Assembly (NCBI GenBank): GCA_039683575.1 | Contig: JBDKRC010000180.1 | Coordinates: 1 to 47,174 of the forward strand | Source of the DNA: Armatimonadia bacterium | GTDB taxonomy: Bacteria > Armatimonadota > Zipacnadia > Zipacnadales > UBA11051 | Direction of reading: 5' to 3' | DNA length: 47,174 bases | Shown here: positions 1 through 47,174 of the stretch, piece after piece | Layout: each line of letters starts with the position of its first letter | Position numbering within the stretch: position 1 is the stretch's first letter | The notes under the pieces: generated by a model | Seen by the model: the letters and a program-made list of their open reading frames with translations, nothing else | What the model was told of the DNA's origin: nothing | Databases searched by the model: none | Program-made: the position numbers and the translations under genes

Positions 1-109
1 GGCGCGAAACGGGCTGTAGAGGGCTTCTGGAGCCAAAATCCGGCAAAAAAGCAGATTCCGAAAGTCAAAGCTGAACTTCAACGCACGAGAAGGGCCGGTT
101 GTTCAGCGG

Positions 110-172
110 CTACATGATCGCGATGACCACCAATAGCTCAATCAACGTAAAACCGCGACGACTCCGCATCAT
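110..172 (-). pseudogene. Truncated prepilin-type N-terminal methylation (DUF1559-like) gene remnant
   Basis: Reverse strand reads [20 protein letters not shown] behind a GGAGGA RBS (177-182). It matches the other prepilin N-termini in the window, then stops at codon 21. Confidence 0.85.
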
Positions 173-462
173 AGCGTCCTCCATCTAGTGAATGTAACGA
201 CAATGTAACGACATAAGTAAGATTCCATGTCCATTGCGAATGTTCCTGCCTGCATGCGGGAAATATATCGACAGTTGCTTGCCGTTCTTCTCGTATTGTT
301 CACAAGTTGGCCGCCCAGCCGTACTGCGTATCCGGGGCACACAGAGCCCCACAGAGGGTTCATCTGCCGGACGGCGAAATGCCGATCACGGCGGTTCTAC
401 GTGCGGGACGCCGCGAATGAGAAGCGACGCATCATCATGTCTGACCGTGTGGGGAGCCCGAC

Positions 463-635
463 AATGCATGGCCTTACTGGCACGACACCACCGGCGCTTG
501 TGAAGCCCGGATGGAGACTGACGTTTCACGACGAGTTCGACCGGCCCCCAGTCGCATGACATGTACTGGCCCGCCGCCTATCGCTCGAGACGAAAGGACT
601 ACCTCAAGCGAACCGGCGGGCAGAGTCGCCGCACG
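463..635 (+). pseudogene. N-terminal fragment of a GH16-like glycoside hydrolase, frameshifted
   Basis: KPGWRLTFHDEFDRP resembles the GH16 N-terminal W-x-L-x-F-x-D-E-F-D motif. Removing one C from the run at ~546-549 continues the frame into QSHDMYWPAAYRS. No catalytic ExDxxE motif follows. Confidence 0.55.
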
Positions 636-674
636 TACCTCATACCATCACGCTTCCCTCAGGAGCCACTGCCT

Positions 675-2930
675 ATGGTCCGCACACTTGTCGTCAGCTT
701 TGCCCTGTTGCTGGTTCTCCTCACCACGGCGGTTGCACAGCCTGCAACTGTCGAAGTGCGTGACGGAGTGCCGTTGATGGTCATCAACGGGCAGCCTGCG
801 GCTCCGGTCATCTACCGCGAGAACTACAATTACAACTCGCGAGAGCAGTCACTGTCCCACTACGTCAGCCTCTACAAGGCAGGGGTGCGCACCTTCTTCT
901 TGCCGATGGGCATCGGCCCCACCAGCACGCACGAACAGCGCGCGGCGTCGTGGAGCAAATGGAGTGACCCGGTCATCGAGCAGCTAATCAAGGCTACCGG
1001 ACCGGACATCCGGGTGCTGCTGATGGTGCCGACGGACATAAAGCGGAATTCAAACAAGCAATGGGCCGAGGCCAATCCGGGCGAGATGACGCTCTGGCCG
1101 CCCGAGATGACACCGGGTGATCGCGCCTCACTGTCCTCCCTCAAGGCGAGGGCACTGACGCGCGAGGGCCTGGCTGACCTGGTCAAATACGTGGAGGCCC
1201 GGCCGTATGCCTCTAACGTCATCGGGTATTTCCTCTGCGGCGGCGGCGGAGAGTGGCTGGACTACTGGGACTACAGTCCCGCCGCGGAGGCCGGCTTTCG
1301 CCGCTGGTTGACCGCCAAATACGGCGCTGACGCCGCGCTGCAGAGGAGCTGGGGGGAAGCGAAGGTATCGCTTCAGACGGCCACGCTACCGCAGTGGGAC
1401 CGCCTGCACAAAGGCGACGTTGGCCTCTTCCTCGACCCAACCAGGAGCCGGCAGGTCATTGACTTCTACCAGTTCTTCCACGAGGACGCCGCGGCAGCGG
1501 CAGCGGATCTGTGCAAGGCGGCCAAGGAGGCCTGCCAGGGGCGGCGGCTGGTTGGGATCTGGGGCGGGTACTACTTCTTCCCGAACTGGGACCCGGCTGA
1601 CAAGGGGCTCTTCCGCCGCCGGCAGGGGGCCTTCGAGACTACCGTCAAGGACCCCAACATCGACTTCTTCATGGCCCCATACTCCTACCGGGAGCGCCAT
1701 CCTGGCGGCGTTTTCGCGCCTCAGTTCCTCTTCGATACCATTCGGCTGCACGGGAAGCTGGCCGTTATCGAAGAGGATTCGCGGACGTCACTGGCCGCTG
1801 CGGCCGACGATGTCTACAACCCGGAGAAGTCGCCGAACGCTAATGTGACCATCGGCGACAACTTCGGGCGCTCCATGACGGTCGATGAGAGCCTTGCTGT
1901 GCTCACGCGCAACTTCGCCGGCATCTACTCCCAGCCAGGGATGGGCTCAAGCTGGTACTGTCTTGGCAACAACGGCGGATGGTACCAGGACCCCAGGCTG
2001 CTGGGCACAGTCACGAAGCTCAAGCGGCTGGCGGACCAGCATTTCGCCTCTGTGCGCAAGGTGTCCCAGATTGCGGTCATCGTCAGCAACCGCTCACTGT
2101 GGTACCAGAAGGTGAACGACTACACCCCTGAGATGACCACGCGCCTCCTGGTCGAGGGCCTGTCCCGGCTCGGTGCCCCCTATGACGTCTACCTCGACAG
2201 CGACCTCGAGTACGCCCAGTTCCCCTTTGACCGCTACAAGCTCTTCATCTTCGCCAATACCTTCCACCTCTCGGCCAAACAGCGGGAGATCATCAAACAG
2301 CGGGTGCAGACCGGGGACAAGACAGTGTTGTCGCTCTACGCCTCGGGCTATGCGGACGACAACGGTCTTTCACTGGCTGGCCTCGAGGACGTTACGGGAA
2401 TGAAGATGGGGTCAGCCAGGGTCAGTCTGGCCAAGGGCGCGGATGTCGTCATCACCGACTACACCCACCCGGTCACGCGCACTGTCCCGCGCGGCACACG
2501 CTATGGGACGGCGCAGGAGTTCGGGCCGGTCCTGTGGTGTGATGATCCACAGGCGGCGCCGCTGGGCGATCTGGTGGCCACGGACGCTTCCGGTGGCGTA
2601 CTGACGCTGTGCAAGCGCGGCGGGCTATGCGCCAAGCGTCTGGACGGCTGGACCTCCGTCTGGTCCGCGGTCCCGAACCTACCACCCGACCTGCTGCGCT
2701 CGATTGCCAGGATGGCTGGCGTCCACGTCTACAGTGACGCCAATGATGCAGTCTACGTCTCCAATGGCCTCCTCGGCCTCCATACGGGCTATGCCGGGCC
2801 GCGTACGATCCACCTCCCGCGGGCCAGCCGCATCACCGATGCCCTGACCGGCGAGTGCGTGGCCAAGAGCACCAGGGAGTTCACCATCAATCTGCCGGCG
2901 CGTGCTACGGGATTGTGGGAGATCGAGTAG
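675..2930 (+). CDS. Secreted beta-galactosidase-like glycoside hydrolase (GH42-like barrel plus trimerisation-like domain)
   Basis: Long ORF. Likely start is ATG 675 after AGGAG (661-665), followed by signal peptide MVRTLVVSFALLLVLLTTAVA. Motifs DYSPAAEAGFRRWLTAKYG...L..SW and LSRLGAPYDVY...YKLFIF are typical of GH42-like proteins. Confidence 0.75.
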   Translation: MVRTLVVSFALLLVLLTTAVAQPATVEVRDGVPLMVINGQPAAPVIYRENYNYNSREQSLSHYVSLYKAGVRTFFLPMGIGPTSTHEQRAASWSKWSDPVIEQLIKATGPDIRVLLMVPTDIKRNSNKQWAEANPGEMTLWPPEMTPGDRASLSSLKARALTREGLADLVKYVEARPYASNVIGYFLCGGGGEWLDYWDYSPAAEAGFRRWLTAKYGADAALQRSWGEAKVSLQTATLPQWDRLHKGDVGLFLDPTRSRQVIDFYQFFHEDAAAAAADLCKAAKEACQGRRLVGIWGGYYFFPNWDPADKGLFRRRQGAFETTVKDPNIDFFMAPYSYRERHPGGVFAPQFLFDTIRLHGKLAVIEEDSRTSLAAAADDVYNPEKSPNANVTIGDNFGRSMTVDESLAVLTRNFAGIYSQPGMGSSWYCLGNNGGWYQDPRLLGTVTKLKRLADQHFASVRKVSQIAVIVSNRSLWYQKVNDYTPEMTTRLLVEGLSRLGAPYDVYLDSDLEYAQFPFDRYKLFIFANTFHLSAKQREIIKQRVQTGDKTVLSLYASGYADDNGLSLAGLEDVTGMKMGSARVSLAKGADVVITDYTHPVTRTVPRGTRYGTAQEFGPVLWCDDPQAAPLGDLVATDASGGVLTLCKRGGLCAKRLDGWTSVWSAVPNLPPDLLRSIARMAGVHVYSDANDAVYVSNGLLGLHTGYAGPRTIHLPRASRITDALTGECVAKSTREFTINLPARATGLWEIE

Positions 2931-2969
2931 GGCAACAGTCTGCGCGTGGGGATGTCTCGCCCAAAGTGA

Positions 2970-3010
2970 AAATGGCTCTCACCGCCTTCAGAGGCGGATG
3001 AGAGCCATTT
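2970..3010. terminator. Intrinsic terminator hairpin between convergent genes (AAATGGCTCTCA family)
   Basis: Arms aaatggctctca/tgagagccattt with an inner ccgcct/aggcgg stem and T-rich flanks on both strands. Confidence 0.75.
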
Positions 3011-3039
3011 CTGTGTCTCTGGTTGGATTTTGGGCTCGT

Positions 3040-3588
3040 TTACCGAACGGCAGGGAAGTACTTCAGGTAGTTGCCCTGCACATCCTGCTTGGCGAGGAAC
3101 TTGGCGTGGCCATCCACAAACTCGTAGTTGGCGCCGTCGTTGTGGGGGAACCTCATCAGCGACCAGTTGGTGGAGGTGGGCGGGGCAATCAGCGAATCGG
3201 CGTCGCCGATCATGAACGTCTCGGAGGGGCTGGTGATCGTGCCCAGGCTCTTGAAGTCCAGGTATGACCAGTTCCAGCCGTAGTTGCGGCCCGCGAGCCC
3301 TGACTGGCTCGGGCACTTGAGCAACTGGGTGTTCTTCATGTACGGCTGGGTGATGACGTCCCAATAGTACACGCCACCTGAGTCCATGCGATAGGCGAAG
3401 AAAGTCTCGTCATAGTCCTGCGCGTAACTGAGGATCGCCAGCCCGAGCTGCTTTACGTTTGACAGACAACTGCTCTGCCTTGCCTTCTCCCGAGCTTTGG
3501 CGAATACCGGGAAGAGGATCGCTGCCAGAATGGCAATGATGGCAATTACGACCAGAAGCTCGATCAGTGTGAAGCCGCGTCGTCTCAT
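3040..3588 (-). CDS. Prepilin-type N-terminal cleavage/methylation protein, DUF1559-like with H-X9-DG C-terminal motif
   Basis: [10 protein letters not shown] motif, CPS, and C-terminal [22 protein letters not shown] upstream. Confidence 0.93.
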
Positions 3589-3728
3589 CTATATCCTCCA
3601 ATGTTTCACAACCTTGCGTCAGTGCCGACGCTAAGCGGCATATATTCGGCCAATAAACCGCAAGACCTTCACGGGGTATTGGAAAGGTGCCAGATCAGGA
3701 GGAAAACATCCCGGTAGGGGCGGACCGG

Positions 3729-5342
3729 TCACTCACGACGTCTGAGGATGGTGAAGCCATTGCCCGTCAGGTCGGTGACATAGTCGGCGGCAAGTGCCCT
3801 GTCTAGCTCGGCGAACTCCCGCGTTGTGTCCGCACCGCTGGGCCAAGGCTTGTGTGCTCCGGTTACCCGGATCACGAAACGTGGCTTCGCCGCCAGGAAG
3901 GCCGCCATGAACCGCTGCCGAAGGCCCTGAATGTAGGGCTGCGACACGTGATGGTAGAAGCAGAAGTCCCACCAGAAGGGCGTAGCGAGGCGAGAGCGCG
4001 TCAGGAGCATGGCATGAACCGCGCCACCAGTCCAGTCAAGAGGCTGCACGGTGTCGCCAGGCCTGACATGGCCCCGTAGGTACCCAGCCATGACGTCTAC
4101 GCGTCCGTCCTTGGGTGGAGGAAGTTGGCCCGCCAGGCTCTGGCGCAGAGGTTGTTGAGCCCCAAACAGCACGGTCGCTGCGTAGAGGGAGAAAAGCACG
4201 ACCGGGACGAATGAACGCACAGAGGATGCAGCGCCCGCGTTCTGCGCCAGGAGCGTCGAACACAGGGCGGAGCCAAACAGCAGGAAGGGCAGGTATTGGT
4301 AGACCCAAAACTGACCTGAGGTGATCGGATAGACGGCGAAGGCCAGCGTCAGGCAGGCCAGAAGTCCAACTCCAGCCCGTTGTCGTGCATCTGGGATGGT
4401 AGCCCCGGCAACGGCGCTGACCAGACCCACTACGCCTGTGGCTATCAGCCACCGAGACCCGCCCAGGCAGAGACCGTAGGCGATGAGGTAATGTATCCGG
4501 TCGGCACCTGCGATCGTCTTGTGCCACCCTGTGAGACTGGCATACAGAGGCAGGTAGTGCCGTAGCACGTCCAGGAAGGGCTGCCATGCGCCAATGGCCC
4601 ACAGCCAACACATGAGGCCACCAACCGGCAGTGCGAAGCCAAGCAGGCCGAGTCCCGCAATCCAAGCCCGTTCCGGCCGGGTCGGCGGGCGACCGGTCCG
4701 GGGAGCCGGTGCTAACATGAGGTAGCCCAGCAGCACCGGCAGTGCGAGAGCGGAGTGGGGCTTTATCCCCGCACACAGGCCCACAGCGACCCCGACGATG
4801 GCGCTCCGCAGTCTGACCGGCTGCCGGGAGGCGCCGAGCGTAGCGAACAGCCCCCAGGCGAGAGGGACTAACAGGACGAACTCCCGCTGCAGGCTGTAAA
4901 CCGGGCCTAGCGATAGGTACTGCAAGGGGAAGATGAGCGCCGCCAGCAGGGCTGGCTTCCGCCCAAGACTGCGTAGTGAAAGGTAGGTTGCCGAGGCAAT
5001 CGAGGCCAGACAGGAGAGATCAATCAGCCGGATCGGCAGGTTCTCGTACGCCGAGAGCCACCCGATGGCCCGATAGGCCAGAATCGTCCCCGGCATGTTG
5101 AAGTCGAAGTAGTCGCGATATGGTACCCAGTGAAGGCTGCCCACCAGATAGCTCGCGTATAGCATGAGCGGGAGGTCGTGCTCGTAGCGCCATCTGAGGG
5201 AGACAGCAGCGAGGGCGGCGAGGGTCACCGCGAGCAACACGGTGAGGGCAGTGGACGCGCGTGCGATGAGATGACGCGTACCAGTGGTTCTGCCCTGTGG
5301 CACGGCGTCGGGGGGTGGACCGATGACTACCGGACTCGTCAT
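3729..5342 (-). CDS. Polytopic membrane protein, probable GT-C fold glycosyltransferase (ArnT/GT39-like)
   Basis: 537-aa ORF with many hydrophobic helices, an acidic first loop (YEHDLP...PYRDYFDFNMPG), QREF and GIKP motifs, and a soluble C-terminal domain. Confidence 0.65.
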   Translation of the reverse strand: MTSPVVIGPPPDAVPQGRTTGTRHLIARASTALTVLLAVTLAALAAVSLRWRYEHDLPLMLYASYLVGSLHWVPYRDYFDFNMPGTILAYRAIGWLSAYENLPIRLIDLSCLASIASATYLSLRSLGRKPALLAALIFPLQYLSLGPVYSLQREFVLLVPLAWGLFATLGASRQPVRLRSAIVGVAVGLCAGIKPHSALALPVLLGYLMLAPAPRTGRPPTRPERAWIAGLGLLGFALPVGGLMCWLWAIGAWQPFLDVLRHYLPLYASLTGWHKTIAGADRIHYLIAYGLCLGGSRWLIATGVVGLVSAVAGATIPDARQRAGVGLLACLTLAFAVYPITSGQFWVYQYLPFLLFGSALCSTLLAQNAGAASSVRSFVPVVLFSLYAATVLFGAQQPLRQSLAGQLPPPKDGRVDVMAGYLRGHVRPGDTVQPLDWTGGAVHAMLLTRSRLATPFWWDFCFYHHVSQPYIQGLRQRFMAAFLAAKPRFVIRVTGAHKPWPSGADTTREFAELDRALAADYVTDLTGNGFTILRRRE

Positions 5343-5502
5343 GGCGGGATTGCCTATCTTGATCCGGATTACTATCAGGAAAGCGGCATTCTCCGAAGCG
5401 CATTACTCCAAGCCATCTATAGCATACTTTAGCCGTTATCGCCACCGATACCTTCTTTCCTCCGCGTCAGTGAGGCGAATCGCGTCTTTCAGAAGAAGCG
5501 CA

Positions 5503-5534
5503 AATGGCTCTCAGAGTGATCTCTGAGAGCCATT
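5503..5534 (-). terminator. Hairpin downstream of prepilin gene (AAATGGCTCTCA family)
   Basis: Perfect 14-bp stem aatggctctcagag/ctctgagagccatt with a 4-nt loop. Confidence 0.7.
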
Positions 5535-5558
5535 GAGGTTAGCTGTACGGCAAGGCCC

Positions 5559-6260
5559 CTAGTGGGCCGGTGAGCCGTTGGCGTAATACGCGATGTCCAG
5601 GGGCGCCTTCGTGTACTTGACCGGGCCCACGAAGGTCGAGGCCGGATCGTACGCCATCTTGTGCCACTTCGCGTGCCCGTCGGCGTAGACCATGTTGGCG
5701 CCCTCGTTGTGACGGGCGGGGATGAAGGCACTCTGATGCCAGGACGGACAGAAGAAGCGGCTCGAGTTGGAGCTGGGATAATCGACCGGACTGTGTGTCC
5801 AGTCCGAATCCGCCAGCAGCAGTGTCTCGGAGGGATAAACGATGGTCGCCATGGCAGTACCGGCACTGTTGCCAAGGATATTCAGGTTCACGCCGTAGTC
5901 GGTCGGAGCGGGGATATTGCCGCCAGCCGAACTCCAGTAGGCATAGCCGTTGTAACAGGGGCCATCGGCACTGGGACAGCGAAGCACTTGCAGGTTCTTG
6001 ACGTAGGGCTGCAGTAGACCCATCCACATGCAGTAGTAGGTGCGGGGGTTGTCGGCGATATAGTTGGGCGGGATGGTCTCGTCGTAGTCCTGGGCATATT
6101 GCATCATCGCCAGGCCAAGCTGCTTGCAGTTGTTCAGACAGCTGCTCTGTCGCGCCTTCTCACGCGCCTTGGCGAACACCGGGAACAAGATGGCCGCCAG
6201 AATGGCAATGATGGCGATTACGACCAGAAGCTCAATAAGTGTAAAACCGCGTCGTCTCAT
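5559..6260 (-). CDS. Prepilin-type N-terminal cleavage/methylation protein, DUF1559-like with H-X9-DG motif
   Basis: [10 protein letters not shown] motif, CPS, DYGVN and [14 protein letters not shown]. Same GGAGGATATAG-ATG context as 3040..3588. Confidence 0.93.
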
Positions 6261-6444
6261 CTATATCCTCCAAAATTATGCAGCGTCGTCCGCAGCTGAT
6301 ACCAATATGCGCATATTCTGCCACACAAGCCACATAACCTTCGTGGGCGATCCAAGGAAATCAGTCTGCGGGCCTGGGACGACGCATTCTCAGCCTGTCA
6401 CAAGCCCGCGTCAGGGCAGTCATAGCGCTGCCGGCGAACAACCC

Positions 6445-6487
6445 AAAAATGCCCCCCAGTGCCATTCTGTGGCATCTGGAGGGCATT
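6445..6487 (-). terminator. Intrinsic terminator after the displaced tRNA-Phe 3' fragment
   Basis: Minus strand reads aatgccctccagatgccacagaatggcactggggggcatttttg: a long stem followed by T5. Confidence 0.7.
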
Positions 6488-6496
6488 GTCTAGTTC

Positions 6497-6535
6497 TGGT
6501 GGCCAGGCCCAGATTTGAACCGGGGACACACGGAT
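6497..6535 (-). repeat. Duplicated tRNA-Phe 3' half (att-like direct repeat)
   Basis: tggtggccaggcccagatttgaaccggggacacacggat matches 21867..21905 at 38/39 positions. Identity ends at the anticodon loop. Confidence 0.92.
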
Positions 6536-6627
6536 GCAGCGCGAAGGTGGCTCTGCAGATTCGCGATCTCGAGGTTGATTATGTGCGGGTCTATGCGCGG
6601 GACAAGGTGCCTGTCAAAGGCAGTTGA
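6536..6627 (+). pseudogene. C-terminal fragment of a GH16-like glycoside hydrolase
   Basis: RDLEVDYVRVYAR...* matches the GH16 C-terminal VDYVRVY motif. There is no start codon or upstream body; the fragment begins at the att repeat edge. Confidence 0.6.
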
Positions 6628-6657
6628 GGGACCCAGCCATCGAGTACTGGGGGCAGT

Positions 6658-9507
6658 TCACTGCACGCGCACGGTGAAGAGCAACTGTCCGGTCCCGCCG
6701 GTCAAGAGGCTGCCACCGAAGGTCCACACGATGGGACCCGTTCCGCCCACCGGTGGGGCCGTGATGTTGCAGGAGGTCAGATCCGCCGGCAAGGCGCCAT
6801 GTGAGGCCGAGACAAAGACAGTATAGGCGAGTGTGGAGTCATACACTACGAGGTCTTTCAGCGGGTTGCCGGACGTGTTGGCGTACGTGATGGTGTAGGT
6901 CACGTCCTGCCCCGGGGTGACCAGGGTCTTGTCCGGAACCTTCGTCAACGTCAGCCCCGTGTGCTCCGACACTGTCGTGCAGTCCCTGCGAGTAGTGATG
7001 CTGGTCAAGACAGGGGCGGAGTTGGTATAGGCGAAGGTGGCGCTGATGGCGGTGAGGTCAATGGCGCCAAGTGGCGCACTGACCGGCACCACGACCCGGA
7101 GAAGAACTGCGACCGTCTCACCGGCCGAGAGAGTAAGCGGGCCCGTTATGGCGGGTTCGCCCGCATCATAGATGCCATCCCCGTTCGTGTCCCGGTACAG
7201 GATCTGGTTCCAGCCCTCTACCGCCGGGTCCTGGGCCGAATTGAGCGCGAAGGTGACGGTGCCGCCGGAACCCGCACTGAACTGGTGTGCATACCAGACT
7301 ATGCTGCCCGGGATCACCGTGCGCTGCCAGTCCGGCAGAAAGCTGATGCCCTTCACGTCGCCGAAATCGACATTGACGTACTGAACGTCCGCCGCAGGTG
7401 TGAAGCTGACCGTGTCACTGGCACGATCATACGCACCCCCGGTATTGCCTACTGAGGCGCCGGTGGAGGCGTAATCTGCCAGTCCGCTTTCCACGACCTT
7501 CATGGCTGTGCCGACGGCGGTGTAGGGCACCCACAGGGCGTAGCTGCCCTGGGCGTCGGTGGAGGTCGCTTCATAGACCACGTCTGAGGCATTGGTAGCC
7601 TTCATCTCCACACTCGCCAGAGGCGCTTCAGTCCCGTTGCGCAGCCCGTCGTTGGCAACGCCGCTACCCATGCCGTTATCCTCAAACACCATCCCACGAA
7701 GCGTGAACCCGTGCCATAGGCCAAACCTCAGCCCAGTGACACTGGCGGTCGCCACCGTCACGCCAGTGATCTTCTGGTCGGGATGCTCGATCCCGAGCCA
7801 CCCGGACGGCAGGTAGGCAGTGGTGTCGTTGAGGGTACTATTGTCGTCGAGAATGACACTGTAGTCGCCATTGCTGATATTGGCGAAGTCGTAGGCTCCG
7901 CTGGTCGGATCCACGGCCACGGCCCTCACGGCGGCGCCACCGGCGGCGGGCACCAGCTTCGCGTACATCCCGGTCACGCCCGTTCCCGTCTCCATGGAGT
8001 CGAGTTTCTGGTTATGGTTCAGGTCCTCATAGACGGTGCCGGTGACATGGGCGGCAGGCAAGATCAGGACCGTGTCCGCCGCGAAGTTCTGCCTGTGGCA
8101 AGGACTGTCCGTGACGAAGCAACGAAGTACCATCACTGTGGCAGTTCCAACATTCGGGGCCGTAAAGCCGGTGGTCGCCGCAGCGGGATTGCTGAAGGTT
8201 CCCCCGTCCATGCTGGTCCATTGGTAAGTGTAGCCGCCGGCACCGCCACTTGCGATAGCGATCACTGGTGCAGTGGTCCCGCCGACGATCTGAGCTGGCA
8301 CGGTGATGGCTAGCCCCGGTCGGCGGTCGATGCCACTGAGCAAGAGGAAGTTGAGATAAGCACGCTGTGCCGCGACGTCGGCCGTACTGCTGCCGCTGAG
8401 GTCATGGCCCCCTATGTATAGCGCCATGCCACAGCTGCTATCGCCGTACGCCCGGCCGTAGGCGACAGCCGCCGCGGGGCCAGCGGACTTGCCATTCAGG
8501 ACGTCAGACTGCGTGGGATCCCAGACTGCGAGGGTAGTCGTCGGCCGCCACTGCCCACCCAGCGCCGGCATGAAGATCTGCTCCGAACCATCGGTGGTGG
8601 CCCCGTCGAGGGTTGACATGAACTGCATGATCGGGTGCGCGTCGTCCCTGTAGTTGTAGGGCGGGGAACCCTCCTTATGGTCGCCGAACAGTGTCAGTCT
8701 CGGGTCGCTGAGAAAGGCGCACTCATACTGTCCGGTAGCCGGGTTTATGAGGTTCTCGAAGGCACTCACACCGTGACATCCCGAAAAGAAGTACCCTCCG
8801 GCGTGTATGTAGTCGATCAGATAGTGGTGAGTACTCCAGGCCGGATCGGAATGGGGCAGAGAGTAGAGGTCTATGCAACGCGTAAGGTCGCTTGGCAGCC
8901 CAACCTTGTACGAAGTTGTTGGGATGCCTGCGGCATCATAGAAGGGTTTGATCAGATCTTCATTGGCGGTATCAATGAGCGTTCTTGGGAAGTAGGTGAC
9001 GGTGTTGTACACCGGGGCCGTGAAGGAACTGGTGGTCGGTCCGTATACGACCACGCCTTGCGATTTCCAGTTGTTGATGCTTGTCACAACCGAGTTGATG
9101 ACAAACTCCGCCGGCACAATGAAAGAGCCACCGGAGAAACTGATACCGTCGGCAACAAAGTCAACGCCATCCTTGCTCTTGGCGGGGTTGATGCTCCAGT
9201 AGAGCGGGATGCGGCTGTTGGTGACAATGTCATAGACGAGCCCGTAGGGCCGCAGGCCATTGCTGACCGTCTGAGGCACGACCCCCATGTTGATGATATA
9301 GGCGCCGGCAGGGAAGGTAGTGAGTGCCGCCGATGCCGGCACCGTGGCAGCCAGCATGCTGGACGCGAGAAGCAGCGCCCACCACACCACCGGGCGGCGA
9401 CGGCGCGGTACTGGCGCCAGCGCGGCGGGAGTGGCCGTCATCTCCCTGCTATCGCAGTGATACGGTGCCATTGAACCAGTCCTCGTGGGTTCGCACGTGT
9501 TGTTCAC
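6658..9507 (-). CDS. Secreted DUF11/SdrD-B-like domain protein, putative tip adhesin
   Basis: Signal peptide (RRRRPVVWWALLLASSMLAATVPASA), unique N-terminal domain, two SdrD-B-like GxVxED repeats and a C-terminal DUF11 (LTLTK...PGQDVTYTITYAN...VVYD). GTG start overlaps the upstream TGA; the start could be later. Confidence 0.8.
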   Translation of the reverse strand: MNNTCEPTRTGSMAPYHCDSREMTATPAALAPVPRRRRPVVWWALLLASSMLAATVPASAALTTFPAGAYIINMGVVPQTVSNGLRPYGLVYDIVTNSRIPLYWSINPAKSKDGVDFVADGISFSGGSFIVPAEFVINSVVTSINNWKSQGVVVYGPTTSSFTAPVYNTVTYFPRTLIDTANEDLIKPFYDAAGIPTTSYKVGLPSDLTRCIDLYSLPHSDPAWSTHHYLIDYIHAGGYFFSGCHGVSAFENLINPATGQYECAFLSDPRLTLFGDHKEGSPPYNYRDDAHPIMQFMSTLDGATTDGSEQIFMPALGGQWRPTTTLAVWDPTQSDVLNGKSAGPAAAVAYGRAYGDSSCGMALYIGGHDLSGSSTADVAAQRAYLNFLLLSGIDRRPGLAITVPAQIVGGTTAPVIAIASGGAGGYTYQWTSMDGGTFSNPAAATTGFTAPNVGTATVMVLRCFVTDSPCHRQNFAADTVLILPAAHVTGTVYEDLNHNQKLDSMETGTGVTGMYAKLVPAAGGAAVRAVAVDPTSGAYDFANISNGDYSVILDDNSTLNDTTAYLPSGWLGIEHPDQKITGVTVATASVTGLRFGLWHGFTLRGMVFEDNGMGSGVANDGLRNGTEAPLASVEMKATNASDVVYEATSTDAQGSYALWVPYTAVGTAMKVVESGLADYASTGASVGNTGGAYDRASDTVSFTPAADVQYVNVDFGDVKGISFLPDWQRTVIPGSIVWYAHQFSAGSGGTVTFALNSAQDPAVEGWNQILYRDTNGDGIYDAGEPAITGPLTLSAGETVAVLLRVVVPVSAPLGAIDLTAISATFAYTNSAPVLTSITTRRDCTTVSEHTGLTLTKVPDKTLVTPGQDVTYTITYANTSGNPLKDLVVYDSTLAYTVFVSASHGALPADLTSCNITAPPVGGTGPIVWTFGGSLLTGGTGQLLFTVRVQ

Positions 9508-12500
9508 GGTAGCGCCGCCCTGGCAGCAGGCGCGCCGCCGGCCTTCGCTTGCTCACCATCGCCTGATCGCTGGTGAAACTGTGCCGGGAAAGCCGTTTCA
9601 TCGAACTTGAAGCGGATTCGGAGGTAAGGCCCATCGGCCGTGTAGTTCTCGCCAACGAGATCATCATCGTGGAAGCCCGACCAGTTGTAGCCAGCCGCCA
9701 ACCACAGATTCCGCTTGAGCATGTACCCCAGCTCAGTGCCCACGGCCCAGAGTCTGCCGGAGGCGTCCGCAAAGTGGCTGCCGATCACTCCCAGATCAAA
9801 GCGCCGGCCCAGGTCCCTCGTGACCCGGCCTGACAGCAGGCTCGCAATGTGGGAGGTATTCAGGCCATCGGAGCGGTCATCCACCTGTTTCCAGGCGTAA
9901 TGCCCGGTCCAGATGGTTTGCCGATCTGACTGGTAGTTCAGGTCCATGGAGAGGATGTTGGTATGGCGACGAACCTGACAGTCAGGTACGCTGGTATCGT
10001 CGTCACGCAGCAATTCGTATCGCACCAGACCGTTCCAGCGGTCACGGTCGAGGTCGCGATAGGCGGCGCCAAGGCGAAGCCGATCCTGAGTATGCTCGCC
10101 CCCGCCGTCGTAGGAGGCGTTAGTGCGAACGTAGCGTCCGAGCAACGCCCAGTCTTCGTCCAGTTTGCGCGCCAGACCGAGCGTGAGCAGCGTCGAATCA
10201 CTGGTAGCGCCGTCGCGCCACTCGGCCCTCGCCGTTCCCACCCAGAGTGGATCGCGGGTGTATTCGACCGCCATCGTGATGGCCCGAGACCGGTTGTCGT
10301 CCTCCATACCCCTAAGGGGCGTGATACGCTCGAAGCTGGTGTCGACTGCCAGCCCTTCGCTCAGGTGCCACCGATTGCGCAGCCCGATCGCCGCTTCAGT
10401 GTCGCGACCGCTGAAGGCATCCCGGACCCGGTATTCACTGAACAGGTGCCCGTCGCGCATGTAGTCGCTTTCCAAGCCGAAGAGCGTCGTCTGCTGCCGG
10501 TGTGTGCTGTCCAGGGCATAGCGGCCATCTATGGAGGATATCAGCTCATGCCGGGCGTAAAGCCGGGTGCGGTTGGCTATCTGCTGTTCACCGCCCAGCG
10601 CCAGGACACGGCGGCTGGAGTCGTGAACATCCTGTTCATACTCGCCATAGAGGCTCGTTTGCCGCCGGGGTCCGAGTTGCGCGCTGAGACGGCCGCGGAC
10701 AGTGGTGAAGTCGATTTCTTCCTCATCCGACTGGCCCGGTACGGTAGCGGACAGTGATCCCTTCGCGTGGCGCATGCCCAGCTCCAGCAGCATGTTCGAC
10801 CGCAGGCGCTGCTCCAGCGACAACATGTAACCGTTGAGTTCTGTGTCGCTTGCCACGTCCTCAGTGCGGGTTATCTCCCCCAGCAGCCGGCGATCTGAGC
10901 CCAGCGTCTGGGTCGCCTTCACGCAGAACTCCTGTCTGCCGCGGCTGAGTGAGGCCGAGGGATTGTCAAAGGCCTCGTCTGTGCGGGCCGAATATAGCCG
11001 CAGGTTCAGGCGCGGCGAATTGTGCAGGTACTCCAGACGTCTGCCGTCCCCGCGACCGAGGCTGTCGCTGCGCGTCTGAGCCCATTCGGCTATCACCGTG
11101 TCGTACCGGCTTGGCCTGAAGGCCACGCTGGCGCTCCGCAAGTCAAAGGCATCGTCCGGGTTCTGATCATCCACCAGGGTACCCGACAACTCCACCCGGT
11201 CATTCAGCTTCACTCTGCCGGTAGCACCGAAGAGCCAGAACTTGGGGCCGTTGCCGTCCGCCTCATACGTGACGCGGAGGTAGACCGGGTTGAAGTTGCT
11301 GTCGACGCTCGGAACGGGTGTGCGGAGGATGATGCGCCCGGTAAGAGGGTCTATCTCATAGTCCGCAAACCGCAGCAGGGGATCCCTCTTCAAGATGACA
11401 GCCGGCTGCTGACGGTCGCGCGTGATGATCTCCACTTGCTCACTGTTCTCGACAAAGGGCAGCACAGTGAGCGTGAACGGGCCCGAAGTGCCAGAGGCGC
11501 GGAACTCGTCCACAACCTGTTCGGTGCTGTCACGGCTGGCGAACACGTCGAAGATCGAAGACTGATTCTCGATGTGGGAGGCCACGCCGGTCAGGCTGCG
11601 GTAGTAGGAGCCGAGTTCGGCGTATTCGCCGTCCAAACGGGTGCTGTAATCGCCATACATCAGATATGACGGCCCGTGGTCCATGCGCGCGTAAAGCCGG
11701 CTGGTGGACTGTGCGTCGAACCCGCGCAACGATGAGTCGCCATATACGGGGTAGAACTCGTCCGGCTGGATGTCGCGGAAGAGCCGCTGGTCTGCTTCCT
11801 GCTCGGAATCATACCCCATCGTAATCAGATAGTCCTCGCCTACGCGCCCCTTGAGAAACAGCGCTGCCCGCCCGGACAGGCGCCAGTCGCCGTCGCTACT
11901 GACGTGCGTGAGGCTGCGCAACTCGTTCTCAAAGGGATCGAAGGGCTGTACCAGGCCATCGCCCACCGCGCCGGAGCGGAAGTTGAGCTTGGCCTCCAGC
12001 ACGCCCAGGCCCAGCAGCGGGCGCAGGTCTGGCAGGAAACGAACCACGGATTCGCTCTTCAGCAGCCCACTGGACACTATCACTCTGGCGGCTCCCGGCT
12101 CTGCGGGAGCCAGCAGTGCCACCTCTCGGCTGCCGCCCTCGACGAACACTTGCACGCCCGGCTCGTTGGGGTCCAGATCGTCCACATCCCAGCGACCGAG
12201 GCTGGCTTCGAGGGTCACGGGAGTGCGGGCAGAGACCACTGTGCCCTGCTGGTCAGCGATGCTGATGCGGATCGGCACGGCGGTCTTACCATCAGCAGGC
12301 TGGCCCTGGGTTGGCATCTCGACGTTGAGCTTGCCCGGGCGGCCAGGCGCGATGATCGTGATCTCAGCCTTCCCCCTGGCATTGCCGAAGCTGTCGCTCT
12401 CCAGCAATTCGAGCTGGTTGGCGCCCGGCCGCAGCTCCAGACCGATGTACTGGACTACCTGCAGTTGCTTCTCCGGGACCGAGGCCCGCGACGCGACGCG

Positions 12501-15470
12501 GTGAGCTGGGACTTCAGCACCGTTGAGCTTGAGTGTGAGTGAAGACCCCATGCGGCCCTTCGCCTGCACGTTCACCTGCGCCATCGGCATCGTGTCCTGA
12601 TCCTTCAGACCCACGAAACCGAGCGTGTTGTCCAACGTAGGCAGGAGCGCTTCCAGGGGTGCTGTCGCTGCCGCTCGCACCGGCGGATCAGGCAGCGACG
12701 GGTCGGCGAGCTCAGACTCCGACGGCAGTGTTGACCTGTAGATGCGGTCGGATGAGCCCGCATCGGCGCCAATCATCCCGTTGGCCGGGCGTCCCCGGAC
12801 GTCAGACAACTCCGGCGGCAGGCCGTCGGGCGAGACCGTCTCCTGCACCGCCCGGTTCACCTCGGGGACCACGACCTCGCCCAGGCTGCGGCGGCGTTCG
12901 ACCTCGGCACTCAGTGCCGCGGTAGGCTTGACCAGGGCGAAGTTGATCTTCTGCAGTTGTCCGTTCTTGAGGTCTGCAAGGACGCTGCCCCCGTCATCGA
13001 GGTGGCGGCGCGTGATGGGACTGAGGTTCGCGCCTGGCGGCAGCGTGACCGGATCTACCTTCAGGACGCGGCTACCGGAACGCAGGCCATAGAGACTGTA
13101 TTTGCCCTCGCTGTCTGTGACCGCGTAGGTGCCATCTTCAAGATAGATCCTGACGCCGGGCACACCGGGCTCGCTGTGGTCGTGCAGGCCGTTCTCGTTG
13201 CCATCCACGAAGATCCTGCCCACGACCACGGAGCGGTCGGAGAAGACTCCGGCCTCAAGCCGTACTGTCGCCGAGGCGAAGTTCGAGAGCACCGGACCCC
13301 ATGCCGACTCCGCCTCTGCCCGCGCCCTATTGGTAGCATCGCCAAGCACGGCCCCGGGGCCGACGCGTACGCGGTACGTAAGGCGGACCTCGGTCTCCGG
13401 CTCCAGCTCTCCCAACTCGAAGGTCAGGGCGGGGCCTGCCCCGCCGGCGGGGTCCGCAATGGCCTGGCCATCAAGCCGGGCTGTGCCGGCGACATAGGAG
13501 AAGCCCGCTGGCAAGCGGTCGGACAGGCTCACCGCCTGCAGCAGCACGTTGCTCGCGTTGCGGACCTGCAGGCGATAGTCCACGAAGTCGCCGATGGTCA
13601 CGACAGAGCGGGAAGCCTGCTTCTGCACGAAGAGGCCCGTGGGCGGCGGCGCATCCAACGGAATATCAAAGCGGACAAATCCCACAGCATCAGTGATGGT
13701 GAAGCTCCTGCCGTAGGAGGCGTCGGCGCCGATCAGGCGGTCTGACGGTAGCTCAGTCGGTGCCAGGGCGGTCGGGAAATGATAGTTGCCAGGCGGCGCA
13801 ACCACAAACTGATAGGTACTCGCCTTCACCATGCAGAAGGCGAAGCAACCGTTGCTTGCGGTTTCGATGGCACAGGGGGCGGCGGTTACGCCGTCGGCCA
13901 GATACACCACGGCCGGTTCTCCGGGCTTGCCGCCGTTCCCCTCGCCCGTGACATCAATCAGCGTCACCCGGGCTCCGGTGATAGGCTGGTTGGTGTGGCT
14001 GTCGAAAACCACATTCGTCGGGTCCATCTGGAGGCAAGCCTGGGCGGTCTGACCGTCAGATCCCGTGGCTCGCGCCGTGATGGTGTCGTTGGTGATGCTG
14101 TCGATGACGCCATCACCGCTCGACCCCTGCTCGGCCCGCCGCGTCGGCACCGGTGGCACGATCCGGAAGATACCGGTATTGGGGCCAGTCTCCACGGCGG
14201 CAAACGTCTCCACGTCGCCGGTCAGGGCCGAGCTAAATGTGATCGTCACAGTCTCGACGACAGCCGGTTCCTTATTGTCGTAAGCGATAAGGGCCTGCAC
14301 ATATAGGGGGGTGCCTACAGCGCCAACGCAGGTGGTGCGCGCAAAGGTGCCATCGACGTAGAAGGCGACTTGCGGCGGCAGCGTCGCCAGGACCAGTTCC
14401 ACCCGGTTGGAGGGTGCCTCCCCGGGGCGGTCGGTCACCGGATCGGTGTACTGTACCCACGCGATATTGGGGATCGTCCCTGAGGCAATGTCGCTGATGC
14501 GCACGGCGAACCCAAAGCCAAAGCCGTTCCCGGGAACGGCGGATTCCACCCCATAGCCGACTGCATCAATACTACTCAGATCCGACGGGGCGGCGGAGAC
14601 GTAAGTGTCAGCCGGAGCGCCCGAAAGGTGATACAGAGGGACGCCGCTCCCGGGGTCCGAGAGACTCGCGAAGGTGGTGTTCACCGGGATGGCATCGCGA
14701 AAGCAGACCAGCGAGCGGGTCTGCCCGTCAACAGTAATGGAATGTGGACCTGGCTGAACCCGTCCCTCCAGGTCGGCCCTGAGAGTGAAGGTGACGAGCT
14801 GCCCCCTCTCCGGGCTCAGATCACTCGCGCTCTTAGTCACCTTCCACGTGACCGTACCGATGGCCCGGACACAATCGGTATTGGATACGGTCAGCCCCTG
14901 CAGCACGGTCTTGGCCGTGACCTTGACGCGCGCCTCGCAGCCCGCCCCGGCGGCTCCAAGCACCCGGCCCTCGACCACCAGGTCCAGGCAGGCCTCTGGT
15001 TCCAACTGTACCGGCGTCGTGGGCAGGATGGTGGGTTCGCCGGGATCCGCCACTCCGCTGCCATTGACGTCATGCACCAGTCGCAGACCACCGAGGTCGG
15101 AATCGTCGGCAGGCAGATTCTCCAGGCTCAGCAGGCACTCGCTGGTAACGTTGCCGGTGTTGGTCAGGCAGTGCGGCAGGCAGGCAATGGTGCCCACCGG
15201 GGCCTCGATGGAGTTGTCAGCGACGAGACTGAGAGCCTCCAGGGCTTGGATCTGGACAACGACGGTGTTGGAGCGCACATTCAACTGCACTCCGGTGACT
15301 GAATCAGTGTAGGTCAGGTCAGCGTAGTTGCGGATGGAGATGCCCGCCAGAGGCTGTGGGCCCTGTTTCTGTCCAGTCCACCCCAGTTGCCCCAGGCACA
15401 GGCACAGGACAACGGCCAGCCCGATAAGGGGCCTGGGAGAGGCTGCACCTGATGGATAGTGGCTAATCAT
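9504..15470 (-). CDS. Very large outer-membrane protein: N-terminal DUF11/SdrD-B/Ig-like domains plus C-terminal predicted beta-barrel
   Basis: 2015-aa ORF (longest start 15551, ATG 15470 preferred). Two complete DUF11 repeats, GRIFVDGNENG SdrD-B-like domain, PADGKTAV Ig-like domain, then several hundred residues of amphipathic strands ending in YLRIRFKFDE. Confidence 0.8.
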   Translation of the reverse strand: MISHYPSGAASPRPLIGLAVVLCLCLGQLGWTGQKQGPQPLAGISIRNYADLTYTDSVTGVQLNVRSNTVVVQIQALEALSLVADNSIEAPVGTIACLPHCLTNTGNVTSECLLSLENLPADDSDLGGLRLVHDVNGSGVADPGEPTILPTTPVQLEPEACLDLVVEGRVLGAAGAGCEARVKVTAKTVLQGLTVSNTDCVRAIGTVTWKVTKSASDLSPERGQLVTFTLRADLEGRVQPGPHSITVDGQTRSLVCFRDAIPVNTTFASLSDPGSGVPLYHLSGAPADTYVSAAPSDLSSIDAVGYGVESAVPGNGFGFGFAVRISDIASGTIPNIAWVQYTDPVTDRPGEAPSNRVELVLATLPPQVAFYVDGTFARTTCVGAVGTPLYVQALIAYDNKEPAVVETVTITFSSALTGDVETFAAVETGPNTGIFRIVPPVPTRRAEQGSSGDGVIDSITNDTITARATGSDGQTAQACLQMDPTNVVFDSHTNQPITGARVTLIDVTGEGNGGKPGEPAVVYLADGVTAAPCAIETASNGCFAFCMVKASTYQFVVAPPGNYHFPTALAPTELPSDRLIGADASYGRSFTITDAVGFVRFDIPLDAPPPTGLFVQKQASRSVVTIGDFVDYRLQVRNASNVLLQAVSLSDRLPAGFSYVAGTARLDGQAIADPAGGAGPALTFELGELEPETEVRLTYRVRVGPGAVLGDATNRARAEAESAWGPVLSNFASATVRLEAGVFSDRSVVVGRIFVDGNENGLHDHSEPGVPGVRIYLEDGTYAVTDSEGKYSLYGLRSGSRVLKVDPVTLPPGANLSPITRRHLDDGGSVLADLKNGQLQKINFALVKPTAALSAEVERRRSLGEVVVPEVNRAVQETVSPDGLPPELSDVRGRPANGMIGADAGSSDRIYRSTLPSESELADPSLPDPPVRAAATAPLEALLPTLDNTLGFVGLKDQDTMPMAQVNVQAKGRMGSSLTLKLNGAEVPAHRVASRASVPEKQLQVVQYIGLELRPGANQLELLESDSFGNARGKAEITIIAPGRPGKLNVEMPTQGQPADGKTAVPIRISIADQQGTVVSARTPVTLEASLGRWDVDDLDPNEPGVQVFVEGGSREVALLAPAEPGAARVIVSSGLLKSESVVRFLPDLRPLLGLGVLEAKLNFRSGAVGDGLVQPFDPFENELRSLTHVSSDGDWRLSGRAALFLKGRVGEDYLITMGYDSEQEADQRLFRDIQPDEFYPVYGDSSLRGFDAQSTSRLYARMDHGPSYLMYGDYSTRLDGEYAELGSYYRSLTGVASHIENQSSIFDVFASRDSTEQVVDEFRASGTSGPFTLTVLPFVENSEQVEIITRDRQQPAVILKRDPLLRFADYEIDPLTGRIILRTPVPSVDSNFNPVYLRVTYEADGNGPKFWLFGATGRVKLNDRVELSGTLVDDQNPDDAFDLRSASVAFRPSRYDTVIAEWAQTRSDSLGRGDGRRLEYLHNSPRLNLRLYSARTDEAFDNPSASLSRGRQEFCVKATQTLGSDRRLLGEITRTEDVASDTELNGYMLSLEQRLRSNMLLELGMRHAKGSLSATVPGQSDEEEIDFTTVRGRLSAQLGPRRQTSLYGEYEQDVHDSSRRVLALGGEQQIANRTRLYARHELISSIDGRYALDSTHRQQTTLFGLESDYMRDGHLFSEYRVRDAFSGRDTEAAIGLRNRWHLSEGLAVDTSFERITPLRGMEDDNRSRAITMAVEYTRDPLWVGTARAEWRDGATSDSTLLTLGLARKLDEDWALLGRYVRTNASYDGGGEHTQDRLRLGAAYRDLDRDRWNGLVRYELLRDDDTSVPDCQVRRHTNILSMDLNYQSDRQTIWTGHYAWKQVDDRSDGLNTSHIASLLSGRVTRDLGRRFDLGVIGSHFADASGRLWAVGTELGYMLKRNLWLAAGYNWSGFHDDDLVGENYTADGPYLRIRFKFDETAFPAQFHQRSGDGEQAKAGGAPAARAALP

Positions 15471-15581
15471 GGCGGACAGTCCCTCTGGGGTTCTCCGCCG
15501 GCTTCCACATGCTTGTGGCATATGGAAGCCGGCGGCTGACTGCATAGACAAGCGATCTCGCAGGCTCTTGCCTCTGAACTG

Positions 15582-18233
15582 CTACTGCGTGATCTTCACC
15601 CCAAAGTAGACCGTGGCGCTGTCACCCGCGCCCAGAGTTCCAATGTTGGCAACGATGCTGCCCGCCGCGCCATCAGCCGGGGCGACGGCCGCGTGCTGGG
15701 TAGCGTCGGCCAGCACGTACGTCGCCGCACCAGTCGGGGCAACCGTGCCGTCTCCGTTGTCATACAGCGTGAACGCCGGCGTAGCATCGGTCACTACGAC
15801 GTTCAGGGCGGTAGCGATGCCGGTGTTGGTGACGACCAGCTTGTAGCGCACGCACTGACCCGGCAGGCCGTCGATGTTGCTGGCGACATAGGCACCCTCG
15901 GGCGCTCCATCAGCGTTGGCATCGAGAGCCTGCAGCTTCTGCAGGGTAACGTCACCCGCGATGACGGTGGTATTGTTGGTGGCCTTCGCCGGCGCCGGAA
16001 CTGCGCCACTGTAGCCCGTGTTGCTGGTGGTGGCTGTGACGGTGGTTATGTTCTGACTGCCCATGGGCACACCAGGAGACGCGTATACCACTACGAATAG
16101 TGTGGCAGACTCTCCGAGATCCAGCCCCGCGGCAGTGCTGGCACCGTTCGTGCCGCCAGTCAGTACGCTCAGGTCCTGGATCATGATGTCCCCGGCGCCG
16201 AGCACACCGTCGTTGTCCTTGTCCCAATACAGGGCGGAGGTGAAGCCACTGGTGGAGTTCGCCAGCGACAGCGAGACGTCGCTGCCCACATGGTCGCCCT
16301 CGACCAGGTTGCTCTGGTTGGTGATGGTGTGCGAGTAGACCACCGAGCCGCCTGGATACAGCTGCCCGATGTTGTTCGGCGTGATCGTCAGGCCGCGCAC
16401 CGCGTTGACGGTCACGGCATCATGCTTCCAGTCGTAGGAGGCGGTGGTCGGCGAGATTGCCCGGAAGTACAGGTCGTAAGTCCCTGCCAGCATCCCTACC
16501 GGGAGGGTGACCTCCGCATTCACCTGCATGGCGGAGTTGGCGTTGACCATGCCGGTGTTGGAGATGACCGTGCCAGCGGTGTTCTTGAACAGCACGGATA
16601 CTCCCGCCGGCAGTGTGATGCTGCCCAGGGTGGCATCAGAAGTGACCTGCAGGTTGTAGGTATTAGCCACATCACTTGTATTGTTCACGAACAGGCTGAA
16701 GGTCTGCGTTGTACCGGGATTGCCGGCTATGGTGGTGACCGCAGTCACTTCAGGTCCTGCCCCTGCGCCGGTAGCAGCGGGGTCGCCCAGGGCGGCGCCA
16801 TTGGTGATGTCAACTGTGCTGCCCACGATCTCCCCGAGTGTGTCAGTCGCCACTGCGGACACCGTGGTATCATTCGCCGAGGTCGCGCGCTTCTGCACAA
16901 CGCAGTCGGCCGTGCCTGAGGCACTCGCCGGCAGGAACGCCTTGAGGATGACGCTGTACGCGGCCCCGGGGGCCAGAGGACCCGTGTCGGGGATGCCATT
17001 GCCGTTGGTGTCCAGCAACTGCGACACGCCGCCTGACTTGTACAGCACGAAGTTGGTCCCCGCCGGGAAGGTATTGCCCGGCTCGATGGTGATGTCGAAC
17101 GTGTCGGTGGCAGTGCCGGTATTGGTAATCACGTTCTCAAACGTGACCCATGAGCCCTGATTGGCACTCGCCTCCGTGTCGCCGGTCGCCGTCACACCGG
17201 CGGTCGCGGTGACAAGGAAGGTGACCACGTTGGTCTGGGTGCTGATGGTGTTGGCGGCACCGTCTTCATACGAAACGTTGGCGACGTTGTTGATGGGTCC
17301 CGGAGGCGCGCTGGCACTGACCATCACCTGGAACGTCAACGTTCCCGAATCGCCTGAGGGCATGCTGGCGATGGTAGCGGTGACACGCCCGGCCGTCGTG
17401 ATGTTGTAGTCGTAGACGATCCCGGCGGGATCCCCGAGGGCTGCGTCGGTCAGGGACGTGCCCGACTTGCTCCACAGCCCCGAGCCTGCGACGTAGGTCA
17501 TGTTCGCGGGGATGAGATCGGTAATCACCACGTTCTTGGCTTCGAGGTTGCCGGTATTGGTGTACTGGATGGTGTAGGTTCGAGGGCCGCTACCCGCGAG
17601 ACCGGAGGCCAGGTCAATCGACTTCAGCGCGGTGACGACCGCATTGCTGGTGACCTGCGCGGTGTCGGTGTTTGTCTGCGTGACGCTGGGTGTGAAAGCG
17701 CTGGCTCCCGTCAGCGTGATCTGCCCCGAATTCCCCGCAACCGCTGTCGCCGGCACAGTGGCCACGACCACCACCCGGAAGGTCGACCCGGCCGTCAGCG
17801 GAAGAGTCGCGGCGATCGGGGTCAGGTTGTCCGGCAGGCCGTCGCCGTTGGTGTCGGCGTAGATCCTGACGTTCTGCAGATCGAAGTTGTCGCCGGCAAG
17901 TTGGGCGAACGAGAGATTGAAGGTGTCTGAGCCATTCCCGGTATTGGCCAAGGTATGCGGGAAAGCAACCTGCCCTCCCGGCGTTACGTATTTCGTGTTG
18001 TCCTGCACCAGCGTAAAGGCCGCGACCTGTTGGACCTCCACGTAGATGATGTTGGAAGTCACTTCATGCTGGACGCCTGAGGCATCGGTATACGTGGCCG
18101 TTGCCTGGTTACCGATCATGGACCCGGCCGGGGGGAGTGCCGCCAGCCCCACCGTGGTCGCCATGACCACTGCCGCTAGTACCCCTGCGATCATCAAACC
18201 TACCCTCTTGGGCGGTACGGTCATCGGGTACAT
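15582..18233 (-). CDS. Secreted multi-DUF11/Ig-repeat protein, putative major fibre subunit
   Basis: Strong RBS GGAGGT and a signal peptide. Thr/Ala/Val-rich tandem Ig-like repeats (xNTGN..DTF), DxNxDG Ca-binding-like loops and DUF11 motifs. Confidence 0.88.
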   Translation of the reverse strand: MYPMTVPPKRVGLMIAGVLAAVVMATTVGLAALPPAGSMIGNQATATYTDASGVQHEVTSNIIYVEVQQVAAFTLVQDNTKYVTPGGQVAFPHTLANTGNGSDTFNLSFAQLAGDNFDLQNVRIYADTNGDGLPDNLTPIAATLPLTAGSTFRVVVVATVPATAVAGNSGQITLTGASAFTPSVTQTNTDTAQVTSNAVVTALKSIDLASGLAGSGPRTYTIQYTNTGNLEAKNVVITDLIPANMTYVAGSGLWSKSGTSLTDAALGDPAGIVYDYNITTAGRVTATIASMPSGDSGTLTFQVMVSASAPPGPINNVANVSYEDGAANTISTQTNVVTFLVTATAGVTATGDTEASANQGSWVTFENVITNTGTATDTFDITIEPGNTFPAGTNFVLYKSGGVSQLLDTNGNGIPDTGPLAPGAAYSVILKAFLPASASGTADCVVQKRATSANDTTVSAVATDTLGEIVGSTVDITNGAALGDPAATGAGAGPEVTAVTTIAGNPGTTQTFSLFVNNTSDVANTYNLQVTSDATLGSITLPAGVSVLFKNTAGTVISNTGMVNANSAMQVNAEVTLPVGMLAGTYDLYFRAISPTTASYDWKHDAVTVNAVRGLTITPNNIGQLYPGGSVVYSHTITNQSNLVEGDHVGSDVSLSLANSTSGFTSALYWDKDNDGVLGAGDIMIQDLSVLTGGTNGASTAAGLDLGESATLFVVVYASPGVPMGSQNITTVTATTSNTGYSGAVPAPAKATNNTTVIAGDVTLQKLQALDANADGAPEGAYVASNIDGLPGQCVRYKLVVTNTGIATALNVVVTDATPAFTLYDNGDGTVAPTGAATYVLADATQHAAVAPADGAAGSIVANIGTLGAGDSATVYFGVKITQ

Positions 18234-18332
18234 CTTCCTACCTCCTCGCCAGTTATGGTCTCGTCAAATCTCAGGATGTGGAACAATCAGTAAAGCACTT
18301 ACGGGACGAACTCCCCCTGCGGCGCCTCCAGC

Positions 18333-18836
18333 TTAGCCTCGGTTGGCCACCGTCACGCGAGCCAACAATTGGACCGGCTTGCCTGGCTTGAGACTGTCAA
18401 TGATCCAGCGCAGCGCGAGGTACTCAGAAGCCGGAACCTCAACTTCGCTGACTTGCCCGGAAGGCGAGGTCACCTTGCGCTTTAGCGGTATCAGGCTGAA
18501 CTTGACCGCATCCTGACTTGCCATTTGCGGCGCGGGGGTCGCACTGTTCTTGAGGTAACACGTGCCCTGCGGCAGCGGCAGCGTCGCTGCGACCCTGGTC
18601 ATTGCGTACGCTGCACGGTTCGTGTAGGAGAGCCGGTATTCGAGCACTTCACCCGGGTACACTTTCGTCGCCGGCGTGAACTGCTCCACCCCTTTGTTGT
18701 CCACCGTCACCTTCAAGACATCCAGCTGCACTCTCATCGGCGGGTCCGCTGCCCTCAGCACGCTGAACGAAGTCAGCACAACGACTGTTAGTGCTGCCAG
18801 ACCAACTGACAACCGGCGCATACGTGGGATCATCAT
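18333..18836 (-). CDS. Small secreted single DUF11-like domain protein
   Basis: ATG at 18836/18833 after AGGGAGG. Signal peptide, then PGEVLEYRLSYTN...LPQGTCY...LRWIIDSLKPG...ARVTV. Confidence 0.8.
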   Translation of the reverse strand: MMIPRMRRLSVGLAALTVVVLTSFSVLRAADPPMRVQLDVLKVTVDNKGVEQFTPATKVYPGEVLEYRLSYTNRAAYAMTRVAATLPLPQGTCYLKNSATPAPQMASQDAVKFSLIPLKRKVTSPSGQVSEVEVPASEYLALRWIIDSLKPGKPVQLLARVTVANRG

Positions 18837-18932
18837 CCGCCTCCCTCTCATATTTGATGCGTGACTCAACCGCGCATCACCCACTTCACGACGAGATGTC
18901 ATAGATGAAGTTCTAGAAGCGTGCGACAAATA

Positions 18933-19086
18933 AGTATCAACTCCATCGGCGGGGGAAATCCGCAGTGCGTGATACTCTTGCGCACAGGCCGGGGCCCCAC
19001 CCCTGCCTGAGGCCTCGCAAAGCCCTGAATCGCCATGGGTATGGACGCGTGATACTGTTGCTGCTACAATAATACTAATGTATCAC
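18933..19086. promoter_or_regulatory. Repeated GTGATAC motifs in the divergent promoter region (candidate operators)
   Basis: gcgtgatactcttgc (18967-18981) and gcgtgatactgttgc (19047-19061) are 14/15 identical. Reverse copies gtatcac (19080-19086) and agtatcaac (18933-18941). Confidence 0.45.
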
Positions 19087-19130
19087 TATGGTCTTGGCTC
19101 GTATGCGAACCGGTTGGGGAGGGGTGTGGT

Positions 19131-21797
19131 ATGAGCGCGCGCAAACGACCGCCGGGCAATCTGCTTCGGCTGCGGCCGCCCGGAATCACCGGGGTGATTC
19201 CGCGCCCGCGTCTTGCCGACAAGCTTGCTGCTGTTGAGGCAAGCCGCGTGGTCCTGATGGTCGCGCCGGCAGGCAGTGGCAAGACTACGGCGGCAGCTCA
19301 GTGGCTTCACGAGGTTGGCCATCCCTTCGCCTGGGTCTCACTGGACGCACACCACGATGATCTGAGTACCTTCACTACTGTCGTCTCAGACGCCCTGGAG
19401 CTTGGTCTGCAGCGCGCCCCGCGCCACCTGCGACTCCTGCTACACGCAACCCCTCCATTGGTGCCGGAGACCGTCTCGGACGCCCTGGTCGCCGACCTCG
19501 CCGCAGCAGACGACCCCTTCATCCTCACACTTGACGACTGCCACTATCTGCATTCGCCGCCGATGCTCGAGACGATGCGGCTGGCGATCAGGTACCTGCC
19601 TGACAACGTGCAGCTATTCCTGCTGTCACGACGCCCACTCGATTTCGCCCTGACACGGTTGCGCCTTTCCAACGCCATCGCCGAGCTTGGAGCCGCTGAT
19701 CTGCGTTTCTGCTTCGATGAGATTCAGGCTCTGGCTGGGCGCGAGCTAGGGGTAGTACTCGGGGATGAGGAGCTCAATGCCCTGGAGGAGCGTACCAGGG
19801 GCTGGGCGGCGGGATTGCGCCTCGCCCTGTTGGGAATGCAGCAGGGCGCCTCGCCCACGGAGTTCCTGCACAGGTTCAGCGGCCGCCACCGGTATGTGCA
19901 CCAGTACTTCACTGAGGAGGTCCTGAAGCAAGAACCGCCCCACATCCACAGCTTTCTCCTGCATACCTGCATCGCCGACGCCGTGTGTGAGGATCTGTGT
20001 GCGGCCGTGCTGCCACGGGACGGGACGCCGCGAGCGACCCTGAGGGAGGTAGTGCAGCGCGGCCTCTTCACCTTCTCACGGGATGATGAGGACCGCTGGT
20101 TCTCCTACCATCCTCTGCTCAGGGACTCCCTTGCCACCCGGCTGGCGCAGGTTGAGGACCCCGAGGCCATCAGCGCACTCCATAGCCGCGCTGCCGATTG
20201 GTTTGCGGCCCATCACCGGCCGGAGGAGGCAATCTGTCATGCCGCCATCGGCGGCCGTCGAGACCTGGCCGTCGGAATGGTAGCAGAGCAGCTTCCCCGC
20301 TGCCTCGCGGATGATGACCACCACACCCTGGCGCGATGGCTGGGCCGTTTCAGCCCCCGGGACATCGAGAACAGCATCCACCTGACGTTTGCACAGGCCT
20401 GCGTCCATGCGCGCAACTGCCAACCCGCCAACTTGTCCGCGGTGCTTCACAAGCTCGAGAGTTTCCCCCAGAAACAGCGTAGTATTCTCAGTCGCCCACC
20501 GTATCTCTGCCATCTGGCGCGCCTCAAACAGGAAGTCGCCATCTGGCAAGGCGACTGGCACACCGTGTTGGGCCTGGCTCAGCAGATGAGAAGCCTGGCG
20601 CCATTTGAGCTTTCACCGACTCACATATGCACGGGCCTCGGCGCCCTTGCCCTGCAGAGACTCGGACGACTTGAGGAGGCACTCCGCTGGTTAGGTGATC
20701 TCCGATCTACGGCCAGCGCGGACGCCATCGAGTTCTTTGACATCTGCGACGGTCTTATTCGCGTTGCTGAGGCCGATCTGCCTGAGTTGCAGCGCCTCAC
20801 CAGCCGCCTCAATGAGATGGCGGAACACACAGCACGGCCCAGAGCGAGGCTCTGGTCACACTTCTTCGGGGGGCTGCTCTGCTATGAATCTGGGCGCCTG
20901 CCCGAGGCGCTCGCGGAGTTCAGGCAGGGCTTGGAGCTTTCCGTTCACGGACCGGCGGAACTGCGGGCGGAGTGTCTGGTGGGACTGGCTGTCTCACACC
21001 TTGGGGTCGGCGACCTCAACGCCGCCGAGGACGTCGCCTGCGCGCTGGAGCGGGAGAATGCGACTCTGGGTTCCGATAGCTATGCTCTGCAACTGCGGTG
21101 GCTCCGGATGCGCATAGCCCTGGGGCGCGGACAACTCGCCGGAGGTCAGGTGCTACCGAGACCACTCAACCCGCCTCGGTTTGGGATGCTGCCATCGGTG
21201 TTGCTGCCCCATCACCTTTGCGCCCGGGCTGCTGTGCTGCATGGCGATGAGCAGGACGCGGGCAACGCACTTGAGTTGCTCGACCAGGTTCAGGAGGCGG
21301 CGGAAGCTGCTCACGATAGGCGGGCGGGGATCGGGGTCAAAGCCGTCCGGGCGCTGGCCCTGGCCAAACTCGGCCAACCCGAGCCGGCCGCCGCGGAACT
21401 ACAGGAAGCACTGCAGCACGGCGCTCCCGGCGACTTTGTCCGTACCTTCGTTGATCTCGGCGCGCCAATGAAGGCCCTGCTGCAAACGGCGACGCTTCCG
21501 GCAACCCACAGGCCGAGAGTTGAGGCTCTGCTGGCAGCCTTCACTAGACACGCGCCGGGAAAACAGCCCGGCCTGCTCAGCGAGCGCGAAGTCGAGGTCC
21601 TGGAGTTGCTGGCCACTCAGCTGTCGAGGAAGGAAATCGCCCAGCACCTGCACATCTCTGTGCTGACCGTGCGCAGTCACAACTACCGCATCTACAAGAA
21701 GTTGGGGGTCAAGACGCGCAAGCAGGCGCTCAGCGAAGCTCGGCGACGGCAACTGCTGCCACCGCCACAGACCGAGGCCGGCACTGACGAGGGATGA
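19131..21797 (+). CDS. MalT-like LuxR-family (STAND/LAL) ATP-dependent transcriptional regulator
   Basis: Walker A APAGSGKTT, WVSLD, Walker B LTLDDCH, TRGWAAGLRL, helical sensor region and C-terminal LuxR HTH (LSEREVEVLELL...IAQHLHISVLTVRSH...IYKKLGV). Confidence 0.93.
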   Translation: MSARKRPPGNLLRLRPPGITGVIPRPRLADKLAAVEASRVVLMVAPAGSGKTTAAAQWLHEVGHPFAWVSLDAHHDDLSTFTTVVSDALELGLQRAPRHLRLLLHATPPLVPETVSDALVADLAAADDPFILTLDDCHYLHSPPMLETMRLAIRYLPDNVQLFLLSRRPLDFALTRLRLSNAIAELGAADLRFCFDEIQALAGRELGVVLGDEELNALEERTRGWAAGLRLALLGMQQGASPTEFLHRFSGRHRYVHQYFTEEVLKQEPPHIHSFLLHTCIADAVCEDLCAAVLPRDGTPRATLREVVQRGLFTFSRDDEDRWFSYHPLLRDSLATRLAQVEDPEAISALHSRAADWFAAHHRPEEAICHAAIGGRRDLAVGMVAEQLPRCLADDDHHTLARWLGRFSPRDIENSIHLTFAQACVHARNCQPANLSAVLHKLESFPQKQRSILSRPPYLCHLARLKQEVAIWQGDWHTVLGLAQQMRSLAPFELSPTHICTGLGALALQRLGRLEEALRWLGDLRSTASADAIEFFDICDGLIRVAEADLPELQRLTSRLNEMAEHTARPRARLWSHFFGGLLCYESGRLPEALAEFRQGLELSVHGPAELRAECLVGLAVSHLGVGDLNAAEDVACALERENATLGSDSYALQLRWLRMRIALGRGQLAGGQVLPRPLNPPRFGMLPSVLLPHHLCARAAVLHGDEQDAGNALELLDQVQEAAEAAHDRRAGIGVKAVRALALAKLGQPEPAAAELQEALQHGAPGDFVRTFVDLGAPMKALLQTATLPATHRPRVEALLAAFTRHAPGKQPGLLSEREVEVLELLATQLSRKEIAQHLHISVLTVRSHNYRIYKKLGVKTRKQALSEARRRQLLPPPQTEAGTDEG

Positions 21798-21815
21798 AGA
21801 CCGAGCAGAAATGAA

Positions 21816-21857
21816 AAATGGCTCTCACTGTCATTTCTGACGTTGTGAGAGCCATTT
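21816..21857. terminator. Bidirectional terminator between the regulator and tRNA-Phe
   Basis: Arms aaatggctctca/tgagagccattt, with a T-tract on the minus strand. Confidence 0.8.
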
Positions 21858-21866
21858 CGGTTACTA

Positions 21867-21942
<76 letters not shown>

Positions 21943-22006
21943 GTATGTGCGATGCAGGCCGTCCCTGACCCCTGTACCCGACCCCTGAGACCTGCCTCTC
22001 TACGCA

Positions 22007-22083
22007 TGGTGGGCGGTGCGGGACTCGAACCTGCGACATCATGCGTGTAAAGCATGCGCTCTAACCAACTGAGCTAACCGCCC
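22007..22083 (-). tRNA. tRNA-Val (TAC)
   Basis: 77-nt cloverleaf, anticodon arm CATGC-TTTACAC-GCATG, encoded CCA. Confidence 0.97.
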
Positions 22084-22124
22084 GAGATTATCAAACACCA
22101 CAACGACTTGTGGATTGCAACTTA

Positions 22125-22199
22125 TGGTAGCCCCAAGGGGAGTCGAACCCCTACCTCAGCCTTGAAAGGGCCGTATCCTAACCACTAGACCATGGGGCC
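22125..22199 (-). tRNA. tRNA-Glu (TTC)
   Basis: 75-nt cloverleaf GGCCCCATGGTCTAGTGG..., anticodon arm CGGCC-CTTTCAA-GGCTG, encoded CCA. Confidence 0.97.
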
Positions 22200-22254
22200 T
22201 CTGAACACCGTGCGCGGGCGCAAACTCCTGGCCTGCCGCCCGATGGGTTATGAA

Positions 22255-22330
22255 TGGTAGGCCGTATAGGGATCGAACCTATGACCCTCGGATTAAAAGT
22301 CCGATGCTCTACCAACTGAGCTAACGGCCC
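22255..22330 (-). tRNA. tRNA-Lys (TTT)
   Basis: 76-nt cloverleaf, anticodon arm TCGGA-CTTTTAA-TCCGA, encoded CCA. Confidence 0.97.
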
Positions 22331-22390
22331 ACGCACGCGCTAAGCAACCAAAGCGCGCCGCCTGATGGCTCAGGCCGCGCTTGGATCGAT

Positions 22391-22419
22391 ATGATACCGT
22401 ACCTGCCACCGGCTGTCAA
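22391..22419 (-). promoter_or_regulatory. Sigma70-type promoter of the tRNA operon
   Basis: Minus strand TTGACA-N17-TATCAT, about 60 nt upstream of tRNA-Lys. Confidence 0.85.
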
Positions 22420-22438
22420 CTAGCTTTCCGACACCTCA

Positions 22439-23362
22439 TCACCGCGAAACCTCAAGCACAATCTTCCCCTGCGTGTGCTGTCCTTGCAGATGGCGCCAGG
22501 CCTCTGCCGCCTGCTCGAGCGGATACGTTGCCGCTACAACCGGCTTCAGGACCCCCTCCTCGATTAGCCGCGTGAGGTGCTCCAGATTCCGGCACGACGG
22601 CTGCATCATGTATACCTCGGCGCGAATGCCCCGCTCCGCTGCCTTCTCTGCCGACGGCTCCTGAACCGTTGTGATGAGCGTCCCGCCGCGTTTGACTACC
22701 CCGCACGAGCGCTCCAGCGTCTCACCGCCGATCAGGTCAAACACGAGATCGAGATCCGACACTTTGTCCTCGAATTTCGTCTGCTTGTAGTCGATTAGCT
22801 GGTCCACTCCCAGTGAGCGCAGGTACTCCTCATCCTGAACCGATCCTGTGGCGGTCACCTCGGCACCCTTCCAGTGGGCGAGTTGGACCGCGAAAGTGCC
22901 CACTCCCCCGGGAGCGCCGTGGATCAGCACCCGTTGCCCCTTCTCAAGTTGGCCGTGGTCAAACAACCCCTGCCACGCTGTCTGCGCCGCAAGCGGAACG
23001 CTGGCCGCTTCCACGAAGCTCAGGCTAGGGGGCTTGGCGGCTACCCACTCTAGTTTGGTGGCCACGAACTCCGCATAGCCGCCGCCCGGACGGCAGTCAC
23101 CATATACCTCGGCACCTATTTCGAGACCCTCGATGTCCTCGCCCACGCTGTCTATTATCCCCGCGAAGTCGCCGCCAGGTGTCCACGGAAGCGGCGGGCT
23201 TCCCTTGCGGTAGGCTCCAGACGCCAGCTTGTAGTCCACGGGGTTCACCGAGGCCGCCCGCACCCGCACCAGGACCTCCCCTGCCCCCGCCTCCGGCTGT
23301 GGCGCGTCTTCATACTGCAGGCGCTCGGCTCCGCCATACTCGTGTATCCGCACAGTCTTCAT
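22439..23362 (-). CDS. NADP-dependent oxidoreductase (MDR/quinone oxidoreductase family)
   Basis: ASVNPVDYK, PGGDFAG, AASVPLAAQTAWQGL, HGAPGGVG and GKIVL motifs. Confidence 0.93.
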   Translation of the reverse strand: MKTVRIHEYGGAERLQYEDAPQPEAGAGEVLVRVRAASVNPVDYKLASGAYRKGSPPLPWTPGGDFAGIIDSVGEDIEGLEIGAEVYGDCRPGGGYAEFVATKLEWVAAKPPSLSFVEAASVPLAAQTAWQGLFDHGQLEKGQRVLIHGAPGGVGTFAVQLAHWKGAEVTATGSVQDEEYLRSLGVDQLIDYKQTKFEDKVSDLDLVFDLIGGETLERSCGVVKRGGTLITTVQEPSAEKAAERGIRAEVYMMQPSCRNLEHLTRLIEEGVLKPVVAATYPLEQAAEAWRHLQGQHTQGKIVLEVSR

Positions 23363-23540
23363 TTCGCATCTCCTTGAATCTCGCTACTTTGCGCATAGAC
23401 GCACGCTCCGCGGCGCATGGTTCGGGCGTTGTACCGTCATCCAGGCTACAGCGCGCGAAACCCCCGCCACGAAGGAACTGTCCACTTCTGCGGGGAAGCA
23501 ATCACTCAGAAGCCGAGCGACCAACAGGAGAAGAGCCGCC

Positions 23541-26500
23541 ATGAAGACGAAGCTACTTGTCCTCTGCATATCCGTCATATTGCCCGTGGCCTTGCAGGCT
23601 AAGGTCCTGGTAGTCAAGCAGACCCTCGGCCAACTCGCGGCCGGCAAGCAGATCCTGACCAACGGCGATCTTGAGAAGGTCCAGGACGGCCAGATCGAGG
23701 GCATCAAGCCCTGGGACAAGGGCTACGTCGTCGACTCTGTTGCCCGCAGCGGCAAAGTCTCGGCCAAGACCGAACTCGCCGCCGGAGACGAAAGCCACAG
23801 GGGCCTCACCTACACCGTCACTCTCGACCAGAAGCAGCCCCTCCCCTTCACCGCCGAACTGTGGAGCAAGGCCAGGGACGTCAGCGGCACCGCCGACAGC
23901 AACTACTCGCTCTACATCGACCTCACCTACATGGACGGCTCTCCACTGTGGGGCAACATCGCCCCCTTCTCCATCGGCACCCACGATTGGGAGAAGCGCA
24001 CCGTCACCATTGTCCCCGACAAACCGGTGAAGGAAGTCTCCTTCCACGGCATCTTCCGTGGCCACACCGGCACCGCGTGGTTCGACGACTTCGCCTTCTA
24101 CATGCTCGACCTGCCGTCGGGCGCAGCTACGTTCGACGGCGTGCCAGTGCTCAAGCAGCAGCCCTCGGCCACCAAACCTGATGACATGCTCAAGGGCGCG
24201 GTCCTTGGCGGCGGTGTATCGGACAAGGTGGTCATGCTCGACAACGAGGGCCGCTGGATCGTCCCCTCGCTCTCCCGTCCGAGCGGCCTCTTTCTCCGCG
24301 ACGTCACCCGCAAGTCCGACTTCCGCCAGCCCCTCGGCACAGTCACCAAAGGCCCCAAAGGCTACCACTTCGAAGCCACCGACGAGGAACTCGGTCTCAA
24401 GCTAACCGCCGACTACTCAGGCCTGGGCGCCGGCGCCAACAACGCCGTCAAGGTGGACGGCACCATTGAGGACCTCACCGGGCAAGATCGCGGCGTCAGC
24501 GTCTATTGCAGCCTCCCCATGCCCGCCCGGACCTGGCACGACGACATGCGCACCAGCCGCAAGGTCGAGGATGGCCAGAGCTACGCCATGACCACCACGG
24601 TGGGCTGCGGCGCTAACGGCAAGATGTCCCTCTACCCCTTCTCCTGCGTCAGCAACGGCGACCAGAGCGCCTGTCTGGCCACACCCCTCGACCCACCGCG
24701 GCTCTACCGCTTCGCCTATGACGCCACCAGCCACGAGCTCTTCGGTGTGCAGGACCTCGGCCTGAGCAAGGACGCCAAGACCCCCGGCAAGGCGACCTTC
24801 TCCTTCGTCCTCTATCGCCTCTGGCCCGGCCAGTTCCGCGAGGCCCTCGACACGTACTACCAACTCTTCCCCGACTACTTCAAGAAGCGCACGACCGTCG
24901 AGGGCAACTGGATGGCCTTCGATGACATCGGCGCGGTCACCAACCCCGAGGACTTCCACTTCGCCTTCAAAGAGGGCACCAACAACCCCGACTACGACGA
25001 GGCCCATGGCATCCTGACCTACACCTACGTCGAGCCGGCCAGCTACTGGCTCGCCATGGGCAAGCTCCCCCGCACGCCCGAGGCTGCCATGAAGCTGCTG
25101 AACGAACAGGCCGCGCAGAAGCCGCCGCAAGCGCGGGCCTCCGCCACCCTCACCTCCGGCATCCGCAAGGCTGACGGCTCCCTGCAGATGAGCATCGAGG
25201 ACACGCCGTGGTGCGATGGCGCCCTGTTCATCAACAACCCCGACCCCGACATTCCGGTCACCCCCGAGCTGCCGATCAACCAGGCCGCTGTGCTATGGAG
25301 CTCAATCAACAGCGCCCTCGGTACCACCCAGGCCGAGACCGCCATCGGCAACTGGCGTCCCTGGGAAGAGGGCTACGCCGCCGCGCCCGGCCAGGGACGC
25401 AATGGCTCGCAAGCCGCCTACCTGAGCCGCCCCACAATCGGCGCGGGCCAGGGCGTCGGCCAGTTCGTCTCCGTCGCCCAGCAGCAACCGGGCAAGCTCA
25501 TCGTCAGCGCCTGGTGCAAGGCCGAAAGCGTCACCGGCGAGGAAGACAGGGATTTCTCCCTGTACTGCGACCTCAACCTCAAGGACGGCCAGCAGAGCTG
25601 GGGCCACAGCGTCCCCTTCACCCTCGGCACCCACGACTGGGAACGCAAGGAACTGGTCATTGACGTACCCACCCCCGTCCAGAGCATCTCCCTGTGGCTG
25701 CTCTTCCGCGGCAACCACACCGGGAAAGTGTGGTTCGACGATGTCTCGGTCACAGCCCAGGGCTCCGACAAGAACCTCGTCCAGAACCCCGGTCTGGAGC
25801 CCAAGCAGGTCAGCAAGGCCGTCATTGACGGCACCTACATCGACTCGCTCGAAATGGCCGCCTCGACGCTCGACTTCGACCGCCGCTGGCGCGCCAGCGA
25901 CAGCCCGCTGGTCTTCACAATGAACGATGGCCTCCCCGCGCAATTGCTCATGTTCGGAACCTATGACTTCATCAAGGACGTCAGCGAGAAGATGCACGCC
26001 CAGGGCAAGACAATCTTCGCCAACTCCGCTCTGCATCGTTTCGCCCAACCAGCCGCCGTGCTCGACGTGATGGGCACCGAGACCAACTGGAACCGCGGCG
26101 AGGTCTGGTCGCCGATGCACGACGCCGACTGTAACTTCAAGCGCGCCATGTGCTACCAGCGCCCGTACCTGCTCCTTCAGAACACGGTGTTCGAGGAAAT
26201 GCCGGTCGAAAAGATCGAAAAGTACATGAAGCGCTCGATCTTCTACGGTCTCTTCCCCAGCTTCTTCTCCCACAACGCGTCCGAGCGCACCTACTGGACC
26301 CGGCCCGAGATCTACAACCGTGACCGTCACCTGTTCAAGAAGTACCTCCCCGTCGCCCAGGCCATCAGCGCGGCCGGATGGGAGCCCGTGACCTGCGCCG
26401 CCACCGGCAACGACAGCGTCTACATCGAGCGCTGGGGCAAGGGCGGCAAGGTCTACTTCACCCTCTTCAACGACAGCGACAAGCCCCAGCAGTACACCCT

Positions 26501-26645
26501 GAAGCTGCAATACAAGGCCCTCGGCCTCAAGGAAATGCCGAAGCAGTTTACCGACGTCCTGACAGGTGACAAAATCCAGACCGCGGAGGCCCTCAAGGCC
26601 ACGCTGGAACCCGAGGACTTGCGGGTCCTGGCGGTTGGGCTGTAG
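23541..26645 (+). CDS. Secreted multidomain putative glycoside hydrolase with two CBM4/9-like carbohydrate-binding modules
   Basis: Signal peptide and AGGAG RBS. Two homologous modules (GTHDWE...FRG.HTG..WFDD) and barrel-like motifs YTYVEP, DGTYIDS and DVMGTE. Confidence 0.75.
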   Translation: MKTKLLVLCISVILPVALQAKVLVVKQTLGQLAAGKQILTNGDLEKVQDGQIEGIKPWDKGYVVDSVARSGKVSAKTELAAGDESHRGLTYTVTLDQKQPLPFTAELWSKARDVSGTADSNYSLYIDLTYMDGSPLWGNIAPFSIGTHDWEKRTVTIVPDKPVKEVSFHGIFRGHTGTAWFDDFAFYMLDLPSGAATFDGVPVLKQQPSATKPDDMLKGAVLGGGVSDKVVMLDNEGRWIVPSLSRPSGLFLRDVTRKSDFRQPLGTVTKGPKGYHFEATDEELGLKLTADYSGLGAGANNAVKVDGTIEDLTGQDRGVSVYCSLPMPARTWHDDMRTSRKVEDGQSYAMTTTVGCGANGKMSLYPFSCVSNGDQSACLATPLDPPRLYRFAYDATSHELFGVQDLGLSKDAKTPGKATFSFVLYRLWPGQFREALDTYYQLFPDYFKKRTTVEGNWMAFDDIGAVTNPEDFHFAFKEGTNNPDYDEAHGILTYTYVEPASYWLAMGKLPRTPEAAMKLLNEQAAQKPPQARASATLTSGIRKADGSLQMSIEDTPWCDGALFINNPDPDIPVTPELPINQAAVLWSSINSALGTTQAETAIGNWRPWEEGYAAAPGQGRNGSQAAYLSRPTIGAGQGVGQFVSVAQQQPGKLIVSAWCKAESVTGEEDRDFSLYCDLNLKDGQQSWGHSVPFTLGTHDWERKELVIDVPTPVQSISLWLLFRGNHTGKVWFDDVSVTAQGSDKNLVQNPGLEPKQVSKAVIDGTYIDSLEMAASTLDFDRRWRASDSPLVFTMNDGLPAQLLMFGTYDFIKDVSEKMHAQGKTIFANSALHRFAQPAAVLDVMGTETNWNRGEVWSPMHDADCNFKRAMCYQRPYLLLQNTVFEEMPVEKIEKYMKRSIFYGLFPSFFSHNASERTYWTRPEIYNRDRHLFKKYLPVAQAISAAGWEPVTCAATGNDSVYIERWGKGGKVYFTLFNDSDKPQQYTLKLQYKALGLKEMPKQFTDVLTGDKIQTAEALKATLEPEDLRVLAVGL

Positions 26646-26786
26646 ACTGGAGCCCCAGAGCTTCCAGCCCCGACACCGCAGCAGAAGGCGTGGGTGGAAG
26701 CGGTTCCCAGCCTGACGGTCAGGCGAAGGGGCCTACCAGGTAGCCGTTCGCCGGGAGCGCAAAGCGACGTCCGCCGTTCGCCGTGT

Positions 26787-26950
26787 GGAGCGCGGGCATC
26801 CCTGCCCGCATGCCGTTGCCGTAGGTGCGCGGGCATCCTGCCCGCATGCCGTTGCCTTTGCCGTCAGGCCCGAAGGGCCATCCGGCCTCTAGCCAGGGCC
26901 GCAAGGCCCTGGTTCCCGGCCCAAATCATCTTGAGCCCCGAAGGGGCGAT
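26787..26950. repeat. REP-like palindromic repeat cluster
   Basis: Tandem copies ggagcgcgggcatccctgcccgcatgccgttgcc (26787) and ggtgcgcgggcatcctgcccgcatgccgttgcc (26824), plus hairpins ggcccgaagggcc, ccagggccgcaaggccctgg and gccccgaaggggc. Confidence 0.65.
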
Positions 26951-26971
26951 AGCAGCAACAAAAGGCACTTC

Positions 26972-27940
26972 ATGCGCTGCACTTGGTGGAACACTCTCAC
27001 CGGTTTCACCGGCCTCGGTGGCATACGCTGGATAGCCTCGATTCTCTGCGACCGTCACCGGCCTGACGCCGAGGACATCGCCCCGGAGGACCTGCGCGGC
27101 GCCGACTGCAGCGTGCTCCGGGTTGCAGGCAATGACGTGGTCTACTGCCGCCACGGCGAGGGCACGCCGGTGCTGGTCTTCATCCACGGCTTCGGCGAGC
27201 GGCTCCAAATCTGGCAGCCTATCCAGCAGGCCCTCGCCGGCCGCTACCCCAGCGTCTCACTCGACCTCTGGGGCTTCGGCGCCGCCCCGCGCCCCGAGGG
27301 CATCACGCCCCGCGATTGGGTAACCGAGGTCATGGGCCTGCTCGACGCGCTGGGCATAGACCGCGCGATATTCATCGGCCACTCCCTCGGCGCCCGCGTG
27401 TCACTCATGTGCGCCCGCGCCCACCCCGACCGCATCGCCGGACTTGTGCTGTGCGACGCCGACTGGGGCCAGGCTCCCCACGGCTATGTGCTGGTCTCAA
27501 TGCTGGCCCGCACGCCGCTCCTGCCGCGGATCGTCCGGGGAATCAGAACGCGCCGCGACCACCTCGAGCGCCTGGTGGACATGGTGTGGACACCGAACTT
27601 CGTGCTCAATGAATGCGACCTGCAGGCCCTGCACCAGCCCCTGCGGGTCAAGGGCACGGAGGCCTGCTGGCGCTCTTTAGCCTCTGCCCCACCCCTGCGA
27701 GACGTAAGGCGCCTCGCAGAAGACGTCAAGGCCCCATCTCTGGTAATATGGGGCGCGGACGACCCGGTGGTGCCGCTGTGGGCAGGCCAGAAGCTGGCCT
27801 GCAAGCTCCACGCCGAGCTAAAGGTCCTCCCCAACTGCGGCCACTTCTCCCCGGAGGAATACCCGGCTCAAGTGACGCAATGGATCGAGGAATTCCTTGC
27901 AGCAACGAAGCCGTACGAGCGGCTTCCAGCCGCGAGGTAG
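26972..27940 (+). CDS. Alpha/beta fold hydrolase
   Basis: FIHGFG oxyanion motif, DLWGFG, GHSLG nucleophile, WGADDPVV and CGHF. Start uncertain because the longer ORF runs through repeats. Confidence 0.88.
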   Translation: MRCTWWNTLTGFTGLGGIRWIASILCDRHRPDAEDIAPEDLRGADCSVLRVAGNDVVYCRHGEGTPVLVFIHGFGERLQIWQPIQQALAGRYPSVSLDLWGFGAAPRPEGITPRDWVTEVMGLLDALGIDRAIFIGHSLGARVSLMCARAHPDRIAGLVLCDADWGQAPHGYVLVSMLARTPLLPRIVRGIRTRRDHLERLVDMVWTPNFVLNECDLQALHQPLRVKGTEACWRSLASAPPLRDVRRLAEDVKAPSLVIWGADDPVVPLWAGQKLACKLHAELKVLPNCGHFSPEEYPAQVTQWIEEFLAATKPYERLPAAR

Positions 27941-28027
27941 CGCATCCACGACAACCCGAACGGCGGGTACGAGCTGCGATGCGGACATCGCCAAGCCCCG
28001 CCCTACAGAACGATAAGAGGTTCCATC

Positions 28028-29638
28028 ATGCCCATCCACACCTGGCTCTCCACTTCCCTCACCCGCTGGTTCCCAGGCAGCGAACCCGCCTCCACCCGCG
28101 CCCTCAAGCTCCAGGCCCTTCGCGGCGAACAGGTCTCCTTCCAGGCCTGTGTGAAGGTCACCGGCACCGACCAGCACACCGACATGAACGCCTCGCTGGC
28201 CGCTGACTCGGCGCTTCAGACCCGCCTGCGGCGCGTGGGCTGCGTGCCGGTGCCACACCACAACACACTCACCCCGGAAGACGAACTCGACGGGGTCGGC
28301 CACATCCCCGGCTACGTCCCGGATGTGCTGCTTGAGGAAACCGAAGTCCGGCTTGCACCTAACGAGACGCAGGCTTTCTGGATCACCGTCAAAGTGCCCG
28401 CAGAGGCCCCTGAGGGCACGTACGCGCTGTCTCTGACCTTCCAGATCGGCGATCAGACCCGCAAGCTGCAGGCCACTGTGCAGGTCCTGCCCTACTCCCT
28501 GCAGCCGCGCCAGAATTTCCCGGTGACCCAGTGGTTCTACGCCGACTCCCTGTGCGACTGGTACAAGCTCGACCCATGGCAAAAGCCGCTCTGGACGCTT
28601 CTGCGCCGCTACTTCGACTGCTATGTGGGCCACGGGTTCGACACGCTGCTGACCCCGCTGTTCACCCCGCCGCTCGATGGCATCAAGCGCCCGACGCAAC
28701 TGCTCGGGGTCAGCAAGCAGGGCCGGCGATACCAGTTTGACTGGAGCGAGGTAGAGCGCTGGGTGAAGACGGCGAAGGCCGCCGGAGTGCAGAATTTCGA
28801 GTGGTCGCACTTCTTCACGCAGTGGGGTGTACAGCACGCGATCCGCATCTACGAGGGGCATGGGCTGGAGGAGAAGCTGCTGTGGCCCGCGGACACCGGG
28901 GCCACCTCAACGACCTACAGGGGCTTTCTGGGGCAGCTTCTGCCGGAACTCTACAACTTCCTGAAGAGCAAGCGCCTGCTGGGCAAGTCCTTCTTCCACG
29001 TCTCGGACGAGCCCCACGGCGAGGAGCACCGGGCCAACTACATGGCCGCCCGCGCCCTGCTAAAGGAAGTCGCGCCCTGGATCAAAACCATGGACGCCCT
29101 GAGCGAGATAGACTATGGGCGCCAGGGGCTCACGGACATGCCGGTGCCGTCGATCAAGGTCACGAAACAGTATGCGGACGAGGGAATCGCGAGCTGGACG
29201 TACTTCTGCTGCGGGCCGCGGGGACGGTACCTGAACCGGCTGCACGACACGCCGCTGCCCAAGCTGCGCATGGCCGGGTGGCTGTTCCACCGCTTCCAGC
29301 GGCTCGGCTTTTTGCACTGGGGGTTCAACTACTGGTACAAGAGCCAGACGCGGCAGCTCATAGACCCGTACGTGGTCACAGACGGGCTTTTGTGGCCGGG
29401 TTGGGCCTATGGGGATACGACGCTCGTGTACCCGGGGGCCGAGGGTCCGGTGGAGTCGATTCGCGGGCAGGTGTTCGCCGAATCCCTGCAAGATCTGGCG
29501 CTGTTGCAGACGGCCGGGGTGGCGGGCGATGACAAACTCCTCCAGCCGCTGAAGGACTTCGATGACTTCCCGAAGGACGAAAAGTGGCAGCAAGAGGCGC
29601 GGAAGGCAGTGCTCAAGCGACTCAAAACAGGGGGCTAG
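28028..29638 (+). CDS. DUF4091-domain / GH123-like putative glycoside hydrolase
   Basis: LRGEQVSFQ, VSDEP, WTYFCCGP, GFLHWGFNYW and GDTTLVYPG...ESIR motifs. Confidence 0.85.
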   Translation: MPIHTWLSTSLTRWFPGSEPASTRALKLQALRGEQVSFQACVKVTGTDQHTDMNASLAADSALQTRLRRVGCVPVPHHNTLTPEDELDGVGHIPGYVPDVLLEETEVRLAPNETQAFWITVKVPAEAPEGTYALSLTFQIGDQTRKLQATVQVLPYSLQPRQNFPVTQWFYADSLCDWYKLDPWQKPLWTLLRRYFDCYVGHGFDTLLTPLFTPPLDGIKRPTQLLGVSKQGRRYQFDWSEVERWVKTAKAAGVQNFEWSHFFTQWGVQHAIRIYEGHGLEEKLLWPADTGATSTTYRGFLGQLLPELYNFLKSKRLLGKSFFHVSDEPHGEEHRANYMAARALLKEVAPWIKTMDALSEIDYGRQGLTDMPVPSIKVTKQYADEGIASWTYFCCGPRGRYLNRLHDTPLPKLRMAGWLFHRFQRLGFLHWGFNYWYKSQTRQLIDPYVVTDGLLWPGWAYGDTTLVYPGAEGPVESIRGQVFAESLQDLALLQTAGVAGDDKLLQPLKDFDDFPKDEKWQQEARKAVLKRLKTGG

Positions 29639-29716
29639 GCTGTCCATTTCAGGGCCCAAACGCGACAGTTGAAGTTGACCAATGTAACGATTTGGGCCGA
29701 AAATCAGGACTGATTT

Positions 29717-29766
29717 CGGGGTTCGCATGGGGCCTTTGAGGGCCGCCCGCGAACCCCGTTTTGTTT
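29717..29766 (+). terminator. Intrinsic terminator
   Basis: Stem cggggttcgc...gcgaaccccg followed by ttttgttt, between convergent genes. Confidence 0.6.
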
Positions 29767-29814
29767 ATTGTATACAATGACTCGAATCGCTACCTCAATG
29801 GCGACAGTCCCGGC

Positions 29815-30768
29815 CTAACCGAGACGCCAGGGCTTGGTGGTGCGGAAGCGGTTGACGAACTTGTTGGTCAACACGCCAGTTTCCTCGAGGTGGACCATGC
29901 AGGAGCGGATGCAGCCACGCGCTCCCTCAATCGCCGGGTTGTTGCCGTAGATATTGGGGTAGCCGCCGGCTTCCGCCAGCTCCGGGCGCCCGCAGTACTT
30001 GTTGGCGTAGGTTGCCTCATCGGTGCCGGGGCGCATGAAGGGGTTGTACTCGGCCTTGCCGCCGCAGTAGGCGATGGAGCATTTCATGTAATCGAACTTG
30101 CCGTACTCGATGGTCCGGCCGGCGATCACGAGCTTTTCGGTTTCGGTCGTGGAGATGGCCTCGCCGGAGCAGTCCACCGCACAGAGCTTGCAGCGGTCAC
30201 AGAGCTTGCCCTCAAAGAGCGGATCGGGCTGCAGTGGCGCGTCGGTCAGGAGCATCACGAAGCGCTGGCGGGGGCCAAACTCGGGGGTGAGGAAGATCTT
30301 GCTGTAGCCGAACTCCCCCATACCCGCGGCGAAGGCAGCGATGCGATAGTCCACCAGGACGTCAGGGTGCGGCTTGTCCGGCGATACCGGACGGCTGACG
30401 GTGGGGTCGAAGGTCTGGGTGTGGAAGAGTACGGAGGTGCCGTTGAACATGTTGGGCACCGGCGCAGCCTCGTAGCCGTGATCCTCGATGAAGCAGCAGA
30501 GCTCCCGCAGCACGATTGGCATGTAGAAAGTGTTCATCCCGCCGTAACCCATGGAGGCGTAGGCAGCGAAGTATGTGCCCTCCTCAATGCCGCGGAAGTA
30601 CCCGCGAGGCAGGCGGAAGGCCAGCACCACGGCGGCCTGTGCCGCGGGGAAGATGTAGCGGGGATCCTGCTGTTTGGGGGCGCCTTCGAAGCGGTCCATT
30701 GAGGCGATGCCGACGAGGTCGGCGCCCATCATCTTGGCCTGGTTCTTCACTGCTTCGGCGGTCAGCAT
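29815..30768 (-). CDS. QueG/reductive dehalogenase-like Fe-S protein (probably cobalamin-binding)
   Basis: GADLVGIA, AAFAAGMGEFG, LTPEFGPRQRF..LLTDAPL.PDP, CDRCKLCAVDC and later Cys residues. ATG 30768 follows AAGGAG. Confidence 0.82.
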   Translation of the reverse strand: MLTAEAVKNQAKMMGADLVGIASMDRFEGAPKQQDPRYIFPAAQAAVVLAFRLPRGYFRGIEEGTYFAAYASMGYGGMNTFYMPIVLRELCCFIEDHGYEAAPVPNMFNGTSVLFHTQTFDPTVSRPVSPDKPHPDVLVDYRIAAFAAGMGEFGYSKIFLTPEFGPRQRFVMLLTDAPLQPDPLFEGKLCDRCKLCAVDCSGEAISTTETEKLVIAGRTIEYGKFDYMKCSIAYCGGKAEYNPFMRPGTDEATYANKYCGRPELAEAGGYPNIYGNNPAIEGARGCIRSCMVHLEETGVLTNKFVNRFRTTKPWRLG

Positions 30769-32081
30769 TGTCGGGTTGCTCCTTGTAAGGTGGAGGGCCA
30801 CACCTGTTGGGCCGCGGTGGCGGCGGTGTTGAAGAAATCGTCGGGGCCGAAGTTGCCGCCTTTGAGGGCGATGACGAGGTCGCGATCGGGCAGGGCGCGG
30901 CAGAGCGGGACGCCGGGGGCGAGTTCGCGGAGGATCTCGACGGCGCCGAGACCGAGGGCCTGGCAGACGGCGCCGGAGGTTTCGCCGCCAGCGACCAGGA
31001 GGTGGCGAAGGCCGCCACGGCGGACGGCGAGGCGGGCGAGGGCGCCGAGGAAGTGTTCGATGCGGAGGCCGAATTCGCGGGCATCGGGACAGGCGAGGCG
31101 TTCGGCGGCGGGTTGGGAGGTAGCGACGAGGACACGCTTGGTGGTGCGGAAGGCGGCGCTGACGTCGCGCCAGAGGGCCTGGGCGACGCGGGTGGGTGAG
31201 GCGGTGAGAAGAGGCGTGAGGTCGGGGCGGAGGATGGTGAAGGTGTCGGCGTGGTCGAGTTGGCGGAGGGTCTGCGCGGCGCAGGAGCCGGAGAGGGCGA
31301 GGAGGGGAGGAGAGGTGCGAGAGCGGGTTGGGACGGCCTGGGCCGGCTGAAGCTCGGCCCCTCCTAACGGCGAGACGCGACTCCAGATGGAGGGTAGCTC
31401 CATCGCCAGGGCGGAGGAGCCGGAGATGAAGGGGAGGTCGGAGGTGGCGCGGGCTATGGTGCGGACGTGGCGCTGGTCGAGGCAGTCTATGACTACGTAT
31501 TGCTGATTCGTGGCCCAGAGGGCTTCGAGTTGGCGGCGGATGGTCTGAGGGCCGCGTTGGACTATTTCATAGGGGAGGAGGGCGACCGGGCGGGTGGTCT
31601 GGCGCTTGAGCCAGCGGACGAGGTTGGCGTCCGTCATGGGATTCAGCGGGTGGTGGCGCATCGGCGATTCGTCGAGGGGCAGGCCGTGGACGAAGTGGTG
31701 GCCCTGGTAGGTGGTGCGGCCATTGACGGGCAGCGCGGGGACGACGATGGCGCCGCGGAGGTTAAAGAGATCGAGGGCGACGTCGAGGATGGGCCCGATG
31801 TTGCCCTCAGGCGTGGAGTCGAAGGTGGAGCAGTACTTGTACTGGACCATGCGGGGCTGCAGGGATTCGGCGCGTTTGAGGAGGCGACGGGAGAGGCGGC
31901 GGGCTTCTGGGACGGGGGTCGAGCGGAGGCGGGTGGCGTAGGTGATGGCGTCCCAGTCGGCGGGGTTGACGGGGTAGCGCTCGCTGAGGATGAGAAGGGA
32001 GGAGGCACCGGCGCGCGCGAGCATCCCGGCCTGGTCGGAGGCGCCGGTGAAGTCGTCGGCGATGGTGATGAGGTCGGGCAT
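30762..32081 (-). CDS. otnK: Four-carbon acid sugar kinase family (DUF1537), 3-oxo-tetronate kinase-like
   Basis: IADDFTGASD, YKYCSTFDSTPEGNIGP, MRHHPLNPMTDANL, AGGETSGAV and LKGGNFG..DFF. Confidence 0.85.
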   Translation of the reverse strand: MPDLITIADDFTGASDQAGMLARAGASSLLILSERYPVNPADWDAITYATRLRSTPVPEARRLSRRLLKRAESLQPRMVQYKYCSTFDSTPEGNIGPILDVALDLFNLRGAIVVPALPVNGRTTYQGHHFVHGLPLDESPMRHHPLNPMTDANLVRWLKRQTTRPVALLPYEIVQRGPQTIRRQLEALWATNQQYVVIDCLDQRHVRTIARATSDLPFISGSSALAMELPSIWSRVSPLGGAELQPAQAVPTRSRTSPPLLALSGSCAAQTLRQLDHADTFTILRPDLTPLLTASPTRVAQALWRDVSAAFRTTKRVLVATSQPAAERLACPDAREFGLRIEHFLGALARLAVRRGGLRHLLVAGGETSGAVCQALGLGAVEILRELAPGVPLCRALPDRDLVIALKGGNFGPDDFFNTAATAAQQVWPSTLQGATRQC

Positions 32082-32752
32082 CAGGTGGCTCCCAGCGCGC
32101 GCAGGACCTCGCCAGCGCGGATAAGGCCGCTGCGGGGGCTGGAGAGGATTGGCGTTGTTACCTCGCCAAGCTGCGCGGCGATCGAGGCCATGGAGGCCTG
32201 GGCCAGGACGATTACCTCGGCGGCGTCGGGGCCGGTTAGTAGGGTCTGCAGGCCCTCAAGGACGAGGCGGTCGTGCTCGGCCTGGTTGCCGGACGAGCCG
32301 GCGGCGAAAGCGCCCTCGCAGAGATGGCGGCGGACGGTCACGATGCGGCCGGCGTCGGTGGCGGCTCGCTCTATTATGTCAGCGGTGGGCCCAAGGGTAG
32401 TGCCGAGGGTGGCGATGACGGCGATATTGGTGCCGAGCGAGACGGCTTCTTCGGCCATGGGACGGTCAATGCGCAGGACCGGGGTATGGGTGAGCCTGGC
32501 GGCCAGTTCGGCGCAGGGGCCGATGGAGGAGCAGGTGACAAGGACGACGTCGCAGCGCTCGGCGGCGAGGAGCACAAGCTGCGTCACGCGGCGGTGAATG
32601 TCGGGCGTGAGGCCACCGGCGGCGATGGCGTCCTGGAGGACCGACTCGTCGAGGTAGTGAAGCTGGCGGACGCCAGGGAGGAGTTCGGTGGCGAGGTCGG
32701 ACAGCGGCATGACGACACGGCGGACAGTGTGGAGGAGGCCGAGGGTTGGCAT
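32081..32752 (-). CDS. Aspartate/glutamate racemase family protein
   Basis: MPTLGLLHT, LVTCSSIG, RIDRPMA, VLAQASMA and PILSSP. TGATG overlap with the kinase start. The upstream ORF extension lies in repeats. Confidence 0.85.
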   Translation of the reverse strand: MPTLGLLHTVRRVVMPLSDLATELLPGVRQLHYLDESVLQDAIAAGGLTPDIHRRVTQLVLLAAERCDVVLVTCSSIGPCAELAARLTHTPVLRIDRPMAEEAVSLGTNIAVIATLGTTLGPTADIIERAATDAGRIVTVRRHLCEGAFAAGSSGNQAEHDRLVLEGLQTLLTGPDAAEVIVLAQASMASIAAQLGEVTTPILSSPRSGLIRAGEVLRALGAT

Positions 32753-32841
32753 GGGGAGAGGGTTCGACGCCTGGGGGTGGGAGGCCTGCGTGGAGGCGTT
32801 GATGGTTGGTCGTTTGCGGCAGGTTGACGGGATCGACCGGG

Positions 32842-32929
32842 ACGAAAACGGGGACAGACACCAATTTCGCATGTGGCTTTGAGGAAGCCGAGAGGAGGTT
32901 GCGAAATTGGTGTCAGTCCCCATTTTCGT
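32842..32929. repeat. 30-bp inverted repeat (REP/MITE-like)
   Basis: acgaaaacggggacagacaccaatttcgca and tgcgaaattggtgtcagtccccattttcgt pair at 28/30 around a 28-nt spacer. Confidence 0.75.
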
Positions 32930-32930
32930 T

Positions 32931-32995
32931 GGTGTCGGTGCGAGACGCACCGACCTACGCGTGGGCGGGCTCCCCAGTTGGAGAGCCCGCCCACA
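32931..32995. repeat. GTAG-type REP-like hairpin plus adjacent hairpin
   Basis: gtcggtgcgagacgcaccgacctacgc (same family as 38453-38590) and gtgggcgggctc...gagcccgcccac. Confidence 0.65.
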
Positions 32996-33026
32996 ATCGC
33001 TACTGACCAAGTTCCGACTTACAGAC

Positions 33027-35924
33027 CTATTGTGGTTTGAGCCAGCCGAAGTCGGTGGCGGGGTTGAGGTCGCCCCAGACGAGGCGGCCCTGGGCGGGTT
33101 CGCGTTTGGCCCATGAGCACTCCGCGCCACCAGGAGCGCTCGCTATCGGCATCTGGCGGATTATGTTGACGCGGAACGGGCGGGGCTTGCGGTTGGGCTT
33201 CTGGCCTAGCCAGTCGAGGGGGATCCGGAGGACGGCGGACCACTCCTTCTTCCCCATCTTCGTTTCCACTGTCCAGCCGGCGTTTTCGCGCGGGATGTAG
33301 CCATCGTCCTGCTGGCAGCGGGCGACGCCGGAGGGGCTGATATGGAAGATGCGGCGGGGCTGGGTGCGGGTGGGTTCGACGTAGATCTGCAGGGCCTCGC
33401 CCTCGCCAGACTTGCGGCCGCCGGCTTTGCACGTCACGCCGATGAGGATGGCGTTGTCGGTGCGGAGGGCTTTCCAGGTGGTGCTGCGACCGTCGTGGTC
33501 GGCGGGGTCCACCGGGAGGTGGTCACACGGGTCGTAGGCGCACTTGCGGCGGCGGTCGGGGTTGAAGACGTGGCGGAGCCAGCTGGCGCATTCCTGCTCG
33601 GGCGCGTCACCCCAGGCGCCGCCGATCGGGCGGCCGGTGAGTTCGGGCTCGACGGTGGCTTGGGGCGCGAAGCAGACGCGGCCGGTCGGAGCTTCGCCGG
33701 TGTAGTCCGGGAAGAGCGAGCCGGGCTGTTTGGCCTGCTTTTCGATGGGCGGGAATTCCTCGGTGAGGAGCTGCTTGAGCTGGTCCAGCCGCCAGCGGAG
33801 GAGGGCCGGGTGGTACTTGTAGCCCTCGGCCTCGGAGTGGAAGCCCAGACGCGAGTCGGCCTCGGCGAGGGGGAGAAGCTCCTCGGTGACCTTCATCTCG
33901 GCGCGGACAAGGGCCTTCATGTCGGCGAGCAGGCGCTGCTTTACGGCAGGAGCCTTGGCGTCGGCGAGTTTCTCGCGGAGTTGATAGAAGCGCAGGATGT
34001 TGTAGCCGCTGCGGAACTGCAGGCCGAGGGCGACGGCGAGGTTGAGGTCCTTGACGCGTTCGGGGCTCCAGGCGAAGTGTTTGCGGACCTGCTTGAGGAT
34101 CTCGACGCCGCGCCCCCAGTAGTCGGCCATGCGCCCGCAGAGGGTAACCATCTCGGCGAGGGTGAAGCCGTTGGTGACACACATGCCGACGTAGTCACCG
34201 CTGGGCGGGTAGGCGATCTGCCAGGTGGAAGCGAGCGGGAGGCGGCGGGGGATCAGGTAGAGCGGCCACGCGGGACCGTCGTGCATGGGGCCGTAGTAGC
34301 CGAAGACGTGGGCAGTCGGGTAGTTGTGGTAGCCCTTCTCAAACCATTCCCAGGCGTCCACTACCTGCTCGGAGTACTCGCCGTAGTCGCGCCCGGCGAG
34401 GGAACGGAGGAAGTCGCGGTTGGTCTTCGGGAAGGGGGCGAAGGAGAGTTCGCCGGCGGCGCGGGTCATGAGCGAGGGGTAGGTGCCGAAGTACCACGAC
34501 TCCATCGCGGCGGAGACGCCGAGTTCGTGGATGGCGCTGTACTTGCGGTAGAGGCGGCCGGGAGCGGGGACGACCTGGGTGGTGGCGACTTCGTGGGAGC
34601 AGCCGACCTGGAGCTTCGCGCCAGCGCGGGCACCGTGCTTGATGGCCGCGGTGGCGGCACCCTGGAAGAGGTCGCTCGGGCCGACGTAGGAGAGCCAGTA
34701 GTCCCAGGTGGGACGGAGCTTGCCAAGCTGGAGGTTCTGGCCGCCGGTCTCGAAGTTGTGTTGGAGGATCACGCCGGGCGGGCAGTGGGCGGCGGCTTCG
34801 ACGGTCTTCTCCGGGCCCCAGCAGATGAACTGGCCATAGGGCCAGGCGACGATTTCGGCCTCGGGGTTGACGGCGTCCATCCCCCGGCGCATGGCGCTGA
34901 CGGTGTCCCAGAGGACCTCGTAGGGCTTGCGCTTGGAGCAGCGGGGGCAGTTGTTTTTGGTGGGCCACGAGCCGCCGTCGGGGATGGCGCCGGAGTAGCA
35001 GTGGGTCTGGCGCTCGCCGACGGGGATGACGATCAGGCCGCCGAGGCCGGGGACCTCTTCGAAGAGGGTGCGGACAGCTTCTTCGACGTAGGCCTGCCCC
35101 TTCTCGGTACTGGTGCAGAAGGAGCCGTTGTGGCCGATGAGTTCGGGATGGGCTTTGGCGGCGGCCTGGACGACCGGTTCCGGGCGATTCAGAGAGGCAG
35201 GCTCGATGCAGAAGGGATAGATGCGGATGCCATAGCGCTCACACTTGGCGACAGTGCGGCGGAGCTTCTCGAGGCGGAAGGCGGAGTTCCGGCCGTACTC
35301 AGGGATGATCTTCGAGGGGATGGTGTCGAACCAGTTGATGGTCATCCACAAGACGTTGACGCCCTCGTGGGCGAGACGGTTGAGGTACTCCTCGGGATAG
35401 TAGTCCACGTCGTCGGCAAGCTCCTCGCGGCACTTGGGCGGGCGGTTGATGGGGCCGTAGAAGCAGCGGGAGATGCGGGTGCGGACGAGTGGGGTGCGCT
35501 TGATCGTGCCGAGGGGCAGGAACGGGCCGCCGCGACGCTGGAGTTCGTCTTCGAGGTAGATCAGGCCACGGCGGATGCCCTCGGTGTCGGCGGCGCAGAG
35601 CTCGCAGGCCTCTGGGGTGACGTGGATGATGAACTCCTCGTTGACCGAGGTCTCGCAGGGGCGGATGACGAGGGGGTAGGGGCCATCGGCGGGCAGGGAA
35701 ACCGTGCCGAGAAAGAAGCGGAAGTCGGCATAGGCGGTCTCGAGGAGGCCGCGCGGGTCGGGGAAATCGATCTGCAGGTGCAGGCCCTCGGGGAAGGCGG
35801 CTTCACCCTTGGCGGGCCTGCGGGGCTTCCACTTGAGGGGCTGGTGGTACTTGGCGGTGCGGAGGTCCGCGATGAATTGCCAGTCGGATTCCGGTGGTTG
35901 GGGTGGGAGTTTCTGCAGTCTCAT
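33027..35924 (-). CDS. Large hypothetical protein, putative glycoside hydrolase (GH20-domain-2-like N-terminus, barrel, CBM9-like C-terminus)
   Basis: 965-aa ORF with host-like codon bias. EEFIIHV...AADTEGIRRGL resembles hexosaminidase domain 2; the C-terminal WSAVLRIPLDWL...FRVNI.R is CBM9-like. No signal peptide. Confidence 0.65.
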   Translation of the reverse strand: MRLQKLPPQPPESDWQFIADLRTAKYHQPLKWKPRRPAKGEAAFPEGLHLQIDFPDPRGLLETAYADFRFFLGTVSLPADGPYPLVIRPCETSVNEEFIIHVTPEACELCAADTEGIRRGLIYLEDELQRRGGPFLPLGTIKRTPLVRTRISRCFYGPINRPPKCREELADDVDYYPEEYLNRLAHEGVNVLWMTINWFDTIPSKIIPEYGRNSAFRLEKLRRTVAKCERYGIRIYPFCIEPASLNRPEPVVQAAAKAHPELIGHNGSFCTSTEKGQAYVEEAVRTLFEEVPGLGGLIVIPVGERQTHCYSGAIPDGGSWPTKNNCPRCSKRKPYEVLWDTVSAMRRGMDAVNPEAEIVAWPYGQFICWGPEKTVEAAAHCPPGVILQHNFETGGQNLQLGKLRPTWDYWLSYVGPSDLFQGAATAAIKHGARAGAKLQVGCSHEVATTQVVPAPGRLYRKYSAIHELGVSAAMESWYFGTYPSLMTRAAGELSFAPFPKTNRDFLRSLAGRDYGEYSEQVVDAWEWFEKGYHNYPTAHVFGYYGPMHDGPAWPLYLIPRRLPLASTWQIAYPPSGDYVGMCVTNGFTLAEMVTLCGRMADYWGRGVEILKQVRKHFAWSPERVKDLNLAVALGLQFRSGYNILRFYQLREKLADAKAPAVKQRLLADMKALVRAEMKVTEELLPLAEADSRLGFHSEAEGYKYHPALLRWRLDQLKQLLTEEFPPIEKQAKQPGSLFPDYTGEAPTGRVCFAPQATVEPELTGRPIGGAWGDAPEQECASWLRHVFNPDRRRKCAYDPCDHLPVDPADHDGRSTTWKALRTDNAILIGVTCKAGGRKSGEGEALQIYVEPTRTQPRRIFHISPSGVARCQQDDGYIPRENAGWTVETKMGKKEWSAVLRIPLDWLGQKPNRKPRPFRVNIIRQMPIASAPGGAECSWAKREPAQGRLVWGDLNPATDFGWLKPQ

Positions 35925-35976
35925 GCTCTTGTCCTGTGGTCAGTAGTGCGGAGGAGATGCTGCCGTTCCGCCGCTG

Positions 35977-36891
35977 CTATTGGGTCTTTATGAACGTGCC
36001 CTTGCTGTATTCGTCGAAGGCCTGCCGTAGTTCCTCTTTGGTATTCATCACAATCGGCCCCCACCAGGCAACGGGTTCGCCCAGCGGCTGGCCAGAGACC
36101 AACAGGAAGCGGACCGGCTCGGCTTGCGTGATGACCACGATACCCCCGCCCTCTTGGCCGTAGAGCACCAGATGCTCCGAGTCCACCATGCCTTCGCGCT
36201 TGAGGTCGAAGTACCGCTGGTGGGTCTCGTGGTGCGAGTAGGGGTCGCGGCATTCGTCGAAATAGGCCTGGCCCTCGTAGAGGTAGGCAAGGACGGTGTG
36301 GCCGGGCTTGATTGCATGCTCGAAGACGGTGTCGGGCGGGACGGTGAGGTCCAGATACTCCGGATCGGTCACAATGTCGGTGACCGGGCCGGAGACGCCG
36401 TTGAGGGTGCCGCAGACGATCTTGGCCTGCACGCCGGAGGGGAGGGTGACAGTGGGAATCTCGGCGGCAGTCAGGCCACGGTAGCGCGGGTCCATCATCT
36501 TGTGGGAGCGCGGCAGGTTGGCCCACAGTTGGAAGCCACCCATACGGCCCTGTGGGTTGCCACGGGGCATCTCCTGGTGGATCACGCCGCTGCCGGCGGT
36601 CATCCACTGCACGTCGCCGGGGTAGATGACGCCCTCGTTGCCCATGCTGTCGCCGTGATCCACCTCGCCCTCGAGCATGTACGTTATGGTCTCGATGCCG
36701 CGGTGTGGATGCCAGGGGAAACCGGGGAGGTACTGGCTGGGATCGTCACCGCGGAAGTCGTCGAGCAGCAGGAAAGGATCAAGCTGCGGCACCTCGTCGA
36801 AGCCGAAAGCGCGGCGGAGATGCACGCCGGCGCCCTCGACGGTCGGGACGCTTTGCCAGATGCGGGCGATGGAGCGGTGGTCGGTTGGCAT
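35977..36891 (-). CDS. Pirin family protein
   Basis: EGAGV, DPFLLLDDF, GFPWHPHRGIETITY, GDVQWMTAGSGVIHQEMP, FQLWANLP and GPIVMNT. Confidence 0.95.
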   Translation of the reverse strand: MPTDHRSIARIWQSVPTVEGAGVHLRRAFGFDEVPQLDPFLLLDDFRGDDPSQYLPGFPWHPHRGIETITYMLEGEVDHGDSMGNEGVIYPGDVQWMTAGSGVIHQEMPRGNPQGRMGGFQLWANLPRSHKMMDPRYRGLTAAEIPTVTLPSGVQAKIVCGTLNGVSGPVTDIVTDPEYLDLTVPPDTVFEHAIKPGHTVLAYLYEGQAYFDECRDPYSHHETHQRYFDLKREGMVDSEHLVLYGQEGGGIVVITQAEPVRFLLVSGQPLGEPVAWWGPIVMNTKEELRQAFDEYSKGTFIKTQ

Positions 36892-36960
36892 GAGATGGCC
36901 TCCTGGTCGGTAAGCGTGTCAAAGTCGGGGTCAGTGACCCCTCCCACGGTGAGATGACGC

Positions 36961-38412
36961 TTAGAGGCGAGCCAGCAGTTCGGCGGCTTTCTTTTCGTAG
37001 ATTTCCTGCCAGCCGGCGCCGAGGAGGCATTCGGTTACTTCGTAGCCCTGTTTGTCATAGTCCTCGGCAGGGGGGCCGTAGTGCATGTAGCCGTTGGTGA
37101 AGGCTGACATGAAGGTGTGCTTGTGCGGGGACGCGCTCTTGACGTTCATCCCGACCTGGGTGAGGACCTCGATGGGGGCGGTAATGAGGACGAAGTCACC
37201 GATCTTCATGGCCATTACCTCGGCGGCGATGGTGTCTTCGCCGGAGGCGTCGTTGTCCGCCTTGTGCTTGAGCAGGGTGCCGATGTCGTCCTGGATGCGG
37301 GCGAGGCGCTCCATGGCGCGGATGTTGCTGAGGTACTTGTCGAGATTGCCGCGATTCTCGGCGTCCATACCCTTGAGATCGGTTTCGCCGATGGCGTCGG
37401 CTTGCAGGTAGCGGTAGGAATAGTCCGCCGGATGCTCGGGGTTGAGGGCGTAGCGGATATATAAGGGTAGAAAGCTGCGGAAGTTGAGGCTGGTGAAGCG
37501 CAGGGAGGCCAGGAGTTGGTCCTGCTCGGCGCGGAGGGTGGCGATGCGGTCGGGGACGTCGGTGCGGCGCGGGAGGCGGACCGTTTCGGAGACGACCTTG
37601 AGGGTCGCGTCGCCGGTCTCGACGCCTTCGAGGGCTTCGAGGACGCTGATACCAAGCATCGGACCGACCTGGCGGCAGTCGCGGGGACGGTTGGGGTCCT
37701 TGTATAGGACCTCGCAGACGTCGCCGCCGGCGCCCTGCAGGAAGAGGGCCATGGCGTCGGGGCCGAGGCATTCTTCGATGACCGCGGAGGCGCCGCCGGG
37801 GAAGTTGGCGGTGATGGCGCCGCCCGGAATGCCCAGCAGGGCGTGGCAGGCGAAGTTGTAGACGACGGCGAGCGGGGTGCCGTCGAGGCGGTCAACGCGA
37901 AGCAGGCCGATCTCGGGATCGAGGGGCCCCAGTTCGGCGACTTCGTCATCGGGCGGGCAAGGGTTGGCGTGGCGAATGGTCCAGTGCTTGCCGTCCTTGA
38001 GGCGCAGCGTGCGGTTGATGATGAAGCGGTCTTCGCGGCCCACGCCGACGCCGACTTTGACGGGTGTGAGCGCCTCTTTGGCGCGGCGCACGGCGTCGAA
38101 GGTGCGGGCGACCTGCTCCTCGTGGCTGCAGAGGATGCTGCCCGGGGGGTGGGTGTGGGAGGCGTTGACGAGGACGTTGCCGCCGGGGATGGCAAGCTCG
38201 GACTCGAGGCGCGCGCGGAGCTCGGGGAGGAAGTCGTCGCTGACCTCGCAGATGCCGCCGATAGCGGTGACGTCCATGGCGAGGAGGACGAGGGTGGTGG
38301 TGCCATCGTCGAGGACGAGTGCCTTGGCGTAGAGGGGGTCGTTGATGACGGCGCCGGGGGCATCGGTGGTGATGTCGCTTTTGGCAGCGCCGGCGCGGAG
38401 TTGTGCGGGCAT
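36961..38412 (-). CDS. Neutral/alkaline ceramidase-like metallo-amidohydrolase family protein
   Basis: AGAAKSDIT, DPLYAKALVL, NASHTH, GPLDPEI, NFACH, FLQGAGGD and TNGY..Y.P....Y...GYE. Confidence 0.75.
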   Translation of the reverse strand: MPAQLRAGAAKSDITTDAPGAVINDPLYAKALVLDDGTTTLVLLAMDVTAIGGICEVSDDFLPELRARLESELAIPGGNVLVNASHTHPPGSILCSHEEQVARTFDAVRRAKEALTPVKVGVGVGREDRFIINRTLRLKDGKHWTIRHANPCPPDDEVAELGPLDPEIGLLRVDRLDGTPLAVVYNFACHALLGIPGGAITANFPGGASAVIEECLGPDAMALFLQGAGGDVCEVLYKDPNRPRDCRQVGPMLGISVLEALEGVETGDATLKVVSETVRLPRRTDVPDRIATLRAEQDQLLASLRFTSLNFRSFLPLYIRYALNPEHPADYSYRYLQADAIGETDLKGMDAENRGNLDKYLSNIRAMERLARIQDDIGTLLKHKADNDASGEDTIAAEVMAMKIGDFVLITAPIEVLTQVGMNVKSASPHKHTFMSAFTNGYMHYGPPAEDYDKQGYEVTECLLGAGWQEIYEKKAAELLARL

Positions 38413-38452
38413 GGGTGTCTCCCTGGCAGATTGTGATCACAAGGTGGCCGGT

Positions 38453-38592
38453 GGTGTCGGTTCGGGACGAACCGACCTACGCGGGTCTGGTATCTAGGGA
38501 CGAGCCGACCTACGCGGCGTGAGGGTGCGCGTAGGTGGGTTCGTCTCGAACCCACATGGTGTCGGTTCAAGGATGAACCGGTCTACGCGGCG
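38453..38592. repeat. Cluster of four GTAG-type REP-like palindromes
   Basis: gtcggttcgggacgaaccgacctacgc, a degenerate ...gagccgacctacgc, inverted gcgtaggtgggttcgtctcgaacccac, and gtcggttcaaggatgaaccggtctacgc. Confidence 0.7.
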
Positions 38593-38593
38593 C

Positions 38594-41329
38594 TTATTGG
38601 TCTGTGCGGCGCATTACTATGTTGTCGATATACATTTCCGTAGCCGCATCGCCGTTGCTGACGAAGCCGAGCCAGGCGAGGCGGTCGAATTCGATGCCGC
38701 AGGCGAGGTCTTTGCCGTCGAAGAGGACCTTGCCGGATTGATCGGTGATCTTCATGTCCCACTTGCCGTCTGCGTAGCGACCCAGGCCGTCGGAGATGGT
38801 GAAATGGAGCCACTGACCCGCCGGGAGCTTCACGCCGGTGGGCTTCTTCTCGTTGAGGAGGAGCTGGTCGTCCTTCTCGATCCAGAGCGAGGGGCCGAGC
38901 TTGGCGTAGGAGGCGGTGTTGCGCCACTCGCTCCAGAACTGGGCGCCCGGCTCGCGGTAGAGGTCGAAGTCAAGCTGCAGCTTCATGTCGCCGGTGAGGC
39001 CGGGGCTGTAGTAGAAGTGCGGGAAGTAATATGTGAGCCCCGGGGCGTCCACCATGCGGAGGCTGTGCGGGGGCGAGAGGAAGCGTTTGCTCGAGACTTC
39101 CAGGAAGGCCCCTCCCTTGACGTCCTCGACCACGGCGGCCATGGCCGGCTTCTGGCCGGGCTGGGCGTCGTCGAAGTTGTCAGAGGGGAGGACGGTGCGC
39201 ACGTCGTGCTCGTTGGAGCTCAGGGGCACGATCGGGCACTTGGAGGGCAGGGAAGTCCATGATTTGTCGCCATAGAGGCCGATGTTATCCAGATCGAGCG
39301 GACGGAAGCCCATGGCGAGGGCCGGAGACTTGGGCTGCAGGCGGAAATCGCGCTTCGCCGCGTCGACGAAGAGGGGATCCGCGATGCGCGAGTGGGGGTC
39401 CATCTTCGGCGTGTACCAGATGTCCTTAAGGCCCTCTTTCTTGCGCCACTCATCCCAGGTGAAGCTCAGGAACTTGGGCTGCTTGCCGTCGGTGCGCCAG
39501 TAGAGGTTGTAGTCTATGATCTTGTTGTAGGTCTGCCACTCAGGGACATCGTAGAAGACCGTGCCCGTGCCGTCCATGTACACGATGTTGTACTCGAAGA
39601 TATTGGTCCGCTCGGAGTCGGCGCCGAGGCCGAAACCGTTGAAGGCGGAGATGTTGTTGAGCACGGTAATGCAGGAGGTGCCGTGCTGGAGGCGGATGCC
39701 GCCGGAACCACAGTCATGGCAGAGGTTGTTCTCGCAGAGGAGGGCGGAGCTTCCGCCGTCAATATAGATGCCGTGGCCGATGGGCCCAACGTTGTGGACG
39801 TGGTTGTGGCGGATCACCGAGCCGGGTGTAAGGCCGAGGCTGTAGATACCGCCGCCGTCTTCGAGCACGCGCATGACGTCATGGACGTGGTTGTATTCGA
39901 CGATATTCTCACGGGTGCCGGAGGCGTAGATGTCCCAGGTCCAACCGAGCGAGATGCCGGTGTAGCGCATGTCGCAGACTTCGTTGTGGGAGAAGGTGTT
40001 CTGGCGCCCGTAGGCCATGAAGATGCCCGTGGAGCCGGCATGGATGTGGCCGCCGTCGTGGATGTAGTTGTTGTCCACGAGATGGTGGTTGGCGATGCGC
40101 TCGTAGGTCTGGCGGTCGGAGGTGCCGATGCGAATGCCGCCGCCGCCGAGGTCGTGGAGGTGGTTGCGCTGGATGGTATTGTTCGAGCAGTCCATGCCGA
40201 ACATGAGGCCGTAGCGGCCGACGTGGGCAATTTCGCAGCCGGTGACGGCGCAGTTGCGCGCGGCGTGGAACTCAAGGGCGGCGCCGAGGCCGGTGTCAGC
40301 CTGGGGCGTCGAGAAGCCCTGCGGGGGGAGGACCCACTGGGCGTGCTGGAAGGAGAGGCCCTGGAAGCCGACGTACTCGACGTACTGGTTCTTGTCCGGC
40401 ACACCCTCGGCGATGACGAGGCGCTCCATCGCAGGGGCGACGACTTCAGCCTTGCTGAGGTCTTCGTCAGCGAAGGGGATGATCTTCAGTTCGCCGGTCT
40501 CCCGGTTGAGCTGCCATTCGCCGGGGGCATCGCAGGCACCGGGGTGGTTTTCGACGATGTAGGAGTTAGTCGGCATGCCGGGCTTGGGAAGCTCCCAGCA
40601 GGCAGGGCCGCCGAGGACGGCGATATTGGTCTGCGGGTCCACGGACTTGAACGGGAAGGTCCCGGAGTTCCAGCTAAAGGTGATGCGAAGCTCCACGTCC
40701 GAGAGGTTGGGCCAGGGCTGCAGGTCCTTGCCGCGGAAGACAAAGCGGTCTTTGGCGGTGCCGGTGGTGGTTCCGAGGACGCTACCACTATCCTTGGCGT
40801 CGGCGGCGGGCGGGGTGCCGCGGAGGATGGCGTACTGGCCGACGTTAGGCGAGCGGGCGGGGATGTAGCGCCGACCGTCAATGAAGAGTTGGCGGAAGAC
40901 CCACTTGTGGCCGGCAGCCTCGGGGATCATCGTCGACCAGGAGCCATCGGCGTTGCGGTGGAGGCCCTTGATGACGCGTCCGCCGGAGAGGACGGGGCTC
41001 TCACCCGGGGCGGCGGCGTAGGTGATGGGGGCTTTCGCAGTGCCGGAATCCTGGGGGCCCAGTACGAGCGGAGCGGGCAGGCGGTGGACGCCGCCGTGGA
41101 TGAGCACGGTGACGCCGCCGGCGGGGAGGCCTTTCTGCTTGAGGGCGCGGACCGCATCCCGGGCACGGGTGAGGGTGCGGAAGGAGGCCTTGGCAGTGCC
41201 TGCGGCGGTGTCTTTGCCGTTGACGGCAACATGGAAGACGGCAGGCTTGGGGGCGGCGGCGAGGCAGGGGGCCACGAGCAGCAGCATGATGGCGGTGAGC
41301 ATCAAGGGAGCACGGCGGGTGTGGAACAC
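38594..41329 (-). CDS. Secreted right-handed parallel beta-helix protein (GH141-like) with C-terminal beta-sandwich
   Basis: Signal peptide, FHVAVNGKD...GT...F.TL.RA, many HN/NN beta-helix rungs, DGGGIY, IYIDGGS and ADPLFVD...DFRL...SPA. Confidence 0.85.
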   Translation of the reverse strand: MFHTRRAPLMLTAIMLLLVAPCLAAAPKPAVFHVAVNGKDTAAGTAKASFRTLTRARDAVRALKQKGLPAGGVTVLIHGGVHRLPAPLVLGPQDSGTAKAPITYAAAPGESPVLSGGRVIKGLHRNADGSWSTMIPEAAGHKWVFRQLFIDGRRYIPARSPNVGQYAILRGTPPAADAKDSGSVLGTTTGTAKDRFVFRGKDLQPWPNLSDVELRITFSWNSGTFPFKSVDPQTNIAVLGGPACWELPKPGMPTNSYIVENHPGACDAPGEWQLNRETGELKIIPFADEDLSKAEVVAPAMERLVIAEGVPDKNQYVEYVGFQGLSFQHAQWVLPPQGFSTPQADTGLGAALEFHAARNCAVTGCEIAHVGRYGLMFGMDCSNNTIQRNHLHDLGGGGIRIGTSDRQTYERIANHHLVDNNYIHDGGHIHAGSTGIFMAYGRQNTFSHNEVCDMRYTGISLGWTWDIYASGTRENIVEYNHVHDVMRVLEDGGGIYSLGLTPGSVIRHNHVHNVGPIGHGIYIDGGSSALLCENNLCHDCGSGGIRLQHGTSCITVLNNISAFNGFGLGADSERTNIFEYNIVYMDGTGTVFYDVPEWQTYNKIIDYNLYWRTDGKQPKFLSFTWDEWRKKEGLKDIWYTPKMDPHSRIADPLFVDAAKRDFRLQPKSPALAMGFRPLDLDNIGLYGDKSWTSLPSKCPIVPLSSNEHDVRTVLPSDNFDDAQPGQKPAMAAVVEDVKGGAFLEVSSKRFLSPPHSLRMVDAPGLTYYFPHFYYSPGLTGDMKLQLDFDLYREPGAQFWSEWRNTASYAKLGPSLWIEKDDQLLLNEKKPTGVKLPAGQWLHFTISDGLGRYADGKWDMKITDQSGKVLFDGKDLACGIEFDRLAWLGFVSNGDAATEMYIDNIVMRRTDQ

Positions 41330-41443
41330 GATGGACCACCTCTACGGAAGTTGAGGAGAGCGGGGGATAATTGGTGATGGAGGGCAGGGAGACCTTCCCT
41401 CAGGCGGGGTTCGGGGGGCGAACGTCTGTGGCAGATAATGGCA

Positions 41444-41472
41444 AACGGCCCCAGACGGGGTCTGGGGCCGTT
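41444..41472 (-). terminator. Hairpin downstream of prepilin gene
   Basis: Perfect 13-bp stem aacggccccagac/gtctggggccgtt. Confidence 0.6.
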
Positions 41473-41503
41473 GTAGGCGTGTGCAGGAGGGGGCGGTCGC
41501 CGG

Positions 41504-42172
41504 CTAGCGCGCCGCGTCCCAGAGGGTGGTGTCGGTGATGGCCTTGGGGAAGCCTATCCACTTGCCGTGGCCGTCTACGAAGACCATGTTGCAGCCGTCG
41601 TTGTGGCGAGCCTGGACGCTGTCATAGATGTAGCTGCCGCCGGTCGGGGTGTTCCAGTACTGCGGGCGCTGGACTTGCGGAGGAGCAGCGAGAGGATCCG
41701 CGATGTAGCTGGCGCCGTCGCCGCACATGACGACCTCGGACGGGTAGTTGATGGCTCCCAGCGAGCGGTGCAGCAGGGAATTAGTAGCGGAACCGTTGGG
41801 ATAGTAGTTGAAGAAGTAGTTGTAGGTGGCAGCGTCGGCCCAGTTCAGGGCCTCGGAGTCACTGGGGCAGCGGAAAACCTGAGCGTTCTTGACATACGGG
41901 TAGATCATCTCAGCCCAGATCATGTCGGTGCTGGAGCGGCCGTCGGGCAAGGTGTGGGCGACACCCAGCGGGTAGTAATGCCGGGGGAGCTTTTCGTCAT
42001 AGTCCTGGGCGTACTGGATCAGGCCCAGGCCGATCTGCTTGACATTGGACAGACAGGACGACTGACGGGCCTTCTCACGTGCCTTGGCGAAAACCGGGAA
42101 CAGAATGGCGGCCAAGATCGCGATAATGGCGATTACGACCAACAGCTCGATGAGTGTGAAACCTCTGCGCAT
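41504..42172 (-). CDS. Prepilin-type N-terminal cleavage/methylation protein, DUF1559-like with H-X9-DG motif
   Basis: [13 protein letters not shown] at ATG 42172 after GGAGG, FRCPSD and [14 protein letters not shown]. Confidence 0.93.
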
Positions 42173-42375
42173 TCGTCTATAGCCTCCGTAGTAGATTGGG
42201 TCCTGCAGTATAATACTCCATTTTAGCTGCAGAAGTTTCCGAAATGTTTCAGAAAGACGCAATGGTGTCAACAGCGGCTGGGCGAGGCTGGATGGGCCAC
42301 TTCGCCCGGCAGGTGGCGAACGGCTGCCTCAGCCTGGCCGTCGAAGAGATCATAGTCCTCATTGCGTGGTGAAGA

Positions 42376-43011
42376 ATGGGAATTGAGTACCGGGTGGCCA
42401 CCGAGAGCGATCTCGCGGGCGTGGCGGGGATCTATCTCAAGGCCTTTCCAGACAGCCTCCAGCACTTCTTCGGAGATCGTCCTCCGGCCCTGCAGGCGGT
42501 GGTGGACGTCTTCAGCCTGCCGCTCGTGTCCGAACCGCACTGCCTGACGGTCGCAGTCGAAGACGGCCAGATCGTGGGGTACTGTCTCGCCCCGGCGCAT
42601 GCCAGCCGCATTGCGCGCGCGGCCGTGCGGCGGATTGGCCGGTTATTGCTTCACTGGCTGACGGGGCGGTACGATATCGGGTTAACCCCGCTGCGTCTTT
42701 TGGCCCACGACAAGCTGCGGATGAAGAAGGCGCACCAGGAGCCGGGGCATGATATTGACGCCCATATCCTGTCTATCGCGGTTGACCCGGCCTGTCACAG
42801 CCGCGGGGTGGGCGGGGAACTCCTGAAGCGGGGGCTGCAGTACCTCCAGGAGCAGGGGGCAGAGCAGGTGCGGCTTGAGGTGAGGCCCGGTAACCCGGCG
42901 GCTGTGCATCTCTACGAGAAGTTCGGCTTCCGGACCGTAGGTGAGATCCAGGATAGCCAGGGACCGTGGCTGGTGATGGTCCGCGATTTGGGGGGAGTTG
43001 GGGAATCATGA
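42376..43011 (+). CDS. GNAT family N-acetyltransferase
   Basis: HILSIAVDP...RGVGGELL and LEVRPGNPAAVHLYEKFGF. Confidence 0.9.
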   Translation: MGIEYRVATESDLAGVAGIYLKAFPDSLQHFFGDRPPALQAVVDVFSLPLVSEPHCLTVAVEDGQIVGYCLAPAHASRIARAAVRRIGRLLLHWLTGRYDIGLTPLRLLAHDKLRMKKAHQEPGHDIDAHILSIAVDPACHSRGVGGELLKRGLQYLQEQGAEQVRLEVRPGNPAAVHLYEKFGFRTVGEIQDSQGPWLVMVRDLGGVGES

Positions 43012-44492
43012 GCAGAGATAGTGGCGGTGCAGTGAAAAAGCGGCCGAGCGCTCGGGCGAGGCGGCTGCGGCGGCTGCTGTTGGTAGCCGCAGCAGTGGTG
43101 GTGGTCGTTGCTGCGGGTACCATTGCGAAGCTGCGCCTGCAAAGAGGCGAGCACCTTGAGCAGATGCCACTGCTTCAGCGGGGCGAACGGACGCTCATTG
43201 TCGCGCCTCACGAGGACGATGAGAGTCTGGGTTGCGCAGGCTACATGCAGCAGGCGAGGCTGGCCGGGGCGGAGGTGTTCGTGTGCTTCATGACTGCCGG
43301 AGAGGGGGAGGAACTGGCCGCGATCTGGAATACGAAGCGGCCACCGAGCCGGCCTCGGGCTTTCATCCTGCTCGGCCAGAAGCGACACAAGGAGGCAGCA
43401 AGGACCCTCAGCCGGATTGGTGTGGGTCAGGATCATATCTTCTTTCTGAACTACCCCAACATGGGTGTGGACAAGCTCTGGTCGGCGCAATACTGGACGC
43501 CCGCGCAGCCATGGACCAGCCCCTTCACTCGCGCGTCGCGGGCACCTTTTGCCAACACCTATACGCCGCAAGCCGTCTTCTGTGGCTCAGCTTGCGTGAA
43601 CGACCTGACTATGATCATGGAGCAAGTTCGGCCTGCCACGGTGCTCACCACTCACCCCTCGGACATCCACCCCGACCACTGGCCCACCTATGGCCTGACC
43701 AAGCTGGCGCTCGAGCGTGTCCGCCTGCGGCAGCCATGGGCGAAGGATACCAGGCTCTTCACGTATGTGGTGCATCGTCGCGGCTGGCCGGTGCCGTGGG
43801 GCTATTACCCCCGCTTGCCGCTAATGCCGCCGCAGTCGCTGGTGAACTTGCCAGTGAACAAATGGCTGACACTTCACCTCAATGCTGCTGAGGTCAGGAT
43901 CAAGAACGCCATGATTCTGACCTATCGCAGCCAGATGGCGCGCTTCGATCTGCTACTGCGGGCGTTCGCGAGGCAGACTGAAGTGTTTGCGGAGGTCGAG
44001 GACATCAGTCTCCCCCGCAGCATTCTCGGCTACTTCATGTTCGAGGAGCCGGTCAGCGAGAGCCCGTATCTTCACGAGCATCCGCAGTCGGACCTGGCGG
44101 CCGTGGAGACAGAGCAGTCCGGGGATGACCTCGTGATTGAGGTCCGCACCGTCAAGCCGCTGTCGCACCACTACGCGCTGCTGGTGACGCTGCACGGCGT
44201 GGGCCGGTCAAGCGCGGCTTCGCAGGTCATCACCTGCCGGTATCAGCCGGAGCGCGCCCCCGAGGTCGTGGTCGCAGGCGGCGAAGGGCCGCCGGTGGCA
44301 AGCGACGCTCTGGCGCAAGCGATTGTGCAGGATGGACAGGAAGTGCGGTTCACGTTCCCGCTCAGCATGTTTGGTGGCGTGGAGGGGTTGATGGTGGACG
44401 CCATGACCCAGATTCAGAACCGCTATCCGGATCATGGCGTGACGCGAATGCTGCGCTGGACGCCGCCTGTCACGCCCGCTCCGAGCCGTTAG
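43008..44492 (+). CDS. Membrane-anchored PIG-L/LmbE family deacetylase
   Basis: ATGA overlap with the GNAT stop, N-terminal TM helix, APHEDDESLG, FLNYP, DIHPDH and YRSQ. Confidence 0.88.
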   Translation: MSRDSGGAVKKRPSARARRLRRLLLVAAAVVVVVAAGTIAKLRLQRGEHLEQMPLLQRGERTLIVAPHEDDESLGCAGYMQQARLAGAEVFVCFMTAGEGEELAAIWNTKRPPSRPRAFILLGQKRHKEAARTLSRIGVGQDHIFFLNYPNMGVDKLWSAQYWTPAQPWTSPFTRASRAPFANTYTPQAVFCGSACVNDLTMIMEQVRPATVLTTHPSDIHPDHWPTYGLTKLALERVRLRQPWAKDTRLFTYVVHRRGWPVPWGYYPRLPLMPPQSLVNLPVNKWLTLHLNAAEVRIKNAMILTYRSQMARFDLLLRAFARQTEVFAEVEDISLPRSILGYFMFEEPVSESPYLHEHPQSDLAAVETEQSGDDLVIEVRTVKPLSHHYALLVTLHGVGRSSAASQVITCRYQPERAPEVVVAGGEGPPVASDALAQAIVQDGQEVRFTFPLSMFGGVEGLMVDAMTQIQNRYPDHGVTRMLRWTPPVTPAPSR

Positions 44493-44501
44493 GAGACGCC
44501 G

Positions 44502-45668
44502 ATGGAGACAACACCAACGCCTCCGCCCCCGCCGGAGGAGAATGCTACTCCCGTCACGGGGCCTACCGTGGATGAGGAGCGCAAGAAGCCGGGCCGGCTG
44601 GTGGCGCTCGACGCCTTCCGCGGCTTGACCATCCTGGGGATGCTGCTGGTCAACAACATCGCGCTGGACACGGCCACACCGGCGCAACTTGTACATGCCG
44701 AGTGGAACAAGGGAGTCACCTTCGCGGATATGGTGTTCCCGTGGTTCCTGCTGGCAGTGGGGGTGGCCATTCCGTTCTCCTCAGCCTCGCGCAAACGCCA
44801 TGGCATGAGTGAGTGGCAGTACGATCTGCGCGCGATTAGCCGGGCCATCACCCTGGTACTGCTCGGCTGCCTCATTGACTCCAGCATCAGCCGCCAGCCG
44901 CTGTTCGATCTCGGCGTGCTGCAGCTCATCGGCCTGGCGTATCTTGTCGGCGCGCTGCTGTATGAACTGCCCGTGGAGCGCCGTCTCATCATCGCGGGGA
45001 TACTGCTTGCGGGCTACTGGGCACTGATCCGGTTCCTGCCGGTGCCGGGTCTGGGGACCGGGGTCTTCACGCCGGAACACAATGTGATCAACCATCTCAA
45101 TCAGGTCTACCTGACCGCGGTGCATCTGAAGGGGATACTGTCGGTGATCCCCACGGCGGCGCTGGTGATGATCGGGACGGCGGCGGGGGACATCCTGCGC
45201 AGTCAGCGCCTCGAACCCAAATACAAACTGAGCCACCTGCTGGTGATGGGCTTTGGCCTGACCGTAATCGGCTGGCTGTGGGCGCGTGACTTGCCCTTCA
45301 ACAAGCCGCTGTGGACGACGCCTTACGTGCTCTATTCGTCGGGGCTGGGATGCCTGACGCTGGCCTTCTTCTTCCTGACGATCGATATCACCAAATGGCG
45401 TGCCTGGGCCCTGCCGCTGGTCATACCGGGGATGAACGCGATCTTCGTCTACGTGGTGCCCATCCTCGTCAAGGTCTACATTTTTCAGGTATGGACCTGG
45501 AAACTGGCGGATGGCAGTCACCTGCCGCTTGGCGTTGCCTTCATGCACTACTGGTTTGCCGCGGCGGGGCGGTATTGGGGCGGATGGGGTTACACCATCT
45601 CCTACATCCTCTTTTGGTGGTTAGTGGCGGTGTGGTTATATCGCAAGAAGATATTCCTTCGGGTATGA
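44502..45668 (+). CDS. HGSNAT-like (DUF5009/NagX-type) transmembrane acyltransferase
   Basis: RLVALDAFRGLTILGMLLVN, HAEW.GVTFADMVFPWFL, GVLQ.I, NKPLWT..Y and GMNAIFVY. Confidence 0.9.
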   Translation: METTPTPPPPPEENATPVTGPTVDEERKKPGRLVALDAFRGLTILGMLLVNNIALDTATPAQLVHAEWNKGVTFADMVFPWFLLAVGVAIPFSSASRKRHGMSEWQYDLRAISRAITLVLLGCLIDSSISRQPLFDLGVLQLIGLAYLVGALLYELPVERRLIIAGILLAGYWALIRFLPVPGLGTGVFTPEHNVINHLNQVYLTAVHLKGILSVIPTAALVMIGTAAGDILRSQRLEPKYKLSHLLVMGFGLTVIGWLWARDLPFNKPLWTTPYVLYSSGLGCLTLAFFFLTIDITKWRAWALPLVIPGMNAIFVYVVPILVKVYIFQVWTWKLADGSHLPLGVAFMHYWFAAAGRYWGGWGYTISYILFWWLVAVWLYRKKIFLRV

Positions 45669-45678
45669 GGTGTGGGCG

Positions 45679-46515
45679 ATGCGTGGTTCAATGAGAGGCG
45701 TCTATGGCGTCGTGACGGTCCTGTGCGGGTTGCTGTTGGGCTGCAAGAGCCCAGTCCCCGCTCAACGCGCCGCCTCCCCGCCGGTAGCGACATCCCCGGC
45801 GGCCAAGCCCGACCAGGGCAGCCTGGATGAGTACTGGCAAAACGCGCTGGAGGAGGTCTACAAGAGCCCGCTGGAACTGCAGGCTCAACACGAGGCGGAG
45901 GCGCGTCGCGGCATTCACCTCAACAAACTGCTCAGAGGGAACGAGGCCAAGCGGCAGATCGCTTTGACCTTCGATGATGGGCCGCATCCGGACTTTACGC
46001 CGGGGATCTTGAGCGCACTGAGCGCCGAGAACGTGAAGGCGACGTTCTTTCTGGTGGGGGAGAAAGCCGAGCAGTATCCGGACCTGGTGAAGGCGGAAGT
46101 CGCCGCGGGGCACAACGTGGGCAATCACACCTACCATCATGTGAATTTGACCAGGATCCCCAACCGTCTGGTTGACACGGAGATCAAGGCCTGTGGTGAT
46201 GTAATCGCGGGGATTACGGGCACGGCCCCGCACCTGTTCCGGCCCCCCGGTGGCGACTATGACGTGCAGGTGGCCGAGGTGGCCACGCAACTCGGCTATA
46301 CGATGATTCTCTGGACCGACGACCCCGGCGACTATGCCAGCCCGCCGCGCACGGTGCTCGAAGGCCGCATACTTGAGCATGCCAGTAACGGGGGCATCAT
46401 CCTTATCCACGACGGAGTTCAGGAGACGATCCAGCTACTACCGCAGATGATCAAGTCGCTGAAGGCGAGGGGGTTTGAGTTCGTGACGGTGGATGAGATG
46501 CTGGGGCGACGTTGA
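45679..46515 (+). CDS. Polysaccharide deacetylase (CE4/NodB homology), probable lipoprotein
   Basis: Lipobox LLGC, LTFDDGP, GNHTYHH, FRPPGG and IILIHDG. Start ATG 45679 after GAGGTG (alternatives 45670 and 45691). Confidence 0.92.
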   Translation: MRGSMRGVYGVVTVLCGLLLGCKSPVPAQRAASPPVATSPAAKPDQGSLDEYWQNALEEVYKSPLELQAQHEAEARRGIHLNKLLRGNEAKRQIALTFDDGPHPDFTPGILSALSAENVKATFFLVGEKAEQYPDLVKAEVAAGHNVGNHTYHHVNLTRIPNRLVDTEIKACGDVIAGITGTAPHLFRPPGGDYDVQVAEVATQLGYTMILWTDDPGDYASPPRTVLEGRILEHASNGGIILIHDGVQETIQLLPQMIKSLKARGFEFVTVDEMLGRR

Positions 46516-46752
46516 GGGGCAAAGGAAGAGGCGGAAATGGCGCCGCAAAGCACACCAGGCGGCGCGGGGGCAGCCAAAGGCAGAGCTCGCCGGGGGCGCG
46601 CGCGGCAGGGGGTGAAATGGGTGTGTTGTCTTTGGTTCCTATTCCACAGGAAATCGCCGAAATTCCCCAAGATTCCAGTGATGCCGGGAAGGAACGCAGC
46701 CTTCCACCTCGAATAATGCGACGCTCGCATAGAACAGGTTTGAGGTGAGGCA

Positions 46753-47064
46753 ATGGCACGCAAAGGTTTCACATTGATCGAACTCTTGGTCGTTATAGCC
46801 ATCATAGCCATCCTGGCGGCTATCTTGTTCCCCGTGTTCGCCAAGGCGCGGGAGAAGGCGCGGCAATCAAGCTGCTTGAGCAACATTCGACAGGTGACGA
46901 CAGCGTTGCTGTCGTACGCGCAGGACTATGACGAGACGCTACCGGCGTACTACTTCAGTTACAGCGGTGTCGTGAAGTACTGGCACGTGCCCCTTGCGCC
47001 ATACATGAAGAATGATCAGATTCTGCTCTGTCCGAGCGCCAAGACTAGGCTCTTCCTCAATTAG
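46753..47064 (+). pseudogene. Prepilin-type DUF1559-like gene with premature stop(s)
   Basis: Canonical N-terminus through CPS, then TAG at 47062 and a second in-frame TAG at 47071. No H-X9-DG domain before the stop. Confidence 0.7.
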
Positions 47065-47174
47065 TGTGGGTAGAACCTATTGACATGTCGTAAGTACGTG
47101 CTGCAGCGAGGGCAACTGTCCGCATCGCTGGAGTATTTTGAGCATGAAGAATTGGACGTCGCGGAAGCCGTAGG

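Follow-up and report, generated by a model that had tools for sequence, protein, structure and literature searches.

Four neighbouring, co-oriented genes on the minus strand of the window (the whole analysed stretch of DNA, 47,174 nucleotides) encode a small protein, an 883-aa shaft, a 2015-aa barrel protein, and a 949-aa tip, and the question is whether their products could assemble with one another on the cell surface. An earlier note on this DNA had proposed that the barrel protein carries a donor element, that the shaft is self-complementary, and that the tip and the small protein carry acceptors only. Profile alignments, comparison of 42 tips, 80 small proteins, and 74 barrel proteins, synteny, and a complex score of 0.88 all agreed with that proposal. 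From sequence and models, we consider that the four genes would make up a self-contained cassette encoding a fibre on the cell surface, whose parts join by completing a domain that is split between them, and the probability of this explanation as a whole, as sketched below, is estimated at roughly 0.6. The features are listed in Table 1. The longest open reading frame of the small gene extends to 18929, and the Met at 18836 is the start in a public gene call as well. A public gene call places the tip start at residue 13, about position 9471. The true start of the barrel protein probably lies between 15470 and 15551.

Table 1 Features of the four-gene locus, in positions of the window; functional names are those of the proposed model.
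Feature	Positions	Strand	Description
Small protein	18333..18836	-	Signal peptide, then one DUF11-like domain without the last hairpin; putative acceptor only
Putative shaft subunit, 883 aa	15582..18233	-	Signal peptide, donor hairpin, six Ig-like domains, the last an incomplete acceptor
Putative shaft donor hairpin, residues 33-67	18033..18137	-	Equivalent to CLIPPER strands 8-9; invariant Asn42 at 18108-18110
Complete internal CLIPPER (DUF11) domain of shaft, residues 199-346	17196..17639	-	Triad Lys204 / Asp239 / Asn316
Putative shaft acceptor domain, residues 757-883	15585..15965	-	CLIPPER without strands 8-9; Lys766 at 15936-15938, Asp816 at 15786-15788
Barrel protein, longest ORF 2015 aa	9504..15551	-	Signal peptide, donor hairpin, Ig-like stalk of ~1070 aa, C-terminal giant beta-barrel (predicted)
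Putative barrel-protein donor hairpin, residues 66-102	15246..15356	-	Asn75 at 15327-15329; donor HMM match
Predicted outer-membrane barrel, residues 1173-2015	9507..12035	-	~38 strands; beta-sandwich insert after strand six, ~11301-11525
Putative tip protein, longest ORF 949 aa	6658..9507	-	Signal peptide, variable head (residues 55-440), conserved stalk, acceptor domain
Putative tip acceptor domain, residues 837-949	6661..6999	-	CLIPPER without strands 8-9; Lys856 at 6940-6942, Asp890 at 6838-6840

The DUF11 family (PF01345) was matched with bit scores of 35.4 (shaft), 51.3 (barrel protein), 24.9 (tip), and 17.5 (small protein); at the gathering score of 24.6 bits, the first three lie above the threshold and the small protein below it. 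In Pfam, the barrel protein matched DUF11 and SdrD_B. In the small protein, shaft, and tip alike, the final DUF11 domain stopped at profile position 84 of 114, which was also the end of the protein. In the last 122 aa of the shaft, the match covered profile positions 15-84 (E 3.7e-6), and the reading frame ended 2 residues past the strand after which a complete DUF11 domain continues into its last hairpin. Profile-profile alignment with hhalign placed this last domain (residues 760-883) on positions 13-107 of the 147-residue internal domain (residues 200-346; 97%, E 9e-11). The C-terminal match of the tip spanned profile positions 2-84 (E 2.1e-7), and all 37 complete tip genes ended 1-3 residues after the same strand. 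Residues 86-194 of the small protein matched profile positions 9-84 with an E-value of 0.0052, under the Pfam cut-off, and hhalign related this protein to the complete domain of the shaft with 95% probability. These results bore out the claims of the earlier note that the 883-aa protein stops at the strand before the final hairpin and that the 949-aa and small proteins end in incomplete acceptors.

The absent part was found at the opposite terminus. Shaft residues 33-70, directly after the signal peptide, aligned to positions 114-144 of the internal domain (hhalign, 83%, E 9e-6), exactly the part absent from the shaft acceptor domain, as had been claimed for the start of the mature shaft. The same donor element had been claimed for the opening of the 2015-aa protein, and an HMM of the shaft donor recovered it at residues 67-102 (E 1.4e-7 in a set of 74 sequences). 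Within this set, 53 of the 74 barrel-protein N-termini matched at E < 1e-3, and the other 21 were weaker. The donor HMM matched none of 42 tips and none of 80 small proteins at E < 0.01, in agreement with their description as acceptors that carry no donor. The shaft termini were among its best-conserved parts, N42, Y48, D50, T59, S60, and N61 being invariant in 120 aligned shafts of 47-56% identity. Given this conservation and the uniform ends of the 37 tips, the complementary termini are more than chance. Orphan donors in the barrel protein and orphan acceptors in the tip and small protein can be satisfied only by binding between chains.

Structure prediction was applied to both the single chain and the pair. 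The AF2 monomer of the shaft had a mean pLDDT of 91.8; its N-terminal hairpin was predicted at pLDDT 83-93, and a weak hinge was located at residues 758-761. The hairpin confidence may reflect docking of the hairpin within the same chain. Hinge and confidence would both fit four independent surface proteins, in which the shaft hairpin completes its own last domain and the resemblance of the other termini has no role in assembly. We regard this as very improbable, since the tips and small proteins have an open acceptor and no donor (0/42 and 0/80), the barrel protein has a donor but no acceptor, and both gene order and termini are conserved in 80 loci.

When shaft residues 757-883 were modelled with shaft residues 33-200, the runs gave complex scores of 0.87, 0.88, and 0.88; the best of three controls reached 0.00. 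In the calibration of this score, the mark was reached by 58 of 80 complexes with solved structures and by 2 of 110 mismatched pairs, a rough guide here since our own alignments were supplied. The runs shared at least 93% of contacts, with a partner pLDDT of at least 90. The predicted interface comprised residues 33-34, 38-51, 53-56, and 58-68 on the donor side and residues 760-770, 783-791, 795-801, 807-822, 867, 875, and 881-883 on the acceptor side. In the modelled joint, donor strand 44-49 paired with acceptor strand 809-816, and donor residues 60-61 contacted strand 764-766. A prediction of this kind had been suggested in the earlier note as a check, and it returned the confident interface expected there. 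The score supports donor-acceptor binding, though the predictor may just rebuild a familiar fold from two pieces, and the model indicates complementarity rather than assembly in the cell. Taking sequences and models together, we consider complementation in trans between these proteins probable.

Gene-order conservation, another suggested check, was examined in a synteny sample of 80 loci. The small gene lay directly upstream of the shaft in 77 loci, and the barrel gene lay downstream of it in 73. Tip-like genes were counted in the 54 loci with a complete barrel gene; one followed the barrel gene in 41, and none was found in the other 13 within the 0.5-5 kb remaining beyond it. Cassette order and termini were thus conserved across the 80 loci and several phyla. 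The flanks of these loci contained no further conserved gene, the commonest neighbour being a response regulator (17/80). Shaft relatives were encoded in 383 of the 435 pattern stretches of species genomes. The shaft was the best-conserved part of the cassette, with 47-56% identity across phyla. Tip heads differed between loci (extra DUF11 repeats, SpaA_4, or a beta-helix), with stalk and acceptor retained. The hosts were soil, freshwater, and groundwater bacteria of the Verrucomicrobiota, Armatimonadota, Eisenbacteria, Beta- and Gammaproteobacteria, and Thermodesulfovibrionales; cultured carriers, according to record titles, include strains of Thiobacillus denitrificans, Uliginosibacterium, Azoarcus, Aquincola, and Polaromonas. 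Our literature search found no paper describing this fibre operon.

We then considered the chemistry of the joint, which the earlier note had not linked to isopeptide domains. According to PMC12617251, DUF11 is the CLIPPER isopeptide domain, its crystal structure 9IFR contains a Lys715-Asn806 isopeptide with Asp748, the Asn lying in the penultimate strand, and the isopeptide signature is missing from some DUF11 domains. In the internal shaft domain, K204, D239, and N316 were each conserved in at least 90% of 120 sequences. With the split, Lys and Asp fall to the acceptor and Asn to the donor, and all three are conserved: both the Lys and the Asp of the split joint were present in 78/80 shafts and 37/37 tips, and the donor Asn in 120/120 shafts and 48 of 57 aligned barrel proteins. 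The tip acceptor Lys aligned with Lys204 of the complete domain by hhalign. In a MAFFT alignment, the shaft acceptor Lys stood two columns off from the Lys of the complete domain, and the equivalence of the two was taken from the strand pattern and the tip alignment. The Lys766-Asn42 pair was not among the best 25 pairs listed for the shaft-shaft model. In the small protein, the catalytic-Asp column held Asp in 0/80 sequences, and the copy in the window has Leu.

Because the conserved residues of acceptor and donor are those of an isopeptide domain, a covalent lock at the split joints appears likely, and we put it slightly above even odds. The same architecture might instead be held by donor-strand complementation with no isopeptide bond, as in chaperone-usher pili. 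Such non-covalent joints would be consistent with the DUF11 domains that lack the signature (PMC12617251), with the 9 of 57 barrel donors that have no Asn, and with the ambiguous register of the acceptor Lys in MAFFT; against them, Lys and Asp are kept in nearly every shaft acceptor and in every tip acceptor, and Asn in every shaft donor, whereas the small paralogue, which has no need of such a bond, lost its Asp in all 80 sequences. We judge this alternative unlikely, though not negligible.

The AF2 model of the barrel domain (pLDDT 79.3, pTM 0.72) comprised ~38 strands in the DSSP list, with a small beta-sandwich inserted after the sixth. Its best structural match was the PapC pore (2vqi_A, Z 13.3, rmsd 8.1, 316 aligned), tied with VDAC and Tom40 (Z 12-13). 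Usher (PF00577) was matched neither in the whole barrel protein (E <= 0.01) nor in any of 51 barrel domains (E <= 1), and the assignment of the barrel as an usher by sequence was rejected. For the 51 domains, Pfam returned only weak, generic outer-membrane barrel matches. The autotransporter beta-domain PF03797 was matched weakly in 1 of the 51 (best E 1.1e-4) and not in the barrel of the window; a classical type Va autotransporter was likewise discarded, since this domain was practically absent. The barrel family comprised 4644 cluster representatives at E <= 0.001.

Here, we propose a model in which the joint would be a CLIPPER (DUF11) domain, a CnaA-like nine-strand sandwich, divided over two polypeptides. 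Strands 1-7, which include the bond-forming Lys and the catalytic Asp, would make up the acceptor at the end of the shaft and tip; strands 8-9, with the Asn that takes part in the bond, would be the donor at the start of the mature shaft and the mature barrel protein. Each acceptor would be completed by the donor hairpin of a neighbouring protein, giving the order tip, shaft in one or more copies, and barrel protein, which would root the fibre in the outer membrane by its ~38-strand barrel. Completion of the domain would unite Lys, Asp, and Asn, the residues responsible for the isopeptide bond inside a single chain of ordinary CLIPPER domains; autocatalytic formation of this bond between two chains would make the joints covalent ('exchange and lock'). 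The functional end of the fibre would be the variable tip head, acting in adhesion or as an enzyme. We infer that the fibre lies outside the cell and that export occurs through the barrel.

We lean towards a shaft polymer of more than one copy. The parts could also form a modular adhesin of fixed composition, in which one barrel protein, one shaft, and one tip (or small protein) make a single long stalk, and the length of the parts would suit this, as a single shaft contributes six domains and a further ~1070 aa of stalk come from the barrel protein. This seems unlikely to us, since the donor of the shaft is predicted to fit the acceptor of the shaft itself (0.88 versus 0.00 in the controls), nothing apparent would block addition of a second shaft, and the shaft is the best-conserved component, like major subunits. 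In the proposed polymer, the small protein would act in the periplasm as a chaperone or removable cap, binding donor hairpins reversibly so that they close neither too early nor within their own chain. Its lack of the catalytic Asp suggests that binding is probably reversible; a reversible chaperone or cap is most likely, in preference to a structural cap, and the role as a reversible donor binder is proposed tentatively, at a little under even odds.

The earlier note had described the system as not homologous with chaperone-usher or type V pili. By sequence this held, none of the 51 barrel domains matching Usher. General features of chaperone-usher pili (Fim, Pap) are described in part in PMC11821415. 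[quoted passage not shown] In contrast, the donor here is a two-strand hairpin rather than one strand, the subunit has six domains and ~850 aa, and covalent joints are probable. The model of the barrel shows ~38 strands instead of 24; the barrel lacks C-terminal domains and is joined to a donor-bearing stalk. A PapD-like two-domain chaperone was matched in none of the four proteins, and the flanks of the 80 loci held no extra conserved gene. Type V pili of Bacteroidia were rejected because the shaft signal peptide has no Cys (no lipoprotein precursor) and the donor is N-terminal, not C-terminal.

In BsaA of C. perfringens, a member of the TasA family, N35 on the donor bonds K74 on the acceptor with acidic E56 assisting (bioRxiv 10.1101/2024.11.04.621531). 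BsaA and, reportedly, Sulfolobus threads ('donor-strand exchange and lock') share with our model an N-terminal donor strand that enters the neighbour and an Asn-Lys bond with an acidic residue. Unlike them, the fold here is CnaA-like CLIPPER, not TasA, and TasA-family matches were absent from all four proteins in Pfam and NCBIfam; the hosts have an outer membrane, and the system has a giant barrel-anchor, a separate variable-head tip, and an acceptor paralogue that lacks the Asp. The CLIPPER domains in the stalks of fibrillar adhesins (9IFR) belong to the same family as the joint and have the same triad, and the internal shaft domain is an ordinary complete member; in the CLIPPER proteins described in PMC12617251, the bond lies within one chain and the survey covers intramolecular bonds only, whereas the terminal domain here is cut between strands 7 and 8 and divided over two gene products.

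The shaft model at residues 199-342 resembled CnaA-type domains of sortase pilins, with BcpA first (3rkp_A, Z 15.7, rmsd 2.2, 133 aligned) and EbpB, SpaD, and RrgB at Z 12.8-14.4; all rows fell on the internal domain. Sortase-assembled Gram-positive pili (BcpA, SpaD, RrgB) are likewise covalent fibres of CnaA/CnaB-type domains, the best matches of this domain (Z 12.8-15.7), but the link here would be autocatalytic and inside a domain. No sorting signal was found, the shaft and tip ending 1-3 residues after strand 7, and no sortase gene was conserved in the flanks of the 80 loci. SpyTag/SpyCatcher is an engineered split CnaB domain and the nearest man-made analogue of the split CLIPPER joint.

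Taken jointly, these points permit a bolder and more doubtful reading, namely a further class of pilus in outer-membrane bacteria. A natural split isopeptide domain would polymerise 850-aa subunits covalently, with no sortase, chaperone-usher, or type IV machinery. The ~38-strand barrel would serve both as the export pore for folded tip and shaft and as the last subunit, stopping growth when the hairpin at its N-terminus enters the last shaft. The small paralogue without the Asp would be a new type of chaperone, one that recognises donor strands instead of acceptor grooves and sets timing or length. If the proposed fibre is real, thousands of proteins annotated as 'DUF11 domain-containing' or 'beta strand repeat-containing' would belong to one fibre system, and single-chain barrels may exceed the size of any known to us. 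The system would also offer a natural self-ligating protein pair for protein engineering, and its cultured carriers make it directly testable. Covalent, sortase-free pili would then exist in outer-membrane bacteria, and a simple cut between two strands would turn intramolecular isopeptide domains into intermolecular joints.

Four co-oriented ORFs encoding a small protein, a shaft, a barrel protein and a tip were identified on the minus strand of the window. The genes are separated by 99 nt and 30 nt and finally overlap by 4 nt, and all four proteins start with a signal-peptide-like hydrophobic stretch, which was read directly from the sequence. Pfam analysis detected DUF11 in all four proteins, with the match of the small protein below the cut-off; two of them, the barrel protein and the tip, also contain SdrD_B.

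Coordinates of the four cassette genes in the window
Gene	Position	Strand	Remarks
Small protein	18333-18929 as longest ORF	-	likely start is Met at 18836, same as public gene call
Shaft	15582-18233	-	883 aa
Barrel protein	9504-15551	-	2015 aa
Tip	6658-9507	-	949 aa

The earlier note had proposed that these proteins form a fibre by DUF11 strand complementation and had described the C-terminal domains of shaft, tip and small protein as incomplete. When Pfam was run on the small protein and on the C-terminal 122 aa of the shaft and 110 aa of the tip, the DUF11 matches indeed all stopped at profile position 84 of 114, which coincided with the end of each protein. Such an acceptor lacks a two-strand hairpin, termed the donor, located at the mature N-terminus of the shaft. 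Pfam gave nothing useful for two 38-aa donor peptides alone because they are too short; the donor was searched for by profile-profile comparison and with a custom HMM of the shaft donor. The profile of the last shaft domain was aligned to positions 13-107 of the 147-residue complete internal domain (97%, E 9e-11), and that of the first 38 mature residues to positions 114-144 (83%, E 9e-6). Each end of the shaft thus supplies one half of a single domain, which bears out the proposal that the shaft is self-complementary head to tail. The shaft-donor HMM also matched the barrel protein of the window directly after its signal peptide (E 1.4e-7), where the same donor had been predicted, and 53 of 74 barrel proteins of other genomes at E < 1e-3. 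The tip and the small protein of the window had been described as lacking a donor, and none of 42 tips and none of 80 small proteins was matched (E < 0.01). The original observation on the sequence was therefore confirmed, and the fibre interpretation of the cassette is supported in silico.

The joint between two shafts, whose modelling had been suggested as a check, was predicted from the acceptor (residues 757-883) and the donor together with the first domain (residues 33-200), so that the hairpin was free to stay on its own chain. The complex scored 0.87, 0.88, and 0.88, compared with 0.00 for the highest-scoring of three controls. During calibration of the tool, the mark had been attained by 58 of 80 solved complexes as against 2 of 110 mismatched pairs, counts that are only rough for the shaft pair because custom alignments were used. 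The runs shared at least 93% of contacts with a partner pLDDT of at least 90; donor residues 44-49 were paired with the acceptor strand 809-816, and residues 60-61 and 65-66 were in contact with 764-766 and 787-789. The model supports binding of the shaft donor to the shaft acceptor. It may have filled in a familiar fold, yet completion of the fold is what the hypothesis itself claims. The AF2 monomer of the shaft (pLDDT 91.8, pTM 0.51) had six beta-domains; its N-terminal hairpin region, made up of four segments, repeated the strand pattern seen at the tail of the complete domain. All 50 matches listed in a structure comparison of this model fell on residues 69-757, mostly on the internal domain, and none on the N-terminal hairpin or the last domain. 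Foldseek matches to the full-length shaft were confined to generic multi-Ig proteins.

DUF11 now bears the name CLIPPER; the accessible text of PMC12617251 describes a crystallographic Lys715-Asn806 isopeptide bond with Asp748 as the catalyst, places the Asn in the penultimate of nine strands, and refers to Table S2 for the DUF11 domains carrying the isopeptide signature. The corresponding triad in the complete internal domain of the shaft is K204, D239, and N316, each at least 90% conserved. As a phmmer search of PDB sequences with the internal domain did not retrieve the CLIPPER crystal structure (9IFR), the triad was placed by the residue numbers and strand description of that paper rather than by direct alignment. 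The internal-domain model resembles isopeptide domains of the CnaA type that occur in sortase pilins, such as BcpA (Z 15.7, rmsd 2.2, 133 aligned). Conserved residues occupy the triad positions at the split joint as well, and the joint divides the triad, with the acceptor Lys and Asp on one chain and the donor Asn on the other. In the shaft acceptor, K766 and D816 are each conserved in 78 of 80 loci; the tip acceptor carries both Lys and Asp in 37 of 37. The donor Asn is invariant in 120 aligned shafts (N42), and 48 of the 57 barrel proteins that were aligned carry its equivalent. An isopeptide bond formed there would lock the two chains together covalently. In the MAFFT alignment, the shaft Lys was displaced by two columns. 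Two features, a strand pattern common to both (hydrophobic, x, hydrophobic, x, Lys) and the alignment of the tip with the complete domain, lead us to infer that it is equivalent to the Lys of the complete domain.

The small proteins of the 80 loci differ in these positions: the Asp column is hydrophobic in all of them (Leu 70, Val 7, Met 2, and Ile 1), and the Lys is not conserved. Judged by these residues, the small protein looks like an acceptor that is able to bind a donor and unable to bond with it. This property and the position of its gene at the head of the cassette suggest a reversible holder of donor hairpins, which is the weakest part of the model. A motif, Glu-Tyr-Arg-x-Leu-Arg-Trp, is strongly conserved in the small proteins about 25 residues before the last strand; it is part of an insertion absent from the other acceptor domains.

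Relatives of the shaft are abundant, at least 865 of 8000 scored candidates being recovered at E ≤ 0.001. The best 120 were 853-924 aa long, came from several phyla, and showed 47-56% identity (the window's own protein excepted), and their source annotations name DUF11 or repeat proteins and nothing more specific. In the alignment of these 120 shafts, the donor, in which six residues are invariant, ranked among the best-conserved stretches, and every sequence ended with the same terminal strand. In a scan of one genome per species, 383 of 435 pattern-matched stretches encoded a shaft relative. Carriers include cultured strains, for example of Thiobacillus denitrificans, Uliginosibacterium, and Aquincola. 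Conservation of gene order, another suggested check, was evident across the 80 best loci, in which the order small protein, shaft, barrel protein, and tip was kept. The small gene lay directly upstream of the shaft gene in 77 loci; the remaining three were explained by over-long ORF calls (two) and a cut contig (one). A barrel gene was located downstream of the shaft gene in 73 loci; in the other seven, either a contig end is close by or a single frame is read. Of the 54 loci in which the barrel gene is complete, 41 have a tip-like gene after it, and just 0.5-5 kb of sequence remained past the barrel gene in the other 13. No fifth conserved gene was found in the flanks of the 80 loci, where the commonest neighbours were a response regulator (17 loci) and a sensor-like protein (15 loci).

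Some loci showed individual features. Seven loci from Betaproteobacteria (L045, L050, L062, L067, L068, L076, and L077) encode longer barrel proteins (2129-2295 aa), and a tip-like gene was not seen in the 1.8-4.8 kb remaining past the barrel gene. The barrel gene of L068 is followed instead by another ORF, about 370 aa long, relatives of which occur in 5 loci. At positions 9764-15412 of locus L026, shaft and barrel protein are read as a single open frame that spans at least 1882 aa, which may be a natural fusion or an artefact of assembly or frame.

Residues 1173-2015 of the barrel protein were folded with 51 homologues. The model (pLDDT 79.3, pTM 0.72) has about 38 long strands by DSSP count and a small beta-sandwich insert after the sixth. 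Pfam gave weak generic outer-membrane barrel matches only (OMP_b-brl in 16 of 51) and no usher match in any of the 51 barrels, consistent with the earlier claim that the cassette is not homologous with chaperone-usher pili. No solved relative was found with the barrel profile among PDB sequences, and Foldseek against the PDB returned only generic large barrels (TM ≤ 0.26). In structural comparison, the PapC usher pore ranked first (Z 13.3, rmsd 8.1, 316 aligned) and FimD later (Z 11.5); VDAC and Tom40 tied with the usher pores (Z 12-13), so the modelled likeness to ushers is a lead and not a finding. The barrel family is large, numbering 4644 representatives at E ≤ 0.001; a cut-off of E ≤ 1e-30 still yields 2534. 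The N-terminal region that precedes the barrel varies in length between about 60 and 3700 residues. Among the representatives, P0141, P0170, P0198, P0239, and P0265 consist of the barrel only (774-897 aa), and P0148, P0249, P0251, and P0269 extend 400-1100 aa past it; fragments, forms consisting of a barrel alone, or fusions of barrel and tip are possible explanations.

Conservation of the tip is confined to the C-terminal 460 aa or so. By longest ORF, tips range from 908 to about 3470 aa with differing heads, consisting of extra DUF11 repeats, SpaA_4, or a right-handed beta-helix. The predicted structure of the window's tip head (residues 55-440) is similar to an unnamed domain found in surface proteins of Bacteroidota (TM 0.86-0.90), which we regard as a lead only.

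A MalT-like LuxR-family regulator (AAA_16, TPR_MalT, and GerE) is encoded at 19131-21797 (+) of the window, divergent from the cassette; it was found beside the cassette in none of the 80 other loci. Downstream of the cassette, at 5559-6260 (-) and 3040-3588 (-), are two genes for prepilin-like proteins that carry an N-terminal methylation motif and DUF1559. None of these neighbours is conserved with the cassette, which they adjoin in 0 or 1 of the 80 loci. The ORFs at 561-2930 (+), 3729-5342 (-), and 23541-26645 (+), encoding 789, 537, and 1034 aa, had no Pfam match at E ≤ 0.001; a 28%-identical relative of the 789-aa product is encoded upstream of the cassette in locus L003 only. A terminator/promoter scan did not exceed chance expectation (9 terminator-like sites, compared with 6.8 ± 2.4 by chance) and hence allowed no inference on subunit ratios. 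GC skew changes from about -0.16 at 22-26 kb to +0.16 to +0.28 at 30-42 kb, with G+C up to 0.63-0.68; this shift at about 22000-42000 is probably a change of coding strand.

A description of the cassette operon was not found in the literature searched, which covered the field incompletely and mostly without subscription journals and supplements. Judging from their accessible parts, the tafi paper deals with another system, with DUF1102 subunits, as does the Litorilinea grappling-hook paper, with one giant DUF11 protein. Precedents for 'exchange and lock' are C. perfringens BsaA (bioRxiv 10.1101/2024.11.04.621531) and the Sulfolobus threads; as far as the available portions of these sources describe them, they differ from the cassette in having another fold and cells without an outer membrane. 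Chaperone-usher pili share its logic, namely a head-bearing tip without a donor, two-ended subunits, and a barrel in the operon, but the parts are not homologous and a chaperone is absent or replaced. The earlier note had ordered the fibre from an anchor donor through n shafts to the tip. The cassette is best described as encoding a variant of donor-strand-complemented fibres in which a split isopeptide domain would provide the joints and a giant barrel the root.

Follow-up and report, generated by a model that had tools for sequence, protein, structure and literature searches.

Complementary halves of a split DUF11/CLIPPER domain probably join the products of four neighbouring genes into a surface fibre held by an outer-membrane barrel

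The window analysed here, a 47,174-nucleotide stretch of contig JBDKRC010000180.1 from an Armatimonadia bacterium, carries an operon of four neighbouring minus-strand genes, p198-p883-p2015-p949, and raises the question of what proteins with incomplete domains at their ends might build together. The first gene, p198 (18333..18929), encodes a small secreted protein with a Pfam DUF11 match below the cut-off; p883 (15582..18233), an open reading frame of 883 aa with matches to Pfam DUF11 and TIGR01451, encodes the putative shaft subunit; and p2015 (9504..15551; 2015 aa) and p949 (6658..9507; 949 aa), both characterised with Pfam, encode the putative anchor and tip. A divergent gene for a MalT/LuxR-type regulator (19131..21797, plus strand; Pfam TPR_MalT, GerE and AAA_16) adjoins the operon; all coordinates given below refer to the minus strand. 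We find that the four proteins probably plug together head to tail to form a fibre anchored by a giant barrel in the outer membrane and, as judged from sequence and structure models, that the subunits are probably bonded covalently.

In p883, which has 864 homologues at E<=1e-5 with a length of about 880 aa, a signal peptide is followed directly by a highly conserved donor hairpin (aa 34-72; 18018..18134), about six Ig-like domains and a C-terminal acceptor half-domain (aa 755-883; 15585..15971) that ends at the stop codon. An AF2 model of the monomer is all-beta, with a mean pLDDT of 91.5, and in this model the donor could pack in cis, against either domain 1 or the C-terminal domain of the same chain. 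The first 300 aa of p2015 are homologous to p883 (E 5e-17); this protein has an N-terminal donor hairpin (aa 67-104; 15240..15353), an Ig-like stalk (DUF11, SdrD_B) and a C-terminal giant beta-barrel, with no acceptor half at its C-terminal end. Conversely, p949 has no donor and consists of an N-terminal head domain similar to unnamed domains in surface proteins, SdrD_B-like domains and a C-terminal acceptor half-domain (6661..6966). Donor-only and acceptor-only partners are encoded in one operon, the gene order of which is conserved in 73 of the 74 loci having all three genes, across many phyla, with p198 present in 79/80 loci.

The terminal domains of these proteins are cut at a single place. 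Pfam DUF11 (PF01345; gathering cut-off 24.6 bits) matches a complete internal DUF11/CLIPPER domain of p883 (aa 196-345; 17199..17648) with 40.1 bits over profile positions 19-100 of 114, and the terminal pieces of p883 and p949 with 25.8 bits (14-84) and 31.7 bits (2-84), respectively; p198 gives a match of 19.5 bits (9-84), below the cut-off. In all three terminal domains the match stops at profile position 84, 1-4 residues short of the C-terminus of each protein, and three families share this position of the stop codon on the profile. In a profile-profile alignment with hhalign, the p883 acceptor spans columns 12-111 of the internal domain (probability 97.1%, E 5e-11) and the 39-residue N-terminal piece takes up columns 115-150 (87.9%, E 3e-6), two ranges that are complementary and do not overlap; the p949 acceptor covers columns 5-111 (97.5%) and the p2015 hairpin columns 115-147 (93.9%). 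The nine-strand CnaA-like sandwich, complete in one chain in the internal domain, is thus incomplete in the terminal domains, which hhalign covers no further than column 111 of 150.

In HMM searches, donor-like segments turned up only at the N-terminal ends of p883- and p2015-family proteins, with no matches in 43 p949-family ORFs and none in p198 homologues. Among p2015-family ORFs, 71/80 carry such a segment; these were found by iterated HMM searches, a regular expression having caught only 21/55. Two tandem-fused relatives (P0123 and P0122) join the halves in a single chain: at five junctions, an acceptor-HMM match is followed 3-5 residues on by a donor-HMM match, and both halves are present there as a single domain. 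The split of the DUF11/CLIPPER domain, the complementarity of its halves, the conserved operon and the fused relatives are all direct observations, as are the residue conservation, the joint residue losses and the confident docking model described below.

The residues expected to form an isopeptide bond are divided between the two halves. All the motifs that the initial annotation had reported (GNQA, TSN, TLQK and VVTDATP in p883, RNYA and RSN in p2015, TLTK and VVYDST in p949) lie where it had placed them. In a MAFFT alignment of p883 with 120 listed homologues of about 50% identity, the proposed isopeptide Asn42 (GNQA, aa 41; codon 18108..18110) is conserved in 120/120, as is Asn61 (TSN, aa 59; codon 18051..18053), a further conserved Asn located in the final strand, while the proposed isopeptide Lys766 (TLQK, aa 763; codon 15936..15938) and the proposed catalytic Asp816 (VVTDATP, aa 813; codon 15786..15788) are each conserved in 117/120, the same three homologues lacking both. 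The internal domain has a triad of its own, Lys204 (115/120), Asp239 (119/120) and Asn316 (119/120), with which the donor is in register: Asn42 aligns with Asn316 and Asn61 is equivalent to Asn335, and the spacings of Asn42 to Tyr48 (6) and to Asn61 (19) equal those of Asn316 to Tyr322 and to Asn335. Across 134 representatives (50% identity clusters, automatic alignment), 125 retain Lys, Asp and both Asn; among the others inspected, Lys and Asp are both missing from P0153, and no sequence is missing just one of the two. In the partner proteins, the p2015 donor hairpin contains Asn75 (RNYA, aa 74; 15327-15329) and an RSN motif at aa 93, and the p949 acceptor has Lys856 (TLTK, aa 853; 6940-6942) and Asp890 (VVYDST, aa 887; 6838-6840), conserved in 37/38 and 38/38, respectively. 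The proposal that acceptor halves keep Lys and Asp, with the homologous Asn found only in the N-terminal donors of their partners, is borne out by Pfam, hhalign and the alignment to structure 9IFR described below.

The description of DUF11 as a CnaA-like domain with a Lys, Asp and Asn bond pattern, also made in that annotation, agrees with the crystal structure of a CLIPPER (DUF11) domain (9IFR), which contains an intramolecular Lys715-Asn806 bond together with Asp748; according to the available part of the same report, the bond is not formed by all CLIPPER domains (PMC12617251). When 9IFR was aligned to the complete internal DUF11 domain of p2015, its Lys and Asn-806 landed on the K and N-x-A positions, and the Asp was counted one residue off the Asp-748 of PMC12617251. 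Searches of the PDB by phmmer with the p883 acceptor piece and internal domain did not recover 9IFR, returning only phage tail-fibre and R4 surface-protein matches with weak E-values, and the whole-family p883 profile had no PDB match at E<=0.1, so that the p2015 internal domain and the Pfam model carry the connection to 9IFR. Of the Asn candidates put forward, those in GNQA and RNYA are homologous to Asn-806 of 9IFR, and the TSN and RSN residues, which represent the second conserved Asn of the last strand, were rejected as the bonding Asn.

By Pfam and by the 9IFR alignment, the domain that is split here belongs to the CLIPPER/DUF11 family and has its Lys on the first strand, its Asp, and its Asn on the penultimate strand at the family's positions; p883 also contains one intact copy with the triad. 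The difference is that strand 7 is the last one present in the terminal copy, with the final two strands and the Asn coming from another polypeptide; the positions bonded in 9IFR are spread over two chains, and the bond would be intermolecular. The text of PMC12617251 covers intramolecular bonds only, and the words 'donor' and 'split' occur zero times in it. No split DUF11/CLIPPER fibre was found in the literature searched, which covered the main text of that paper. Tafi (PMC11821415) was set aside as DUF1102, which is irrelevant to DUF11.

A complex model of the shaft-shaft joint, pairing the p883 acceptor (745-883) with the donor (33-76), gave an ipSAE of 0.74 in 3/3 runs, compared to 0.00 for the best of three controls. 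The runs share at least 93% of their contacts, with a partner pLDDT of at least 78, and the mark is reached by 58/80 solved complexes and 2/110 mismatched pairs, rates that serve as a rough guide only, our own alignment having been used. This result may partly come from likeness to intact CLIPPER folds. The modelled interface brings residues 760-768 (the stretch that holds Lys766), 807-817 and 881-883 together with donor residues 33-34, 38-51 and 58-68; Asp816 touches donor residues 44 and 45, and residues 766, 816 and 42 are listed as interface residues only, not as being in mutual contact. Residue conservation, the joint loss of Lys and Asp, the fused relatives and the complex model with its clean controls support the initial annotation's reading of a putative split isopeptide domain acting between subunits, and those parts of it that lend themselves to computational checks all held.

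In the proposed mechanism, the C-terminal CLIPPER domain of p883, which lacks its last two strands, would be completed by exactly those two strands from a p883 N-terminus, the hairpin at the start of one subunit entering the half-domain at the end of its distal neighbour. As for the two ends of the chain, p949 at the tip would serve as acceptor only and the anchor p2015 as donor only, continuing into stalk and barrel. An acceptor-only tip and a donor-only anchor predict a chain of the form tip <- shaft(n) <- anchor, with the N-terminus of every subunit facing away from the cell. Upon completion of the domain, Lys766 on the first strand, Asp816 and the incoming Asn42 would form an autocatalytic Lys-Asn isopeptide, as in an intact CLIPPER domain, which would lock the subunits without a sortase, a PapD-type chaperone or an usher. 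We infer that polymerisation takes place in vivo, and export probably follows a route through or beside the p2015 barrel. To the reading that p198, p883, p2015 and p949 form a surface fibre through completion of split CLIPPER domains between subunits, locked by Lys-Asn bonds and independent of sortase, chaperone and usher, we assign a probability of about 0.6.

An alternative that we consider unlikely but not negligible retains the head-to-tail order and dispenses with the bond: complementation by the donor hairpin would hold the chain together non-covalently, and Lys, Asp and Asn would be kept for ancestral packing or hydrogen bonding. Consistent with this, P0029, P0093, P0103, P0153, L014 and L056 lack Lys766 and Asp816, yet their architecture and operon are intact; both catalytic residues are lost in the p198 family, in which the Lys position is still Lys in 29/80; and the donor Asn, present in 64 of 71 p2015-family anchors, is replaced in the other seven (Ser in five, Ala in one, Leu in one), implying that the anchor joint is not always covalent. 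In addition, Asn42 is still invariant in shafts without Lys and Asp, and its role may be partly, or wholly, structural, although in L014 its retention would be explained by a tip that retains Lys and Asp. The available parts of two reports point the same way, as oligomers of the Clostridium perfringens protein BsaA are SDS-stable without the isopeptide (10.1101/2024.11.04.621531) and some CLIPPER domains lack the bond (PMC12617251). Against a purely non-covalent joint, all three residues are near-invariant across homologues of about 50% identity, and neither Lys nor Asp is lost without the other, such joint losses falling at 2-3 separate places in a 252-leaf tree. Moreover, only three Lys columns are at least 80% conserved over the 883 residues of p883, Lys766 among them, and two of the three lie on the first strand of a DUF11 domain. 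In 9IFR, the homologous triad forms the bond.

It is improbable that each protein is instead a monomeric adhesin that inserts its own hairpin into its own C-terminal half-domain, so that the rod closes into a circle and a fibre is never built. The N-terminal strands have a pLDDT of 84-95 in the AF2 monomer model, and co-evolution signals are blind to the difference between cis and trans, both of which leave room for such a closure; it is opposed by a tip that has an acceptor without a donor and an anchor that has a donor without an acceptor, by the fused relatives, in which each acceptor precedes the donor belonging to the following unit, which is the trans order, and by the need for both ends of a rod of about six Ig-like domains to meet. 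Still further removed is an artefact in which gene-calling or assembly errors cut ordinary DUF11 repeats and the N-terminal motif is unrelated. Apart from the finding that the short N-terminal donor pieces alone have no Pfam DUF11 match, nothing favours this explanation, which we regard as very improbable: p883-type ends are present in 120/120 listed homologues and, across independent genomes, in 80/81 p883-family ORFs, three families share one profile position for the stop codon, and the profile-profile alignments are significant. The near-invariance of the residues in 120 homologues and the restriction of donors to p883 and p2015 N-termini place the split pattern beyond chance.

Returning to the proposed covalently locked fibre, its base would be the C-terminal 840 aa of p2015 (9507..12026), modelled by AF2 as a large outer-membrane beta-barrel of about 32 long strands with a mean pLDDT of 77.9. 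A Foldseek search of the barrel against the PDB returned only large outer-membrane barrels (SlpA, Cir, LptD, MtrB, FimD and SprA; TM 0.14-0.28), and the likeness to FimD is a generic one, with a TM of 0.15-0.22 by query and up to 0.26 by target. At the other end of the operon, p198 is a candidate cap or chaperone; in its family of 80 sequences, the Asp position is Thr in 64/80 and the Lys position is Arg in 34. As a PapD-like chaperone p198 was rejected, since it gives a weak DUF11 match only.

How this system relates to known assembly pathways was considered in a genome that is 96.4% complete. In agreement with the sortase independence that had been suggested for the locus, no match to the sortase family PF04203 is found in this genome, and LPxTG is absent from all four proteins; PapD_N (PF00345; control positive in E. 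coli) and the usher family (PF00577) likewise have zero matches in it, and p2015 has no Pfam usher match. The proposed fibre resembles chaperone-usher pili (type 1, P, Csu) in its logic of tip, shaft and terminator and in the outer-membrane barrel at its base, and differs from them in the donation of two strands rather than one, in the lack of a match to a PapD-like chaperone or usher, in a barrel that is much larger and fused to the last subunit, and in the covalent lock proposed. With sortase-assembled Gram-positive pili it would share a covalent, Lys-linked chain of Ig-like pilins. In Tag/Catcher pairs such as SpyTag/SpyCatcher, derived from a split CnaB2, an isopeptide domain is split into halves that reconstitute and form the bond. 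Unlike SpyTag/SpyCatcher and sortase pili, the present system has a natural split, a CnaA-like rather than CnaB domain, a two-strand hairpin as donor, and no sortase or LPxTG.

The term natural Tag/Catcher, used for this locus previously, is apt, but the principle of a donor strand combined with a spontaneous isopeptide is already known from archaeal threads (PMC9715654) and BsaA (10.1101/2024.11.04.621531), as the available parts of both sources describe. In BsaA, a TasA-family protein, the N-terminal segment enters the sheet of the next subunit and is locked there by an Asn-Lys isopeptide that forms spontaneously with the help of an acidic catalyst, a mechanism termed 'donor-strand exchange and lock', and mutants lose oligomerisation (10.1101/2024.11.04.621531). 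BsaA differs in its TasA/camelysin fold, its N-E-K triad and its single-domain monoderm subunits, which are SipW-processed and have no outer-membrane anchor; no TasA/camelysin family is among the Pfam matches of our four proteins, and the likeness is one of mechanism only, with no sequence relation seen by Pfam. The Saci_0406 thread of Sulfolobus acidocaldarius likewise combines donor-strand complementation with proposed inter-subunit isopeptides and no known enzyme, and is archaeal, without a Pfam domain or a CnaA-type triad in the available part of its description (PMC9715654).

The system is common, with relatives encoded on 419 stretches in contigs sampled at one genome per species, and the 80 loci kept include records of Betaproteobacteria, Gammaproteobacteria, Verrucomicrobiota, Armatimonadota, Eisenbacteria and Thermodesulfovibrionales. 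We tentatively suggest, at somewhat less than even odds, a widespread and undescribed class of diderm surface fibre, in which covalent joints between the two-strand 'Tag' and the seven-strand 'Catcher' of a naturally split CLIPPER domain would run end to end from tip through shaft to anchor and on to a barrel, about 32 strands in size, that would double as anchor and export pore. Neither a sortase nor a PapD-type chaperone or usher would take part in such a fibre, and p198 would be a non-reactive Catcher (Asp to Thr) that reversibly holds or caps donor hairpins. If the bond forms, a diderm pilus would be assembled without an assembly enzyme, with split-domain folding and a self-made amide bond driving and locking polymerisation outside the cell without ATP. 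Such a system would also be a natural source of orthogonal Tag/Catcher pairs with a CnaA-like fold, since sequences differ between the joints of tip, shaft and anchor; its natural non-reactive variants (shafts without Lys and Asp, Ser-bearing anchors and p198) would reveal what the bond contributes, and a function would be gained by many proteins whose sole annotation is 'DUF11 domain-containing' or 'beta strand repeat-containing'. Carriers include the cultured strains Thiobacillus denitrificans, Uliginosibacterium and Aquincola agrisoli, making the system directly testable.

The feature of interest is the mature part of p883, an 883-aa ORF (15582-18233, minus strand) proposed to encode a shaft subunit and lying second among four co-directional, closely packed minus-strand genes. 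It is preceded by p198 (18333-18929), encoding a small secreted protein, and followed by p2015 (9504-15551), the proposed anchor, and p949 (6658-9507), the proposed tip; each of the four products carries a signal-like N-terminal segment and DUF11/TIGR01451 matches. Of 424 stretches matched in genome_contigs, 419 encode relatives, and 80 related loci were kept from this set. A p198-like ORF is present in 79 of the 80 and a p2015-like ORF in 74, and in five of the six loci without the latter the stretch ends less than 260 bases from p883. The order p198, p883, p2015 is kept in 73/74 loci, with a p949-like ORF next in 40 of the 49 where 3 kb or more is available.

The initial annotation held that these proteins end in acceptor half-domains retaining Lys and Asp, with the partner Asn confined to donor segments of other subunits, and every motif that it quoted was found at its stated position. 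When terminal pieces were scanned one by one against Pfam (DUF11 cut-off 24.6 bits, profile length 114), the last domains of p883 (25.8 bits, profile 14-84), p949 (31.7 bits, 2-84) and p198 (19.5 bits, under the cut-off, 9-84) all stopped 1-4 residues from the protein end; the internal domain of p883 matched at 40.1 bits over positions 19-100. Sub-alignments from 120 p883 homologues were then compared, profile to profile, with the 150-column internal domain. The C-terminal domain of p883 corresponds to columns 12-111 (probability 97.1%, E 5e-11) and the 39 residues after its signal peptide to columns 115-150 (87.9%, E 3e-6), with the donor spacings Asn42-Tyr48 and Asn42-Asn61 equal to the internal Asn316-Tyr322 and Asn316-Asn335. 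By the same comparison, columns 5-111 are covered by the p949 C-terminus (97.5%) and columns 115-147 by the segments at the N-termini of p2015 homologues (93.9%). By this mapping, p883 is both donor and acceptor, p949 acceptor only and p2015 donor only. A donor HMM matched 80/81 p883-family ORFs and, after iteration, 71/80 p2015-family ORFs; among the loci it matched 0/79 p198-family ORFs, 0/43 p949-family ORFs and no further ORF.

An exhaustive search returned 21,594 proteins at E<=0.001, the majority presumably generic DUF11 proteins. Two of the 150 representatives listed, P0123 (2023 aa) and P0122 (3865 aa), are tandem fusions carrying two to four or more shaft units. At five fusion junctions a donor-HMM match begins 3-5 residues after a full acceptor-HMM match, across a linker that corresponds to P-x-A-G-x-x at the mature N-terminus. 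These predicted metagenomic proteins, which may carry gene-calling errors, show both halves as one intact CLIPPER domain (the new name of DUF11 in PMC12617251) in the order acceptor(i) to donor(i+1).

To place the putative bond, we used the solved CLIPPER structure 9IFR, which contains a Lys-Asn isopeptide bond and can be aligned to p2015's complete DUF11 (E 1.8e-5). The first-strand Lys of that domain lines up with the 9IFR Lys, the SLSDRLP Asp with the LTLND Asp (by residue count one position off the number published in PMC12617251) and the N-x-A Asn with Asn-806. Through this alignment chain the bonding residue is predicted to be Asn42 (GNQA) in p883 and Asn75 (RNYA) in p2015. Of the Asn candidates in the initial annotation, GNQA/RNYA are thus homologous to Asn-806; the Asn of TSN/RSN sits on the last strand as a second conserved residue. 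PMC12617251 describes intact CLIPPER domains and reports that thermal stability drops by about 35 °C when Lys715 is replaced (K715A).

A word-indexed search scored 8000 candidates, 864 of them at E<=1e-5, and conservation was read from the 120 matches listed, which come from several phyla, measure 853-924 aa and are 47-56% identical except for one 99% copy. Asn42 and Asn61 are each invariant (120/120), and Lys766 and Asp816 are each kept in 117, both being missing in the same three sequences (P0029, P0093 and P0103). The internal triad is retained similarly (Lys204 in 115, Asp239 and Asn316 in 119 each), and across all of p883 only three Lys columns reach 80%, namely 204, 448 and 766. Among the 134 representatives of 780-1100 aa from the exhaustive search, all four residues were read automatically in 125. 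Inspection of the other nine found one (P0153) without both Lys and Asp, two with the first strand outside the excised stretch, one misaligned with Lys present, two without the N-terminus, two with altered Asn61 and one in which Asn42 is shifted and position 61 is Glu; loss of Lys alone or Asp alone was not found in any of the 134. In a FastTree phylogeny of 252 sequences, P0093 and P0103 are sisters, joined by P0029 in a ten-member clade whose other members retain Lys/Asp, and P0153 is so distant that the common ancestor spans 166 leaves; the pair was therefore lost jointly two or three times.

Within the genome loci the pair is present in 79/81 shafts. One exception, L014, has Ile and Asn at these positions, its tip retaining Lys and Asp and its anchor Asn; the other, L056, has Thr and Asn, with Leu at the Asn position of its anchor. 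Among p949 homologues, 37/38 have the Lys and 38/38 the Asp, and anchor donors keep Asn in 64/71. Ser, Ala or Leu replaces the Asn in the other seven anchor donors (L013, L015, L023, L024, L036, L046 and L056). These Asn-less donors, in L056 together with a shaft that also lacks Lys and Asp, appear to be naturally occurring non-covalent forms of the joint.

The p883 acceptor (745-883) was modelled with the donor (33-76) from an alignment of 75 rows, comprising the window and 74 of the 120 listed homologues, with P0029, P0093 and P0103 not among them. All three docking runs scored 0.74, whereas the highest of three controls scored 0.00. The mark on this scale is reached by 58/80 solved complexes and 2/110 mismatched pairs, counts that apply only approximately to a custom alignment, and it may be passed through resemblance to known folds. 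The runs gave 113-120 contacts, a partner pLDDT of 78-80 and at least 93% contact agreement. In the model, donor strand 42-50 runs antiparallel to 809-816 (pairs 814:46, 812:48 and 816:44), residue 764 contacts 46, and residues 766, 816 and 42 each appear in the interface lists. The predicted contact of chain ends 881-883 with 33-34 is as expected for a single domain cut in two.

We propose that tip, shaft units and anchor are joined by each N-terminal hairpin entering the C-terminal half-domain of the more distal subunit, a polarity shared with chaperone-usher pili, and that the completed CLIPPER domain would then, in most lineages, make its Lys-Asn bond. The genome (96.4% complete) contains 0 Sortase, PapD_N or Usher matches. 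In silico, the split-CLIPPER fibre is well supported, with a probability of about 0.85 for hairpin complementation between subunits; complementation together with a covalent lock, a predicted chemistry, is somewhat favoured. Sulfolobus threads (PMC9715654) and C. perfringens BsaA (10.1101/2024.11.04.621531) are two described systems in which a spontaneous isopeptide locks donor-strand complementation. A full-text literature search, with most subscription journals outside its reach, turned up no report of a split CLIPPER/DUF11 fibre.

The last 840 aa of p2015 (9507-12026, minus strand) are predicted to fold into about 32 long antiparallel strands (mean pLDDT 77.9). Foldseek matched this model to large outer-membrane barrels only (SlpA, TonB-dependent receptors, LptD, MtrB, FimD and SprA; TM 0.14-0.28), pointing to a giant barrel outside any specific known family, which may represent a new family serving as anchor and pore at once. 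The p949 head (aa 55-420; 8248-9345, minus strand) has no Pfam family and resembles unnamed ESM Atlas domains (TM by query 0.88-0.91) of T9SS-sorted, SprB-repeat and OmpA-family surface proteins. The DUF11-like domain of p198 ends at profile position 84/114, as in p883 and p949; across its family the Asp position is occupied by Thr in 64/80 and the Lys position by Arg or Lys, and an insertion of some 30 residues is conserved. These substitutions would fit a non-reactive acceptor, which could be a cap or a non-covalent holder or chaperone of donor hairpins; we infer this role, as we do the export route.

Upstream of the operon and adjoining it, a divergent gene (19131-21797, plus strand) encodes an 888-aa MalT/LuxR-type regulator with AAA_16, TPR_MalT and GerE domains. 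Close downstream lie two DUF1559/N_methyl (prepilin-type) proteins (3040-3588 and 5559-6260, both minus strand), a type of gene that may hint at a planctomycete source. GC skew is about -0.16 at 24-26 kb and about +0.28 at 30-32 kb, flipping at about 29000-31000, with a cumulative minimum near 30 kb; this could mark a gene-strand switch or a replication landmark.
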